DNA of 60,959 nucleotides, filler included, from Nitrospinae bacterium RIFCSPLOWO2_12_FULL_45_22 (GCA_001803565.1; 4 parts of 4 records of this genome joined end to end with filler, not necessarily neighbours in it), one strand, 5' to 3'; counted from the whole stretch's first letter, positions 1 to 60,959 are shown. Notes: generated from the letters alone by a model not told the origin. Made by a program: numbers and translations.

Positions 1-593
1 TTGGTATGCGCAAATAATTATGTCGCTCTGTATAGGTTTGGTACGAGATAAAGGGAAAAAATCTATCTACTCCCCCATAATACCTCGTACCAAACTCCCC
101 CACCCGTTATGTTGGATCATGGAGCAAGTTCTATGCCATAAAAATGGAATAGCTTAATTGGAACTGCCTCGAGGGGGCAAATGCCGTACCAATAAAGATA
201 TGGGGAATTATATTGCCAGAGAACCCGGACATTCAGGGCAACAGCTTCCGATTTTTGATCACCCAACAATGTATTACATTTTGAAAGAGATCCATCTGAT
301 GCCTTGATGGAGGCCCATATTTCTCTATTACAATTTTTAATGGTCAATTAATCCTGATTGACATGGGGGAGTTTTTTCAATAGAATGGTGTTTTGAATAG
401 TTCAGTAAGACTCTATCCCCTTTATCTGGTGATAAATCTTAGGAGGTCTAGTAGGAATTACATATTTTACAGGAATTTCGTTTTTGGACGCACACCCACT
501 TCGTGGGTACCCGACGCAGATTTTCAGGATTTTAAATACAAATTACGAGTCCGTGCCCGTGGTCCGTGTCCTAATGGTGCATCATAATATTAA

Positions 594-2180
594 ATGAAGA
601 TAACCATAAATAAAAAATTAATGATACTCTGTTTAAGTATAGCAGTACCTGAGGCCCTTATCCTGGGGGCTATTAGTTATCGCTCTTTACAAGAATTGGT
701 CCAGGTGAACCGTCAGTTGGAAGAGATAAGCCGGTCTCTAGAAATAACCAATCTCTTAGGCAGGACTATTAATCAAACTATTATACCCATCAGCAGTTAC
801 TTGATGAGTGGTGACCCGCAGGAGCAGCAACGTTTTCAGAAATTAAAGGAAGTAATTAGAAGAAACCTGGCTTTGTGTCACAATGGCCAATGCCATAGTA
901 GCACCAAACAACCCGCTGAGATGGTCAAGGTTATCCAACCAATAATTAAGGAGGTAGATGAAAAATCGAGGACCATCTTTGCCCTTTCGTATCCCTTGCA
1001 GGATAATTTAAGCGGGCCCTTAATAAAGGGCATAGAAGAGCTGGCCGGGAGGGCAGATATTTTATTAGGCAGGATGTCAGCCGCTCTTCTTATACGGGTA
1101 GAAGAATTAAGGCAACGGTCCCAGAAAATCAGCCAAAAAAACCTGAACGCTATCCTGATAGCTATGGCAGTATTAGTGGCCCTGGCTGCCCTGGTCTCTC
1201 ATTACATCTCGCGCCGGCTTACCTATCCCTTGTATCAGCTTCTATTTGGTATCCAGAAGGTAGTTAAAGGGGACCTGGACCAGCGTATAGAGGTAAAGGT
1301 AAAGGACGAGATTGGGGAATTGACATATTCTTTTAATCATATGGTTAAAGAGTTAAAGACTTACCGGGATAGCTATGAGGAATATAGGAGGTCATTAGAA
1401 CAAGAGGTAAAAGAAAAGAGCGATGAGTTGCGTCAAACCGAGGCCTTTCTTATTCAATCGGATAAATTGGCCTCCATCGGGCTGTTGGCCAGTGGGGTGG
1501 CCCATGAGCTTAATAATCCCTTAACCAGTATCTTGATGAATGTTAATTTACTAATGGAGACTACCTATAAAGATACCGAGTTGCATAGAGAATTACAAAA
1601 GATTGATGAAGACGGCTCTCGGTGCAAGAAGATAGTAGAAGACCTATTAAGCTTCGCGCGCCAGAATAAGGAGATGAACCGCAATAATAATATAGAAAAG
1701 GGTTGTTTTGAGGTAAATAAATCTCTGGAGAAGACCCTTTCTTTTATCCAACCTGAGATCTTACGACGAGATATAAAGATTGATTTAGACCTGGCCCCCG
1801 AGATTCCCTCCTGTATCGGTGATGAAAAGTATATCCAGCAAGTCTTTATAAATATTATCCTTAATGCCATCCAATCAATAGAGAAGAGGGGTAAAATAAA
1901 TACCTCAACTTCATTCTCTCGCCCGGATAATGGGGTGGAGATAATCATTAAAGATAACGGTCCGGGCATACCTAAAGAACACCGAGATAAGCTCTTTGAT
2001 CCCTTCTTTACCACCAAGCCTGAAGGGACTGGCCTCGGTTTATCCATCTGTTATGGAATCATCAGCCGGTATGGAGGCGCGATAGAAATTGAGAGCCTTA
2101 CCCGGGAGGAGATAAGCCCAGAAATGGAGAATGTCGCTCCCGGCACGACAGTTAAGCTGACCCTGCCGGCAGTAAAGTAG
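594..2180 (+). CDS. Membrane sensor histidine kinase (TM-periplasmic helical domain-TM-HAMP-HisKA-HATPase)
   Basis: Two hydrophobic segments; HAMP (DEIGELTYSFNHM); H-box GVAHELNNPL; N-box NIILNAIQ; G1 DNGPGI; F/G2 FDPFFTTKPEGTGLGL. Confidence 0.95.
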   Translation: MKITINKKLMILCLSIAVPEALILGAISYRSLQELVQVNRQLEEISRSLEITNLLGRTINQTIIPISSYLMSGDPQEQQRFQKLKEVIRRNLALCHNGQCHSSTKQPAEMVKVIQPIIKEVDEKSRTIFALSYPLQDNLSGPLIKGIEELAGRADILLGRMSAALLIRVEELRQRSQKISQKNLNAILIAMAVLVALAALVSHYISRRLTYPLYQLLFGIQKVVKGDLDQRIEVKVKDEIGELTYSFNHMVKELKTYRDSYEEYRRSLEQEVKEKSDELRQTEAFLIQSDKLASIGLLASGVAHELNNPLTSILMNVNLLMETTYKDTELHRELQKIDEDGSRCKKIVEDLLSFARQNKEMNRNNNIEKGCFEVNKSLEKTLSFIQPEILRRDIKIDLDLAPEIPSCIGDEKYIQQVFINIILNAIQSIEKRGKINTSTSFSRPDNGVEIIIKDNGPGIPKEHRDKLFDPFFTTKPEGTGLGLSICYGIISRYGGAIEIESLTREEISPEMENVAPGTTVKLTLPAVK

Positions 2181-2267
2181 GTAATTGGGTTATTAGGTTA
2201 TTAGGGTTATAGGGAAGAGGGCGCGATCTGTATTGGCTGAAACCCGAAACCCAACTAGAGGAGTGTT

Positions 2268-3644
2268 ATGGATAGATCAAATAACCATAAGGGCAATATT
2301 CTGGTGGTAGATGATGAGATAAGAATAGGTGAGGCAATAAAAAAGGCCCTGGAGAGGAGTGGGTATCAGGTAGAGACTGCTGTTAATGGGACCCTGGCCT
2401 TAGAAAAGATGAAAGAAGCCCCCTTTGAGGTAGTCATTTGCGACCTAAAATTACCCGATATGGATGGTGTCCAATTGTTGCGCGAGATCAAAGAAAACCA
2501 ACTTGATACTACTGTGATTATGGTAACTGGATATGCCACGGTCGAGTCGGCTATCTCATCTATAAAATTAGGTGCCCAGGAATACATCTGTAAGCCCTTT
2601 AAGCCAGAACAGATTAGGGCGGCAGTGAGTGAGGCATTGGAAAAGAGGGATATCCTGAGTGATGAGTTACAAGAATTATATGGCCATCAGATAATAGTAG
2701 GCAAGAGCCCCCAGATGAGAAAGGTTTTTCAAATGGCCCAAAAAGTAGCGGATAATAACTCCAATGTGCTGATTACCGGGGAGAGTGGTACTGGCAAGGA
2801 GGTGGTAGCCCGAACCACCCATGCTTTTAGCCCCAGGGCCAGTAAACCTTTTGTAACAGTTAATTGTGCTGCTATCCCGGAGACATTACTGGAAAGCGAG
2901 CTTTTCGGCCACCGGAAAGGGGCCTTTACCGGAGCTACTTACAGCCGTAAAGGGAGCTTCGAGTTGGCCCATGGTGGGACTATTTTTTTAGATGAAATTG
3001 GGGAAATGAAGGTAGACATGCAGGCTAAAATCCTTAGGGTCCTGGATGAACGTAAGGTAAAAAGGGTGGGGGCAGAAGAGACTATTGGCATTGATGTGCG
3101 CGTTATTGCGGCTAGCAATAAAAATTTGGAAGAAGAGATGCGATCGGGCAATTTCAGAGAAGACCTCTTCTATCGCTTAAATGTGATCCAGATAGCCATC
3201 CCTCCTTTGCGGGAACATAAAGAAGATATCTCTATCCTTGCTCATTATTTCCTTAAAGTTTATCAGGAAGAGATGAAGAAAAAAATAAATGGATTTTCTG
3301 AGGAAGTGATGAACTCCCTGCTGGCTTATGACTGGCCAGGAAATATTAGGGAATTAAAGAATGCTATTGAGAGGGCAGCTATCCTGGTGGAAAAAAATTC
3401 TCCCCTTAGAAAAAGCCACTTTCCTCACCAGATCCAACTCCTAAGTCCCAGCCGGTGCGCAAAAAGGGAGGGGAAAGAAGGGGGTCTAAAGACTATAGCC
3501 CCCCTGAAAGATATGGAGATCAAATATATTGAAGAGGTCATGGAGATGTGCAGAGGTAATAAAACAAAAGCGGCAAGGCTGCTGGGTATTACACCGGTAA
3601 CTATCTGGCGAAAGTTAAGTAAAGGATTGCACTCAGATCGATAG
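2268..3644 (+). CDS. NtrC-family sigma-54-dependent response regulator
   Basis: Receiver (ILVVDDE, CDLKLPDMDG), Walker A GESGTGKE, GAFTGA loop, FLDEIG, WPGNIRELKN, C-terminal Fis-type HTH. Confidence 0.97.
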   Translation: MDRSNNHKGNILVVDDEIRIGEAIKKALERSGYQVETAVNGTLALEKMKEAPFEVVICDLKLPDMDGVQLLREIKENQLDTTVIMVTGYATVESAISSIKLGAQEYICKPFKPEQIRAAVSEALEKRDILSDELQELYGHQIIVGKSPQMRKVFQMAQKVADNNSNVLITGESGTGKEVVARTTHAFSPRASKPFVTVNCAAIPETLLESELFGHRKGAFTGATYSRKGSFELAHGGTIFLDEIGEMKVDMQAKILRVLDERKVKRVGAEETIGIDVRVIAASNKNLEEEMRSGNFREDLFYRLNVIQIAIPPLREHKEDISILAHYFLKVYQEEMKKKINGFSEEVMNSLLAYDWPGNIRELKNAIERAAILVEKNSPLRKSHFPHQIQLLSPSRCAKREGKEGGLKTIAPLKDMEIKYIEEVMEMCRGNKTKAARLLGITPVTIWRKLSKGLHSDR

Positions 3645-3741
3645 CCCCTTGTTCTTATAATTAACCGAACATCGGATTAACAGAGTACCCCCATTAAAAA
3701 ATGTAATGGAATAAAGAGCCAAAAACCCTACTACTGGCACT

Positions 3742-3871
3742 AATCCGAAAAATGCGTATATGCTCTCAAATAGTTGTAGGGCAAGGCTTCAGCCTTGCAT
3801 GAAATATTTGCCGAAGCAAGCTTAAAGGCTTGCCCTACCTGAGTTTGAAAAGAGAATTGCATTTTTCGGGT
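3742..3871. repeat. 130-bp REPIN/MITE-like element, copy 1
   Basis: About 5 mismatches to 4059-4188; terminal inverted repeats CCGAAAAATGC/GCATTTTTCGG; internal GTAGGGCAAG...CTTGCCCTAC inverted pair. Confidence 0.9.
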
Positions 3872-4005
3872 TAATATCCTTACAAAACTTAACCGCAATA
3901 TTCCCCACATTCCCCACCAAAAAGCTTAAAAAATAATAATCTCTTATCGTTTTTGCCTGCCAAGGGGTCAAAGTGGGTTCTTCATTCGCCATAAGAATAA
4001 GTCCT

Positions 4006-4020
4006 TGGCATAAAAATTGC
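4006..4020 (+). promoter_or_regulatory. Sigma-54 (-24/-12) promoter for the cupin-Qrc/ACIII-like operon
   Basis: TGGCATAAAAATTGC with exact GG-N10-GC spacing, downstream of an NtrC-family activator gene. Confidence 0.8.
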
Positions 4021-4058
4021 TCTTGTTAGGTAGAATATTTTTCTACTACACCATGTTG

Positions 4059-4188
4059 AATCCGAAAAATGCGTATATGCTCTCAAATAGTTGTAGGGCA
4101 AAGATTCAGCCTTGCATGAAATATTTGCCGAAGCAAGCCTGAAGGCTTGCCCTACCTGAGTTTGAAAAAAGAATTGCATTTTTCGGGT
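4059..4188. repeat. 130-bp REPIN/MITE-like element, copy 2
   Basis: Direct repeat of 3742-3871. Confidence 0.9.
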
Positions 4189-4208
4189 GAAGATAAGGAC
4201 GAATAAAG

Positions 4209-4571
4209 GTGTCCAATATTAGAGTAATAGAAAATGGGGCCTCTTTAGTAGCCATCCAAAAAACCGGTTTAACTATAAAATGGATTTTTAAAAATGAATT
4301 CCTGGAGATATTAACTTTAGAGATGGGCCCAAGGACCTTATTAGAAGAGCCCTATATTTGCCAATATCAGGGTATCCATCACATTCTTGATGGAGAATTA
4401 ATATTTGAAACAGCAAGGGAATCTTATCAGGTTAAGAAAGGGGATATTATTTGGTGGGGCTCTGGTCCGTCTTTTAGAATAAAGAACCCCAATAATTTTA
4501 AAGGAATTATTTATACCTTACTTCTTAAGCCTGAATCTTGCACAAATGCCAGTGGTAGCCAGCTACATTGA
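4209..4571 (+). CDS. Small cupin-fold protein
   Basis: Cupin-like pattern (HHILDGELIF, YQVKKGDIIWW, FRIKNP); GTG start with purine-rich RBS. Confidence 0.65.
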   Translation: MSNIRVIENGASLVAIQKTGLTIKWIFKNEFLEILTLEMGPRTLLEEPYICQYQGIHHILDGELIFETARESYQVKKGDIIWWGSGPSFRIKNPNNFKGIIYTLLLKPESCTNASGSQLH

Positions 4572-4618
4572 CAAAAATATGATTTATATTTAAACTTTAC
4601 TTCTTTTAATTTAATAGT

Positions 4619-4684
4619 ATAGGAATTTTCATTTTAATAATGCGGTTTTGTGGTAGTCGCAGGCTTTAGCCGGCGCTAATTTAA
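4619..4684. repeat. Dispersed GTAG-type REP-containing repeat; inverted copy at 56969-57034
   Basis: ATAGGAATTTTCAT...GTAGTCGCAGGCTTTAGCC matches the reverse complement of 56969-57034 with few mismatches. Confidence 0.85.
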
Positions 4685-4694
4685 AAAGGGATAA

Positions 4695-5201
4695 TTGGAT
4701 ATGCCGAAGAAGATCATCTTTAGTCTATATCTAGTTTTGGTCATTGGGGCAGTAGTTGTCTACTGGTCGAAGATCGGAGAGCCCAACATAAAACAGCCTA
4801 TACAATTTAACCATTTAAAGCACAAAGAAGTAGCTGATTGTGAAACCTGCCATAAATATATTAAGGAGCAAGCTTTTGCTAGCTTGCCGGTTAAAGAGGA
4901 TTGTGCGGCCTGTCATGAGAGTCCTATTACCGATAGCCCGGAGGAGAAAAAACTCCTGGATTTTATTGAAAAGGGAAAGAACATTTCGTGGGCTCGCCTC
5001 TATGAGTTACCTCCTCATGTCTATTTTTCCCACAAGAGGCACGTGACCATTGGTGATTTAGAATGCAAGTCGTGTCATGGTTATATGGCAGACCAGCAAA
5101 GCCCACCCAAAAAACCCTTAGTAGCCCTTATGATGGATGATTGCATCGCGTGCCATAGGAGCGCCGGTATTAAAACAGATTGCATAGCTTGTCACCGATA
5201 A
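4695..5201 (+). CDS. Membrane-anchored pentaheme cytochrome c (QrcA/ActA-like)
   Basis: N-terminal TM; CETCH, CAACH, CKSCH, CIACH, CIACH; QPIQFNH and LPPHVYFSHKRH typical of the family. Confidence 0.9.
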   Translation: MDMPKKIIFSLYLVLVIGAVVVYWSKIGEPNIKQPIQFNHLKHKEVADCETCHKYIKEQAFASLPVKEDCAACHESPITDSPEEKKLLDFIEKGKNISWARLYELPPHVYFSHKRHVTIGDLECKSCHGYMADQQSPPKKPLVALMMDDCIACHRSAGIKTDCIACHR

Positions 5202-5206
5202 ACAAG

Positions 5207-5365
5207 TTCAATGCAAAATGCAAAATTAACAATTAGCATTTCAAAATAATAGAGGCAAGGGGCAATAGGCAATGGGTTATGAATTCTCTATTTGCTCCCC
5301 ATTGCCTATAGCCTCTCGCCTAACATTGTTAATTGTTAATTTTGCATTGTTAATTTTGCAATGAA
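5207..5365. repeat. Heptamer-periodic palindrome (family A) with a second periodic hairpin in its loop
   Basis: Arms match 7823-7913 and 57888-57977; extra AGGCAAG-GGGCAAT-AGGCAAT...ATTGCCT hairpin at ~5251-5321. Confidence 0.85.
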
Positions 5366-5375
5366 GGGAAGATGA

Positions 5376-7808
5376 ATGATGGGTATAAACAGGAGGGATT
5401 TTTTAACCGCACTAGGTGTAGCCGGAGGTGGTTCTGCCCTGGCCTTTGGCCCCCAGGTGGGCCTCAAGGTCTTTCAAACCCTGTGGGGTGAAGATTGGGT
5501 AGAGGTACCAACGGGATTAGAGACTCGAATAAATTCTATCTGTCAGCAGTGTCCGGGTGGATGCGGGATAACTGTGAGGTTAGTGGGTGACCGTGCGGTA
5601 AAGATAGATGGTAATCCCTTCTATCCCATTAACCGGGGAGGCTTATGCCCCAAAGGACAATCTGGCCTCCAATCCCTTTATGACCCTGATAGGATACGAG
5701 GGCCGCTTAAACGGGTGGGAGAAAGGGGCGCCGGAAAATGGGAGTCTATCTCCTGGGATGATGCTATCAAAACAGTAATAACAAAGCTGCAGGAGATAAG
5801 AGAAAAAAAAGAAACCCATACCATAGCGATTATGGCAGGGGAAACCAGGGGCTTGATGCAGGCATTGTTGGAGAGATTTTTGCTGGCCTTTGGCTCACCT
5901 AATTATATCCGGGTCTCAGATGACCTGGCCGCCGGGCCCCTGGATGCCTTTTATCTCATGCAGGGATTAAAAGAGGGGCTGGTTTATGACCTGGAACAGG
6001 CCAACTATATATTATCTTTTGGCTGCGATCTGCTCCAGTCTTTCTGGTCCCCGGTGCAGGTCTTGAGGGCCTTTGGCTATATCAGGCGGGAAAGGGGCAG
6101 CCGTGCCCGGGTGATCCAGATAGAACCCCGCCAGTCTATAACCGCTACCAAAGCTGATGAGTGGATTCCAATCAATCCCGGTACTGAAGGGGCGCTAGCT
6201 TTAGGCATTGCCCACCTGATGATTAGAGAGGGGTTGCATGACGAAAATTTTATCTGGAATAATGCCTTTGGGTTTGAGGACTGGATAGATGATTCTCGGA
6301 TAAGCCACCAGGGCTTCAAGGGCCTGGTTCTTAAAGAATATTCGCCGGGTATTGTCTCTAGCATAACCGGGGTCCCCGTAGATGTGATAATACGATTGGC
6401 CCGGGAATTCGCTACTACTAAGCCAGCGGTGGCTATTGGACTGAGGGGTGATGTCCCTTCGCAGATGGCAGTCCATGCCTTAAATGCCCTGGTAGGAAGT
6501 ATTGATAGCCCAGGTGGAGTATTGGTAGCCCGGGATATCCCCGTTCCCGAATTACCCCCGATAGAGCCAGACGAGATTTCGCAAAAAGGGGCCCAGATGC
6601 CTCATATCGCCCAGCCGGCTAAAGAAAAGTATCTTTTAGCTGACTATTTACCCCATACCTTCCTGGAAAGGGCTTCAACGGGTGAGCCTTACAAATTAGA
6701 GGCCCTCTTCTTATATCAAACCAATCCCATATTTTCCTCTTTTAACCCGGAAGGGGTTGCTGGGGCATTGGACAAAATCCCTTTTATTGTTAGCTTCTCC
6801 TCTTTTATGGATGAGAGTAGCCAGCAGGCCGATCTGATTTTACCAGACCATACTTACCTGGAGAGGTGGCAGGACGACCCGGTCTATAACCTGAAAGGAT
6901 ACCCTATTATTGGGCTAAGAAGACCCGTGGTAAGCCCACTTTATGATACTCGTCATACCGGCGATGTTATTATCCAGTTGGCCAGGGGATTAGGTGGCTC
7001 TCTAGCCCAGGCCTTCCCCGGGAAAGATTTTCCGGAAACCCTTCAATACTATTTTCAGAAGCTCTTTGAACAAGGCCGGGGAGACCTGGTAGGACAGGAA
7101 TTTGAAGAGGCATGGTCTAAGCTCCTGGCCCGGGGCGGGTGGCGATCTCCTTCATACCAGACTGCCGAGGAATTTTGGCAAAGGCTGCAAGAAAAAGGGG
7201 GTTGGTGGGAACCTATCTATTATTATGGCGAGGGAGAAAGGGTCTTTAAAACACCTTCTCAAAGATTTGAGTTTTATTCCCAAATATTGAAGGAGAGGGT
7301 AGGGGTTCTGGCCGAAGAGAGGCTTAAGGCTATAGGGGTGCAGGTCCGGGGGGATAAGCTCTTTTTGCCCCACTGGGAGGCAGTCAAGCCGCCTGAAAGC
7401 AACGAAGAGCAGTATCCCTTTATCCTTAATATTTACCAGCCCCTGGTCTTTGCCGGGCTGATAAATGCAAGCCAACCCTTCCTGCAAGGAATCACCAGCC
7501 CAGCGCCTCTTGAAAGATGGGATTGTTGGATAGAGATAAACCCCGAGTTGGCCAAAAAATTGGGTATATCTTATGGAGACCAGGTATGGGTCGAGTCGCC
7601 CAGAGGTAAGTTGAGCTTCCGGGCCAAGTTGGTTGAGGGGGCGATGCCCGAAGTAGTTAATATCCCCCTGGGGGTTGGCCATAAGGCCTTGGGCCGCTGG
7701 GCAAAAAACATAGGAAAGAACCCCCTTTTAATAGTAGAAGGGCATTTAGAGCCTCTAACGGGAAGACCCCTTATCAATACTACCAGAGTGAAGATATATC
7801 GGGCATAG
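5376..7808 (+). CDS. Tat-exported molybdopterin-oxidoreductase-family subunit (QrcB/ActB1-like)
   Basis: NRRDFL Tat motif; CQQCPGGC...GLCPKG FS0 motif; ADLILPDHTYLE; C-terminal IEINPELAKKLGI...GDQVWVES domain. Confidence 0.9.
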   Translation: MMGINRRDFLTALGVAGGGSALAFGPQVGLKVFQTLWGEDWVEVPTGLETRINSICQQCPGGCGITVRLVGDRAVKIDGNPFYPINRGGLCPKGQSGLQSLYDPDRIRGPLKRVGERGAGKWESISWDDAIKTVITKLQEIREKKETHTIAIMAGETRGLMQALLERFLLAFGSPNYIRVSDDLAAGPLDAFYLMQGLKEGLVYDLEQANYILSFGCDLLQSFWSPVQVLRAFGYIRRERGSRARVIQIEPRQSITATKADEWIPINPGTEGALALGIAHLMIREGLHDENFIWNNAFGFEDWIDDSRISHQGFKGLVLKEYSPGIVSSITGVPVDVIIRLAREFATTKPAVAIGLRGDVPSQMAVHALNALVGSIDSPGGVLVARDIPVPELPPIEPDEISQKGAQMPHIAQPAKEKYLLADYLPHTFLERASTGEPYKLEALFLYQTNPIFSSFNPEGVAGALDKIPFIVSFSSFMDESSQQADLILPDHTYLERWQDDPVYNLKGYPIIGLRRPVVSPLYDTRHTGDVIIQLARGLGGSLAQAFPGKDFPETLQYYFQKLFEQGRGDLVGQEFEEAWSKLLARGGWRSPSYQTAEEFWQRLQEKGGWWEPIYYYGEGERVFKTPSQRFEFYSQILKERVGVLAEERLKAIGVQVRGDKLFLPHWEAVKPPESNEEQYPFILNIYQPLVFAGLINASQPFLQGITSPAPLERWDCWIEINPELAKKLGISYGDQVWVESPRGKLSFRAKLVEGAMPEVVNIPLGVGHKALGRWAKNIGKNPLLIVEGHLEPLTGRPLINTTRVKIYRA

Positions 7809-7822
7809 AGTGTGGGGATGGA

Positions 7823-7913
7823 TTCAATGCAAAATGCAAAATTAGCAATTAGCATTTCAAAATCAATTCCTTCTTGTTAATTGCTAATTTTACATTGTTA
7901 ATTTTGCAATGAA
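7823..7913. repeat. Heptamer-periodic palindrome, family A (no insert)
   Basis: TTCAATGCAAAATGCAAAATTAGCAATTAGCATTTC...TTTTGCAATGAA; 2 mismatches to the reverse complement of 57888-57977. Confidence 0.9.
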
Positions 7914-7934
7914 GGCAAAAGACGAAGTGGGTTT

Positions 7935-8636
7935 ATGGAGGAGAAAGAAGGTATGGTCCGATGGGGAATGGTTATAGACTTAGACAAGTGTACTGCCTGC
8001 CAGGCCTGTGTAGTAGCCTGTCAGGTGGAAAATAACGTACCTCCGGCTGATCCCACAATAGATGCTCAATACCGAGCAATCCATTGGTTGCGTTTACTAG
8101 AATATCGGGAAGGAGAATATCCTCATGTCCGTACCCGGCTGATACCCCGGCCCTGTATGCATTGCGATAAACCGCCCTGTGTCAAAGTCTGTCCAGTAGG
8201 GGCCACTAATATAGGCAGTGAAGGGATTGTAGATCAGATTTATGGCCGCTGTATTGGGTGCCGGTACTGTACCACTGCCTGTCCCTATACGGTCAAATAT
8301 ATGAACTGGTACCGACCCCGATGGCCTGAGGAGATGAAAAAGGCCTTTAATCCGGATGTTACCATCCGGCCCAAGGGGGTAGTAGAGAAATGTACCTTCT
8401 GCTCTCATCGGTTGATAAAGGCCCGGGAGAGGGTAAGGGCAGAGGCCAGGGAGCTAGGCCCGGGTGATTATATCCCAGCATGCGTAGAGACCTGTCCGAG
8501 TAACGCTATGTATTTTGGCGATCTGGAGAACCCTAACGGCACGGTTTTTCAGTTGGCCCGCAGTCACCGGGCCTTTAAGCTATTGGAAGATTTAGGTACT
8601 GAGCCTAAGGTTATCTATCTTTCTGAGGGAGAATAG
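7935..8636 (+). CDS. 4Fe-4S protein (QrcC/NrfC/DmsB family)
   Basis: WGMVIDLDKCTACQACVVAC, CMHCDKPPCVKVCP, CIGCRYCTTACP, KCTFC...PACVETCP. Confidence 0.95.
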   Translation: MEEKEGMVRWGMVIDLDKCTACQACVVACQVENNVPPADPTIDAQYRAIHWLRLLEYREGEYPHVRTRLIPRPCMHCDKPPCVKVCPVGATNIGSEGIVDQIYGRCIGCRYCTTACPYTVKYMNWYRPRWPEEMKKAFNPDVTIRPKGVVEKCTFCSHRLIKARERVRAEARELGPGDYIPACVETCPSNAMYFGDLENPNGTVFQLARSHRAFKLLEDLGTEPKVIYLSEGE

Positions 8637-8637
8637 G

Positions 8638-10017
8638 ATGGTAATAGATCCGAAGGTTATAGAAGCCGAAAGAGAGCTGGTAGCAAAAATAGATCAAGAT
8701 GAGATCCTGTTCAAGCCGATTCTTAGTACAGGTAAGGGTTTTTATCTGGTAGCAGCGGCCTTGTTAACTATCGTGGTGCTGGCAGCATATGCCTATCTTG
8801 CCCAATTCCGCTACGGGCTAGGGGTAACCGGGCTAAATACCCCAACTTATTGGGGTGTCTATATAACTAATTTTGTCTTCTTTATTGGCATTAGCCATGC
8901 CGGTACCTTGATCTCGGCTATCTTACGGATAGCCCGGGCCGAATGGCGCCGCTCTATTACCCGCTCCGCAGAGGTAATAACGGTGCTGGTATTATTCTTT
9001 GGAGCGGGGAATATTATTATTGACCTGGGAAGACCTGACCGGCTCCTTAATGTCATCTATTATGGCCGCTTCCAATCGCCACTGCTCTGGGATGTGGTCA
9101 GTATAACTACTTATCTTACTGCCAGCTCTATCTATCTCTATCTACCATTGATACCGGATATAGCGTTGTTGCGGGATAGGGTCAAGGGGATCCGGCACTG
9201 GTTTTATAAAGTCCTGGCCCTGGGCTGGCGAGGTACTGAGCGGCAGATCCACTGGTTGGAGATAGCGATTGCCATCATGGCGATCCTGGTTATCCCGATC
9301 GCGGTTTCGGTTCATACGGTAGTGTCTTATGTTTTTGCCATGACTATCCAGCCCATGTGGCACAGTGCTATCTTTGGCCCTTATTTTGTGGTGGGAGCTA
9401 TCTTTTCTGGTATCGCAGCCATTATAATAGCTATGGCTATTATCCGGCGAGTGTATCACTTAGAGGACTATCTGAGGCCAGTCCATTTTGATTATTTAGG
9501 TGTCTTACTTCTGGTTATGTGCTGCCTCTGGTTCTATTTTACCTCCTGTGAATATCTAACAGTGTTTTATGGCGCCGAACCTGTCCACCTGGCAGTCTTT
9601 TATTCTAAGATCACGGGACACTACGCACCCTATTTCTATGCCATGTTAGCTACCTGTTTTGTCATACCCTTTGCTATCCTGGCTAATGGTAAGACCCGCA
9701 ATGTGACCGGCTGTGTCATTGCCTCTATCGCAGTCACTATAGGTATGTGGCTAGAGCGGTTTACCATTGTAGTGCCGACCCTGGTCAATCCCCGCCTCCC
9801 TTATGAGCGTGGTATTTATATGCCTAGTTGGGTAGAGTGGTTCATTTTTGCGGGCTGTTTTGCCTTTTTTACTCTCCTCTATATGCTATTTACTAAACTA
9901 TTCCCTATTGTATCCATTTGGGAGATAAGAGAAGGTCGCGAAAAATCCCTGGCTGAAGTAGAAGAGAGGCTAAGGACGTATTTGCCTTTTAAAGAAGAAG
10001 TAAGCAGTAAGAAGTAA
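8638..10017 (+). CDS. NrfD/PsrC-family membrane subunit (QrcD/ActC-like)
   Basis: WGVYITNFVFFIGISHAGTLISAIL, DLGRPDR, SPLLWD, SVHTVVS, GMWLERF; about 10 TM segments. Confidence 0.95.
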   Translation: MVIDPKVIEAERELVAKIDQDEILFKPILSTGKGFYLVAAALLTIVVLAAYAYLAQFRYGLGVTGLNTPTYWGVYITNFVFFIGISHAGTLISAILRIARAEWRRSITRSAEVITVLVLFFGAGNIIIDLGRPDRLLNVIYYGRFQSPLLWDVVSITTYLTASSIYLYLPLIPDIALLRDRVKGIRHWFYKVLALGWRGTERQIHWLEIAIAIMAILVIPIAVSVHTVVSYVFAMTIQPMWHSAIFGPYFVVGAIFSGIAAIIIAMAIIRRVYHLEDYLRPVHFDYLGVLLLVMCCLWFYFTSCEYLTVFYGAEPVHLAVFYSKITGHYAPYFYAMLATCFVIPFAILANGKTRNVTGCVIASIAVTIGMWLERFTIVVPTLVNPRLPYERGIYMPSWVEWFIFAGCFAFFTLLYMLFTKLFPIVSIWEIREGREKSLAEVEERLRTYLPFKEEVSSKK

Positions 10018-10041
10018 GCAGTGAACAGTACACCGTAGAGC

Positions 10042-10143
10042 ACGCAAAAGAGGATATTGGGTCATTGGGTGACTACGTTATTGCGCCATTACTTAATAAC
10101 CTAATAACCCAATAACGTAATGACCTATCGAGGGTCTTTGCGT
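10042..10143. repeat. Octamer-periodic palindrome (family B); inverted copy at 60737-60837
   Basis: About 100 bp with ~6 differences from the reverse complement of 60737-60837; AATAACCT/AATAACCC/AATAACGT units. Confidence 0.9.
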
Positions 10144-10195
10144 GCTTTACGGTATAATTTTGGATTAACTTAGATGGGTCCAAGGGAGGAAGGGA

Positions 10196-11392
10196 ATGGG
10201 TATAGTTAAGATAGTTGTTGGTCTCATGACCATAATAGCAATTCTGTCATCACTTGCAGGAGCGGAGGATTATCGTCTCCCTAGCAATCCAGTTGAGGGC
10301 TCCCGGATCTTTATTAACAAGGGTTGTATCAAATGTCACGCCATAAAAGATGAAGGAGGGACTATTGGGCCTGATTTGGGCAAGGTGAGTATAGGTGGGA
10401 CCTTGCTGGATATGGCTGGTGTTATGTGGAACCATGCCCCCTATATGGAAGGGGTAATGAAGCAAGAGAAGATTATCTGGCCAGTATTATTGGGTGAAGA
10501 GATGGCCAGTCTTATAGCCTATCTCTATTTCGTGAACTATTTTGATGAGCCGGGTGATCCTGCAGTTGGCCAGGCCCTTTTTGTGAGTAAGGGTTGCATA
10601 AAATGCCACAGCATAAACGGTAGTGGTGGTAAAATCGGACCGGGTTTAGACAAATTTAAGCAGAATGCCTCCCCCATTGTTATCACTCAGGCCATGTGGA
10701 ATCACGGTCCCCAAATGTCAGCTAAGATGAGCCAGTTAGCTATTCAGCCACCGCAATTCCAGGGGAAAGAAATCATAGACCTATTGGCTTATATCAAGAC
10801 CCAGGCTAAGGGTAGGATTGCTGGAGGGACGGCTTATATGCTTCCTGGGAACCCCCAGGAAGGGAGAAATATTTTTGTAGAAAAGGGTTGTATCAAATGC
10901 CATGCCGTAAGGGCTGAAGGCGGTACCACTGGCCCGGATTTAGGAAAAAGGGCCACAGAACTATACCGTAGTGTTAATCAAGTAGCAGGCATCATGTGGA
11001 ATCATGGTTCTACTATGTGGGCTAAGATGAAGGAAAAAGGAATAGAAGTCCCCAAGTTTTCTGGTAAAGAAATGGCCGACCTCATTGCTTATCTCTACTT
11101 TATCCGTTATTTTGATAAACCAGGAGACCCGATAAAGGGCCCCAGGTTATTTTCTGATCGGTGGTGCATAAAGTGCCATAGCATCAAAGGGGAGGGGGGA
11201 AAGGTAGGCCCAGATTTAGCAAAGGTAAAGGGTATCTCTTCACCGGTAGACTTAGCAGCCATGATGTGGAACCATGTCCCGATCATATATAAGGAAACCG
11301 TTAAGCAACAGATCCCCTGGCCCCAGTTTCAAAAAGGAGAAATGGCCGATATATTAGGCTATTTGGAGGCGACGCAGGAAAAACCCAAGTAG
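10196..11392 (+). CDS. Periplasmic four-heme cytochrome c built from repeated monoheme domains
   Basis: Signal peptide; four CIKCH motifs, each followed by GP(D/G)L and MWNH. Confidence 0.9.
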   Translation: MGIVKIVVGLMTIIAILSSLAGAEDYRLPSNPVEGSRIFINKGCIKCHAIKDEGGTIGPDLGKVSIGGTLLDMAGVMWNHAPYMEGVMKQEKIIWPVLLGEEMASLIAYLYFVNYFDEPGDPAVGQALFVSKGCIKCHSINGSGGKIGPGLDKFKQNASPIVITQAMWNHGPQMSAKMSQLAIQPPQFQGKEIIDLLAYIKTQAKGRIAGGTAYMLPGNPQEGRNIFVEKGCIKCHAVRAEGGTTGPDLGKRATELYRSVNQVAGIMWNHGSTMWAKMKEKGIEVPKFSGKEMADLIAYLYFIRYFDKPGDPIKGPRLFSDRWCIKCHSIKGEGGKVGPDLAKVKGISSPVDLAAMMWNHVPIIYKETVKQQIPWPQFQKGEMADILGYLEATQEKPK

Positions 11393-11436
11393 GAGAGAAT
11401 AAAATTGCGGATTGCGGAATAAAGGAGGGCTTAAAT

Positions 11437-11694
11437 ATGGGTAAAGAAGAAAAGGTTATCCTTACGGTCCAAATGACTAGCCTAATCCTGTTCTATCTCT
11501 TTGGGGCCGGGGTAATAACCTTTGTCTTATCGGTAGTATATCGCTCCTGGATGAATAATGATGCCTGGGTGCATGCCATCGTCATAGCGGCGATTATAAT
11601 ACCCGTATTTTTGATCTTAACCTTTGTCGTTACTGTGATATTTGTGGTTACCATCAAAGAAGGCAGGGAGGTGGAGAAGGAGGTTAGGTTATGA
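11437..11694 (+). CDS. Small two-TM membrane protein
   Basis: Two hydrophobic helices; AAGGAGG RBS; stop overlaps next start (ATGA). Confidence 0.8.
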   Translation: MGKEEKVILTVQMTSLILFYLFGAGVITFVLSVVYRSWMNNDAWVHAIVIAAIIIPVFLILTFVVTVIFVVTIKEGREVEKEVRL

Positions 11695-12835
11695 GAATAG
11701 TCAGGAAAGTATTGGTCTTTTGGTTTTGGGCTACCCTTGTGCTGAGTCCCGCACTGTTAATAGCCCAGGAAGAGTCTTATATTCTGCCCGGTGATGCTAA
11801 GCAGGGCTGGCAAACGTTTTATACTAAAGGGTGTATAAAATGCCACGCCGTCTGGGGAGAGGGAGAAAGGATTGGCCCAGACCTCTCTCAAGCACCGGCT
11901 GGCCAGCATATGACTGCGGCCGGGCTAATAGCAGAGATGTGGAACCACGGCCCGGAGATGTGGGGAAAGATCACCACTAAAGGGGCTGAGCATAAACAGA
12001 TTACCCAGGGAGAGATGGCTGATATTTTCGCCTTCTTATATTTCATCCGTTATACGGATGAGCCGGGCGACCCGCCTAAGGGCAAAGAACTATTGACCGC
12101 CAAGAAATGCGCTGAATGCCATGGGATCGCTGGTAAAGGGGGAAAGATCGGGCCGGACCTGACTAAATGGTCTATGTATACTAATCCCATAGTCTGGGCC
12201 CAGATGATGTGGAACCATGCTACTAAGATGAAGGCCGAGATGGGGAAAAAGGGTATACCTTGGCCAGAGTTTAAAGGGAATGAGATGGTGGACCTCATTG
12301 CCTATATCAGAAGTATTAAGCCCGCCGCGGAAAAAGTCTACCTATCCCCCGGTGACCCGGCCGAAGGGAAGACCCTCTTCTCCCAAAAGGGCTGTATTAA
12401 ATGCCACGCTATACGGGGCAAAGGGGGTAAGAAAGGGCCAGATTTAGGAGAAAAAAAGGAATTCCCACCTACTTTGTCACAACTAGCCGGCCGCATGTGG
12501 AACCATTTTCCGGGCATGTGGGAAGAGATGGAAAAGGAAAAGGTCTCTATACCAGAGCTATCGGCTAAAGATATGGTCAGTATCACCGCCTATCTCTTTT
12601 CTGTTAGATACTTCGACCCACCAGGAGACAAGGAGAGAGGGGAAAGGGTTTTTACCGAGCGAAAATGTAGCCACTGCCATACCGTAGGAGGTAGGGCTAA
12701 AGAGACTATAGGGCCGGATTTGAGCGGTTTGCGGGGCAAAGTATCACCCATATTGCTGGCTACGGCCTTATGGAACCATGGTCCTGATATGTTCAAGCGC
12801 ATGAAAGAAGAAAACATCCGTTGGGAGAGGGCTAC
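11691..12835 (+). CDS. Second four-heme cytochrome c, paralog of 10196-11392 (cut by contig end)
   Basis: Signal peptide; CIKCH, CAECH, CIKCH, CSHCH, each with GPDL and (M/L)WNH. Confidence 0.9.
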
Positions 12836-12935
12836 NNNNNNNNNNNNNNNNNNNNNNNNNNNNNNNNNNNNNNNNNNNNTTAATTAATTAANNNNNNNNN
12901 NNNNNNNNNNNNNNNNNNNNNNNNNNNNNNNNNNN
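12836..12935. other. Artificial contig linker
   Basis: N run - TTAATTAATTAA (stops in all frames) - N run, 100 nt. Confidence 0.98.
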
Positions 12936-13197
12936 TATACCCTTGTGGGGTGATAATCCCCCCCCTACCTTGCCTTTTAGCGTTTTCAAGTTCTTTAATC
13001 TCTCTTTGAGAAAGATCTATCCCCATACTCCTTAGATTCCAGGGGGTAAAGATAGGGGTTTTTATTATTACCTTGCAATCAATCTTCCCTGTATTCCCCT
13101 GACCAAGACCATGTCCAATGACAGGCACTTCTCGCTGTCGTCGGGTCATATCAGGATCGAATCTTACAAAGTTATAGGGATTAATGAAAAAAGGCAT
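12936..13197 (-). CDS. Type III-D Cas7-with-insertion RAMP (TIGR03986-like), 5' fragment
   Basis: FINPYNFV start and GKIDCKVIIKTPIF RAMP strand; follows csx19; cut by contig end. Confidence 0.8.
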
Positions 13198-13784
13198 TAC
13201 CTTACCTCTCCTTCGTAAAGTTTCACGGGCCTATAGAACTTATGCTCGATTAACCTACCTTCCTGGTCTAAATCCCTCATAACATAACTGTATATAATAA
13301 GTCGGCATCTATAGATCTTTTTAGGGTCGCTTACCTTCAAAGGATAGGAGAGAAACCTTGGTATTTGTCCTTCATACCATTCATCGGGTTTATCGTTGGT
13401 GCTTTCCCCCCAGAGATAGATATCAATGGGGTCGTTTTTAGATATTTCTTTGGTATTTTCGTTGGGGAAGAAATCTTTTAAGGCTCCTAAAATGGTATCT
13501 TTATCGGTTAAGAGAAAGATGTGATAACTCTTGTCATGATGGCTTTCGGCTTTATGCCATCTGCATTCGGCCTCTGCTCCAAAAATCCTCACCTTATCCC
13601 ACACTTCTGGGGTAGTCTCTCCTCCATTGAGAACAATCCTTTTCTTGGTTTTATCATAATTAAAGAATTCGAAGAGAATGCGTGCAGCACTTTCCAGGAT
13701 AATGTATTGGAAAGAGGTTATGTCTGCCACTCGCTCAATAATATCATTGAGGCTATCTACATAATTAAAGGTCACCTTACTCAA
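13197..13784 (-). CDS. csx19: Type III-D Csx19-like protein
   Basis: Lies between Cas7 genes; VRIFGAEAECRW and YLWGE...WYEGQIP patterns. Confidence 0.7.
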   Translation of the reverse strand: MSKVTFNYVDSLNDIIERVADITSFQYIILESAARILFEFFNYDKTKKRIVLNGGETTPEVWDKVRIFGAEAECRWHKAESHHDKSYHIFLLTDKDTILGALKDFFPNENTKEISKNDPIDIYLWGESTNDKPDEWYEGQIPRFLSYPLKVSDPKKIYRCRLIIYSYVMRDLDQEGRLIEHKFYRPVKLYEGEVR

Positions 13785-14911
13785 ACTAGCTTATCCTCCG
13801 GTATGTTTTCCAAAAAATAGTCCTTACTCATTTCATGTGGTAAAGTGTAGACAGAGTTAATGAAGCCGGTATCATCTTCAGCACTCCAGAGCTTCTTTAG
13901 TTCACCGAAAAGGGCCTCCTTCTGCTCCGAAGTTACAAACTTATAGGTATGCCTGAAGCCATTGGATATAATGGGTGGACAATGGGAAAGGTTTATCTCC
14001 TCCGTGCCCATAAAATCCTTATGCCAATACCTATTATCATTTATCAGCTTGCCAACACCCATCAACTTCCCATCAGGTGGTTTGTATCGCCCAAAGTAGG
14101 TGATAGAGATTGATTCTATCTCACCTGATACCTTACCCAGGCCCCTTGATTTTCCAAAGCCTAACTTCACTATTTGATCCTTAAAGTCATCAAAGATGTA
14201 TCCCAGTAAGCCTAGTTGCCATAGTTCAAAGGTGGTAAGGAATATGTCGTTAAAACTGAAAACTTTATTCTCTTCTTCCACTTCATAGTTAAAGAGGACA
14301 CCTGACTTTGCACTACTGGTAAACCTATCTATCCCTACCCCGTGCCTCCTGGGAAGCCTTACAAACTGGTTGCTATAGGTAGGGGCACTGGTATAGTCAC
14401 TATAACCATCTGGAATCTCTATCCTACTTTTCAGAAAATTGCATCCGAAGAGTTTGCAGATCGGACAAGCATCCCTGTAAACTTTATAAGAATCCAGATC
14501 TTCCTTTATGTATTCCTTTCTCAGGATAAACTTATCAGAACAGGAAAGGTCGTCCCCAATGCTTGATCTTTTTGCTCTTCCCTGTTTATCTTTCTCTATC
14601 TTAGAAAAGGGATTGCAGGTACCATCAGTAGTGCCTTTAAGGGTTCTGGCAATCCTTTCTGCATAGCTCCTTATAACTCCTTTCAATGACGAGCCTGGAA
14701 TATAGGGTACAACCCTATCATTTCGCATGGTCCTTACAAATCCTATGGAAGGAAGGTCCTTTTTGTCTCTGACATTGTAAAATCGCATATAATCATTCAG
14801 GATATTTCTCTTTTCTAAGCTTTCAGAATCGAGATCTTGTTTTATTAATAATGGGCCTTCAGTCTTTATCTTAAAAACTATCCTACATTCATTGAGAGCA
14901 ATTTTAAGCAT
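13781..14911 (-). CDS. cas7: Cas7-group RAMP (Csm3/Csx7-like)
   Basis: PYIPGSSLKGVIRS, CPICKLFG, GVGIDRFT, G-loop LGFGKSRGLG. Confidence 0.9.
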   Translation of the reverse strand: MLKIALNECRIVFKIKTEGPLLIKQDLDSESLEKRNILNDYMRFYNVRDKKDLPSIGFVRTMRNDRVVPYIPGSSLKGVIRSYAERIARTLKGTTDGTCNPFSKIEKDKQGRAKRSSIGDDLSCSDKFILRKEYIKEDLDSYKVYRDACPICKLFGCNFLKSRIEIPDGYSDYTSAPTYSNQFVRLPRRHGVGIDRFTSSAKSGVLFNYEVEEENKVFSFNDIFLTTFELWQLGLLGYIFDDFKDQIVKLGFGKSRGLGKVSGEIESISITYFGRYKPPDGKLMGVGKLINDNRYWHKDFMGTEEINLSHCPPIISNGFRHTYKFVTSEQKEALFGELKKLWSAEDDTGFINSVYTLPHEMSKDYFLENIPEDKLV

Positions 14912-14923
14912 CTGACCCTCCTC

Positions 14924-15766
14924 TCACTTTATGTCCGGGAAAAAGGGCTTTAGGGAATTCTTGATAAAATCCTTTATGCCGATTTTATCTTCATCGGCTA
15001 TTTTCCCCTCCAGGAGATAACCTGCCACCTTTCTTTTGTCTCCTTTAAAGTCTATCATCGAGACCTTTGCACTATCTTCCGACTTATCTTCCAACTTGCA
15101 CCTACCTGTACCCCTGGAGGTAAGCCCCCCTATCCTTGTCCCGTCAAGGAGCTCCCTGAGACCAATAGCTGCAAGAGCCAAGTCTTTATCATTGGGGTTT
15201 TCAATGGCTATTCTGAGATTGAATGTATGGTTAACGGGTAAGACCTCATAGTCGTACTTCACCCCTTCTACTGCCGTTCCGGTATCCCTATCTATTCCTA
15301 CCCCATCTCTGATTTCCCTATCTTCTGTATATCCACTATCAGGGGTAAGGTCATCTACAAAGAATCTTGAACCGAGATAAGGAAAGCCAAAGAGGTGGCA
15401 GGTATCACAGAGGGGTCCTCCTACTCCTAAGTCGTTTCCATCCTTGGTCTTTCCAGTTGTTATAATACTCAAAATCTCATCTTCTTTATCCTTTTCTCTA
15501 AGGGCATTTTTAAATCTTTCGCTGCATTCATCCTGGCTAAAAAGCGTACAGGTCCTAAAAGGGCTGCCTAGGGCTTTTGCTATCCTTTCTACCGTGCTTC
15601 TGAAGACCCCTTTGAAGGAAGAACCAGGGATATAAGGTCTACCATCATTGTATCTCACAATGGTTGAGTCGGTTTCGGGTGAACTCTCCCCACTACCTAT
15701 ATGTAAGGGGGTAAGGAGTACTATTCCCCCTTCAATAATATATCTCTTCTCTAATTCCCGAAACAT
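14924..15766 (-). CDS. cas7: Cas7-group RAMP (Csm3/Csx7-like)
   Basis: TPLHIGSG, PYIPGSSFKGVFRS, CDTCHLFG, RDGVGIDRDTG, IGGLTSRGTG. Confidence 0.93.
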   Translation of the reverse strand: MFRELEKRYIIEGGIVLLTPLHIGSGESSPETDSTIVRYNDGRPYIPGSSFKGVFRSTVERIAKALGSPFRTCTLFSQDECSERFKNALREKDKEDEILSIITTGKTKDGNDLGVGGPLCDTCHLFGFPYLGSRFFVDDLTPDSGYTEDREIRDGVGIDRDTGTAVEGVKYDYEVLPVNHTFNLRIAIENPNDKDLALAAIGLRELLDGTRIGGLTSRGTGRCKLEDKSEDSAKVSMIDFKGDKRKVAGYLLEGKIADEDKIGIKDFIKNSLKPFFPDIK

Positions 15767-15787
15767 ATTATCTCTCCTTTTCTTCGT

Positions 15788-16174
15788 TTATTTTTTGTTT
15801 ATCTGGTACCATCCTGACAAATAACCCATAAATTCCCTAGTAAGGCTAAGCCAGACGATCTCTCTGTTTAGTTTAGGAAAGGAGTTCATTATCTCATTAC
15901 ACCAATTATCTATATTGTTCTCCAAAATTTCCTTTATCTGCTCTCCAAAATCTGTTGTTTTTTCTTTCCACTTTTTAATCTTGTCATCGAGGAACTCTAG
16001 GATAAAGGTCTTATCTCTTTTCAAGATAACTCGCTCTAGGCCTTTTATTTGGCTATCTTCTAATTTTTGATAAGCCTTTGTTTGTTCTATAATTCTTTTT
16101 GCTTCTTCTAAGAGGGTACCTGAAAGATCCGCCCTTTTCACCTTTATATTTATTATTAGCTTAGTATCTACCAT
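15788..16174 (-). CDS. Probable small subunit (Cas11/Csm2-like)
   Basis: 128-aa helical protein in the usual III-D slot between csx10 and cas7; the call rests on position. Confidence 0.65.
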   Translation of the reverse strand: MVDTKLIINIKVKRADLSGTLLEEAKRIIEQTKAYQKLEDSQIKGLERVILKRDKTFILEFLDDKIKKWKEKTTDFGEQIKEILENNIDNWCNEIMNSFPKLNREIVWLSLTREFMGYLSGWYQINKK

Positions 16175-17349
16175 AATTGAGTTCCTATATAATGGAAGGG
16201 ATGGCAGGAAATTATCTCTCCAAAACCTTCATTTTTTTTGAAGCCTATGCCTTCTTTTTCAATTTTTTCCAAAACTCCTGTGAGTTCATCTATCTCATTA
16301 TCTGTCAGTGTATTATTTGACTCGAATAGGAATACAGAGCCCTTTGGGATCACTATCTCGTTATCCTTAGGTAACCTCCAGGCAGCATTCCATCCTGAAA
16401 GGACTCGACTACCTGTATAAAAAAGCTTTAGGCTGAACCTTTTTAATATATTGTGCTTAAATCGTTTATACAGTTCATCATGGTCTATATAAGAAAGGTA
16501 TTGAAAATAGTCATTCATAATGATCACATCTGATTGAAGGTTAAGAGTGAAGTAGAATCTTTTTTCTATTCCAGCATTTCGTATGGCACGGTTTAATTTT
16601 TTAAGCCTATCACTTACACTATCTTCAGGGGGGAATGAATCTTCCTCTGAAATTTCTTCCAGCTCTACCAATCCCATCCCTCGAGTTCTTCCGGTACCGA
16701 GATAGAACTTCTCTCCTCTTTTGAGGTAGCTATCCAATTGAGTATCAGGCATGATTACAGGACCAATAAAATATTGGCCCTTTTCTATAGCCTCCTTACT
16801 ATAGAGGATCCCTGGTTTACTTGTTTGTAAAAGATCAGAAATCTCATTATGGGCTATCTCTCTCTTTTTCGCAGTAATAGTTTCGAAATGGTCTCCAACT
16901 TGACAATAAAATCCCCCTATTGCCTCCATAGGGGCACCACATTCCGGGCACTCATCCTCCATCTCACCGGTATATTCATACCTGAGGAACTCGATCAGAA
17001 AATCTTTTATGCCATGGTTTCGCCTGATGCCTTGTCTTTGTTTTTCAAAGCCTTTACTTGCCTTACATGTCCTTGAAGTGGCAGGAAGTATTTTAATCAT
17101 TATCCCCATTGGAGAATCACCCTCCGGGTAAAGGTTTCCGAACCTTACAGAATTGCCATTAAATAATGACATGAAGTCTATATCCACTTCGGGATTTGAA
17201 AGCTTCTTATCCCTTATGTATCTATTAGCTAGATAACCCCTCAAAACCGTCCCAGGAATATAATCTAGGGTTCGGTTTATATTGCCTTCATCCCTCATGC
17301 TTGAAATAGAGAGGGGAGATAGGGTCTTAACCCGTATGTATCTCTTCAT
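16168..17349 (-). CDS. csx10: Csx10 (Cas5-group RAMP), type III-D signature
   Basis: TLDYIPGTVLRG, Cys cluster (CKASKG...CPEC), two G-loops (LGTGRTRGMG, GIGFKKNEGFG), SGWNAAWRLPK. Confidence 0.88.
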   Translation of the reverse strand: MKRYIRVKTLSPLSISSMRDEGNINRTLDYIPGTVLRGYLANRYIRDKKLSNPEVDIDFMSLFNGNSVRFGNLYPEGDSPMGIMIKILPATSRTCKASKGFEKQRQGIRRNHGIKDFLIEFLRYEYTGEMEDECPECGAPMEAIGGFYCQVGDHFETITAKKREIAHNEISDLLQTSKPGILYSKEAIEKGQYFIGPVIMPDTQLDSYLKRGEKFYLGTGRTRGMGLVELEEISEEDSFPPEDSVSDRLKKLNRAIRNAGIEKRFYFTLNLQSDVIIMNDYFQYLSYIDHDELYKRFKHNILKRFSLKLFYTGSRVLSGWNAAWRLPKDNEIVIPKGSVFLFESNNTLTDNEIDELTGVLEKIEKEGIGFKKNEGFGEIISCHPFHYIGTQLW

Positions 17350-17359
17350 TTCTCTCTCA

Positions 17360-18064
17360 TTACTGGAGATTCCTTATAGATTCGGAAATCTCCTTTTCTT
17401 GAATCAGACTTCCATTTATTTTAGCCTCTTCTATTCGAGTCTCTATTACTCCAATACCTCTACTTTTTGCTCCTCCAAGCCTATCCATAAACTTTATGCT
17501 AGCCATTAGGAGAGCAAATTCGGCAGGAATAACCCCTTTAGGATTTTGAAGGGTTATTGTCCCATTTATTTTGCCCTTAAATACTAGCCAAGGGGAGCAG
17601 ACTTCGGTAGTAAAGAACCTCTTAGGTCTTGTGATCCTTAAAGACCGGCTAATCATATTGGCATTTCTCTTGTCTACCTGGAACATCTTTATATCATCTT
17701 CTGACAGGGGGATTAGAGAATCTTTATCTATTTCGGCATCATAAAAGTTGAATCTTCCTTCATGGAAAGGGGAACCAAAGATTTGGCATATGGCGCAGCA
17801 GTCTTCAATTCTTGCCTTCCTACAAGGGTTGTTCTGCCCGTAACAGGAAGAAGTTATTGAATACGTAAATATCATGGAAAGCTTCTCATAGTGATCCCTT
17901 AATCTGCCTTTGATAGAAGACCCAGGAATGTATACCAATCCATCCCTTTCCCTCTTATCCCGTATAGTAGTCTTATCAAGGATGCCAGTAAGCCCTACTC
18001 CTGTCCCGATATGGAGAGGGCTTTTAAGATGAATTAAAAACTCAATTTCTACTCTATAATCCAT
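17360..18064 (-). CDS. cas7: Cas7-group RAMP (Csm3-like)
   Basis: SPLHIGTG, YIPGSSIKGRLR, CAICQIFGS, LGGAKSRGIG. Confidence 0.92.
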   Translation of the reverse strand: MDYRVEIEFLIHLKSPLHIGTGVGLTGILDKTTIRDKRERDGLVYIPGSSIKGRLRDHYEKLSMIFTYSITSSCYGQNNPCRKARIEDCCAICQIFGSPFHEGRFNFYDAEIDKDSLIPLSEDDIKMFQVDKRNANMISRSLRITRPKRFFTTEVCSPWLVFKGKINGTITLQNPKGVIPAEFALLMASIKFMDRLGGAKSRGIGVIETRIEEAKINGSLIQEKEISESIRNLQ

Positions 18065-18069
18065 AGCTA

Positions 18070-19572
18070 TTACTCAATAAAGTCGTATATTTCAATTAGA
18101 TCGAGTATAGGAGTGGAATATTCTCCATTTTCATCTTTCCATGGAAATTTATCCAAATTAAATTCTCTGGAAAAGTTATCTAACACTTCTCTTACTTTAG
18201 GTTTTAGCCTGGCCTTTAATAGGAGTAGTTCATACATTGCTTGTCCTTTGCCTTTGAATAAGGAATTATACATCTGTGCCAGTTTATTTTTTGGAAAGGG
18301 TATCTGTTTGAACCTCTCCACTTCCAGAAGAAGTTTAGTTAAATCGTCAGAATCTGGGAAACTGCTAAGCACTCTGTATGGTCTTTGGTAAAGTTTTACA
18401 TATCCTTCCTCATAAGAAAGTTCTTTATCTCGTATGTAATCCAATTCATTCGTGGAAGATGTTGTAATAAGGGCAAAATCCAGAACACTGGCATTCTCTT
18501 TTGGGGTGTTAGAATATAATCTGTTACTCAATTTTTTAGCTGATTTTAGCAGATCATCAGAAAAGGTAAACAACCTGAATAGGGGGAACTTCGAGTGAGC
18601 AATAACCACCCCCGCAGATATAGAGACTTCCATATTCTTCTGAATAGTACTCAAATGAAAATTCTTACAAAACTGGTGGGCTACCTTAATCGCCCTATTA
18701 CCAGGAACTAATACGATAACATCGTCACCCCCGATTAAGACAAACTCAAAGGGATAATAGTTCTTTCCACTCTTAGGTATAGGTTTCATATTTTCAGCTA
18801 CGGCTCTGAATATCTCTTCTTTGGTAATCCTTGAAATTTCCAAACTGAATGTTGAAAATTCTTTCTCATTGTTAATTCCTTGTATCTTCTGGCCCATTCT
18901 GTTGCCATCGCAATATATTAATCCGATGTAATTATCAGATTCTTCACCTATATCACCAATATCCTCAGGATTATCATATGCTATATTAACTGGCCAATAA
19001 GAAACAGGATTATTCCCCAACCATTGAGTAAAAGCATTGTAAAGAATGTTTCTGCCTGAGATATTCCTTTTATACTCACAAGATTTGCATAAAAAGTCAT
19101 CGCCTATTCTCTTGGATACAGGGTAAAGGCCACAAGATTTACATATTTTCGAATACGGGAGTTGATATAACTGAGAATTAATGCACTTTGACTCCTTGTT
19201 TTTTCTAAGCTTCTTCTCTCCACGCTCATTAACCTTGCCAAAACTTTGTATAAGCTCATCCTCAGCGGTCTCTTCTATGCTCCCGGTAATAGTGGCTGAG
19301 ATAGACTCGTTTTCATATAGGGCTCTCTCCTCAAGAATAAATTTTTTGGCCTTGTCTTTATCCCCAAAGATGGCCTTTGCCGCTCCCCCAGCAGCATAAA
19401 TACACCTTAAACCACCTGCACCTTCCACCCTCTGTTTAACCTCCTGGCTATTATTCAAGTCATTCAATATTGCACTTGCACCCCTTATCTCTTTCAGCTT
19501 ATCAGTAGCGAAAATATAAGAGTGTATCTTATCAGTATCTAAGGAAACGAGATAAAGCTTTTCTTCCTCCAT
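18070..19572 (-). CDS. cas10: Cas10 without HD domain, Palm2 intact
   Basis: Starts at Palm1 (IHSYIFATDKLKEIRGAS); CKSC...CKSC; YCDGNRMG; LIGGDDV; SAGVVIAH; LLKSAK. Confidence 0.95.
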   Translation of the reverse strand: MEEEKLYLVSLDTDKIHSYIFATDKLKEIRGASAILNDLNNSQEVKQRVEGAGGLRCIYAAGGAAKAIFGDKDKAKKFILEERALYENESISATITGSIEETAEDELIQSFGKVNERGEKKLRKNKESKCINSQLYQLPYSKICKSCGLYPVSKRIGDDFLCKSCEYKRNISGRNILYNAFTQWLGNNPVSYWPVNIAYDNPEDIGDIGEESDNYIGLIYCDGNRMGQKIQGINNEKEFSTFSLEISRITKEEIFRAVAENMKPIPKSGKNYYPFEFVLIGGDDVIVLVPGNRAIKVAHQFCKNFHLSTIQKNMEVSISAGVVIAHSKFPLFRLFTFSDDLLKSAKKLSNRLYSNTPKENASVLDFALITTSSTNELDYIRDKELSYEEGYVKLYQRPYRVLSSFPDSDDLTKLLLEVERFKQIPFPKNKLAQMYNSLFKGKGQAMYELLLLKARLKPKVREVLDNFSREFNLDKFPWKDENGEYSTPILDLIEIYDFIE

Positions 19573-19644
19573 TCCTTTTAACTCCTTATTAAGAGTGATA
19601 TTTTTGATCCTAGGGCTCCTATGTCAGATTAGCAATTAGTGGTT

Positions 19645-20067
19645 TCATGAATATTCCTCTCCTTGTGCCTTTATTAGATTTTCTAACAGGTCTTCAGCCT
19701 CTTTGACGAATTCCTTTGCCTTTGCCAGTTGATTCATCGCCTCATCTTCTGTTACCACTTTATAGTCTCCATAGTCAGCTTCTTCCCTCTCCCCTTTTGC
19801 ATCCTGAATGATGCGGCTGGCGGTTCTATCCATAAGGCCCTCCTTTACAAAATGCCGGTTGAAGAGGGAGATGACTCCTGAGTGTTTTCTGCTATCCAAC
19901 CCTTTTAGGGCAAGGAGGGCCCGCGCTGCCATAAGGATGGCATAATAGGAACGGCTGACAGAATCTTCAAATGCGCTAGATTCGAGAAGGATCTCGGCTG
20001 CCCGTATCTTCTCTTTAGCCTTACTCATGCGATAACGGGCAAGACCGATCTGATGTTGTTCGATCAT
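19645..20067 (-). CDS. HEPN domain protein of an MNT-HEPN pair
   Basis: SRSYYA, SRKHSGVISLF, REEADY; start overlaps MNT stop. Confidence 0.9.
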   Translation of the reverse strand: MIEQHQIGLARYRMSKAKEKIRAAEILLESSAFEDSVSRSYYAILMAARALLALKGLDSRKHSGVISLFNRHFVKEGLMDRTASRIIQDAKGEREEADYGDYKVVTEDEAMNQLAKAKEFVKEAEDLLENLIKAQGEEYS

Positions 20068-20411
20068 AGCGGGATACCTTCTCGTTCAATGTATTGGATA
20101 AATAGGGTTCTGAAATATCGATTTTTTCCATACTCCTCCTGGCTGTAAATCACAGGCGAGATATTACAATCATAGTCCAGATTAATATCAGCAGCCAAAC
20201 CACAGATCTCTTCATGTATCCTCCAATCTTTCGATTTTACTATTATCAATATGTCTATATCAGATTCCTGGTCAGAGTCTCCTCTCACTTTAGAGCCAAA
20301 TAGCTCTATTTCCTGTAATTCATCGCCTAGAAGCTGTCTGAGCTGGTGGCTAAATAATTGAAGCCCCTTTCGTTCTTTATCGGTTAAAAATCTATCGTAT
20401 CGATTCTTCAT
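20064..20411 (-). CDS. Minimal nucleotidyltransferase (MNT)
   Basis: LFGSKVRGDSDQESDIDILI (GS-x10-DxD); ends IEREGIPL. Confidence 0.92.
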   Translation of the reverse strand: MKNRYDRFLTDKERKGLQLFSHQLRQLLGDELQEIELFGSKVRGDSDQESDIDILIIVKSKDWRIHEEICGLAADINLDYDCNISPVIYSQEEYGKNRYFRTLFIQYIEREGIPL

Positions 20412-20559
20412 AATCTCCGTTCCTCATAACTATTTCCGCCCGATATTCAGGATGTATCTGCAACAGATGAGGGATGCCATTCTAAATTACTTCTTCCTCC
20501 ATTTTAAAATACCTGATTCTACAAATTCTCTAGACTCAAGGATATGACCTCCCTTGGCT

Positions 20560-20568
20560 ATTATAACA
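20560..20568 (-). promoter_or_regulatory. Candidate extended -10 promoter for the MNT-HEPN-cas10 operon
   Basis: TGTTATAAT (TGnTATAAT) on the minus strand. Confidence 0.5.
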
Positions 20569-20592
20569 CTAATCTAAATAAAGGGAGTCAAA

Positions 20593-20730
20593 TTAAAGAC
20601 ATGGCTAAACCCACCCCACCGAGTAGAGCCTTTATAGGCAGGCAGAAAAGAGGGACACAATGGCTTGGCAATAAAACCAAAAGATTGCAAAAGTGAGATT
20701 TATCTGCTGGACCATTGCTGGATAACCCCT
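20593..20730 (-). pseudogene. cas6: Decayed, frameshifted copy of the cas6 5' end and its RBS region
   Basis: Hand alignment to 28778-28914: ~25 mismatches and 1 indel in 138 nt; reads MVQQINLTFAIFWFYCQA.../LPAYKGSTRWGGFSHVF versus MEPEINLTFAIFRFYCQALEPLSLPAYKGSALRGGFGNVF. Confidence 0.9.
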
Positions 20731-21638
20731 TTCTCCATATAGGGTAAGCCCAGGGTTCTTCTTACCTCGGAATGGATCATCTCTATCCTTAAGAGTATCA
20801 GGGCCTCTTCCTGGCCCATTCCAGTAGGGAAATTCTCCTTTTTATATAAAAGGTCTAGAAATTCTGCATCTACATAAGTGGGGAGGCTCCAGTAGCTAGC
20901 GGTACGGAGATGGCTGGGTAGACCGTGATGGGTGAAATAAATGGGTTCTGGGGCGCCAATAATCGTATCATGCAGCATGATATCACCTTTCGGGTCATGG
21001 AGATATATCCTGAGGGTAGATTTATCAATCCCTTTCGGGGTTAATTGCTCAAAGAGTAGGTATTCATTCTTTTCCTTAGCAGTGAGATCCAGGAGCTCAT
21101 TCTGCCTGACCCAGAGTTGCTGCGCCCGGCATAAGATGGCATTGGGTCTGGTAGCAATTCTCCTGGCATCAATAGGTATGATATGGGGTAGGAAAATCCG
21201 GGCCAGCCGGTAGCTATGTTTCAATTCCGTGATCTCCTGGCCTTTGCTGAAGATGGTCTTAAGCTCATGGCAGATATCCGAGTCGGGTGTACGTATAAGT
21301 TCTAGATATTCGTTAGCAAGCTGGGTGATAATTTTTTTCGAGGCCTTAGCTTCCCCTCTGGCAGAGAAATCTATCTGTTTGAGTTTTTCTAGAAATTCTC
21401 GGCCAGTGTTCCTATAGGTTCGGCCTATGATACGAAAATCCGTCGCTTCATCCCAGATGAGAAACTTTGCCACCGGACTCCGGGTAAAGCGCCAATCAGA
21501 TGGGGCTTGTTTCTCCAACCCTTCTTTGATCCGATAAATATGAGCTCTGGCATCCGCCTCGGAAAATTTGAAGCGATCCCTGGCCCTTTCGATAAGATGG
21601 GCTTCGGTCTTCTCAATGCTTATATGGGCCATCTTCAA
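20700..21638 (-). CDS. Hypothetical 312-aa protein inside the CRISPR locus
   Basis: Long ORF co-oriented with all cas genes; soluble; no family recognised. Confidence 0.75.
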   Translation of the reverse strand: MKMAHISIEKTEAHLIERARDRFKFSEADARAHIYRIKEGLEKQAPSDWRFTRSPVAKFLIWDEATDFRIIGRTYRNTGREFLEKLKQIDFSARGEAKASKKIITQLANEYLELIRTPDSDICHELKTIFSKGQEITELKHSYRLARIFLPHIIPIDARRIATRPNAILCRAQQLWVRQNELLDLTAKEKNEYLLFEQLTPKGIDKSTLRIYLHDPKGDIMLHDTIIGAPEPIYFTHHGLPSHLRTASYWSLPTYVDAEFLDLLYKKENFPTGMGQEEALILLRIEMIHSEVRRTLGLPYMEKGVIQQWSSR

Positions 21639-21732
21639 TTTCTTTTTCTTTAAAGTTGATTTATCCTCGCTTCCTGGCCTTCCAGTCTCAATAGAGGGTG
21701 GGAGCTGCTAAAATAAGGGAAAATAAGATTTT

Positions 21733-21947
21733 AACCACAGATGAACACGGATAGATATAGATTGGGCCACGAAGGCACTAAGACACTAAAAAGCTCAAAG
21801 CTTAAAATGCAAAGTGTAAAATTAAGGTAATTATTCCTCAGCTTTGCACTTTTAGCTTTGCGTTTTACGTTTCCCTGGTGTCTTAGTGTCTTTGTGGCAG
21901 GGGAAGGGTAGCTGATTGATCCGTGTCCATCTGTATCTATCCGTGGC
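21733..21947. repeat. Triple-nested palindromic repeat element
   Basis: Outer CCACAGATGAACACGGAT/ATCCGTGTCCATCTGT...CCGTGG; middle GCCACGAAGGCACTAAGACAC/GTGTCTTAGTGTCTTTGTGGC (related at 41763-41930); inner GCAAAG/CTTTGC periodic hairpin. Confidence 0.8.
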
Positions 21948-22052
21948 AAATATTCATAAAGCTTTGTTTGGCTAAACTTTTACAAAAAAACTTTCTCTTT
22001 TTGTTACTGCTCACTCCTCACTGCTTTCTGCTCCCTCGGCCCTCAGGCCGCC

Positions 22053-23289
22053 GTTTCAATCCCGTATAAATCCGGTCTAGTCTTCCTACAAGTGGATAGA
22101 AGCTCTATAGGGGAGCTTATCGAAAAAGTTTCAATCCCGTATAAATCCGGTCTAGTCTTCCTACGAAAGGAAGTTTATGGTAGATCCACTGATCTACCTA
22201 AGTTTCAATCCCGTATAAATCCGGTCTAGTCTTCCTACAAATGCACGCCAAGGGAGGAACAAAATATGTTTTACGAGTTTCAATCCCGTATAAATCCGGT
22301 CTAGTCTTCCTACTTAAAAAAAGCAGCGCTAGGCCAGATGAAAAAAATTGAGTTTCAATCCCGTATAAATCCGGTCTAGTCTTCCTACACTATTAGAATT
22401 AATTGAAAAGATATTCACTGAAAGTTTCAATCCCGTATAAATCCGGTCTAGTCTTCCTACATTCAATCCGCTCTAAGATGCTTATCCGTTTTTAAAGTTT
22501 CAATCCCGTATAAATCCGGTCTAGTCTTCCTACATTTTTGACGTGGCGACAAACAAAATATCGGATTTTCTGTTTCAATCCCGTATAAATCCGGTCTAGT
22601 CTTCCTACTTAGGAAAAGCAGTAGGACAACATCTCATCATTGAAAGTTTCAATCCCGTATAAATCCGGTCTAGTCTTCCTACCCCTTCAACTGATAAATA
22701 AAAATTTTTATCATCTTGAGTTTCAATCCCGTATAAATCCGGTCTAGTCTTCCTACTTTAGAAAGAAAGCAGAAGAGGCGGCTTTTTCTGATTTAGTTTC
22801 AATCCCGTATAAATCCGGTCTAGTCTTCCTACCATAGACATTCCCACTTGGGTCACTTGTTATTTGTATTCTGGGTTTCAATCCCGTATAAATCCGGTCT
22901 AGTCTTCCTACAAAATCATATCATGTTCAGAATAAAAATACTGTCTTTTAAGTTTCAATCCCGTATAAATCCGGTCTAGTCTTCCTACGTGAGATAAATG
23001 AAACGGATAATTGTATATTTAGTTATAGTTTCAATCCCGTATAAATCCGGTCTAGTCTTCCTACATAAATATAGCCGTCTTCAATGAGGCATTTCGGATG
23101 AGGTTTCAATCCCGTATAAATCCGGTCTAGTCTTCCTACGCATCTTTAACAACACTGTTGGAAGCAACAAAATAAAAGTTTCAATCCCGTATAAATCCGG
23201 TCTAGTCTTCCTACGTAAACCCCATGGGCAAACCAATGCCTTATACTTGTGTGTTTCAATCCCGTATAAATCCGGTCTAGTCTTCCTAC
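22053..23289 (-). CRISPR. CRISPR array: 17 identical 37-nt repeats, 16 unique spacers (35-42 nt)
   Basis: Repeat on + is GTTTCAATCCCGTATAAATCCGGTCTAGTCTTCCTAC; the minus form ends ATTGAAAC; leader lies toward cas2. Confidence 0.99.
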
Positions 23290-23519
23290 TGCACCCTCTT
23301 TTGAAGCTGATGGGATAAGGGTTTGAGATGCCCATTCCGCTAACCTCCTTAGAAGAGAAAAAATTTATCCCTTTTATATCACTTTTTTTGTTATTTTTCA
23401 ATAGCAAAAATACCATCCAAATACAGATCAGTTGCCGGTCTCCCATTTTTCCCGCTAACCTACCCCCCAAAAGGCGTATTTTTACTCCGCCCTTCCGAAT
23501 TATGTAAACTTTGACGGTA
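23290..23519 (-). promoter_or_regulatory. CRISPR leader with sigma-70-like promoter
   Basis: Minus strand TTGAAA (23401-23396), 17 nt, TATAAA (23378-23373); CCGCTAACCT repeated at 23337 and 23452. Confidence 0.75.
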
Positions 23520-23795
23520 TTAAATCACCACCAGTTCATCGGGAGGCTCTGACCCTTTCTGTCCATAAGACTCCCGGTTCCCTGCACACCTATGGCATAG
23601 GTAATAGATCTTGAGGCTGTCTCCTTCAGGATCAATAATGGCCCGGACCTCCTGGATCATCTGCTGCAGATACTTTTCGTCCAGACTGCATTCAAAGACA
23701 CTATATTGTACCCTGGTGCCATAGTCCTTTAAGAGGTCAGCCAGTTTATTTCTCCGCTTATCATCTATGATATCGTATGAGACCACCACAAACAT
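23520..23795 (-). CDS. cas2: Cas2
   Basis: VVSYDIIDDKRR, YGTRVQYSVFEC, DSLKIYYLC. Confidence 0.98.
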   Translation of the reverse strand: MFVVVSYDIIDDKRRNKLADLLKDYGTRVQYSVFECSLDEKYLQQMIQEVRAIIDPEGDSLKIYYLCHRCAGNRESYGQKGSEPPDELVVI

Positions 23796-23811
23796 AATAT
23801 CACAGTTGGGG

Positions 23812-24807
23812 CTATTCCAACAAAAAGGGAGTATACAGTTCCCGGGAGCGAATAGTACGGGCTAGTCTATGGGCCTGACGCTGAAAAAGGGTACGAAAAG
23901 ATATCTTCTCGCCCGTGAATGAGTCCTGAAAAAGCTCATTCATTCGTTTCTCGTATTGGGTAAAGTATTGCTTTAAGGATTCAGGTTTAAGGAGGAAACC
24001 ACCATCGTCTGCTTCTTTAAAATCCTCAGGGGAGAGGACCCGGTTATTGAGCAAGAAAAGGGTGAATCTATCAACTATGGGGTGACGGAATTCCTCTACC
24101 ATATCCAGGGCCAGGGAGGGCCTGCCATAATCTATGCCATGCAGATAGCCGATATAGGGATCAAACCCGATGGCAAAGAGCAGGGATAGGATTTCACTGG
24201 TTATCAAGGTATAGCCGAAGCTCAATAAGGCATTAACCGGGTCTCTGGGTGGCCTTCGGCTCCGGGTAGAAAAGGCCAACTCTCCCCGAAACATCCGGCC
24301 AAAGGCCCGAAAGTAAGTGGCAGTAGCCTGACCTTCAATACCTAAGAGGCTCGAAACCGGTAAATTATCCTTCAATCTCATGAGGCTCTGCTCCAACCCT
24401 TCGAGCTGGGCCGAGAAGTCTGACTCAGGATAATTTCTGGCATATCTCTTTATCAGGGCCCGGGCATTCTTTATCTTGGCCTCTACCAGGAGCCGGGCAT
24501 GCCCTCTCTGAAATTCATCATCCAGGTATCTTTCGTATTGGGCTATGCGTAGTAAGATATTCTTAGACTCCGCCGGTGCCAGCCTCCCCCGGAACTTCCC
24601 TCTATGGGAAAGATAACATAGATCAATGCCCGAGTCCAAGAGAAAGGCCACGGCCTGCGAGGTTACTTGAACGTTCCCAAAGATAAGGAGCCGATCCAGG
24701 TTAATAGCTGGTATCTCGGCTATGGTCTCTTTCCCTTTGGTAATAATCAATCTCCGTGAGGTCTTCTTTACTACACTTCCCTGTTCAGTGATATAGATGG
24801 TTCTCAC
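23812..24807 (-). CDS. cas1: Cas1
   Basis: IYITEQGS, LLGIEGQATATYF, RRPPRDPVNALLSFGY, GYLH, LALDMVEEFR. Confidence 0.98.
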   Translation of the reverse strand: MRTIYITEQGSVVKKTSRRLIITKGKETIAEIPAINLDRLLIFGNVQVTSQAVAFLLDSGIDLCYLSHRGKFRGRLAPAESKNILLRIAQYERYLDDEFQRGHARLLVEAKIKNARALIKRYARNYPESDFSAQLEGLEQSLMRLKDNLPVSSLLGIEGQATATYFRAFGRMFRGELAFSTRSRRPPRDPVNALLSFGYTLITSEILSLLFAIGFDPYIGYLHGIDYGRPSLALDMVEEFRHPIVDRFTLFLLNNRVLSPEDFKEADDGGFLLKPESLKQYFTQYEKRMNELFQDSFTGEKISFRTLFQRQAHRLARTIRSRELYTPFLLE

Positions 24808-24816
24808 AGGCTCCCC

Positions 24817-27810
24817 CTACAGCTCTATTACCCAGATCATTTTATCGCCTTTTTTCACCCGGGTTAAATTACCCAGGCTGGTAGGAAGAGAATCTATCTC
24901 TTTTGCTTGAAAGAGGCGAGTCAACTCTTCTTCAGTATCTCGAATCTTGAGTTCTATATCATTCCGGCTTTTCTTCATTGCTATATAGCTCTCCAGCAAC
25001 TGCTCTACCAAAGGTTCTGGAGGCCTTTCAATAGCTGTTTCCAGGCCGGCCGCAGGGGCCGTAGTTTCTTGGTCGGGAGCAGGTACTTGCGGCTCTTGTG
25101 TAATTGCCGCATCAAGCTCCTTATCTTCAGGAGGTTCCAGAGCGGTATCCGGGCAGGAAATTCCGGTAGGCTCTTCCTGCTCTTGTGCCTTTATCTTAAT
25201 AATGGTATCTGGATCGGCATAGAGAACCGGGGAGGGATAACCTTTTTCCGGTACCGGAAACTCGCAATAACAGCCGATACTGGGGGTAAGATCACTGAGC
25301 CATTCTCTGATCCGGGGGCAGCTAACTGGATAGGGCTTCAGGCGCTTTATCCAGCGCCCGGTCCTATTAGGATCATAATTAAGACAATGGCCAATAATTT
25401 GGTGGAGAGCTTGTTTGCCTGCCTTTCCCAGAAGGCCCAGGGTATGGAGCAGGGTTAAACGCTCATAATGGCCAAGTTCTTGCTCAGATTCGGCCTTCCG
25501 GGCCAGGAAGCGGATCACATTACATCGCTCTAATACCCTCTTCACCCCCTCATTATCTTCTGAATCTTCTGGCATCTTGGGTGAGGGTAGCTTTTGGGCA
25601 CGCAGAATCATACTGGCCTGCCGCAATTTTTCTGGGGAGATGAGTTCTAGCTGGGTCAATATTTCCAGTTGATTGTCATAGGGTTTACCGGCTGTATCAA
25701 GGAAAAGGGCACGTCTTTGATTTATCTGATGAATGCCTAAAGGTAGTTTTATCAAAGAGCCCAGGGCATCTTTGCTCACATAATCCTGTTTAGGAAAGAT
25801 CTCCCAATGGATACCAGCCGGTGNNNNNNNNNNNNNNNNNNNNNNNNNNNNNNNNNNNNNNNNNNNNNNNAATATATCCTTAAGAAATTCGCGTACTTCG
25901 GCGGCCCTTATAGGCTGAGAGAAAAAGAACCATAAATGCCTGCCTTTCCAGCCACTATCTTCGACATAAACCGGGATGCCCAAGCCCTTCGAGATATCTC
26001 GGAGTTTATGGGCTTCCTTCTGCACCAGCGCCTCCCATTCCGACCAGGTATCAAAGGGCTGGCATTGTTCGTTTATGGTCTGTTTGGTGAGATCAATATC
26101 AATAACCCCTACTTTAACGGTATTATCACTCCTCATCAGATATAGTCCCAGGGTAGTTTTACCTTGCAGATGACTTTGGACATCATCTGGGCTCAAGGGT
26201 TTATGCACTGGCATATAGCCGCTACGGCCAGTGTTATCTACCCATTGCTGGGCAAATACCCCTTCCCGGCCAGAGAAGAGGCGCAAGAACTGTTGGATCT
26301 GCTCAGTGGTATAAGCTACAACCGGGTCTGGTTTTTCTTCTTTTGCAACGGCATGCGCCGGTGGCGGCTCAGGTGGCTTTATATCGGGGTCTAATTCTCT
26401 GGCTCGAGCAAGGGCCTTCCGGGCAGCACCATACAAGCCCCATCTCCCCAGGGCAATCCCTAAGGCAAGATGGGCCTCTGCTGATTCTGGGGCCAGTTGC
26501 ACTGCCCGTTGCAAGTAGCGGATGGCCTTATCCATCTTCCCTTGCCTGAGCAGGGCAACTCCGAGATGATATATTGCCTCTTTATGATCGGGCTTTATCT
26601 TTAATGCCTGGTAAAAATTCTCTCGGGCTTCCTCTTCCATTTGTAGGGCCTGACAAAGGATACCCCATTGGTAGTAGAGCTCGGCCTCGGTTGAAGGCAA
26701 TTCCATCCCTTCCAGGACTATCTCTTTTGCCTTCTCTTCTTCGTTAGACTGGAGTAATAAGGCAGCCTTAAGGATCTGGGCTGGGATAGTGTCTTTGTGA
26801 GCATCCAGGATAGCATCTAGCTCCCTCTGCAGGTTCGCCTGGTCAGCAGCACTCATCTGGAAATAATTCAGCCACCCCCGCATAATACTTTTCAGCTTTG
26901 CCGCCAAATCTACAGGCGGTATCTCTTGGGCAGCCGATAATTGTTGTTCAATCTTTGCCTTCAGACGATCAAGAGCCCTGGATGTAGGCCTCTTACCCTC
27001 CGGAGTAAAATGGTATCCCAGGAAGACAAATCCCTGCTCCAGGGAGCAGATACGGGTCTTATCTTCATTGAACCGGAGGTAGAGCTTCTTTTCAAGGATT
27101 TCTCGGGCAATATCCAGGGCAGTTCGGGCCTCTTCTTCTGTGAGGCATAGGACTAAGATATCATCTGCATATCTAATATAGTGTCCTGGAGACCTGACCA
27201 TCACCTCATCTAAGGGATGAAGATAGATATTAGCCAGCAAAGGAGAAAGGACCATACCCTGGGGTATGCCAATTGGGGCTCCACCCGGGGGCTTGATGCT
27301 GTCCTGTATCAGCCTCAGGACTTTGGCATCGGTTATCTTCAAAGAGATAAGCTCCACAAGGAGGGTCTGGTCTATGCTATCAAAGAAATTATCAATATCG
27401 GCATCTACGATCCAATGCCTACCTTTTTTGATATTTCGCTCGATTCGTGCTATGGCTTTATGGGCGGAGCGGCCGGGCCGGTATCCATAAGAGCAATCAA
27501 GAAACTGGACATCAAATATAGGTTGCAGGACCAGCAAGAGGGCTTCCTGTACAATCCTATCCCTTATAGCCGGGATTTTGAGCTCTCTCTCATCTTTCCC
27601 TTTAAAGCTCAATAAGGGAAGGGGTTCATACAGGTCTTGCCGGACCAGGTTTAGTAGGAGAGAAAGATTATCAGTGAGGTTGGCCTCGAAGTCCCCCAGA
27701 GAAACCCGGTCTATGCCGGGCGAGCCCATATTGGCCTTGACCCTCTGCCAGGCCTGACGGAAGTTTTCTTCAGTAGATAACTTTTGCCAGAGGGCGATAT
27801 CCCCTTTCAA
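24817..27810 (-). CDS. CRISPR-associated reverse transcriptase-TPR-primase/polymerase fusion (CART-CAPP architecture)
   Basis: RT: IPAIRDRIVQ, DADIDNFFD, GIPQG, YIRYADD, FLGY, RGWLNYF; several TPRs; AEP: FSGREG, VIDID, SGWKGRH, EIFPKQD, LIKLPLG; Cys-rich C-terminal domain; TTG start with AAGGAGG RBS; N gap at 25824-25870. Confidence 0.93.
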   Translation of the reverse strand: MKGDIALWQKLSTEENFRQAWQRVKANMGSPGIDRVSLGDFEANLTDNLSLLLNLVRQDLYEPLPLLSFKGKDERELKIPAIRDRIVQEALLLVLQPIFDVQFLDCSYGYRPGRSAHKAIARIERNIKKGRHWIVDADIDNFFDSIDQTLLVELISLKITDAKVLRLIQDSIKPPGGAPIGIPQGMVLSPLLANIYLHPLDEVMVRSPGHYIRYADDILVLCLTEEEARTALDIAREILEKKLYLRFNEDKTRICSLEQGFVFLGYHFTPEGKRPTSRALDRLKAKIEQQLSAAQEIPPVDLAAKLKSIMRGWLNYFQMSAADQANLQRELDAILDAHKDTIPAQILKAALLLQSNEEEKAKEIVLEGMELPSTEAELYYQWGILCQALQMEEEARENFYQALKIKPDHKEAIYHLGVALLRQGKMDKAIRYLQRAVQLAPESAEAHLALGIALGRWGLYGAARKALARARELDPDIKPPEPPPAHAVAKEEKPDPVVAYTTEQIQQFLRLFSGREGVFAQQWVDNTGRSGYMPVHKPLSPDDVQSHLQGKTTLGLYLMRSDNTVKVGVIDIDLTKQTINEQCQPFDTWSEWEALVQKEAHKLRDISKGLGIPVYVEDSGWKGRHLWFFFSQPIRAAEVREFLKDIXXXXXXXXXXXXXXXXXPAGIHWEIFPKQDYVSKDALGSLIKLPLGIHQINQRRALFLDTAGKPYDNQLEILTQLELISPEKLRQASMILRAQKLPSPKMPEDSEDNEGVKRVLERCNVIRFLARKAESEQELGHYERLTLLHTLGLLGKAGKQALHQIIGHCLNYDPNRTGRWIKRLKPYPVSCPRIREWLSDLTPSIGCYCEFPVPEKGYPSPVLYADPDTIIKIKAQEQEEPTGISCPDTALEPPEDKELDAAITQEPQVPAPDQETTAPAAGLETAIERPPEPLVEQLLESYIAMKKSRNDIELKIRDTEEELTRLFQAKEIDSLPTSLGNLTRVKKGDKMIWVIEL

Positions 27811-27942
27811 TAAGAATCCTCCTTCACCTCAGAGCACGCAAAGAACGCTGAGAGGATAGTTACTCCGAGAGGGGTTGGGAGTAGTCAAAAGCCGAAGTAT
27901 GATAACTAACCGTTCACTACTGAATAACCTCCAATATCTCTC

Positions 27943-28899
27943 CTACTCGATACGATATTTTCCCAGGCCATAAACAGTACCTTTGCCTACATGGAGATAT
28001 TCACCAAGTTTTATAAACGGGAGGAACTCAGCCAGCTCACCCGCAAAGGTCATCTTATTTACAAAGCCACCCATCTTTATCCTGGTTTGCTGCCGCTGAG
28101 AATAGCGCTCCCAGTCCTGCCATTGCAACCCAGAATGTATGACCTTTACTTTCTCTCTTGCTTTCCCCAGGAGTGCTTTATAATCCAGCTCCCACTTATT
28201 ATCACAGTGTATTTCTGCTAGCCAGGATAGTCTCCGCAGGATATTCTTCAGCAATATCTCAAAATCTATCTCCTTGGTCAGCCTCCCCTGGTATTTGATC
28301 CGGGTAGGGGTGCAGAACCGGAGGCTTATCTGCGAAGGCTCATACCTCTTAGCCTCGTCCGATACCTCAGTGAAGGTCTTTACTTGATACCGGGTAGTGA
28401 AGCTCCTGGTCTTTCCATCAAAGATAGATAAACCAGAGTCCTCATTGACATGGCCCAGGTTTTCAACCTTCACGATATGGTATCTACCCCTTCCCCGGCC
28501 GAGGCCTTTCCGGCCCAGCTCATCAAAGGTATAGACAAAATAAGGTAAATACTCTATGGCGCGGCCTATCAGGAGCAGGTTAAAGGCAAACTCTTCGTCT
28601 GGCTGGTAGTTCTGCTGCGGGGTAAGGGGCGGCTCTATTATAAAAGGGTGGGGGAAATAATTGGTATTCTTTCCGGTTTCACCCAGGGGGGGTGTCTCGA
28701 AGATGAAGGAATAGGAGCATTTCGCTCGCAGCATACACCGCAGGCAGTCCTGATTTTTTTCTATACATACTACCTGCTTAAAGACATTGCCAAATCCACC
28801 CCGCAGGGCAGAGCCTTTATAGGCAGGCAGAGAGAGGGGCTCAAGGGCCTGGCAATAAAACCGGAAGATAGCAAAGGTAAGGTTTATCTCGGGTTCCAT
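27943..28899 (-). CDS. cas6: Cas6 endoribonuclease
   Basis: YKGSALRGGFG, PHPFIIEPP, FCTPTRIK, C-terminal G-loop HVGKGTVYGLGKY. Confidence 0.95.
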   Translation of the reverse strand: MEPEINLTFAIFRFYCQALEPLSLPAYKGSALRGGFGNVFKQVVCIEKNQDCLRCMLRAKCSYSFIFETPPLGETGKNTNYFPHPFIIEPPLTPQQNYQPDEEFAFNLLLIGRAIEYLPYFVYTFDELGRKGLGRGRGRYHIVKVENLGHVNEDSGLSIFDGKTRSFTTRYQVKTFTEVSDEAKRYEPSQISLRFCTPTRIKYQGRLTKEIDFEILLKNILRRLSWLAEIHCDNKWELDYKALLGKAREKVKVIHSGLQWQDWERYSQRQQTRIKMGGFVNKMTFAGELAEFLPFIKLGEYLHVGKGTVYGLGKYRIE

Positions 28900-28992
28900 T
28901 ATTGGATAACCCCTTCTTCAGGTTTTTTTCTTCTCCCACTAGGGCACAAAAACTCCAAAATCGCAAGACCATTTGCCTGATGCCTAGCCCTG

Positions 28993-29049
28993 TTACTTAA
29001 ATAGGTAACGGGCAGTAACCACTCGCTGTATCTGATTGGTCCCTTCAAA
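28993..29049 (-). CDS. 3' end of an acyl-CoA dehydrogenase (not in the ORF track)
   Basis: Minus strand reads FEGTNQIQRVVTARYLFK*, the EGTNQIQR C-terminal signature. Confidence 0.8.
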   Translation of the reverse strand, partial: FEGTNQIQRVVTARYLFK

Positions 29050-29050
29050 G

Positions 29051-29150
29051 NNNNNNNNNNNNNNNNNNNNNNNNNNNNNNNNNNNNNNNNNNNNTTAATT
29101 AATTAANNNNNNNNNNNNNNNNNNNNNNNNNNNNNNNNNNNNNNNNNNNN
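29051..29150. other. Artificial contig linker
   Basis: N run - TTAATTAATTAA - N run. Confidence 0.98.
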
Positions 29151-29471
29151 CCTAGAAGGCTCTTATTCAGGGATGACATGCCTGATTGGGATATGCTCCC
29201 GGATATCCGCTACGATAAGATGTTTGAGGCTATTGGCTGCCACGGTGAGCAGGTAGAAAATCCTGAAGATATACGACCGGCTTTAGAGCGGGCCTTTAAT
29301 TCCGGTAAGACGGCTGTAATAAACGCCCTGGTAGATAAAGATGTGATTCATCCTATGCTTCAGTCTCCCTTATTGGGTCAATTCCTTATGTGGCATCCTT
29401 ATGAAGAGATGACAGACTTTGCCAAGAAGCTGGCCGAACCGGTCTTCCGTATGCTGGGACTTATAAAATAG
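29151..29471 (+). CDS. C-terminal part of a thiamine-pyrophosphate-binding enzyme (acetolactate synthase-like)
   Basis: RYDKMFEAIGCHGEQVENPEDIRPALERAFNSGKTAVINALVD. Confidence 0.85.
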   Translation, partial: PRRLLFRDDMPDWDMLPDIRYDKMFEAIGCHGEQVENPEDIRPALERAFNSGKTAVINALVDKDVIHPMLQSPLLGQFLMWHPYEEMTDFAKKLAEPVFRMLGLIK

Positions 29472-29599
29472 TGAGTGGTGAATGGTAACTGGTGAGTGGT
29501 GAATGGTAACTGGTGAGTGGTGAATGGTAACTGGTGAGTAGTGAATGGTAACTGGTGAGTAGTGCCAATTAACCAATCACCACTCACCAATTAACCAGT
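29471..29599. repeat. 21-bp tandem repeat (4.5 copies, built from 7-mers) with a short inverted arm
   Basis: GTGAGT(G/A)GTGAATGGTAACTG at 29471, 29492, 29513, 29534, partial at 29555; then CCAATCACCACTCACCAATTAACCAGT. Confidence 0.95.
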
Positions 29600-29625
29600 A
29601 AAAAGGGAGGGAGGTGAAGGGGAAG

Positions 29626-30000
29626 ATGGCCGAGGAAAAGATAGGGGAAGTAGTAAAATATTTCGCTAAGCCCGGGGTAGCTGCAATCCAGTTAAGCAAA
29701 GGCTCTCTGANNNNNNNNNNNNNNNNNNNNNNNNNNNNNNNNNNNNNNGAAAAGATAGGGGAAGTAGTAAAATATTTCGCTAAGCCCGGGGTAGCTGCAA
29801 TCCAGTTAAGCAAAGGCTCTCTGAATATTGGCGACACCATTCATATAAAAGGGCATACTACCGACTTTGAGCAGCAGATCCAATCTATGCAGATCGAACA
29901 CCAATATGTCCAGAGTGCTGGCCCGGGACAATCCATAGGTATTAAGGTAAGGGATAGGGTTCGGGAAGGAGATGCAGTTTATAAAGTTACTGCTGATTAG
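29626..30000 (+). CDS. Small translation-elongation-factor-like beta-barrel protein (~86 aa once the assembly duplication is removed)
   Basis: IGEVVKYFAKPGVAAI, GDTIHIKGHTTDFEQ, SMQIEH, RVREGD; 29635-29710 is duplicated at 29749-29824 across an N gap. Confidence 0.85.
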   Translation: MAEEKIGEVVKYFAKPGVAAIQLSKGSLXXXXXXXXXXXXXEKIGEVVKYFAKPGVAAIQLSKGSLNIGDTIHIKGHTTDFEQQIQSMQIEHQYVQSAGPGQSIGIKVRDRVREGDAVYKVTAD

Positions 30001-30046
30001 GTACACGTCATTCTTCGTAGCCTCAGCGCCTTGTGTTGCTACAAGT

Positions 30047-31270
30047 TTATGGGGGGGCAAGTTTAAAGATAAGGATACCGTGGGATATAGCCCCGTAAAG
30101 GAAACCGTTATTAGCCATCATGGTGCTGTAAGCAAGGATACCTTTACCTTTTGGCAGGGCATCGAGGCCTGGCCCGGTTTCTGGCAGAAGGGGTATGAAG
30201 TCAATACCCTGGCTATTTTCCTCAAAATAATATAGCCTGCCAGACCAGGCAGTCGCTATAGTAACCGCATTCCTGTGTTTTATATCCTGGATAACATCAA
30301 AGGGGAGGGGTTTTTTGTCTATAATCAAGCTCACTATCTTACCTCCGGGATAGGTAATACTCATTTGCCAGGAGCCATCCTCTGATCGTTCTGCTACCCA
30401 CTTCTTACCCTGACGATCAAAACTCATAAAAAAGACCTCCCGGGCCATAATCCTCTGCCTAACCCGGCCATCAGGCCCCAGGACAAAGGTGTCATGCCGG
30501 ACCAGATCACCCTCTAAGGAAAACATATCGGTATTGATAATCATCTCACCCGTTATAGGCGAGACAGCGATGCTTTTTGGAGCGATAATAAACCCTGGAA
30601 GGTGAATGAAAAACTCTTTTAAAAGTCTACCCGAAGGGGTTATGACCACTACACTACCACTTTTTCCTGCAGAACTGTAACGAGTAACATAAATCTCTCC
30701 CCCAGGGCCTTGATAAAGTTCATTAAGCCCCGCCCCCAACCCTTTAAAGTAGACAACCCTTTTGCTATTGGGGTTGACATAACCCATAGTGTCAAAAAAG
30801 GTAGTAAAATAGACATTATGATTTTCTGTATGGTAGAGGACATCAAGGAGCGATGCCTTCCCGTGTCCCACTTTTAATGGTGCCAGAAAGGTATCTTTCT
30901 CGGTATCGAATCTGCCAATAAGATAATCCCCTTCTTCGCGAAGGTCTCCTTGCGGGTCAGGCTCTTTAGCAGCAAAATATGCCCGCCAAAAGGGACTCTG
31001 GCCAAAATAGATGATCCGCCCATCTGTATCGGCAAACCAACTATCATAAACCTCCTTCCCCTGATTAGTCTGAAGGCCAATATAATAAGTAGTATTGCCT
31101 CTATGATTACTTTCCAGTAAATATGGGGAAGAGTTACGGCAGGACGATGGCTGGAATAGGAACAACCAGCTCAGAAGGAAAAGCAGGCAATTAATGTTTG
31201 GGTTTTTGCCCATAGGCCCACCAACCCCGACACCAAAAGTTGTTGCTAAACCAGGTATCTGAGCGATCAA
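30047..31270 (-). CDS. Secreted hypothetical protein, probable beta-propeller (true start probably MGKNPN, ~31213)
   Basis: Hydrophobic signal-like segment ending in Cys; repeated blade-like motifs (GPGGEIYVT, SPITGEMII, DRQGKKWV). Confidence 0.65.
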   Translation of the reverse strand: MIAQIPGLATTFGVGVGGPMGKNPNINCLLFLLSWLFLFQPSSCRNSSPYLLESNHRGNTTYYIGLQTNQGKEVYDSWFADTDGRIIYFGQSPFWRAYFAAKEPDPQGDLREEGDYLIGRFDTEKDTFLAPLKVGHGKASLLDVLYHTENHNVYFTTFFDTMGYVNPNSKRVVYFKGLGAGLNELYQGPGGEIYVTRYSSAGKSGSVVVITPSGRLLKEFFIHLPGFIIAPKSIAVSPITGEMIINTDMFSLEGDLVRHDTFVLGPDGRVRQRIMAREVFFMSFDRQGKKWVAERSEDGSWQMSITYPGGKIVSLIIDKKPLPFDVIQDIKHRNAVTIATAWSGRLYYFEENSQGIDFIPLLPETGPGLDALPKGKGILAYSTMMANNGFLYGAISHGILIFKLAPP

Positions 31271-32066
31271 AACGTTGCCAGAGAGCTAAAAACCTTTTCA
31301 AGATTCCTACAAAAACTCGTTCTAAAAATTGCGGTAGTATGAGTCTCGGGAAGGGATTATTGCCCTTAATTACTGTTCCTTCCAATCCGGCTTCTTTAAG
31401 AAAGGCATGATATTCTTGTCGTGAAAAACGGTTTTCAAAGAATTCCGGAGAAAGCCTTTGCCTTATCCATCCCCAACCCTTCTTCCATTTGAAAGTAAAG
31501 ATAGCATACAAAGCCACCAGAGGGATATTGAAAAATAAATCTGCTAAAGTTTGAACCGAAAATCGCCCGGGAACAATATCAGCAAACAAGACCCCTCCGG
31601 GTTTCAAAACCCTTACCATCTCCCCTAACACGGGCCTAACATCAACAAAATGCTCCAGGAGACCAAAACTCATTACTGCCTCAAAACAATTATCAGGAAA
31701 AGGAAGGCTTAATACATCGCCCCGGACAAAGAATCCCTTTTGGCCATAGTAGTCAAAAGAATATTGGGCCAGTTGTAGGGCACTGCCAGCCTTATCGAGC
31801 ATAGTGGTCTGATAACCTCTGCTGGCAAGGTGGAGGGAGACACCAGCACTCCCGCAGCCACACTCTAAAGAAGGGGTCCTTTGTTGGGGGGAAAAAATGC
31901 CAGCCAGATACTGAAATTTGATATATTCATACAACTCCCACTGGGTAGTAACTTGATAAAGGTGCTCTTTATAGAAACTGGTCTTAGATTGCCAAAAAGA
32001 TTCCCATAAATTATTTTGTTTATCATCCATCACAATCTTGTTGCTAGCTCTAGTAGTTTGGGTCAT
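31191..32066 (-). CDS. Class I SAM-dependent methyltransferase
   Basis: LECGCGSAG, GDVLSLPFPDNCFE, GLLEHF, RVLKPGG. Confidence 0.92.
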   Translation of the reverse strand: MTQTTRASNKIVMDDKQNNLWESFWQSKTSFYKEHLYQVTTQWELYEYIKFQYLAGIFSPQQRTPSLECGCGSAGVSLHLASRGYQTTMLDKAGSALQLAQYSFDYYGQKGFFVRGDVLSLPFPDNCFEAVMSFGLLEHFVDVRPVLGEMVRVLKPGGVLFADIVPGRFSVQTLADLFFNIPLVALYAIFTFKWKKGWGWIRQRLSPEFFENRFSRQEYHAFLKEAGLEGTVIKGNNPFPRLILPQFLERVFVGILKRFLALWQRFDRSDTWFSNNFWCRGWWAYGQKPKH

Positions 32067-32292
32067 AAATTTGTATAATTATAACCCAAAGGAGAAGGGA
32101 AAGAACTATGGATTTTATCCCTCATCCCCCAACCAACCTCAAAATAATCGTTAAAAAATTAACGCATTGACCAATTTTTTGACGTCAGGGCTAATAGGTT
32201 AACTTTCACTCCCCAAAAATAACCCCTCCCAATCTCAATACTATTAAGTCTTGCGGCCAAGGCAGCAAACCCAAAGGGGATAAATCTGGCTG

Positions 32293-32307
32293 TGGCATGA
32301 TAATTGC
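32293..32307 (+). promoter_or_regulatory. Sigma-54 (-24/-12) promoter for the EPS export operon
   Basis: TGGCATGATAATTGC with exact GG-N10-GC spacing, ~130 nt upstream of the ATPase gene. Confidence 0.75.
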
Positions 32308-32434
32308 TTTTCCTCATATTCGCTGTTAAAGGCAAGAGGCATCTTTGCGTATATTTCTCACCCATAGGCAGGAAAGACTAAACTATTTTTAGTATCTAGC
32401 CGATAAAGAGATAGAAGGATAACAATTTCTCGGG

Positions 32435-33247
32435 GTGGAGTTAATGGACATGGAAGAGTATTGGGGGTTAAAAGAGCCCCCGTTCGAGAATGTACCTGAT
32501 CCGCGGTTTTTCTATGCCGCACCACAGCATGAGGAAGCTTTGACCAGACTGATTTATGCGGCCAGCCGGAGAAAGGGTGCCGCGATGCTTACCGGAGATG
32601 TGGGGTGTGGAAAGACCCTTTTAAGCCGGGTCTTTATCCAGGGCCTCTCTAGCGACCGTTATGAAGTAGCCCTTATAGTTAATCCCGTCATGAATCCCTT
32701 AGACTTGATAAGAGAAGTTATTTATCAGTTTGGGATAAAAAATAAATATTCTTCTAAGACACAGCTCTTACGCCTCCTGAACACAGAGTTAGCTAAAAAT
32801 CTGCAACGGCAGAAAGATAGCGTTATCATTGTAGATGAGGCCCAGGCCATTAGGGACCTTAACACCTTTGAAGAGCTGCGGTTGCTCTTAAACTTCCAGT
32901 TAAATGATCGCTTTTTATGCACCTTGATCCTATTTGGGCAGCCTGAGCTGCTAAATGTGGTGCGAAAGATCCCCCAGCTAGAACAGAGGATTGCTATAAA
33001 GTACCATATCAGACCTTTCAATCTTGAAGAAACCCTTAGTTACATAAACATCAGGCTTCGAAAAGCAGGGACAGAAAGGATGCTCTTGAGCGAAAAGGCA
33101 ATGCAGATCATCCATCAGTATTCCCAAGGAGTCCCCAGGAAGATCAACAACCTCTGCGATCTTGCCCTCCTGGTAGGATTTAGCTCAAAGGTAAAAGTGG
33201 TTGACGAATCTCTTATATTAAAGATTATTGATGATGGCAGGGGATAG
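32435..33247 (+). CDS. ExeA/GspA-like AAA ATPase
   Basis: WGLKEPPFENVPDP, GDVGCGKT, IIVDEAQ, LFGQPEL, SQGVPRKINNLCD. Confidence 0.93.
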   Translation: MELMDMEEYWGLKEPPFENVPDPRFFYAAPQHEEALTRLIYAASRRKGAAMLTGDVGCGKTLLSRVFIQGLSSDRYEVALIVNPVMNPLDLIREVIYQFGIKNKYSSKTQLLRLLNTELAKNLQRQKDSVIIVDEAQAIRDLNTFEELRLLLNFQLNDRFLCTLILFGQPELLNVVRKIPQLEQRIAIKYHIRPFNLEETLSYINIRLRKAGTERMLLSEKAMQIIHQYSQGVPRKINNLCDLALLVGFSSKVKVVDESLILKIIDDGRG

Positions 33248-33249
33248 AG

Positions 33250-34344
33250 ATGGTTAAACTAATAGACTTAATTAAGCAAGAAGGGGTTCCTGAGAGAAAA
33301 AACCTCTCAGACAAAGGAGGGTTGAGTTTTAAAACTATCTTAGCCTCAGAAGCGTCCTGCGAAGTACACTCTCCTGAGGATCTCAAGCGACCCTCAGAGA
33401 AAAAGCAAAAACAAGGGTTTCTACTCTATGAAAAGATGTGCAGTTTCATAAGGGATATCACCGAAAAGATAGCTAAGAATGAAGGGTTTGCCCTGGAACG
33501 GGGGTTTGAGTTGATAGCTGAAGCTCTAAATCCTCCAGAGAATATCGAGCTCCTCTATTATTGGGCTCTTCATCCCCGGGAGGTCACGGACTTTCTAATT
33601 CGAAAACCGGTTAATGTGTCTGTCTTTTCGTTAAAGATGAGTAGGGGGTTGGGATACAGTCGGGATCAACAGCTAGAATTATGTATTGCTGCCATGTTAC
33701 TTGATATAGGAATGGGGATGATCTCGCAGGAATTGCCCCACAAAGAAGGCTCTTTTACCCCTCAAGAACTAGAAGATATCCAGAAACATCCCATACACGG
33801 CTATGAGAAGATCCTTATCCTGGGAGAAAATTACCAATGGCTGGCAGATATTGTGCTCCAAACCCATGAGAGGGAAGATGGTAGTGGTTATCCCCTGGGG
33901 CTTAAGGGAAAGGATATCCATGAATATGCCAAAATTATTGGAGTAGCTGATACGTTTGAAGCTCTGACCCATTACCGGCCTTATAGGAGACAACTCTCTC
34001 AAGCCGTTAAAGAGATTATAGGATCCCAAAAACATCTGTTTTCTTACCATATCCTCAAGGTATTTATTCAGGAGATGACGGTCTTTCCTATCTCTAGCTA
34101 TGTGAAGTTAAATTCTGGAGTCATCGGGAAGGTCATAACTACCAGCAAAGACCACCCCTTCCGTCCTACTATCGAGATAATATTCGATGCGGAAGGGAAA
34201 AAAGTCAATGGGCACAAGCTTATAAAGTTGAGGGAGGCCCCTTTGCTCCATATTATTGCGCCAGCAGATGAGTTAGAGGCAAATCAATATACTACGGGGG
34301 AGCAATGGCAAGAGGCAGAGGGCATTAGAGCTCTAGGGGTATAA
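33250..34344 (+). CDS. HD-GYP domain protein with degenerate metal-binding motifs
   Basis: LLDIG in place of HDIG; THEREDGSGYP; VADTFEAL; RPYR. Confidence 0.88.
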   Translation: MVKLIDLIKQEGVPERKNLSDKGGLSFKTILASEASCEVHSPEDLKRPSEKKQKQGFLLYEKMCSFIRDITEKIAKNEGFALERGFELIAEALNPPENIELLYYWALHPREVTDFLIRKPVNVSVFSLKMSRGLGYSRDQQLELCIAAMLLDIGMGMISQELPHKEGSFTPQELEDIQKHPIHGYEKILILGENYQWLADIVLQTHEREDGSGYPLGLKGKDIHEYAKIIGVADTFEALTHYRPYRRQLSQAVKEIIGSQKHLFSYHILKVFIQEMTVFPISSYVKLNSGVIGKVITTSKDHPFRPTIEIIFDAEGKKVNGHKLIKLREAPLLHIIAPADELEANQYTTGEQWQEAEGIRALGV

Positions 34345-34500
34345 TTATACCCTCCCAGAATCTTCCTACCTTGTTAAAAAGCCAGATCCATCTGTAGGAG
34401 AGCGAGGGGAGAGAGATGTAATATGGGAGAACAGTTATAGTAGCATGTTAAAGTAGCTAGAAAATAGCTCTACCCTCGAATCAATATAGGAAGAGGTCTC

Positions 34501-35676
34501 TTGAGAAAGAATGTGTGGTTTATTGGCCTGCTAGCTATAGCGGCTATAGGGTTTGCCTGTGTCAGTACCTCGCCAATCCCGGCTACTAAGATGAGCGAGT
34601 CTGTCATGGCACCCCCTCAACTACCTGCTAGTTTACCTCCTCCACCGATAGGTAATGGGGTAGAAAGAAACAAGGTCTATAGAGTAATATTTGACGTCCC
34701 CCAGTACCTCGTTGGACCAGGAGATGTCCTGGAGATTGTGCTGCGGCGCCGCAGTGAGGAGGAGGCTCACACGGTAGTGGTCAGACCGAATGGGACTATC
34801 TCCGTATCTTTCCTTGACGATCTAAAGGTATTAGGGCTAACCACCAGCCAGATAGACGCCCTTATAACCCAGGAGCTGGATCGGTTCGTTAAAAACCCCA
34901 GGGTAGATGTGCTGGTGAAGGGATATACTAGCAAAAAAGTCTCCCTCTTTGGAGAAATAAATATCCTCGAGACCGGAGTTTCCGGGCCAGGAAACTATCC
35001 TCTAACAGGCAAGACTACCCTGATAGACCTGCTGGTAACAGCCGGAGGGGCTAAAACTACCGCTGACCTCAAGAGAGTGAAACTCATCAGGGAGGGGGAA
35101 TCCTATATGCTTAATCTGTATAAGGCCATGTTTGAAGGAAATATACAGCACAATATCATACTGGATGCTGGAGATGTAGTGATAGTACCTGAGCTTTCCA
35201 CCATAGCAGATAAGGTAATAGTCTTGGGAGAGGTGGGCACTCCAGGGATACATCCCTTCAAACAACAAATAGATGTTGCCTCGGCCGTAGGCCTGGCTGG
35301 TGGTTATGGGCTGGATGCTGCAGAGGAAAGTACCCTGGTCATCCGAAAAGATATTACTAATCCCAATACTCCCAGGGTATTCCGAGTAGACCTTAAGAAG
35401 CTCTTCAAGAAGGGTGACCTAGCTCAGAATATAGCTTTGCAGAGTGGGGATATTGTCTATGTCCCCAGAAGCTTTATTGCTGATGCAGCCTATTTTGCAT
35501 CCCGTATTACCCCTATCTTGGATGTCCTTACTTATCCTGGCGTATACCGGAATTTATATACTACCGGTGGAGGGTTACGGATTGACACGGGCTTCCCTAA
35601 GACCAGGGAAGGCGCTCCTAGTACTATCTTCACTATCCCGGTCACCAGAGGTCAAACTGGGGGCACGGGGCAATAG
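34501..35676 (+). CDS. wza: Polysaccharide export lipoprotein (Wza/OPX)
   Basis: Lipobox GFAC; YLVGPGDVL, VRPNGTIS; two SLBB repeats. Confidence 0.9.
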   Translation: MRKNVWFIGLLAIAAIGFACVSTSPIPATKMSESVMAPPQLPASLPPPPIGNGVERNKVYRVIFDVPQYLVGPGDVLEIVLRRRSEEEAHTVVVRPNGTISVSFLDDLKVLGLTTSQIDALITQELDRFVKNPRVDVLVKGYTSKKVSLFGEINILETGVSGPGNYPLTGKTTLIDLLVTAGGAKTTADLKRVKLIREGESYMLNLYKAMFEGNIQHNIILDAGDVVIVPELSTIADKVIVLGEVGTPGIHPFKQQIDVASAVGLAGGYGLDAAEESTLVIRKDITNPNTPRVFRVDLKKLFKKGDLAQNIALQSGDIVYVPRSFIADAAYFASRITPILDVLTYPGVYRNLYTTGGGLRIDTGFPKTREGAPSTIFTIPVTRGQTGGTGQ

Positions 35677-35725
35677 CCTTAAATTTGCGCGGTTGTCGCG
35701 GCAAAAAAAATAGGTCGAGTAAGCC

Positions 35726-37972
35726 ATGAGCAAATATGATCTGAACTTAAGGGATTACTGGCGGATATTACGTAGGAGGAAAAATATTGTCATCTTATCT
35801 ATCTTATTACTTGGTTCCTTTTCCACTTCCCTGGCCACTATCCATAAGCCTCCCCCGCTTTACGAGGCAACGGCCAGTGTCAAGGTAGAACAGGTTAGTA
35901 CCCTCACCGGGCTTTATCTAGAAACTATCTCCTGGAACTCTGCCGACCCTTTGGAGACCCAGGCAGCCATTATCAGGAGCTACCCAATACTGGAAAAAGT
36001 ATCCCAGCGGCTTCACCTGATCCCAGAAGGACTCACTACCCAGGAAATTCAGCAAAATCAAGAATATCTCAAGGTAGTCCTGAGCCTAAAAGACCAAATT
36101 ACTACTGAAAAACTAGGATTTACCAATATCATCAATATCACCGCAACCGCTCCTGAACCTAAATACGCCCAACAATTAGCCAACATCATCGCTCAGGTGT
36201 ATCGGGAAGAAAATATCCGGGAGAAGAACAAACGGACCCGTGATGCCCGCCTCTTTATCGAATCCCAGCTCCGAGTATTAGAAAAGAAACTGGAGGAATC
36301 CCAGGAAAGGGTCCGGACCTTCAGGGAAACGAATAAGCTTATCTCCCTGGATTCCCAGAGTGATGTGGCGCTAAAACACCTGGCCGAAGCGGAGTCACAG
36401 CACAATGTTCTGAATAAGTCCCGGGAGGAGCTAGCTCTTATCTTGAAACAGTTGAGAAACGGACAAGGCATACCAGAAAAGACTATGGAGGGGCTCTTTA
36501 CTGACCAGACCAGCCCTATCTTTTCTAAACTTAACAGCCATCTGGTTGACTTAAGACTCAGGAGGGATACCCTCCTCCTGGATTACCAGCCTAACCATCC
36601 CGAGGTACAGGAGGTAAACTCCCAGATTGACGAAGTGACAAAGAATATGATCCAGGATATCTCTAGCCAGGAGAAGGCTATCCAGAGACAGGAGGAGGCA
36701 CTTAAGAAGGAGATAGAGAGGTTTAAAGGAGATGTCACTGCCTTGCCAGAAAAAGGCCTAACCCTGGCAAGACTGGAACAGGAAGTAAAGATGAACCAGG
36801 AAATCTATACCCTCTTGAAGACCAAGCATCAGGAGGCCCTGATTAAAGAGGCCGAACAGGTGGAAGAAGTAACCATCATCAAACCTTCCCTGGAACCAAA
36901 GGCACCCACCAATCCCCCTAAAATCATGACTACCGGTCTGATAGGGACAATTATGGGAATTATCCTTGGCCTGGCCCTCGCCTTTGTTGTTGAGACCATG
37001 GATACCTCTATCGGGGCTATCGAGGATGTAGAGAGTTTGTTGGGGGTTCCGGTAGTGGGTGTAATACCTCATGTAGACTTAGATGAAATGAGGGAAATGA
37101 TCCGGACAAGATATCGCCAGGCCGAGGACGAGGAGACCTCCAGACGATGGATGCGGCTAGCGACCCATTTTATCCCCCATTCCATGTTAGCAGAAAGCTA
37201 CCGGACCCTCAGGACCAATATCCAATTTATCAACTTTGAACGGAGCGTCAAGATAATATCGTTTACCAGCTCTTCCCCACTAGAGGGTAAGACAACCATT
37301 GTGTCTAATCTCGCTATTGCGGCTTCCCAGGCGGGTAAAAAGACCTTATTGATAGAGTCTGACCTAAGAAAGCCCAGTATCAGCCGGATACTGGGCCTGG
37401 AAAGGTTCCCTGGCCTGACCGATATCCTTTTGGGTAATTATGAATGGCGCGAGGTAGTCAGGAACACGGCTGACCTCATAATGGGGAAAATGGGTATGGA
37501 GGAAGTGTTGTTTACTCCCGGCCTGGATAACCTTAGCATAATAACCTCCGGCCATATCCCCCCTAACCCCTCTGAGCTGCTCAGCTCGTCCAGGATGGCG
37601 GAATTCATTTCCCAGGTATCCAGAGAATACGACCTGGTTCTATTGGACTCCTCTCCGATCCTGTCTTCGGCTGATGCCGCCGTACTGGGCTCGAAGATAG
37701 ATGGGGTTGTTATGGTTTATCTGGTAGGGAAGATTGCCCGGGGAGCCCTCAAACGGGCTAAGGTACAGTTAGAGCAGGTAAATGCCAAGGTCTTGGGAGT
37801 AGTATTAAACGGCCTTAGGCCTGAGATAAGCCCTGATTTTAAGGATTTGAGATACGATTACGAATATGCCTATGGAGCGGGGGATAATAACGAAAACAAC
37901 TCCAGGCGTTGGTCAGCAGTGCTTCAATATATAAAAAGCCGGAAAAAAATGCCTGCACAAGTAACATCTTAA
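35726..37972 (+). CDS. wzc: Polysaccharide co-polymerase/tyrosine kinase (Wzc)
   Basis: Two TMs around a coiled coil; AESYRTLRTN, EGKTT, DLRKP, PPNPSELL; C-terminal Tyr cluster YDYEYAY. Confidence 0.95.
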   Translation: MSKYDLNLRDYWRILRRRKNIVILSILLLGSFSTSLATIHKPPPLYEATASVKVEQVSTLTGLYLETISWNSADPLETQAAIIRSYPILEKVSQRLHLIPEGLTTQEIQQNQEYLKVVLSLKDQITTEKLGFTNIINITATAPEPKYAQQLANIIAQVYREENIREKNKRTRDARLFIESQLRVLEKKLEESQERVRTFRETNKLISLDSQSDVALKHLAEAESQHNVLNKSREELALILKQLRNGQGIPEKTMEGLFTDQTSPIFSKLNSHLVDLRLRRDTLLLDYQPNHPEVQEVNSQIDEVTKNMIQDISSQEKAIQRQEEALKKEIERFKGDVTALPEKGLTLARLEQEVKMNQEIYTLLKTKHQEALIKEAEQVEEVTIIKPSLEPKAPTNPPKIMTTGLIGTIMGIILGLALAFVVETMDTSIGAIEDVESLLGVPVVGVIPHVDLDEMREMIRTRYRQAEDEETSRRWMRLATHFIPHSMLAESYRTLRTNIQFINFERSVKIISFTSSSPLEGKTTIVSNLAIAASQAGKKTLLIESDLRKPSISRILGLERFPGLTDILLGNYEWREVVRNTADLIMGKMGMEEVLFTPGLDNLSIITSGHIPPNPSELLSSSRMAEFISQVSREYDLVLLDSSPILSSADAAVLGSKIDGVVMVYLVGKIARGALKRAKVQLEQVNAKVLGVVLNGLRPEISPDFKDLRYDYEYAYGAGDNNENNSRRWSAVLQYIKSRKKMPAQVTS

Positions 37973-38037
37973 TAAAGAAAGGATCACACTTCTTGCAATG
38001 ACGACCCTATTTTGTCACTCACTATAATATACCAACG

Positions 38038-38823
38038 ATGTATGCCGTTGAAACTCTAAATCTGACTAAGATATTCAGACCCGCGAGGAATATGTTCAGT
38101 CTTAAGTCTCCCCCGGTTAAAGCCATAACCGCCCTATATCAACTGAATCTACAGATAAGAAAAGGTGAGATATTTGCCGTTTTGGGGCCCAATGGTGCCG
38201 GCAAGACCACCCTGATAAAGATTCTCTGCTCTCTTATTACTCCAACCAGCGGGACTGCCCTGATAAATGGTTACGATGTAATAAAAGATGAAGATAAGAT
38301 TAAATCCCTTATCGGATTGGTTATTGGGGAAGAAAGGAGTTTTTACTGGAGATTGACTGGAAGGGAAAACTTAGAATTTTTTGGCGTGCTACATAACTTG
38401 AGTTTACGCGAGGTGCGAAAGAAAGCCGAGGCTATCATGGAACTGCTGGAGATAGAGGACCCCGATAAGAGATTCCACGAATATTCCACTGGTAATAAGC
38501 AAAAACTTGCCCTGGCAAGGTGCCTTCTTTCAAATTCAGAAATTATTTTTATGGATGAACCTACCAAAAGCCTCGATCCAGGTGTGGCATCAAGGCTTAA
38601 GAAGTTTATCAAGGAGGTATTGGTTGAAAAGGGAAAAAAGACCGTATTTTTTTCTACTCATATGATTCAGGAAGCGGAAGAGTTAGCAGATAGAATAGCC
38701 ATTATGGACAAAGGACTGATTAAGGCATGCGGTTCTCTAAACGAGCTAAAGGTCAATGGAGACTCACTGCTCGATCTCTTTAATCGGGTTACAGCAAAGA
38801 GGGGGGCCAGAATTGCTATTTGA
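38038..38823 (+). CDS. ABC-2 transporter ATP-binding protein
   Basis: GPNGAGKT, YSTGNKQ, FMDEPT, STH. Confidence 0.95.
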   Translation: MYAVETLNLTKIFRPARNMFSLKSPPVKAITALYQLNLQIRKGEIFAVLGPNGAGKTTLIKILCSLITPTSGTALINGYDVIKDEDKIKSLIGLVIGEERSFYWRLTGRENLEFFGVLHNLSLREVRKKAEAIMELLEIEDPDKRFHEYSTGNKQKLALARCLLSNSEIIFMDEPTKSLDPGVASRLKKFIKEVLVEKGKKTVFFSTHMIQEAEELADRIAIMDKGLIKACGSLNELKVNGDSLLDLFNRVTAKRGARIAI

Positions 38824-39622
38824 GAAGGTCTGGCTCTTTTTGAAAAGGGACTTTCTAACCACTTCCAGCTATAAATTTGCCTTTTTCTGGGATGCAGCCG
38901 GCATCATAGGAACCATACTTACCTTCTTCTTTATCGGAGAGCTATTTAAGAATAGTCACGTCCCTTTGCTTGATCAATATGGTGGCGACTATTTCTCTTT
39001 TGTTATTATTGGGGTTGCCTTCTCAAGCTATCTGGGCTCTGCCTTAGGAAATTTTGGCGGGGTGATCGGCAATGAGCAGGGGCTGGGTACTATGGAGGCA
39101 TTAATTATGACTCCCACCAGGGTTTCTACCATACTGGTGGCGGGCTCAGTCTGGAATCTCCTCTTTACCACGCTCAGGGTGGCATGTTATTTTTTGGTGG
39201 GAATATTCTTTTTCCATATGGATTTAAAAATGACCAATCTACCGGCTATCATAACTATACTAACACTGTCCATGATCCCTTTTATTTCACTGGGAATCAT
39301 CTCAGCAAGTTTCATACTGGCCTTTAAAAGGGGCGATCCTATCAGTTTCCTCTTCCATGGGGCATCCAAGTTCCTGGCCGGGGCATTTTTCCCCCTAGGG
39401 ATTCTGCCTTTATGGTTCAAGAAGCTTTCACTTTTTATACCCCTTACTTATTCTCTAAGGGCACTGAGAGAGGTACTTTTGGCAGAAGGCACAATGAAGG
39501 AGTTATGGCCCGAGTTAGCTGTCCTTTTACTATTTTCTATAATCCTATTTCCCATTTCACTAAAATGTTTTAAAGTGGCCTTAAAGATGGCCAAGCAGCA
39601 GGGAAGCTTCTGCCAGTATTAA
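38756..39622 (+). CDS. ABC-2 transporter permease (start probably TTG ~38813)
   Basis: About 6 TMs; EQGLGTMEALIMTP; FFPLGILP; IPLTY. Confidence 0.92.
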   Translation: METHCSISLIGLQQRGGPELLFEKVWLFLKRDFLTTSSYKFAFFWDAAGIIGTILTFFFIGELFKNSHVPLLDQYGGDYFSFVIIGVAFSSYLGSALGNFGGVIGNEQGLGTMEALIMTPTRVSTILVAGSVWNLLFTTLRVACYFLVGIFFFHMDLKMTNLPAIITILTLSMIPFISLGIISASFILAFKRGDPISFLFHGASKFLAGAFFPLGILPLWFKKLSLFIPLTYSLRALREVLLAEGTMKELWPELAVLLLFSIILFPISLKCFKVALKMAKQQGSFCQY

Positions 39623-40038
39623 TTTCCATAAGAGTTGTAAATTCTGATGTTATAGATAATCCAACTCCCCAAAAAACGGGATGAAGGTCATACTGAGGGA
39701 GTAAATCGAGCCTGTTAAACCTGACTTTCGGTAATTCTCTATTTGTGTCCTGCTAACTATTTGAAATTATTATTGTTAGCAAAAATATCTCATGTAGTAC
39801 CTTGACTTTGTCACATTTTTAGGGTAACACTTTTTACCCCATGGACCGAAGCCTGACGGGTACCCTCTGGGTGCCATTGGTGGACCTTCCTTACTCCTTT
39901 GCCTTTTCTCCTTCCCTGCCATAACACTTCCCCCCTCTTTTTAGGTTGATTTTCCCAGGGGAAAAGTGTTACCCTATTTTGGGTCAATTTTTATAATTTC
40001 TTTGTAGCAAAAACAATGTACAAAAGTTACGTTTAAGC

Positions 40039-40067
40039 TTGACAAAAGTAAAGAAGAGGGGTATACG
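40039..40067 (+). promoter_or_regulatory. Sigma-70-like promoter abutting the XRE start codon
   Basis: TTGACA, 17 nt, TATACG; ATG 8 nt later with no SD. Confidence 0.55.
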
Positions 40068-40075
40068 TTTGCCCT

Positions 40076-40687
40076 ATGCCAGATAGGGGAGCTAATTTGG
40101 GATACCAAATAGGGAAGAGGCTGAGGGAACTTAGGCAGCAAAAGGGATTAACCCAAAAAGCATTAGCTGGTAAGATCAAGGGAAAGATTGACCAATCTTA
40201 TATTGGCAAGATAGAGCGGGGCGAGCAGCTCCCCTCTATTAAAATCCTTATGAGGATAAGCGAGACCTTCTCTATACCCATAGGTTATTTTTTCCAAGAA
40301 GAGGCCGGCCTTACTGGAATAGCAATAAAACAAGAAAATCTGATCCAGATAGAGGAGTTAAGACAAAGAAGGTTGATCACCAAGGCACTACAGAAGGTTC
40401 ATAGGGATGATGTCCCTTTATTAATCGAGATTATCAATATCCTGTATAAACACCGAGGGAAGAGGGTCAAGCCTAAACTAAAGGCGGGGGTATTGGGGGT
40501 AAGAGAACGACCTGGAGAATATGGAATGGAGGAGCCTAGCCGGGAAGACCTCCTCTTTGCCGAGCATTTTATCCAGAAAATTCTAGCTGGTGAAAAAGGA
40601 GCCTTTTCTTTAGAAGAAAAGGATTTGCGGAAGGCCCTACAGATTGCCCTGGCTCAGCTAAGCAAAGGGCTAGAGGACAAAGGTTGA
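40076..40687 (+). CDS. XRE-family HTH regulator
   Basis: IGKRLRELRQQKGLTQKALA...QSYIGKIERGEQLPS. Confidence 0.9.
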   Translation: MPDRGANLGYQIGKRLRELRQQKGLTQKALAGKIKGKIDQSYIGKIERGEQLPSIKILMRISETFSIPIGYFFQEEAGLTGIAIKQENLIQIEELRQRRLITKALQKVHRDDVPLLIEIINILYKHRGKRVKPKLKAGVLGVRERPGEYGMEEPSREDLLFAEHFIQKILAGEKGAFSLEEKDLRKALQIALAQLSKGLEDKG

Positions 40688-41709
40688 GATAAAAACCCCT
40701 GCTCCTCCGGTACCTTTATTACTATCCGGTCTTCTATCATAGTTCCAGGAGGTAGATAGACCCCTGGGGCTATGATAGCATTCTTTACCCTAACATCATG
40801 AGCTAGCGTTACATTAGACCATAAAATACAACCTTGTACTTTACTCCGCTTGCCTATTGAACAATTATCTCCAATGATAGAGTAAGGGCCGAGGGAACAA
40901 CTGTCCTGCAAGGTAGTATTATCTCCTAAGATCACTGGTGAAAAGATTTTTATCTCTTTTCCTAATCCGTTTGGTATGGCGGTAATAGCCTCTTTTGTCT
41001 TCCCTAAGAAATCTTTGTTAGCTTTAAAATATTTCTCTGGGGTCCCAATATCAATCCAGTAGCCATTAAAGAGGTAGCCATAGACCGGATACCCTTTTCT
41101 TATTAGATTTGGATATACTTCCTCAGAGAATCCACAATATTGATTAGCCGGGATCTCCAGTAATATATCTGGTTCCAGGATATGAATGCCTGTAAACATC
41201 GTCTCATAAGTCCTTTCAGGGATTATAGGGGCAGAGTGGTCTAAAAATTGGATTACCCTCCCATCAGATCCTATTCTGATAAGGCCATATTGTGGGGCTT
41301 CTTTATCCTCTCTCACTACTAAAGTAGCTAAGGCCCCTTTAGCACGATGAAAGGCCAATGCTTCTGTTAGATCCAGGTCTACTAAGGTGTCGCCGTTATA
41401 AAGGATAAAGGTACCTCCTTTCAGGAATTCCTCTACCTTCTTTACGCCTCCGGCAGTACCTAATATTTGGGTTTCATAAGAATAAAAAAGTTTTATGCCC
41501 CAAAGAGAGCCGTCTTTCATAGCCTCATGGATCTGGGGGGCCAGGTGATATAAATTTATTATTATCTCCTTAACGGAGAACTTAGCTAGATATTCGAGAA
41601 TCCAGGCTAAAACTGGTTTGTTCAGCACCGGGAAGAGGGGTTTAGGTAAGATAGTTGTTAAGGGGTCTAGTCTTTGACCCCGACCGGCAGCCAAGATCAT
41701 AGCTTTCAC
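40654..41709 (-). CDS. NDP-sugar pyrophosphorylase (mannose-1-phosphate guanylyltransferase-like)
   Basis: KAMILAAGRGQRL, PKPL, LGTAGG, YWIDIGT; C-terminal hexapeptide repeats. Confidence 0.93.
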   Translation of the reverse strand: MKAMILAAGRGQRLDPLTTILPKPLFPVLNKPVLAWILEYLAKFSVKEIIINLYHLAPQIHEAMKDGSLWGIKLFYSYETQILGTAGGVKKVEEFLKGGTFILYNGDTLVDLDLTEALAFHRAKGALATLVVREDKEAPQYGLIRIGSDGRVIQFLDHSAPIIPERTYETMFTGIHILEPDILLEIPANQYCGFSEEVYPNLIRKGYPVYGYLFNGYWIDIGTPEKYFKANKDFLGKTKEAITAIPNGLGKEIKIFSPVILGDNTTLQDSCSLGPYSIIGDNCSIGKRSKVQGCILWSNVTLAHDVRVKNAIIAPGVYLPPGTMIEDRIVIKVPEEQGFLSQPLSSSPLLS

Positions 41710-41733
41710 TTTTCGCCTTTCCGTAAATTAAAT

Positions 41734-41941
41734 GTAACCGTTCACCCGGCTAAGCCTTATCAGCCACAAAGACACGAAGGCACCAAGAGATACGATCATT
41801 TATCCGGTGTATGACATACGCTGCATGTCCTATGCAGAGCAAGCTCTGCCACTACAGCCTACAAAAAAGTTTGTAGTGGTCGAGCTTGCTCGACCCCCTT
41901 CATGCCTTGGTGACTTAGTGTCTTGGTGGCTGAACGGTTAC
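41734..41941. repeat. Nested palindromic element with GTAACCGTTCA/TGAACGGTTAC termini
   Basis: 11-bp terminal inverted repeat; inner GCCACAAAGACAC/GTGTCTTGGTGGC arms; innermost GAGCAAGCTC...ACTAC/GTAGT...GAGCTTGCTC hairpin. Confidence 0.8.
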
Positions 41942-42063
41942 TTAAGATTTAGTATTTTCTATGTTCATCCGGGTAAAACAGTTGCAATTTAAACTGTTTA
42001 TATGATAAGGTAAAAAAACTGCTAGTCAAGGAAGGAAAGTAATCCCAGGGCGAAGAAGTAGAG

Positions 42064-42974
42064 ATGGGAAAGATAGGGTTTGTCTATGATCCTGCCTATT
42101 TAAGGCATGATACCGGGCCGAGGCACCCAGAAAATCCTACGCGGCTAAAGGCTATTATTAATCATCTGGATGCCGTTGGATTTCGTCAGCTATTAGAGTT
42201 CATTGAGCCTGCCCCGGCACCATTAAACTGGGTGCAGAAAGTACATTCTCTCGAATATATCCAGCGGGTGGAACAAAGCTGTAAGCAGGGATTAACTTTA
42301 TTGGATTCACCTGATACCGGTATAGGCCCGGCCTCTTATGAAGTCGCTCTATTATCGGCGGGAGGCGTCTTAACCGCCATAGATAGGATTATGAATGGGT
42401 TAGTATCGCGGGCCTTCTGTGCTATAAGACCACCAGGCCATCATGCCGAGCGAGACCGGGCGATGGGATTTTGTATCTTTAATAATGTATCTATTGGGGC
42501 ATGCTATTTACGAGAAAAATATGCTATCGAGCGGGTATTGATAATAGATTGGGATAGCCATCATGGCAATGGGACTCAAAGCACCTTTTGGGCGGATCCT
42601 GCTGTTTTTTACTTTAGTGTCCACCAATATCCCCACTACCCTGGTACCGGCTCCCACCTGGAAAAGGGGATAGGGGTTGGCAAAGGCCATACTCTAAATA
42701 TACCTTTACCCGCTGGATGCGGGGATAAAGAATATATCGAGGCCTTCCATGATTTCTTATGGCCGGCCGCAATGACCTTTTCTCCTCAATTTATTCTGAT
42801 CTCTGCCGGATTTGATGCCCACCGAGACGACCCTTTATCTGGGATGATGGTTACTGAAGATGGTTACGAGGAGATGACTAGGATAGTGTTAGAAATTGCC
42901 TTACAAAAATGTCAGGGTAAAATTGTTTCGGTCTTGGAGGGTGGATATAACCTCATAGCCCTAAGCCATTCTTT
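42064..42974 (+). CDS. Histone-deacetylase-family amidohydrolase (3' truncated)
   Basis: HPENPTR, RPPGHHA, GFCIFNN, DWDSHHGNGT, SAGFDAH, LEGGY. Confidence 0.96.
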
Positions 42975-43074
42975 NNNNNNNNNNNNNNNNNNNNNNNNNN
43001 NNNNNNNNNNNNNNNNNNTTAATTAATTAANNNNNNNNNNNNNNNNNNNNNNNNNNNNNNNNNNNNNNNNNNNN
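42975..43074. other. Artificial contig linker
   Basis: N run - TTAATTAATTAA - N run. Confidence 0.98.
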
Positions 43075-44090
43075 TCCTTCACTACAGATGCATTGCCGCC
43101 TATATTTGTCGTAATTATTGGAATTTTACATGCCATTGCTTCTAAGAGAGACAAGGGTAAGCCTTCTAAACGTAATGTAGGTAAAACAAATAAGTCAGCA
43201 GCATTTATGTAGTCAGGTAACATTTCGATGTCTATCATGCCGGCGAATATTACCTGATTTGCAACGCCTAATTGGATAGCCAGCTTCTTTGCCTCTTCGA
43301 GAAAACTTCCTCCCCCTACAACCAAAAGACTGATATTTTTTTCACTTGCCATGAGAGATGGCAATAGTTTAATCAATAAATGGAGACCTTTTTGCGGGGT
43401 TACATGACTCATGAATAAGATGGTTTTTTGTCCCAAAAGTTGAGGATATTTATCGATAATTCTTTGTCTGGCGGTTTCATCCGGTTTAAATCTGTTTAAA
43501 TCGACGCAATTGTAGATAACCGCGACCTTGTCTTGATTTATAAAGAACCACTTTTTTAAGGAATCCGCAACTTCATGGGCGGGTGCTATAATGACATCAC
43601 TCACCCGGAAATTATAAAGTTCCCACCGAAGATAAGTATAGAAGAAAGAAACCACACTTTTGAATATACTTTTAATATCATTAGTGTAATTTAAAAATCT
43701 ATTGATCTCAGATAGCATGACCCAGCCCTCATGTGCCTGAATCATAGTTATAATAGGAATATTTTTTCTTAATGCTCTTTGTATGTCTGGGAATATAGGC
43801 TGTTGCGCGAAAATTAAATCAAATCTTTCCGTTTTATTTAAGTCTAAAAACTTTCTGTAACTTTCCTTAGCCCACCCATGCCTCGCTGAGCTAAACTTTG
43901 TGTGACGCAAATAATGTAGTTCGATGTTCCCTATCTTTTCAAATTCAATACCTCTGGGATTCTTGGAAGAAACGACGGTAATTTTGTGACCACGACTTGC
44001 CAAACCTTCGAGCAATAATTTTCCGTGATTTTCCATTCCACCCCGGAGCCCATGCCAATATGTAACAATCGAAAAAAAGCAAATGTTCAT
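43075..44090 (-). CDS. GT4 glycosyltransferase (3' truncated)
   Basis: GGMENH, KGLHLL, EGLPLSLLEAMAC; ATG at 44090 overlaps the upstream stop (ATGA). Confidence 0.92.
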
Positions 44091-44755
44091 TTTTTGGGAT
44101 AGCATTCCACAAAAATAGTTGAGCTGAATAGCTGCGGGAATTTTTTGGCGAAAAATTTCAGACGATCTCCATAACCCCAACAACGATTTACGTGCAAACT
44201 TGAATCCGTCAACCTTTTTTCTATGTTCTTTAGGACAAATGCGTGAATATGTTCTGGATTGAAAATTTCGGGATGTGGCAGAACACCTCTCAACAGTTGA
44301 AGGCGATAGCGCCAGTACGCGAGATTTGGTACCGAGATGAGAGCTTTTCCGGTAGGTTTTAATAGGCGATATATTTCTCTAAGAATGTGGGTTACGTCAT
44401 ATACATGCTCGAGCACTTCCATACATAACACGGCATCATATTTGTTATCTTCCATGGGAACATCTTCCACATCGATGTTTATGTTCCAGCATAAATCGTA
44501 GAACTGAGAAGCCTTTCTTAAGGCTTCTCTTGAGAAATCGAGACCGTGAATTTCAATTTTGGGACGTATCTCATTAACCAGTTGCGCAAATACTCCTGTG
44601 CCACATCCAATATCCAATAGTATTTGAGGCCTGTTTTTTTCGACCCATGTTCTCGCAATCAAAGTTCTCGGGAGAGGATTTAAATTATTGCTTTCTATTT
44701 GACTTTCTGTCCAATGCTTGTCGTGTAATGATTTAGCTGTGAATGTTTTTCTCAT
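44087..44755 (-). CDS. Class I SAM methyltransferase
   Basis: LLDIGCGTG, EVLEHV, SVPN. Confidence 0.92.
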   Translation of the reverse strand: MRKTFTAKSLHDKHWTESQIESNNLNPLPRTLIARTWVEKNRPQILLDIGCGTGVFAQLVNEIRPKIEIHGLDFSREALRKASQFYDLCWNINIDVEDVPMEDNKYDAVLCMEVLEHVYDVTHILREIYRLLKPTGKALISVPNLAYWRYRLQLLRGVLPHPEIFNPEHIHAFVLKNIEKRLTDSSLHVNRCWGYGDRLKFFAKKFPQLFSSTIFVECYPKK

Positions 44756-44757
44756 AG

Positions 44758-45756
44758 TTAAGAGGTCATATCTGTAATAATCCAGTTATGTTTACGGGAA
44801 CTTCTAATTTTCTTCAAAGCCCATTGTGGGATAAACTTTTTAACGATTCTCCTGGGCGACCAATAAGGATCACTCTCCTCACAACGCTTGCATAGAAAAT
44901 TCTCCGGCAGGTTTTTGTCATGGTAAATTTTATTTAAAATAGTGTGTAATCTGTTCCCAGTCCATATCTCATCAATAGAAGATTCTTTTAGGTTACCAAT
45001 AATAACCTCTCTATCCATATCGTGACAACATAGAAGGACGTCGCCATTAAAAGATATTACCATCTCAAAGAAAACTCGCTCTGTTCGGCATCCCGCAATT
45101 CTTTTTTTAGAAATTTGCTTAATTCCTGGGACCAGACCGCATCTGGATAGAGCTTTACTTATGGTTACATGAACCTGCCTTTCCCCCCAGTATTCAAGAA
45201 CTTTTTTTTCTTCATCTGGCGGCCATTCAAATGAAACGGCGTTAATACTAATTTTTTCCGCAGGGTATTTTTCTAATAAATAATTAATATTCTTCATAGT
45301 ATTTTCATAATTTAAATGCATGATTCTTTCGTAAACATCTTTGGTAAGCCCGTGAAAACTGATGTTAAACCTCCCGCTAAAACCTGCGTCAAGGAGAGAA
45401 TTAAGAATATCGGGATAAAGTAGTGATGCATTGGTATTAAAATAAAGAAAGATTCCATGTTCGCTTGCATATTTGGTCCATTTGGCAATATCTTTTAGAA
45501 TGAAAGGTTCGCCCATCTGGCAGTAGCCCAAAACGCCTTTAAATGAGTAGCTGTCCATCATCTGTGCATAATCATCTATAATTTTTTTGTACAAATCCCA
45601 CGGCATAATACCCATTGGATTTTTTTTGCTTAGTTGTGGGTAGGGACAAATTAAGCATTCCGCGTTACAATAACTATGGATATCAACGAGGAGACCACTG
45701 GGATAAGGTAGCCCTCGTAACAAATTTCTTTTTTTATGCATATTTTTCTTTTTCAA
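44758..45756 (-). CDS. Radical SAM protein with SPASM/twitch domain
   Basis: CNAECLIC, GEP, GDVLLCCHD, CKRC. Confidence 0.9.
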   Translation of the reverse strand: MKKKNMHKKRNLLRGLPYPSGLLVDIHSYCNAECLICPYPQLSKKNPMGIMPWDLYKKIIDDYAQMMDSYSFKGVLGYCQMGEPFILKDIAKWTKYASEHGIFLYFNTNASLLYPDILNSLLDAGFSGRFNISFHGLTKDVYERIMHLNYENTMKNINYLLEKYPAEKISINAVSFEWPPDEEKKVLEYWGERQVHVTISKALSRCGLVPGIKQISKKRIAGCRTERVFFEMVISFNGDVLLCCHDMDREVIIGNLKESSIDEIWTGNRLHTILNKIYHDKNLPENFLCKRCEESDPYWSPRRIVKKFIPQWALKKIRSSRKHNWIITDMTS

Positions 45757-45757
45757 G

Positions 45758-46567
45758 CTATTTCATCAAAGATTTTTTTACTTTTAGTCCACGGTTGCAA
45801 TAAATAGTCATGAGAAAGACCGCATGTAAAAAATAATAAAAAAAGTAGAACAACAGGTAAATATCAATGGATTTTACTACGAAAGCTATGACAAGTAGAA
45901 TATAGTGTGTTTCCCTTACTCTCAGATTATGGACTATTATCCTGCCGGTATTGACGCTCAGAGAGTAATTGCCACCGCCTGCCGCCCCGCTTTTATCCGC
46001 GCTGGCCTGTGTATTTACCGCCAGCTTATTCCACGGTTCCCTGAGCAAAACATCAAAAACATTTTCCACATATGCTGCATAGATGGATAAAAAAGAACTC
46101 AGGCCGCCTACCGCAAGCCATAAAATCGCGCCTTTATTTAACAGATCCGGCCAAATCAGCAAATTAGGATGGCGATATGCCATAATTCCGACCACCCCCC
46201 AAAAACCCATGTCCGCCCAACCCATGAGGGAATCCAGAAACCAGCCATAAGGATTTTGAGTCTTCATGGAACGCGCGATATCTCCGTCAATGCAGTCAAA
46301 TAAATTAAATAAAAGCAACAACCCTATTCCGGCCTCAAGCAACCGCAGACTAGCGCCCATTAAGCATACAAAACCGCTCAAGGCGACAAATCCCGAAATC
46401 CAGGATGCCGCCTCGGAAGTCAGGCCCGCCCGTATGCTTATCCATGTGGCAAAAAAACCTGCAGGCCTGAACAAGAACCGGTTTAACAGCAGATAGCGTT
46501 CATAGCCATGTCTCTGCGAGTGCGCCTCTATTATTTCATGAAGCGTGGGGTATTTAACTTCAGCCAT
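45758..46567 (-). CDS. CDP-alcohol phosphatidyltransferase family protein
   Basis: DCIDGDIAR...GWFLD motif; multiple TMs. Confidence 0.9.
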   Translation of the reverse strand: MAEVKYPTLHEIIEAHSQRHGYERYLLLNRFLFRPAGFFATWISIRAGLTSEAASWISGFVALSGFVCLMGASLRLLEAGIGLLLLFNLFDCIDGDIARSMKTQNPYGWFLDSLMGWADMGFWGVVGIMAYRHPNLLIWPDLLNKGAILWLAVGGLSSFLSIYAAYVENVFDVLLREPWNKLAVNTQASADKSGAAGGGNYSLSVNTGRIIVHNLRVRETHYILLVIAFVVKSIDIYLLFYFFYYFLHAVFLMTIYCNRGLKVKKSLMK

Positions 46568-47281
46568 TTAATCTCCTTTGTATGCCAAAACGGTTATGCT
46601 GCCGTCAAAATATTCGCCAAAAAACTTTTCGCCGACCAGGCGGCGAGCGAGCCTTCTCTTCCAGGACCTTTTGAACTGCCCGCAGTTGAGATAAAAACTT
46701 ATACCGGTAAAACTGGCGGCCTCAAAAAGGCCCTTTATATCCTTGCGGGTAAAATAATGCATATGCCCTCCGCCCCAGACGAAATTATCCGTGCTGGTGC
46801 GCGGAAATTCACCCGCGAACAAAAGCCGGGCCAGGTTCCTGAAATATCTGATGTTTGGAGTGGTAAGTACCAGATGGCCGCCTGGCTTGAGTACCCGGTG
46901 GATCTCCTTAAGGGCAGCCAACGGGTCAGGCAAATGCTCTATCACTTCAAGGCAGACTATGGAGTTAAAATAACGATCCTTCCACGGCAGCGGCCCTCCG
47001 GCGTCACCGGCAACAGCTTCCATGCCGCGCTCCTGTGCCTCGTTAACGGCTTCAGGCGCGATATCAATTCCATAAACATGTTCAAATTTAGCGCTTATAC
47101 ATGGATAGAAACTTCCGTCCCCGCAGCCTACGTCAAGCAGAGTTCCGCCTCCATTAAGGGCTGAGGCGGCAGCCTCAAAGATCTCACTACCGGGCACCAC
47201 ATCCCCTTTGTGGCCCGCCTTGGATACTCTGCCGCGTTCACGCCAATGTCGTTGGTACATATCCGCTGTTTTGTTGTTCAT
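46568..47281 (-). CDS. Class I SAM methyltransferase
   Basis: LLDVGCGDG, EVIEHL, RVLKPGG, TTPN. Confidence 0.92.
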   Translation of the reverse strand: MNNKTADMYQRHWRERGRVSKAGHKGDVVPGSEIFEAAASALNGGGTLLDVGCGDGSFYPCISAKFEHVYGIDIAPEAVNEAQERGMEAVAGDAGGPLPWKDRYFNSIVCLEVIEHLPDPLAALKEIHRVLKPGGHLVLTTPNIRYFRNLARLLFAGEFPRTSTDNFVWGGGHMHYFTRKDIKGLFEAASFTGISFYLNCGQFKRSWKRRLARRLVGEKFFGEYFDGSITVLAYKGD

Positions 47282-47293
47282 AAAAGCGTCCGT

Positions 47294-48223
47294 CTACTTC
47301 CCTGGCCAAAGCCAAAGCGGGCCGGACCCGGTTTTACCCAGAAAATAGTCAACCATAGCGGCCAGATAGGCCAGGGCCTTTTTTTTCCGCTCCGGCTCCG
47401 AGGATTTAAACAGCAGCCAGGCGATATCGCGCGCAAAGCCGGCAATTAACTTTATTCGTATCCCTGGCACGTGCGACCCGGCAAACAACAACTGGCCGCG
47501 GGTTTTATGGTAGGCATTGAGCGGAGAATCGTTTCCACCGGAAGAAGCCGAAACCTTGTGCCATATTTTAGCGGCAGGCGCGACAAAGTTGAGAAACCCG
47601 GCCTTTTTTGCCCTCAGGCACCAGTCCGTGTCTTCCCAGTATAGGAAAAACCGCTCGTCCAGCAGGCCTATTTTTTCTATCACGGCTTTTTTCACAAGCA
47701 GGGCGCAGCCAGTGATATAGTCGGATTCAGTAAGCACCGGCACCGCTGAGCTTTTTGCCAATTCGCCGGAACGCGGAAAAGTGAACTGATAACCCAGCGG
47801 GTCAAACACGGCCCCTGAAAAAGATATTCTTTCACGCTTGTCAAAGTAACGCACCTCTGGGCCCATCATAGCGGAAAGAGGATTTTTTTGGGCGGCCTCA
47901 ATTAAAATATCCAGAAAATCCTCCCCGACCACAGTATCATCGTTCAGCAAAAAAACATATTCGGCCCCTTTTCTCAACGCGCGCTTTATGCCTATATTAT
48001 TGCCCCCGGCGAAACCGAGATTTTTCCCGTTATGGATAATTTCAGAGAGCCTGCCGGAAAAAGGCGAAAGTCTTTTTTCAAGCTCCGCGTTTTCCGGGCC
48101 GTTATGAACAACAAAGATGTCAAAGTTCGCATAAGAAATCCTGCCGAGAGAAGTCAGGCATTCCAAAAGCCCGTCAACATCATTAAGGTGGAGTATTATT
48201 ACTGAAACTTTGGGTTGTGTCAT
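47294..48223 (-). CDS. GT2 glycosyltransferase
   Basis: NLGFAGGNN, LLNDD, TGCALL, FFLYWEDTDW. Confidence 0.93.
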   Translation of the reverse strand: MTQPKVSVIILHLNDVDGLLECLTSLGRISYANFDIFVVHNGPENAELEKRLSPFSGRLSEIIHNGKNLGFAGGNNIGIKRALRKGAEYVFLLNDDTVVGEDFLDILIEAAQKNPLSAMMGPEVRYFDKRERISFSGAVFDPLGYQFTFPRSGELAKSSAVPVLTESDYITGCALLVKKAVIEKIGLLDERFFLYWEDTDWCLRAKKAGFLNFVAPAAKIWHKVSASSGGNDSPLNAYHKTRGQLLFAGSHVPGIRIKLIAGFARDIAWLLFKSSEPERKKKALAYLAAMVDYFLGKTGSGPLWLWPGK

Positions 48224-48270
48224 ATCGCGCGTTTTTATTAAGATGGTTCCGCAAGTCCCAAACTAGAGCT

Positions 48271-49062
48271 CTATTTTTGTGCAAAAACAAGCATTGCTTC
48301 TGAACGATTAGTCAGCACTGAAACCCAATTTATCAGCCTTTTGATAAAAGATTTTGGCCGACAACCGGAAACCGGGTAGTTTTCTTTCGCTTCAAAATAG
48401 ATTACTTTAAAACCGGCAAGAATTAATAGTCTCTTGAGGGTTCCCGGAGTAAAATGCCAAACATGCTCTTCAGGCCTGAGTGACGGCCATTGGTTGCCCT
48501 GCAAGCCGGCCATGATACTGCCGATGTTAGGAACCCCGATGACAAGCAAACCGTCGTTTTTTAGTATCCGGCGGACCTCCGCCAGAAGCTCCAGAGGAAC
48601 GCTCACGTGTTCCAGAACATGATTAATAACGACAACATCGAAGGCTTCTGTCTCCAGCCGCGCATCTGCCAGAGGCCCCATCAACACATCCAACCCCATT
48701 TCCTCTCTAGCGAAAGCCACGGCCCACTCAGAAACCTCCACCCCCTTCACGGTAAAGCCACGCTTCACCGCTACAGACAACAACGCCCCGACCCCGGCCC
48801 CCACATCAAGCAATTTGCCTTCCCGCTTGAAACGGATAACTTTGTCTAAAAGCCCTTCAAACATGGCACAGAATTCGTCCCAGCGCCCCACATATTGGTT
48901 TTTTCCGGAAAAATAGCCCTCGGCATAGGAGGTCATCTCCTGTTTGAAGTCGGCGGTATAAATAATGCCGCACTCTGCGCATTTTACCAGCCGGTGACCG
49001 CCTGTATTCAATACGGCGGCGTTGGTTCCACTGCCGCACAAGCCACAAGTCATTGCCTCCAC
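48271..49062 (-). CDS. Class I SAM methyltransferase with N-terminal Zn ribbon
   Basis: CGLC...CAEC; LLDVGAGVG; HVLEH. Confidence 0.92.
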   Translation of the reverse strand: MEAMTCGLCGSGTNAAVLNTGGHRLVKCAECGIIYTADFKQEMTSYAEGYFSGKNQYVGRWDEFCAMFEGLLDKVIRFKREGKLLDVGAGVGALLSVAVKRGFTVKGVEVSEWAVAFAREEMGLDVLMGPLADARLETEAFDVVVINHVLEHVSVPLELLAEVRRILKNDGLLVIGVPNIGSIMAGLQGNQWPSLRPEEHVWHFTPGTLKRLLILAGFKVIYFEAKENYPVSGCRPKSFIKRLINWVSVLTNRSEAMLVFAQK

Positions 49063-49916
49063 CCCTCCAGGACAGCCTGCCTTATCCGCTCATATACCGC
49101 ACTTACCGGCTCATTGAGAAACTCACGTTTTTCCCAAAGCTTGATATACGAAAGCGCTTGATAAAAGGCCATCATAAGGCAAAGTGAAAACCCCCGCACC
49201 CCGCCCTTGTAACCCTTTCCTTTGAAAAAGCGGCGATAAAATTCGCACAATACCGCCTTAAAAAGAAGGTAAAAAGAAAACTTTACTCCTTTATCAAAGA
49301 GATGCTGCGCCTCAACATTTGTATACCTGTTCAATTTTTCCACGAAATGGGCACTGTCGGTATAATTGAAATGAGCGATACAGTTTTCTTCCTTAATTGC
49401 TAGACCGATCACGCGAGCATCGGCGGCCCTCTGCATGTAGCCATGGATGGTTTCGGTAAAGGTGATCTTTCCGCGACGGAAAAAACGTGGCAGGGGAGTA
49501 TACCCCCACCCGCTGTGCCTGACACAAGCACCCATGATGTAGTGCCTAAACGGAATTTCCACAATATCCGCCTCATTTTTCTCTGCAATCGCCTTGAGGG
49601 CCGTGCTCAGTGTTTTTGGCACCATCTCATCGGCGTCAACGATAAGAATCCATTCGCCGGTCGCCTGTTCAACGGCACATTTTTTGCCAATATCGAATGC
49701 CAACACCATGGGATGACTGTAAATGCGGTCGGTATACTCCCGGGCAATCTCAACTGTTTGGTCGCCGCTCTCCATATCCACAACGATGATTTCATCGCAC
49801 CAGCGCACGGTCTCCAGGCAGTAGCGGATATTGTGCTCCTCATTGCGGGCGAGGATGACCGCGGATATCCGCGGCGTTTTTATTTTATTAGTTGGTTTTG
49901 ATTGCATAAACCTCAA
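49050..49916 (-). CDS. GT2 glycosyltransferase (beta-1,4-glucosyltransferase-like)
   Basis: ARNEEHNI, VVDMESGDQT, WILIVDADE, KLNRYT. Confidence 0.92.
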   Translation of the reverse strand: MRFMQSKPTNKIKTPRISAVILARNEEHNIRYCLETVRWCDEIIVVDMESGDQTVEIAREYTDRIYSHPMVLAFDIGKKCAVEQATGEWILIVDADEMVPKTLSTALKAIAEKNEADIVEIPFRHYIMGACVRHSGWGYTPLPRFFRRGKITFTETIHGYMQRAADARVIGLAIKEENCIAHFNYTDSAHFVEKLNRYTNVEAQHLFDKGVKFSFYLLFKAVLCEFYRRFFKGKGYKGGVRGFSLCLMMAFYQALSYIKLWEKREFLNEPVSAVYERIRQAVLEGWRQ

Positions 49917-50760
49917 TAAGCCCGCCTTTTTTCATTTTCCACCACATTCTCTGTAATAATAAAATCGGTACAAAAATTATTCCGGTTAGGTTAAGCAGTC
50001 TTTGCAGCGCCCTGCCTATGAGCCCGTTTATCCGGTAAGCAGCCATAAGGTTGTTGCTGAAATCCCTGGCCGGCTCCCAGGTCTTAATTTCTTTAACGGC
50101 AAATCCATGTGAAAGCAAAAATCTTATCATAGTTTCCGGCGTGAAATGATATAAATGGTCCGGGGGAGTCAGCCAATGCCATTTACTTTTTGTAAGTTCA
50201 GCCATCAGGCTGTTAAAATTTGGAGACTGCAAAATAAGGAGTCCGTTATTTTTCAGTATTCTTCTTACTTCAACCAAAAAGCCATGCATGTCCGGAACAT
50301 GCTCCAACACATCAAACAGCGTGATAATATCAAATGTCTTATCAGAAAACCCGATATCTTCAATACATTTCGAATAGATATCAAGATGAAACTTTTCTCT
50401 GCCATACGCTGCGCAGCCTTCATTCAGTTCAACCCCTTTAACATCAAACCCCGCCTGTTGGGCCGCTTTCATAAAAAAACCGATATTGCATCCGATATCC
50501 AGCAGTTTCCCACTCCCTTCCAATTTTTTAATATTCCTGATATACCCCTCATATCTCTTTTTAAAGTCATCCTGCCGTGATAGATATACACGAATTCTTT
50601 GTTCAACATCATATACGCCCTTATTTAATTCTATTAAATCCTCTTTCGCGGGAAACGGCGCTGTAACCCCAATTCCGCACACTCTGCATTTCAATATGGA
50701 ATATGTTTCCACCTTACACCATTCAATAAAGGATATTTCACCGCAAATAGGGCATTTCAT
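49888..50760 (-). CDS. Class I SAM methyltransferase with N-terminal Zn ribbon
   Basis: CPIC...CRVC; LLDIGCNIG; DVLEH; PPDHLYHF. Confidence 0.92.
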   Translation of the reverse strand: MKCPICGEISFIEWCKVETYSILKCRVCGIGVTAPFPAKEDLIELNKGVYDVEQRIRVYLSRQDDFKKRYEGYIRNIKKLEGSGKLLDIGCNIGFFMKAAQQAGFDVKGVELNEGCAAYGREKFHLDIYSKCIEDIGFSDKTFDIITLFDVLEHVPDMHGFLVEVRRILKNNGLLILQSPNFNSLMAELTKSKWHWLTPPDHLYHFTPETMIRFLLSHGFAVKEIKTWEPARDFSNNLMAAYRINGLIGRALQRLLNLTGIIFVPILLLQRMWWKMKKGGLIEVYAIKTN

Positions 50761-52076
50761 TTAAGCAACTCTTTTATTCTGGGAACAATCTTTTTATAGA
50801 CAGGCTGGTAGTTTAAAACCCTGCGCCGCATCTGAGCCAGCGCCTCCAGGGAGTGTTCCGCGGCATATATCATATACGGCTCATCGGTCAGCCAAAAGTC
50901 ATCATCAATGATCCACTGGCGTTTACACTGCTGATGTAACTTGGTGCCCGGCAGTATCCATAGGCCGCCGATACACCCTATCTCATCAGGCTGTGTTCTT
51001 TTCAGGAAATTGATGGTGTCGCTGACCGTTTCCTCTGTCTCTCCCACATTTCCGATGATTATAAGGGCAGTGGCCTTCAATCCTACCTGTTTGCAAAGCC
51101 GGATGGCCCGTTCCGAGACAGCAACACTATTCTCCTTTCCCATTCTTTCCAAAAGCAGCGGCGAACCGGTTTCAATGCCAAAAGCTATATTATAGCAACC
51201 GGCCTCTTTCAGTTTTTGCAGAACGGCCTCATCAACGCAATCAGTTCTGGTGGTAACATGAAACGCAATATTGAGCCGCCGTGCGATTATCTGATCACAG
51301 AGAGCAATCGTCGCCTGGCGGTTAACAGTCATGGTGTCATCTGCAAAGCAGAAATGGCGTATCCCGAAATCCCTATAAAGCAGCTCGATTTCATCAACCA
51401 TGTTCCCGGGAGATCTGTGTCTCCACGTTTTCCAAATCCACCAGGTGGAACAAAATTCGCAATGCCCCTTGCAGCCGCGCGAGAAAATGACAGAAACACG
51501 AGTCTCCCGCGACAGATCTATCCCTCGCACTACCCCTTCGCCTCTGGCCGGATATTTCTTCAGGTCAACCAGGTGCCAGGCCGGGAACGGGACATCATCA
51601 AGGTTTTCCACATATTTCCTGGCGGCAGTCTTTACTGCCTTGCCGTTATCCTGGTAAACCAGGCCGTTAATATGTGCGGGGTCTTTACCCTGGGCAATTT
51701 CCAGAAATGTTTCTTCCCCTTCCCCAATGACAATATAGTCAACAAAAGGATAGTGCTCCATAATCTGGCCATGCATGATAGTCGGATGGGCTCCGCCCAG
51801 GACTACCGGGATGCTCCGGTCAAAGGCCTTGACTATTTGCGCCGCTTCCAGTGCCTTTTTACGGCCTGGGGTCAGGCAGGTTATTCCGACTAAGCCGGGC
51901 TTGAAATCCAGAATAGCCCGCTGCACGGCATCTCTGCCCTCCAGGTAGCCGTCGACTATTTTCACCTCAAAACCATGTTTCAACAAGGTTCCCGCCAGGT
52001 AAAGAAGTCCCAAGGGCGGGTTGGAAAACCCGTCCTGCCCAGAACCGAAGGGATTAACAAGCAGCACCCCCTTCAT
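50757..52076 (-). CDS. B12-binding radical SAM protein
   Basis: PPLGLLYLA, GGAHPT, GEGE, SRGCKGHCEFC, FGIETGS. Confidence 0.94.
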   Translation of the reverse strand: MKGVLLVNPFGSGQDGFSNPPLGLLYLAGTLLKHGFEVKIVDGYLEGRDAVQRAILDFKPGLVGITCLTPGRKKALEAAQIVKAFDRSIPVVLGGAHPTIMHGQIMEHYPFVDYIVIGEGEETFLEIAQGKDPAHINGLVYQDNGKAVKTAARKYVENLDDVPFPAWHLVDLKKYPARGEGVVRGIDLSRETRVSVIFSRGCKGHCEFCSTWWIWKTWRHRSPGNMVDEIELLYRDFGIRHFCFADDTMTVNRQATIALCDQIIARRLNIAFHVTTRTDCVDEAVLQKLKEAGCYNIAFGIETGSPLLLERMGKENSVAVSERAIRLCKQVGLKATALIIIGNVGETEETVSDTINFLKRTQPDEIGCIGGLWILPGTKLHQQCKRQWIIDDDFWLTDEPYMIYAAEHSLEALAQMRRRVLNYQPVYKKIVPRIKELLK

Positions 52077-53572
52077 ATTTTTTCTTCGCCTCTTCCCGCG
52101 ACTTTCAGGAAGTGATCCCTGAATTCTTCGAGGATGTTTTTGTTCAACATGTACATAATGCCAAGGTAAATCATGATACCAGCGCAGAATATGCCCGAAA
52201 CCGTCACAAGAGTGGCCTGAAGCTGCATAGCAGCCACTTTACAGATACCGCCTGCACCTATCGCCGCGCATAGCTGCCATTTAACATTCCCGCTTAATGA
52301 AATTTTCACCCGTTCCGCCCGCAACACCCGCCTGTATATGAGATAGAATAACACGCCGATAATGGGTTGATTGAAGGCTATCCCGTTAAAACCAAATACT
52401 ATCACAAACGGTATACCCAGTCCCCATTCAAGGGCCAGCAGCGTCACCATCATTTTCAGCAGAATCCCGGATTTGCCGACAGCCAGAATGGCGCTATACA
52501 TGGGCAGCACAATGCCGACAATCAGCGGAGAGGTGCAGTAGAAATAATACGCCCAGAGTCCGGGCAGCCATTTGTTTGTAAAAACAACATGTACAATCTC
52601 CGGACCGAGGGCAACCATCAAAGCCGTGACAGGGAACATCACCAGGGTAATACACCGGATCGAGCGCTCAACCGCTCTTGCCAAAAGCTCACGATCTTCC
52701 TGTATTCTGGAAAAAGCTGGGAACGCCACCCTGCCGAAGGTTTCCGACAGCATAAGCGGAGCAAAGGCAAGACTCTTCGCCCAGTTCACATACCCCACCG
52801 CCACCGCCCCCGCGTACATGCCGACAAAAACAGGGGTTACCGCGTCCTTGATGAAGCCCAGAATGCTGTTGCCCTGGTATGGAAGCCCGAACCGGACCAA
52901 ATCCTTCACCGCGGCAAAGCGAAACTGCGGCGCGGGCCGCCATGCGGAAAGCGAATACATAACAACCACCCCGAAAAGCGCCCTCACAAGCGCCGCGATG
53001 ATGAAACTCCACACCTCAAAGCCTGTCAGGGCAAACGAAATAGCGGCAATATAGAATGCAATAGTCTCCGTGATATCCACCAAAGCAATCCGGTTAAAGT
53101 CCACCTTCCGCTCCATTAAAATCGCCGGAATGGTTTTCAACGAGGCAAACGCGAAGCTGACGGCCATGGCCCTGATGAGCCAGACTCCGGTGGGCGGCAG
53201 GGAGGGGTAAATTATCAGCGCCAGCGGTGCGGCAACCATTACGATACCCGCGACACACCAGACTAGTACCTGCTGCAGCCAGAAAGTTGTAGAAATCTCT
53301 TCGCGGCTCAGTTTCCCCTTTTTCTGGATGAGCGCCGCCCCGATTCCCACATCAGCAAAAGTGGAAAAAAACTGCACCACAAAAATGACGATGGCATAAA
53401 TTCCGAACACCTGGGGAGCAAGCAAGCGGGCCAGAATAATATTGGCAGCAAAGCAAATCAGTCTGACGGCTACCTGCCTTTTGATGAGAACGCCGATGCC
53501 GCTAAAGGTTTTTTTCTTCAGCTCCACAAGACTGTCCGCTTGTCCCAGGCCTGCCGCAGAAAAATCATTCAT
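52073..53572 (-). CDS. wzx: Wzx-type polysaccharide flippase
   Basis: ILARLLAPQVFG, DVGIGAALIQ, FPAFSRIQ; 12 or more TMs. Confidence 0.9.
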   Translation of the reverse strand: MNDFSAAGLGQADSLVELKKKTFSGIGVLIKRQVAVRLICFAANIILARLLAPQVFGIYAIVIFVVQFFSTFADVGIGAALIQKKGKLSREEISTTFWLQQVLVWCVAGIVMVAAPLALIIYPSLPPTGVWLIRAMAVSFAFASLKTIPAILMERKVDFNRIALVDITETIAFYIAAISFALTGFEVWSFIIAALVRALFGVVVMYSLSAWRPAPQFRFAAVKDLVRFGLPYQGNSILGFIKDAVTPVFVGMYAGAVAVGYVNWAKSLAFAPLMLSETFGRVAFPAFSRIQEDRELLARAVERSIRCITLVMFPVTALMVALGPEIVHVVFTNKWLPGLWAYYFYCTSPLIVGIVLPMYSAILAVGKSGILLKMMVTLLALEWGLGIPFVIVFGFNGIAFNQPIIGVLFYLIYRRVLRAERVKISLSGNVKWQLCAAIGAGGICKVAAMQLQATLVTVSGIFCAGIMIYLGIMYMLNKNILEEFRDHFLKVAGRGEEKI

Positions 53573-53717
53573 TCATACGCCCCTTATTGGCCGCCCTGCC
53601 GCCAAAAGGGCTGCTCATGCTCTAAAAGCATACCCGCATCCCCATACCGATTCCGAAAGGCTTCCCCCCTGGCCCGCCTTTCACTTTTCCCATCAACCGA
53701 TTACTGGCCTTAATCTC

Positions 53718-54773
53718 TCATTTTTTTATATTAGCGTTGTTAAATATTTCAGGGTAGAGTTCCTGGAATTTCCCGGAAGAAAACAGGAAAACAATACCAT
53801 CAACGATTGGGAACTCGCTGGCGCATACAGAGCATAAAATTCCGCGCTCTTTTTGAATAAGCTTTGATTCCTGCCCCGTCTCCCTGCATACGGGGCAAAT
53901 AAGAATATCCTTAATGGAAATATCTTTTGGAATACTATTGCCTGGTTTACGGCAAATTCCGTGAATTTCCCCGCCAAACAAATATGCAAAAAGAAATTTC
54001 AAATAGTTTGTGGGATTGAACAATTCCGACTTAATATTCTTAATGGCGCGCAAAAACACTTGTTTATCTTCGAATCCGCTTAAAGCCTGCCTCCAAACGC
54101 CTATTGGTATCCGCTCATTCTCAATAACGCCATACTTTACTTCGTTGCAATTTGTTTTGGAAAAAAAGAAATTAAAAATGTTGCCCACCTTGCTTGTCTT
54201 GGCAGGTTCCTTTGAATAAATTTTTTTGCCTTTATATAAATTAACATAGAGAACTTTCTTGAACGGCTCTTCATTTACCGCAAAATATCCACCGGGCGAA
54301 AGAACGCGATAAATTTCCTTCACAATCGGGGTCGGGTCGGGAAAATGATGCAGCGTTTGATAACAAAAAACAAAAGGAATGGAACCGGTCATAAAGGGCA
54401 GCTTGTTCGCGTCACAGCAGATTCTAAATGGGACCTTGTTTTTATTAAAAACGCCCTTGTAATAATCACAGCTTTTAAGCATGTCGTATGATATATCCAC
54501 GGCCGCCCCGGCCGTATCAAGATCATTTTCCATAACCAGGGATCTTTGACACCGCTCCGCGCCGATTTCCACAAAGGGGGGCCTCACTATATTCTTTCCT
54601 TTCAGCAATGTCATTTGCTCCAGTGTTTTTTTCATTCTTTCACCAAGGATTTTTGAAATTTCTTTGCCGTCAAACTCATCTTCAAAAACACTTTCCCCCT
54701 CAACTTGCTGGTTAAAGAGCTTCCTTCTAAATTCAATTTCGCCCTTCTGTGCCCGCGCGGATTGCTGTTCCAT
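53718..54773 (-). CDS. Methyltransferase with C-terminal Trm112-like Zn finger
   Basis: VEIGAE, DANKLPF, LHHF, RVLSPGG; LICPVC...CSVCASEFPIVDGI. Confidence 0.85.
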   Translation of the reverse strand: MEQQSARAQKGEIEFRRKLFNQQVEGESVFEDEFDGKEISKILGERMKKTLEQMTLLKGKNIVRPPFVEIGAERCQRSLVMENDLDTAGAAVDISYDMLKSCDYYKGVFNKNKVPFRICCDANKLPFMTGSIPFVFCYQTLHHFPDPTPIVKEIYRVLSPGGYFAVNEEPFKKVLYVNLYKGKKIYSKEPAKTSKVGNIFNFFFSKTNCNEVKYGVIENERIPIGVWRQALSGFEDKQVFLRAIKNIKSELFNPTNYLKFLFAYLFGGEIHGICRKPGNSIPKDISIKDILICPVCRETGQESKLIQKERGILCSVCASEFPIVDGIVFLFSSGKFQELYPEIFNNANIKK

Positions 54774-55098
54774 AATTCAATTCTTCTCACCCCTGAAATG
54801 GTCTGTTTATAGCGTACCTTGATATCTCGTTTGGTAAGAAAATAGAGCAGTTCTCTATAATTCCATAACTCTTTTAAGTCAACTGGTATCCATCAGAGAT
54901 TTGAAAGATAATTTTGACCCTCTTTGGCACGATATTTGTAATTTTCTTAAACCTTGCTAAATTTGAGTTTCGGTGGCATTACTATTTCATCATAGATTTT
55001 CTGAGGTTTTTGATTCAAATAGTTGAGCCCGGTAGTACTCGCAACCTTCCCGTCTGTATAGCCCTCAACCCTTTGCTGAACGCCATTTACAGTCCGGC

Positions 55099-55566
55099 CT
55101 ACCGGCAGAGGAGCGTTGTCTCGCCATCGTGAAAGATCGTTTTTATTCGTACATCAGGACTTTTTATATATATATCGGCATAGGCACCATCAAAGATAAG
55201 ACAAGTATTTTCTTTTAGCCTTTTATAGGTTCCCTCAGAGACGGTAAGATTTAAGGGCTTATCCAATCCATGGAAAGCAGCCAGGTAATAACTCAGGCGA
55301 TATTTCCAACCCAGGCCAGGTACAATTACTTCATTGGGCTGGTAATCTGATAGCACTTCTACGATCTTTTGGTACTTCTTTTCTCCTCCTTCAAGCTGAA
55401 AATAATACCTATGCCTGGCCGCAGCCTTCGCCATGCCCATCAAGGAGGTTGTGATCAGAAAAATCATAATCCCGGTAAAAACTATCCTTCCATATTTTTC
55501 TGCTTTGATTTTTGAGAGGGCATAAGCAATGATAAGAAGGAGCGGTATGGTAATAACAGATTCCAT
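55099..55566 (-). CDS. Hypothetical membrane protein, possibly the C-terminal remnant of a larger one
   Basis: Two TMs then a soluble tail; no clear family. Confidence 0.5.
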   Translation of the reverse strand: MESVITIPLLLIIAYALSKIKAEKYGRIVFTGIMIFLITTSLMGMAKAAARHRYYFQLEGGEKKYQKIVEVLSDYQPNEVIVPGLGWKYRLSYYLAAFHGLDKPLNLTVSEGTYKRLKENTCLIFDGAYADIYIKSPDVRIKTIFHDGETTLLCR

Positions 55567-55593
55567 CCTTGGTAAGGCATTATCGGAGGCATA

Positions 55594-56955
55594 TCATCTG
55601 GAAGGAACGGTATCATCCTTTTCTAGATGAGGGAATATTACTAGAACCCCAGCCAGCAGCCAGAAAGGTTCCATAATTCGAACAATAATAAAGGTATTAG
55701 TACCAAGAGCATGAAAGGCCAGGGCAATAAAGCCACACAGGTATCCCAACGCCAGGCCTTTAGAATAATGATCTGTTCCCTCTCTGAATCTCCGATATGC
55801 TACCCGGAATAGAGAATGCCACAGATTAAGAAAGGCTATCAGACCTATTATCCCGGTTTCTAGCAAAGTTCGGGGGATCTGAGCATCCATAAAGCCATAA
55901 CCAGTCACCCCATAACCCAACACCGGTTTTTTAATAAAATCCCGAAAGGCATCCCTCCAGGCCATTACCCTCTGCGAGGTAGAGGTATCGAGTCTAACCC
56001 CTCCAAGCTTCACTTGACCCTGCTCTGCAGGTTGGGTAAAGGTATAGAGCATCCTCTCCTTCATAGCGGTAGGGAGAACAAACGGGCCGATAAGGATACC
56101 CAGCACCAGGCCTATCACTAACGGCTTCTTATTCTCACTGAAGATTAATAAAGAAAAGTACATAGGGATAAAGGCTATATAGGATACCCGAGATAAAGTG
56201 AAAATAAAGGCTGGAAATGCAGTTAAGATCACGACAACCAGCATAATTTTATAATATCCGTGCCCATTCCTTAGATACAAAAGCAACCCTGCAGCAAGGC
56301 CCATTATAAGTAGCAGGTAGCCCCCGAAGGTATTAGGCTCACCCATTTCCCCTTCAAAAGGTGCTGTGAGCCTTTGCCCGGTCGGAATCTGGTATAGGCC
56401 ATACAAGGAGGCTAAGAAACAGGTAAGCAAAACACAGAACACCAGTCTTTTTGCCTGTTTCTGACTATGGAGATGGTTTGCTACCATGAAATAAACAATA
56501 AAATATTCTATGTACTTTAGGACAAATAGAGAGCCCCCTAAAAACTTTACCCGCCCCATCACCATTCCCCAGGCAGTAGAAAAGATACAAGCGAGGATAA
56601 AGAGTAAAATGGGTATGTTTAACGGAGTTTTTATAAACAACCCCAATTCTTTATGCGCTGCATTCCTGGCAAACCAGCTAAATCCAATGAGCAGCAGCAA
56701 AAAGTCATCCAACCGAAGCGTAATCCCCCGGCCAACAAGGGCACTGTCATCAAACTTACTTAATATTATCTCCGGGCCCAACAGCATAGAGAAGATAAGG
56801 ATATACAACGCAGCCTCGAGGTTGAAAAAGCTGATGGTAAAGATTGCTATTCCAGCTATTACCATAAGGGCCGTAGTCGGCTTTATCTGGGTATTAAGAA
56901 ATGCTAAAACAAGAGTTACTGCGATTATTCCTGTCCAGAAGGCCAATCTATTCAT
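55594..56955 (-). CDS. O-antigen ligase/Wzy-like polymerase
   Basis: EPNTFGGYL, TLSRVSY, PVLGYG, LLETGIIG; many TMs. Confidence 0.88.
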   Translation of the reverse strand: MNRLAFWTGIIAVTLVLAFLNTQIKPTTALMVIAGIAIFTISFFNLEAALYILIFSMLLGPEIILSKFDDSALVGRGITLRLDDFLLLLIGFSWFARNAAHKELGLFIKTPLNIPILLFILACIFSTAWGMVMGRVKFLGGSLFVLKYIEYFIVYFMVANHLHSQKQAKRLVFCVLLTCFLASLYGLYQIPTGQRLTAPFEGEMGEPNTFGGYLLLIMGLAAGLLLYLRNGHGYYKIMLVVVILTAFPAFIFTLSRVSYIAFIPMYFSLLIFSENKKPLVIGLVLGILIGPFVLPTAMKERMLYTFTQPAEQGQVKLGGVRLDTSTSQRVMAWRDAFRDFIKKPVLGYGVTGYGFMDAQIPRTLLETGIIGLIAFLNLWHSLFRVAYRRFREGTDHYSKGLALGYLCGFIALAFHALGTNTFIIVRIMEPFWLLAGVLVIFPHLEKDDTVPSR

Positions 56956-56968
56956 TTGTTATTAATGA

Positions 56969-57057
56969 TTAAATTAACGCAGGCTAAAGCCTGCGACTAC
57001 CCCAAAACCGCATTATTAAGATGAAAATTCCTATGCAATTTAATTAACGCAGGCTAA
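56969..57057. repeat. Inverted copy of 4619-4684 plus a 16-bp duplication that overlaps the stop of the TIM-barrel gene
   Basis: AATTAACGCAGGCTAA at 56972 and 57042. Confidence 0.8.
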
Positions 57058-57796
57058 GGGTGGTGAGAATCTCACAAATGTATCTCTTCCCTGCAAGAAA
57101 ATGAGAAGGGTTTACTTCCATAGTAAGGGTTCGGTCATAACCACTGGCCCGGAGCAGTTTCAAGATGGAATAAAAATCTATAGAGCCTTCCCCCAATGGA
57201 AGGTGGAGATCGTCCTCTACCCGGTTCCCACCATAATTATCGTGGAGGTGCACATGCCATAGGTGGGTACTATACCTCTTTATGAGTTCATAGGAGGTAT
57301 TTATCGGACTCAAGAGTTCTCCATGACCCACATCCAGAGTTAGTCGTAATCCGGTCATGGTTTGTATCGCACAAGCCAGGTCATCACCCCATTCGCTCAT
57401 ATTTTCCAGACAGATAATAACCCCTTTGGTATCGGCATAATCTACCAACCTCTTCAAGATTTCTATCTTGCCCAGGATCGTTTCTGGGGGGATAAAGCGG
57501 TGATCCAGCCAGAAATGTATCGTTATTAAGCCAATATTCAGTTCGTGGGCCAGACCAATGAGCTCTTTCATGGTTGGGGCAAAGACTTCTTTCAGGTTGT
57601 GTAGTTGCCAGGGATCACCTTCTTTAGCCCCATGGGCCAGATAACCTATCTGGTATCTGTCCTGCAGTATTTTCCAGGAGTTTATATTTAGGCGATCCTT
57701 TACCGGGTCGAAGAGGGATATCTCAGCAAAATCTAGTCCTATCTTACCAATATATTCTACCTGCTCCAGAGAATGGGCACGGCCTCCTATTTTCAT
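57044..57796 (-). CDS. Sugar phosphate isomerase/epimerase (xylose-isomerase-like TIM barrel)
   Basis: ICLENM, LDVGH, HVHLHDN, HLPLGEGSIDF, TME. Confidence 0.9.
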   Translation of the reverse strand: MKIGGRAHSLEQVEYIGKIGLDFAEISLFDPVKDRLNINSWKILQDRYQIGYLAHGAKEGDPWQLHNLKEVFAPTMKELIGLAHELNIGLITIHFWLDHRFIPPETILGKIEILKRLVDYADTKGVIICLENMSEWGDDLACAIQTMTGLRLTLDVGHGELLSPINTSYELIKRYSTHLWHVHLHDNYGGNRVEDDLHLPLGEGSIDFYSILKLLRASGYDRTLTMEVNPSHFLAGKRYICEILTTLSLR

Positions 57797-57887
57797 GCCA
57801 GAACCCCCATTTTATGTAATTTCAGTGGCATCCTTCATTGTCAAATTAATGAGGACATAGATTTTCGCAGATAGACACTGATAACTA

Positions 57888-57977
57888 TCATTGCAAAATT
57901 AACAATATAAAATTAGCAATTAACAAGAAGGAGTTGATTTTGAAATGCTAATTGCTAATTTTGCATTTTGCATTGAA
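57888..57977. repeat. Family A palindrome, inverted copy, inside a second repeat
   Basis: Reverse complement of 7823-7913 with 2 mismatches; flanked by CAGATAGACAC/GTGTTCATCTG arms. Confidence 0.88.
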
Positions 57978-58019
57978 ATGAATTTGTGTTCATCTGTGTC
58001 AAGAATGGAAATACCTAGC

Positions 58020-60689
58020 TCAGTTGGCCTGGTCCAGGGTTAAGAGGAAGTCGCGCAATACCTGGATCTGTTTCTCTTCATCGCCTTGCAAGACCTCTTC
58101 AGGACCGGCATCTTTGGCAAAGAAGAAACTAGGCATCTTGGTTCTATCATTGATCTTCTTAGGATCTTTCAGAAACTTTACTATCCAGTCGGGGTTCAAG
58201 CGGTCTTTACCCAGAACAAGGTCTATAGACCAGGATGCTTCTTCCTCTTCTTCCGGGGGCTTCTGGCCTTGCTGGTGGCATTTGAAGCAGTTAAAATATT
58301 TCTTGGAGGCCAGGAGCTTGCCAATCTCAATATTCTCTTTCGGTACACCCTCGGCATCAACAAAAATATAGGGCCGCTCTTGCTTATCTATAGAGCCGAA
58401 ATACCTTACCAGGCTCAAAACCTCTTTATCAGTAAAGGGAAAGGTTGGCATCCTTACCTGAAGCCAGGGCCGCATGGTAATGGGCTTCATTAAGAAATTA
58501 TATAACCATCTGGGTTGTACCCTATCACCCTCACCATCTAATGGTGGTGGGGCCAGATGCCTACTCTCGTAATAAGCCACTATCTTAGAGTCTTTACCTT
58601 CTATCTGGTGGCAGCCCTGACAGTTATACCGCTGAACCATCTGGCGGCCTTGTTCGATATTGCTTTTTGTGTCGGACAATACCTGGACATAAGATAAAGG
58701 AACAGTCTCACTGGTAAGGCTCTTAAGGAATACTTTTAAGGCTAATATCTCTTTATCGGTAAGGTGAAAATTGGGCATTTTTAGCTTAATCCGTTCGGTA
58801 GCAAACTTCCGGGGCTCCTTCAGCTTGGTAGTAACCCAGTCTGACCAGGTCAGGTCTATATCGGTAACATAGCCGAACTCCAATTCCGCAGCCTTTTTCT
58901 CCCCAAAGATAGTCAACTCAGTACCGAATTTAGGCTGTTTTTCCATCCCTTTTATATCATGGCAGCCATAGCAGCCATAATCAATGATCAACTTCCTACC
59001 TTGCCCTATCAAGCCTTTATCCTTCAACTGATCTTCTATACCAGCTTTCTCCTCCTTATCTCCTAAGGTCATCATATAAGCACTAATGAACTGAGCCTCC
59101 CCGGGAGTCAGGCGCAGGTTAGGCATCCTGGTCTTAGGGAGATATTGCCTGGGGTTTTGGACCCAGTTGAAGAGCCATCCCTCTTTTATCTTGTTAGCCA
59201 CTTGATATAGGTTGGGGGCGAAGTCCCGGGCTAATCCTCCCTCAGCCGCTATTTTCCAGGCTGGAGTCTCTTCTAATTTGTGGCAACCCCGACAACCTAT
59301 AACCTCTATTAATGCCTTACCCTTTTCCCGTACCTCTTCCGGGTCTATAGCTCCATCAGGCATAGTATAAAGGGGCTTGTCAGACGATGACCACAGGTAA
59401 GCTGCAATAGCCAGACCCTCCTGGTCATTAAACTCAAAGCTGGGCATTTTGGTATTTGATAGATATTTCCGGGGCTCTTTTACCCAGCGTAAAAGCCAGT
59501 TGGGAGCAACCTTGGAGGCAATGCGGCTCAAGTCAGCTCCGACTTTATCCAATTCTTCAAAGCCTTTAGTTGTGTGACAGCCATAACAGCCCAGCTCTTT
59601 GAAGAGGCGTTTGCCCTGCGATAGTAAGGGCGCACCAGGTAAATCGGTTACTTCATCATGGCATTTACGGCAACTGGCTTCTATCTCCACTCCTTTTAAT
59701 AAAGGCTCGTTCTGACCCGGTGTCTGATCGGTCTCGTGTAAGCTGCCATGGGCGTTTCTCACGGAATCTACCGCACTACCCTGGCCCCGATGACAAACCG
59801 TACAGCCAAACCTTTCTGGTGAGTGTTTGCCCAGGTAAAGAGTACGTTGGGGATGGGTCTTGAATGGTTCCGGGGCCTTCTCGAAACCCACTTTATCTAT
59901 ACCTAAATGACAACTCTGACAGCGATCAACTTTCAGGATAGGCTCACCAAAATTGTTTTTATCATAACTTTCTATTACTACCTGTTTAACCTGCGGCCAG
60001 CGCTGCTTTACGGACTTTAATTGTCTCCCCAGCTTATCTATCTCAGCGGTAACAGCCTGGTAGAGCTTATTGTATTTATCATATTCTGCCGTGAGGCTTT
60101 TCATAGTCTTTTCCAAGACCTTCTTCTTCTGTTCTAGCACTCGTTGTTCAGGCTTATAGGAGCTGATCTGGTTTTCTAAGGTCTTTATTTGGTCAGCATA
60201 TGGCTGGTAGGCCTGCTTCTGACGTTTTGCTATTTTAAATTTATAATAAACTTCCTCCCACTCTGCCTTAGCAAATTGGATATCCTGGTTCACGCTATAG
60301 AGGTTTTGATCAAGGTTTTTTAGCGTTTTTAGTAGGACCTTATACTCCCGGTTTTGTTCTAATTCTTCCCGGGCTTTTTCAAGATGCTTCAATAGTTGAT
60401 GATAAGAAATCTTTTCCGGGAGGCCCGGTAGAAGCTTCCCGGGGTTGTGGTCTTTGGCCAGATAGGCTTTGAGTCCTTCAAGCCTTTTCTTTAACTGGCC
60501 ATACTCCATATTATCAAAAGCAACCTGATAATGTTTCCAGGGCCGGCGGGTAACTGCTTCATCCCACACTGCCCATAGGACTGTTAAGAGGAAGGCCAGG
60601 CTCACCAGAAAATAGACCCGCCCATAAGATTTTTGCTCTAGAACATCATCACTCACAGCAGTATTAGCTTTCATAGAACTGCTCCGCAT
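58020..60689 (-). CDS. Membrane-anchored eight-heme cytochrome c with long coiled coil
   Basis: N-terminal TM; CQSCH, CTVCH, CRKCH, CYGCH, CRGCH, CYGCH, CQGCH, CFKCH; repeated W...P...MP modules. Confidence 0.92.
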   Translation of the reverse strand: MRSSSMKANTAVSDDVLEQKSYGRVYFLVSLAFLLTVLWAVWDEAVTRRPWKHYQVAFDNMEYGQLKKRLEGLKAYLAKDHNPGKLLPGLPEKISYHQLLKHLEKAREELEQNREYKVLLKTLKNLDQNLYSVNQDIQFAKAEWEEVYYKFKIAKRQKQAYQPYADQIKTLENQISSYKPEQRVLEQKKKVLEKTMKSLTAEYDKYNKLYQAVTAEIDKLGRQLKSVKQRWPQVKQVVIESYDKNNFGEPILKVDRCQSCHLGIDKVGFEKAPEPFKTHPQRTLYLGKHSPERFGCTVCHRGQGSAVDSVRNAHGSLHETDQTPGQNEPLLKGVEIEASCRKCHDEVTDLPGAPLLSQGKRLFKELGCYGCHTTKGFEELDKVGADLSRIASKVAPNWLLRWVKEPRKYLSNTKMPSFEFNDQEGLAIAAYLWSSSDKPLYTMPDGAIDPEEVREKGKALIEVIGCRGCHKLEETPAWKIAAEGGLARDFAPNLYQVANKIKEGWLFNWVQNPRQYLPKTRMPNLRLTPGEAQFISAYMMTLGDKEEKAGIEDQLKDKGLIGQGRKLIIDYGCYGCHDIKGMEKQPKFGTELTIFGEKKAAELEFGYVTDIDLTWSDWVTTKLKEPRKFATERIKLKMPNFHLTDKEILALKVFLKSLTSETVPLSYVQVLSDTKSNIEQGRQMVQRYNCQGCHQIEGKDSKIVAYYESRHLAPPPLDGEGDRVQPRWLYNFLMKPITMRPWLQVRMPTFPFTDKEVLSLVRYFGSIDKQERPYIFVDAEGVPKENIEIGKLLASKKYFNCFKCHQQGQKPPEEEEEASWSIDLVLGKDRLNPDWIVKFLKDPKKINDRTKMPSFFFAKDAGPEEVLQGDEEKQIQVLRDFLLTLDQAN

Positions 60690-60736
60690 TTAGAGTAGCC
60701 TTTTATTTTAAATTATGCACCGCTAAGGCGCAGAGA

Positions 60737-60837
60737 ACGCAAAGACCTTCCATAGGTCATTACGTTATTGGGTTATTAGGTTATTAAGTACTGGTGCAAT
60801 AACGTAGTCACCCAATAACCCAATATCCTCTTTGCGT
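60737..60837. repeat. Family B palindrome, inverted copy of 10042-10143
   Basis: Hand alignment, ~6 differences. Confidence 0.9.
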
Positions 60838-60959
60838 CCTTTGCGTCTCGGTGGCTAAAATCTTACTGTTATTTAAATGTTAAACCAGGGAGTTACCCAA
60901 ATATATTTAATATTGAAGGCCAGCCGCAAAAAGATCTTTATGGGCAACAATACCATAGT

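Follow-up and report, generated by a model that had tools for sequence, protein, structure and literature searches.

RT-assisted adaptation lets type III and some type VI CRISPR systems record RNA, and it is the basis of transcript-recording tools. For RT-Cas1 systems, RT-dependent acquisition from RNA is established (cited in PMC10415136), and CRISPR-associated RTs are reported to prime on both RNA and DNA, the primed cDNA becoming integrated (PMC10415136). The CAPPs of Marinitoga and Dysgonamonadaceae are described as DNA-dependent primase-polymerases that prime poorly on RNA and perform strand displacement on integration intermediates; Cas1 binding by MpCAPP is mapped only to a fragment comprising TPRs and AEP domain (PMC8211822). 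An RT and a CAPP are joined in the CART-CAPP fusions from Caloramator australicus (CaCART-CAPP, CCJ33120) and from Geobacillus lituanicus (GlCART-CAPP) (Zabrady 2021, PMC8211822; 2023, PMC10415136), and the CRISPR RTs of 'clade 12' are described as joined to an AEP domain or lying next to one (Toro et al. 2019, via PMC8632793). According to PMC10415136, the Prim-Pol domain was without activity in both assayed fusions, their de novo priming and polymerisation being RT-dependent; in the case of CaCART-CAPP the isolated Prim-Pol domain was inactive and RT mutants lost activity, and its authors propose that an inactive Prim-Pol is common to CART-CAPP fusions. With these two enzymes and their dead Prim-Pol domains as the sole biochemistry of RT-CAPP fusions, the second polymerase has come to be thought a relic.

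The locus described here encodes a fusion of this known kind. The window, by which we mean the whole stretch of DNA analysed (60,959 nt, filler included), consists of four contigs joined by N44-TTAATTAATTAA-N44 linkers. The CRISPR contig occupies positions 12936-29050, so that sequence past 29050 is unlinked to it. The genes are arranged in the order cas6, fusion, cas1, cas2, putative leader and array, and span ~5.6 kb plus the array (Table 1). The fusion ORF starts with a TTG codon at 27810, ahead of which lies an AAGGAGG box, and its stop codon is at 24817-24819 on the minus strand; it has 997 codons as assembled and a real length of ~987. The start of cas1 lies 9 nt past the fusion stop. 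In agreement with the earlier note, Cas1 and Cas6 are separate proteins encoded by ORFs of their own on the same strand as the fusion, and the module of cas6, fusion, cas1, cas2 and array adjoins an HD-less type III-D effector with Csx10, Cas10d and a GGDD motif.

Table 1. Features of the CRISPR contig, in window coordinates.
Feature	Position	Strand	Basis or remark
cas6 (318 aa), first gene of adaptation/processing module	27943..28899	minus	Pfam CRISPR_Cas6 69.8 bits; PADLOC Cas6 PDLC01477 361.5 bits
RT-TPR-AEP-CTD-tail fusion gene (CART-CAPP type)	24817..27810	minus	single ORF, Pfam and NCBIfam domains
Group-II-intron-like RT (fingers, palm, thumb/X), residues 1-335	26806..27810	minus	TIGR04416, 6ar1, Foldseek
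TPR region, residues ~340-476	26383..26793	minus	TPR_1, TPR_19, TPR_8 and others; helical repeats in model
AEP Prim-Pol domain, residues 503-731 as numbered in window	25618..26304	minus	PF22548, 7nqd, Foldseek 7nqe
47-N scaffold gap within AEP domain	25824..25870	.	true content 17 nt, in frame
Helical C-terminal domain (CTD; putatively PriCT / PriL-CTD-like)	25171..25563	minus	4 nearly invariant Cys and 1 His
C-terminal long helix and beta-hairpins (Mu Gam / Gp157-like, PF22709), after disordered linker	24820..25005	minus	63.9 bits, models
cas1 (331 aa)	23812..24807	minus	Pfam Cas_Cas1 315.1 bits; TIGR00287 293.4 bits
cas2 (91 aa)	23520..23795	minus	Pfam CRISPR_Cas2 90.5 bits
Putative leader, cas2 to first repeat	23290..23519	minus	position only, inferred
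CRISPR array; 17 identical repeats of 37 nt each, with 16 spacers measuring 35-42 nt	22053..23289	minus	
Conserved 312-aa protein of unknown family	20700..21638	minus	between cas6 and fusion in two nearest related loci
Nucleotidyltransferase (MNT-like) and HEPN gene pair	19645..20411	minus	NTP_transf_2 32.1 bits, HEPN 75.3 bits
Type III-D effector: cas10d, csm3-like, csx10, small subunit, csx7, further RAMP, putative csx19	13197..19572	minus	

Judged from its predicted proteins, the assignment of the effector to type III-D holds. Csx10 scored 177.5 bits against TIGR02674 (cut-off 177.3) and 186.3 bits against the PADLOC profile Cas5_IIId. Cas10d, a protein of 500 aa in which GGDD is present, matched its PADLOC profile over residues 6-499 (210.8 bits); a domain search of Cas10 for an HD domain gave no match, and 500 aa leave no room for one. 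A candidate Csx19 was recognized by PADLOC (29.7 bits, E 1.2e-7), its score with TIGR03984 (23.1 bits) being under the cut-off of 35. On the minus strand the array repeat ends with ATTGAAAC. The 312-aa protein between array and effector matched no Pfam, NCBIfam or PADLOC family; profile searches returned no PDB relative for it, and the Atlas no usable match (Atlas model pLDDT 0.35). It may be a further part of the adaptation module.

Domain searches divide the fusion into an RT, a TPR region, an AEP domain, a CTD and a tail. With Pfam, RVT_1 matched residues 72-268 (95.4 bits), GIIM residues 281-322, several TPR families residues ~376-476, AEP-TOTE (PF22548) residues 503-731 (157.6 bits) and Mu_Gam-Sipho_Gp157-TOTE (PF22709) residues 936-997 (63.9 bits), the last two both exceeding the gathering score of 27. 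The NCBIfam profile NF040561, 'CRISPR-associated primase-polymerase type A1', scored 409.9 bits (cut-off 200) over residues 353-876 and was covered from position 2 to 485 of 515, i.e. the whole of TPR-AEP-CTD. PADLOC assigned the PrimPol 'adaptation polymerase' profile 305.2 bits and the RT 277 bits. The RT part aligned with the group II intron RT of PDB 6ar1 at 166.4 bits, and the AEP domain with 7nqd at 124.5 bits with its motifs aligned. In the AlphaFold model of the fusion (mean pLDDT 88.3), Foldseek matched the RT part to 6ar1 (E 8.6e-20, TM by target 0.70) and the AEP part to 7nqe, the CAPP Prim-Pol of Marinitoga sp. 1137 (TM by target 0.93, rmsd 1.5, 33-34% identity). For CTD plus tail Foldseek returned nothing at E <=0.001, the best match being human PriL-CTD 5f0q (E 0.25), and VIA-align related the modelled CTD to the photolyase/cryptochrome helical domain (Z 7.3-7.9) and to PriL-CTD 6di2 (Z 5.0), both middling scores. 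Structural matches of the tail (model residues 188-260) were generic long helices only.

Both polymerase active sites of the fusion look intact in the sequence. The RT carries YADD at residues 214-217 and retains D138, the motif 4 QG and the thumb. The AEP domain carries DID at 571-573 and SGWKGRH at 619-625, with WEIFP beyond the scaffold gap; the DID residues, the His of motif II and the Glu of EIFP align to the equivalent residues in the Marinitoga CAPP Prim-Pol domain. As a general observation, conservation of a motif is no proof of catalysis. The identity of the gene as a CART-CAPP type adaptation polymerase is near certain, and the fusion belongs with the published RT-CAPP fusions (PMC8211822, PMC10415136), in line with the earlier note. 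Taken alone, the finding identifies a known kind correctly and holds no surprise.

With CaCART-CAPP and GlCART-CAPP the fusion shares the order of an N-terminal RT, a CAPP Prim-Pol and a C-terminal domain, a position beside cas1-cas2 in a type III locus, and a proposed role in spacer acquisition. Unlike CaCART-CAPP, which has 713 residues against ~987, it has ~140 residues of TPRs between RT and AEP as well as a Gam-like tail. Its RT is also distant from the CaCART RT, the structure of which (8bgj) it matched at 41.9 bits only, compared with the far higher score obtained for 6ar1. Whereas the Caloramator and Geobacillus Prim-Pol domains are reported inactive in vitro, the AEP motifs in the clade of the fusion are intact and nearly invariant, the contrast being drawn with the published activity of the former. 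From the TPRs onward the closest counterparts are the TPR-type CAPPs (CAPP_A, 'CAPP-TPR'; NF040561), represented by MpCAPP of Marinitoga piezophila and MsCAPP of Marinitoga sp. 1137, with which the fusion shares the TPR-AEP-CTD architecture, the Prim-Pol fold, the catalytic motifs and cas1-cas2 directly downstream. As described in PMC8211822, MpCAPP is without an RT and its locus is of type III-B with an Argonaute, and the 'CAPP-TPR' type of Zabrady 2021 has no further catalytic domain, whereas the fusion carries a 335-residue RT ahead of the TPRs.

The RT-Cas1 and Cas6-RT-Cas1 fusions (Marinomonas mediterranea; PDB 7kft; Vibrio vulnificus type III-D) likewise use a group-II-intron-derived RT for type III adaptation, and the gene order cas6, RT, cas1 at this locus mirrors the domain order of Cas6-RT-Cas1; the RT of the fusion scored 195 bits against the PADLOC RT-Cas1 profile 'Cas1_IIIb' and 103.8 bits against 7kft. 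Here, in contrast, Cas6 and Cas1 are separate, and the RT is joined to a second polymerase instead. The best match in sequence and fold for the N-terminal 330 residues (fingers, palm and thumb) is to group II intron RTs/maturases (GsI-IIC RT, 6ar1; TIGR04416). PPRT of E. coli (bioRxiv 10.1101/2025.09.07.674619) and DRT7 (bioRxiv 10.64898/2026.04.18.719102) also join a Prim-Pol of the AEP type to a group-II-like RT in one polypeptide, together with a PriL-CTD-like domain to which the CTD of the fusion may correspond, but there, reportedly, the PrimPol comes first, the gene is unlinked to cas1-cas2, and the role is in defence or repair.

The locus falls within a far larger clade, bacterial and archaeal, in which a full TPR-type CAPP is carried on an RT. 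RT, TPR and AEP occur together in 105 of the 120 best-listed homologue clusters, and such proteins already bear the NCBI name given above for NF040561. Thus, the architecture is common in metagenomes, and the description of it as rare in the earlier note does not stand. In a scan of genome contigs by full-length alignment, group II intron RTs predominated, and the 80 loci kept all match only to about residue 400, the RT part. Residue conservation was counted in an alignment of 120 homologues as rows keeping the residue over all rows not gapped there. In the AEP domain these counts were 118/119 for D571 and for D573, 117/118 for H625, and 113 Glu plus 4 Asp of 117 for E660; in the RT they were 114/115 for D138 and 117/118 for D216, while D217 was Asp in 94 and Asn in 24 of 118 rows. 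C753, C821, C837, C839 and H793 of the CTD were present in every row with a residue at the column. Across the clade the Prim-Pol active site is nearly always preserved; in part of it the RT motif has shifted to YxDN. From these sequences, two features appear so far to go beyond published accounts: the joining of an RT to a full TPR-type CAPP with nearly invariant AEP catalytic residues, and the YxDN RT of the 24 relatives.

Placement of the RT and AEP domains in trees set the fused RTs apart from intron RTs and united the RT-bearing AEPs; trees and alignment were built without the Caloramator and Geobacillus CART-CAPP sequences. In the RT tree, a branch with support 100 parts 45 group-II-intron-like RTs from 109 fused RTs. 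In the AEP-CTD tree (75 rows), all 34 RT-bearing rows fall inside one 37-row set (SH-aLRT 94); none of the 26 RT-less rows having 1 kb or more of upstream sequence lies in it. On this tree the RT-bearing forms are a single clade, in keeping with one stable fusion. Gene context was scored in 80 metagenomic loci. Cas1 is encoded directly downstream in every informative locus, i.e. with at least 1.2 kb of downstream sequence (27/27 RT-bearing, 31/31 RT-less). Of the loci with at least 5 kb of upstream sequence, 11 of 15 that bear an RT and 13 of 15 that lack one have type III RAMP genes upstream; cas6 lies no more than 1.6 kb upstream in 11 of 26 loci with an RT versus 0 of 22 without, many of the loci being close kin. 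Iterated HMM searches of the 80 loci for Cas10, Csx19, the small subunit, MNT and HEPN yielded none at E 1e-5, which is no measure of the share of type III-D.

We propose that a domesticated group-II-intron-type RT and a complete TPR-type CAPP would act in relay within one polypeptide of ~987 aa, co-transcribed with cas6, cas1 and cas2 beside leader and array. The RT would copy foreign RNA into first-strand DNA from a de novo start. The AEP domain, aided by the CTD, would then prime and make the second strand, and would possibly also fill gaps after Cas1-Cas2 integration. Cas1-Cas2, held via the TPR-AEP part, would insert the product at the leader-proximal repeat, and Cas6 would cut the array transcript into crRNAs for RNA-guided interference by the HD-less, cyclase-competent type III-D effector that the array supplies. 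A complex predicted between Cas1 and the TPR-AEP part (residues 338-735) scored 0.00 in both runs, which says nothing either way. We infer that both polymerases of the fusion work in relay and that spacers are taken from RNA; the self-priming RNA-to-dsDNA prespacer machine postulated in the earlier note would agree with that biochemistry and with the two conserved active sites. Taken jointly, the identity as a CART-CAPP adaptation polymerase and the relay of RT and AEP make up a reading that we consider rather probable. A stronger proposal, that throughout the RT-TPR-CAPP clade the relay is obligate and confined to one protein (RT for the first strand; AEP and four-Cys CTD for the second strand and for integration-gap repair), is tentative, and we hold it to be somewhat doubtful. 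An obligate relay would make the Prim-Pol an indispensable partner and not a relic. If the relay is true, the picture is the opposite of the 'inactive Prim-Pol' drawn from the two assayed fusions, and the YxDN sister lineages would later have retired or re-purposed RT catalysis. With intact AEP and YxDN drift side by side in the clade, the question of a one-protein relay from RNA to duplex DNA can be tested with one operon.

The spacers gave little indication of their source. The 16 spacers had no match beyond chance in phage records (best E 0.4), no significant match in the rest of the window (11-16 nt only, best E 0.02) and none in the related loci (three matches of 16-20 nt, E ~0.009). In the crRNA sense they contain more T than A (228 versus 177, p 0.013), and this excess would equally be expected from selection for functional type III spacers. 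Counts of open frames were uninformative, with 23 on each of the two strands.

The strongest alternative to the relay is that the RT does all synthesis and that the AEP domain persists as a scaffold, silent in catalysis, for binding Cas1-Cas2 or DNA. This is what the inactivity of the isolated CaCART-CAPP Prim-Pol, the loss of activity in RT mutants and the authors' suggestion that such inactivity is common would lead one to expect (PMC10415136). The extrapolation from the Caloramator enzyme is weak, however, because the RTs of this clade are distant from its RT. Moreover, 117-118 of 117-119 relatives retain the metal-binding and motif II/III residues, those of the fusion align with the Marinitoga CAPP Prim-Pol, and the four-Cys CTD, of presumed priming type, is conserved too. 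None of the 120 relatives combines a degenerate AEP with an intact RT; P0047, the sole relative with a degenerate AEP, has a degenerate RT as well. We therefore regard a silent AEP domain as unlikely.

Conversely, the AEP domain could be the working polymerase and the RT mainly a module for binding RNA or template, with acquisition from DNA. All 24 RT-bearing relatives with YxDN have an intact AEP, and 22 of them fall in the 43-row clade of the RT tree that holds the fusion, so that about half of its nearest clade has this motif and close relatives may be able to do without RT catalysis. An Asn in the second place does not necessarily end catalysis, though, and some viral RNA polymerases function with GDN. 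The fusion itself retains the catalytic RT residues listed above, and for RT-Cas1 systems the use of RNA via the RT is established (cited in PMC10415136). This possibility seems to us quite improbable next to the relay.

The module might also not serve adaptation at all, being a separate conflict system or the remnant of a mobile group II intron near cas genes. Pfam labels PF22548 and PF22709 with the term 'TOTE conflict system', and the RT is closest to the RTs of mobile group II introns. Against this stand the Cas1 gene that comes directly downstream in all 58 informative loci and the filing of the fusion under CRISPR adaptation by both NCBIfam and PADLOC. In addition, no Rfam intron family was detected at E <=0.1 on contig 12936-29050, the match to TIGR04416 (289.7 bits, residues 15-325) stays below the cut-off of 300, and the fused RTs form a lineage of their own in the tree. 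Likewise, the RT runs into TPR-AEP in one frame and has no DNA-binding/endonuclease tail. A role outside adaptation is thus very improbable.

An assembly artefact, with the fusion made from two genes misjoined at the N gap or elsewhere, was a concern given the 47 N inside the ORF and a window that is itself made of concatenated contigs, but its probability is practically negligible in view of an architecture common to most relatives and of the following data, which bear out the earlier note on this point. The RT, the TPRs and AEP motifs I and II (YADD, DID and SGWKGRH) all precede the run of X at residues 647-663 and so lie on one side of the gap, across which the reading frame is kept. A protein from an independent assembly (P0005) with the same architecture reads through without a gap, being 98% identical and matching the fusion at 978 of 997 positions, with 7 residues at the 17 X. 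Logan contigs of runs X1, possibly the source sample, and X3, from a different sample and study, cross the gap in frame with 30 letters omitted, leaving 17 real nt; they show no joint or loose end, and the X1 contigs tile positions 24700-28000.

The CRISPR locus occupies one of the four contigs of the window (12936-29050). The contigs are joined through artificial N44-TTAATTAATTAA-N44 linkers at 12836-12935, 29051-29150 and 42975-43074, and genomic context is therefore restricted to the CRISPR contig, as genes past the joints are not physically linked to it. Another internal scaffold gap, of 38 N, is present in the neighbouring contig at 29711-29748.

Features of the CRISPR contig (window coordinates) and domains of the fusion protein (residue numbers)
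Feature	Position	Strand	Remarks
cas6	27943-28899	minus	
Fusion ORF	24817-27810	minus	997 codons; TTG start preceded by AAGGAGG
cas1	23812-24807	minus	
cas2	23520-23795	minus	
Putative leader	between cas2 and array		230 nt
CRISPR array	22053-23289	minus	17 identical 37-nt repeats, 16 spacers of 35-42 nt
312-aa conserved protein	20700-21638	minus	downstream of array; no recognised family; counterparts at 7942-8829 (locus L083) and 2338-3225 (locus L085)
Nucleotidyltransferase-HEPN (MNT-HEPN) pair	19645-20411	minus	toxin-antitoxin-like; after the 312-aa protein, between array and cas10
Effector genes			after the MNT-HEPN pair, in order: cas10 (500 aa), csm3-like, csx10, small subunit, csx7, further RAMP, csx19
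RVT_1	residues 72-268		Pfam, 95.4 bits
GIIM	residues 281-322		Pfam, 24.8 bits
TPR families (several)	residues 376-476		Pfam
AEP-TOTE	residues 503-731		Pfam, 157.6 bits
Mu_Gam-Sipho_Gp157-TOTE	residues 936-997		Pfam, 63.9 bits

The fusion gene belongs to the CART-CAPP kind (CRISPR-associated RT plus CRISPR-associated Prim-Pol), named as a subclass by Zabrady et al. 2023 (PMC10415136). Besides the Pfam domains listed in the table, NCBIfam model NF040561, 'CRISPR-associated primase-polymerase type A1', spans residues 353-876 with 409.9 bits (cut-off 200), and the group II intron RT/maturase model spans residues 15-325 with 289.7 bits, slightly below its cut-off of 300. The YADD, DID and SGWKGRH motifs were found in the fusion protein at the positions claimed for them in the earlier note. 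An AlphaFold model built with 120 homologues as input has a mean pLDDT of 88.3, with disorder confined to the linkers 486-492 and 871-922. In Foldseek comparisons the N-terminal third resembles the GsI-IIC group II intron RT (E 8.6e-20, TM by target 0.70), and the AEP part resembles the Prim-Pol domain of the Marinitoga sp. 1137 CAPP (TM by target 0.93, rmsd 1.5 Å, 33-34% identity), with which the DxD, the motif II His, the EIFP Glu and the KLPLGxH stretch coincide in a sequence alignment. The C-terminal helical domain, modelled by itself (pLDDT 82.2), gave middling scores: its closest fold is the helical domain of photolyases/cryptochromes (Z 7.3-7.9), with a weaker likeness to the Fe-S domain of the eukaryotic primase large subunit (Z 5.0). 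These modelled likenesses agree with the PriL-CTD-like domain assigned to MsCAPP and CaCART-CAPP from AlphaFold 3 models in a preprint (10.1101/2025.09.07.674619).

The ORF is interrupted by 47 N at 25824-25870, between AEP motifs II and III, with the frame preserved. A homologue from another assembly, P0005, is identical to the fusion at 978 of 997 aligned positions and carries seven residues in place of the 17 X of the window. In addition, Logan contigs of two public sequencing runs, X1 (possibly the source sample) and X3 (a different sample and study), span the gap while omitting 30 letters, leaving 17 real nucleotides in frame. The X1 contigs tile the entire 24700-28000 interval, and no joints or loose ends were detected in the X1 and X3 contigs over the fusion gene. 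Because P0005 reads through, both sets of contigs bridge the gap in frame and the X1 tiling is free of joints, we conclude that the gene is whole; the earlier reading that the fusion is no scaffolding artefact holds, and a check for a frameshift or misjoin in reads, run on the assembled X1 and X3 contigs, left the gene unrefuted. At position 25876, beside the gap, the contigs of X1, X3 and a third run, X2, have T instead of A (plus strand), which changes Asp645 (GAT) to Glu (GAA) and matches P0005; the base in the window probably reflects either an error at the edge of the assembly or a minor variant.

The architecture had been described in the earlier note as rare, a view that the homologues contradict. 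A search of a 5.8-billion-protein collection returned 247 matches, and among the best 120 of these, from which architectures were counted, 105 combine RVT_1 and AEP-TOTE with one or more TPR families; in 13 others of these 120 RT and AEP are present but no TPR is recognised, and two lack the RT. Source names include Zhuqueibacterota, KSB1, Myxococcota, Pseudomonadota, Methanophagales, Syntropharchaeales and Methanosarcinales. When an RT-less relative served as the query, the matches were again chiefly RT-fused forms. RT-TPR-CAPPs are a dominant, unstudied clade. In the literature examined, the RT-TPR-AEP form is nowhere explicitly described, although supplements may list such proteins, and the term 'TPR' is absent from the main text of PMC10415136. 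RTs of 'clade 12', fused or adjacent to an AEP domain, were reported by Toro et al. 2019, as cited in a review (PMC8632793).

Scanning metagenomes with an alignment of RT-less CAPPs provided 80 related loci, 36 RT-bearing and 44 RT-less, which were mapped with the proteins of the window; each count is limited to loci with sufficient flank for the test concerned. Cas1 lies immediately downstream in 27/27 RT-bearing and 31/31 RT-less loci (at least 1.2 kb downstream), type III RAMP genes lie upstream in 11/15 and 13/15, respectively (at least 5 kb upstream), and cas6 is present within 1.6 kb upstream on the same strand in 11/26 and 0/22 (at least 1.5 kb upstream), counts that are not independent events because many of the 80 loci are close kin. 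In one locus, L088, two RT-TPR-CAPP genes stand in tandem (8690-11806 and 12720-15986) after type III genes, with no cas1 before the contig ends.

An AEP-CTD tree was built from 75 rows, comprising P0005 and the 74 locus ORFs in which AEP and CTD share a single frame; seven ORFs that were split or short were left out. All 34 RT-bearing rows fell inside one 37-row set (SH-aLRT 94), the remaining three rows of which are ORFs cut by a contig end. The 26 RT-less rows that have 1 kb or more of sequence upstream all fell outside it. We also built a FastTree of RT domains from 109 fused RTs (the rows with at least 250 RT residues out of the 120-row homologue alignment) and 45 intron-like RTs, drawn from 78 group-II-intron-like RTs found by a genome scan. 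A branch with support 100 separates the intron-type RTs from the fused ones. Group II intron RNA was not detected on contig 12936-29050. Combined with the homologue counts and neighbourhoods, the two trees and this negative result point to one old event in which a domesticated intron RT became fused with a TPR-type CAPP, and after which the lineage diversified vertically.

For the function of the fusion, a relay between its RT and AEP is most likely, which we infer with activities borrowed from relatives; for the protein itself, anatomy, conservation and gene order only are demonstrated. The RT would copy RNA into first-strand DNA, the AEP together with the CTD would synthesise the second strand and fill gaps, Cas1-Cas2 would integrate the resulting product, and Cas6 and the III-D complex would use the crRNAs. 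De novo priming by CRISPR-associated RTs, on RNA as well as on DNA, was shown by Zabrady et al. 2023 (PMC10415136). Zabrady et al. 2021 (PMC8211822) report that CAPPs prime poorly on RNA and that a TPR+AEP fragment of MpCAPP mediates Cas1 binding. The interpretation given in the earlier note is partly supported; the self-priming RNA-to-dsDNA prespacer machine that it proposes is a plausible candidate mechanism. No in vivo acquisition experiment using a CART-CAPP-type fusion was found in the literature examined.

The main rival to this relay is that the AEP is catalytically silent. It draws on the two fusions assayed in PMC10415136, from Caloramator and Geobacillus, in both of which the Prim-Pol domain was inactive, which the authors propose to be a common feature. 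The conservation pattern makes it the less likely of the two. In the 120-row alignment, counting rows with a residue at the column, AEP D571 and D573 are each kept in 118/119, H625 in 117/118, and E660 is Glu in 113 and Asp in four of 117; C753, H793, C821, C837 and C839 of the CTD are found in all such rows. RT residues D138 and D216 are kept in 114/115 and 117/118, and position D217 is Asp in 94 and Asn in 24 of 118. These 24 RT-bearing relatives (P0014, P0024, P0026 and others) thus have YxDN, mostly [YF]SDN, in place of YxDD, and 22 of them fall inside the 43-row RT clade that includes the fusion of the window. They retain the AEP motifs, with the sole exception of P0047, in which RT and AEP are both degenerate; no degenerate AEP paired with an intact RT occurs among the aligned relatives. 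In the fusion of the window both active-site motifs appear intact. Unlike the assayed CART-CAPPs, this fusion has an entire TPR-type CAPP and a Gam-like tail, its RT is nearer to intron RTs (166.4 bits to 6ar1 versus 41.9 to 8bgj, the Caloramator RT), and its clade keeps the Prim-Pol active site as its most strictly conserved feature. The window offers a clean operon from the dominant RT-TPR-CAPP clade, suited to the question 'one polymerase or two?'.

The effector was taken in the earlier note for an HD-less type III-D complex, and this reading stands because of the matches to Csx10 (177.5, above the NCBIfam cut-off of 177.3), Cas10d (PADLOC, 210.8 bits) and Cas5_IIId (PADLOC, 186.3 bits), and because the 500-aa Cas10, which begins straight away with the palm region and retains GGDD, gave no HD domain match. 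The Csx19 match is weak (23.1 bits against a cut-off of 35; PADLOC 29.7 bits). In 21 of the 80 loci, RT-bearing and RT-less, one ORF cluster supplies the gene immediately upstream of the CAPP; four sampled members have a Csm6 HEPN domain together with a partial 6H or CARF domain. The window is without Csm6 despite the GGDD of its Cas10, and has the 312-aa protein and the MNT-HEPN pair instead.

The 312-aa protein has no relative in Pfam, NCBIfam, PADLOC or PDB. Its 34 homologue clusters (44-59% identity) are all named 'hypothetical', and an alignment of 26 rows contains 46 invariant columns. In L083 and L085, the two loci nearest to that of the window, the homologue sits between cas6 and the RT-CAPP gene. 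For three homologues, the length of the longest contig coincides with that recorded for RT-CAPP matches. The protein may be an unrecognised adaptation-module partner or an ancillary effector.

The identical 37-nt repeat is also present in L083 and L085. The spacers have a G+C content of 33%, against 43.5% for the whole contig, and in the crRNA sense contain 228 T versus 177 A, with T exceeding A in 12 of the 16.
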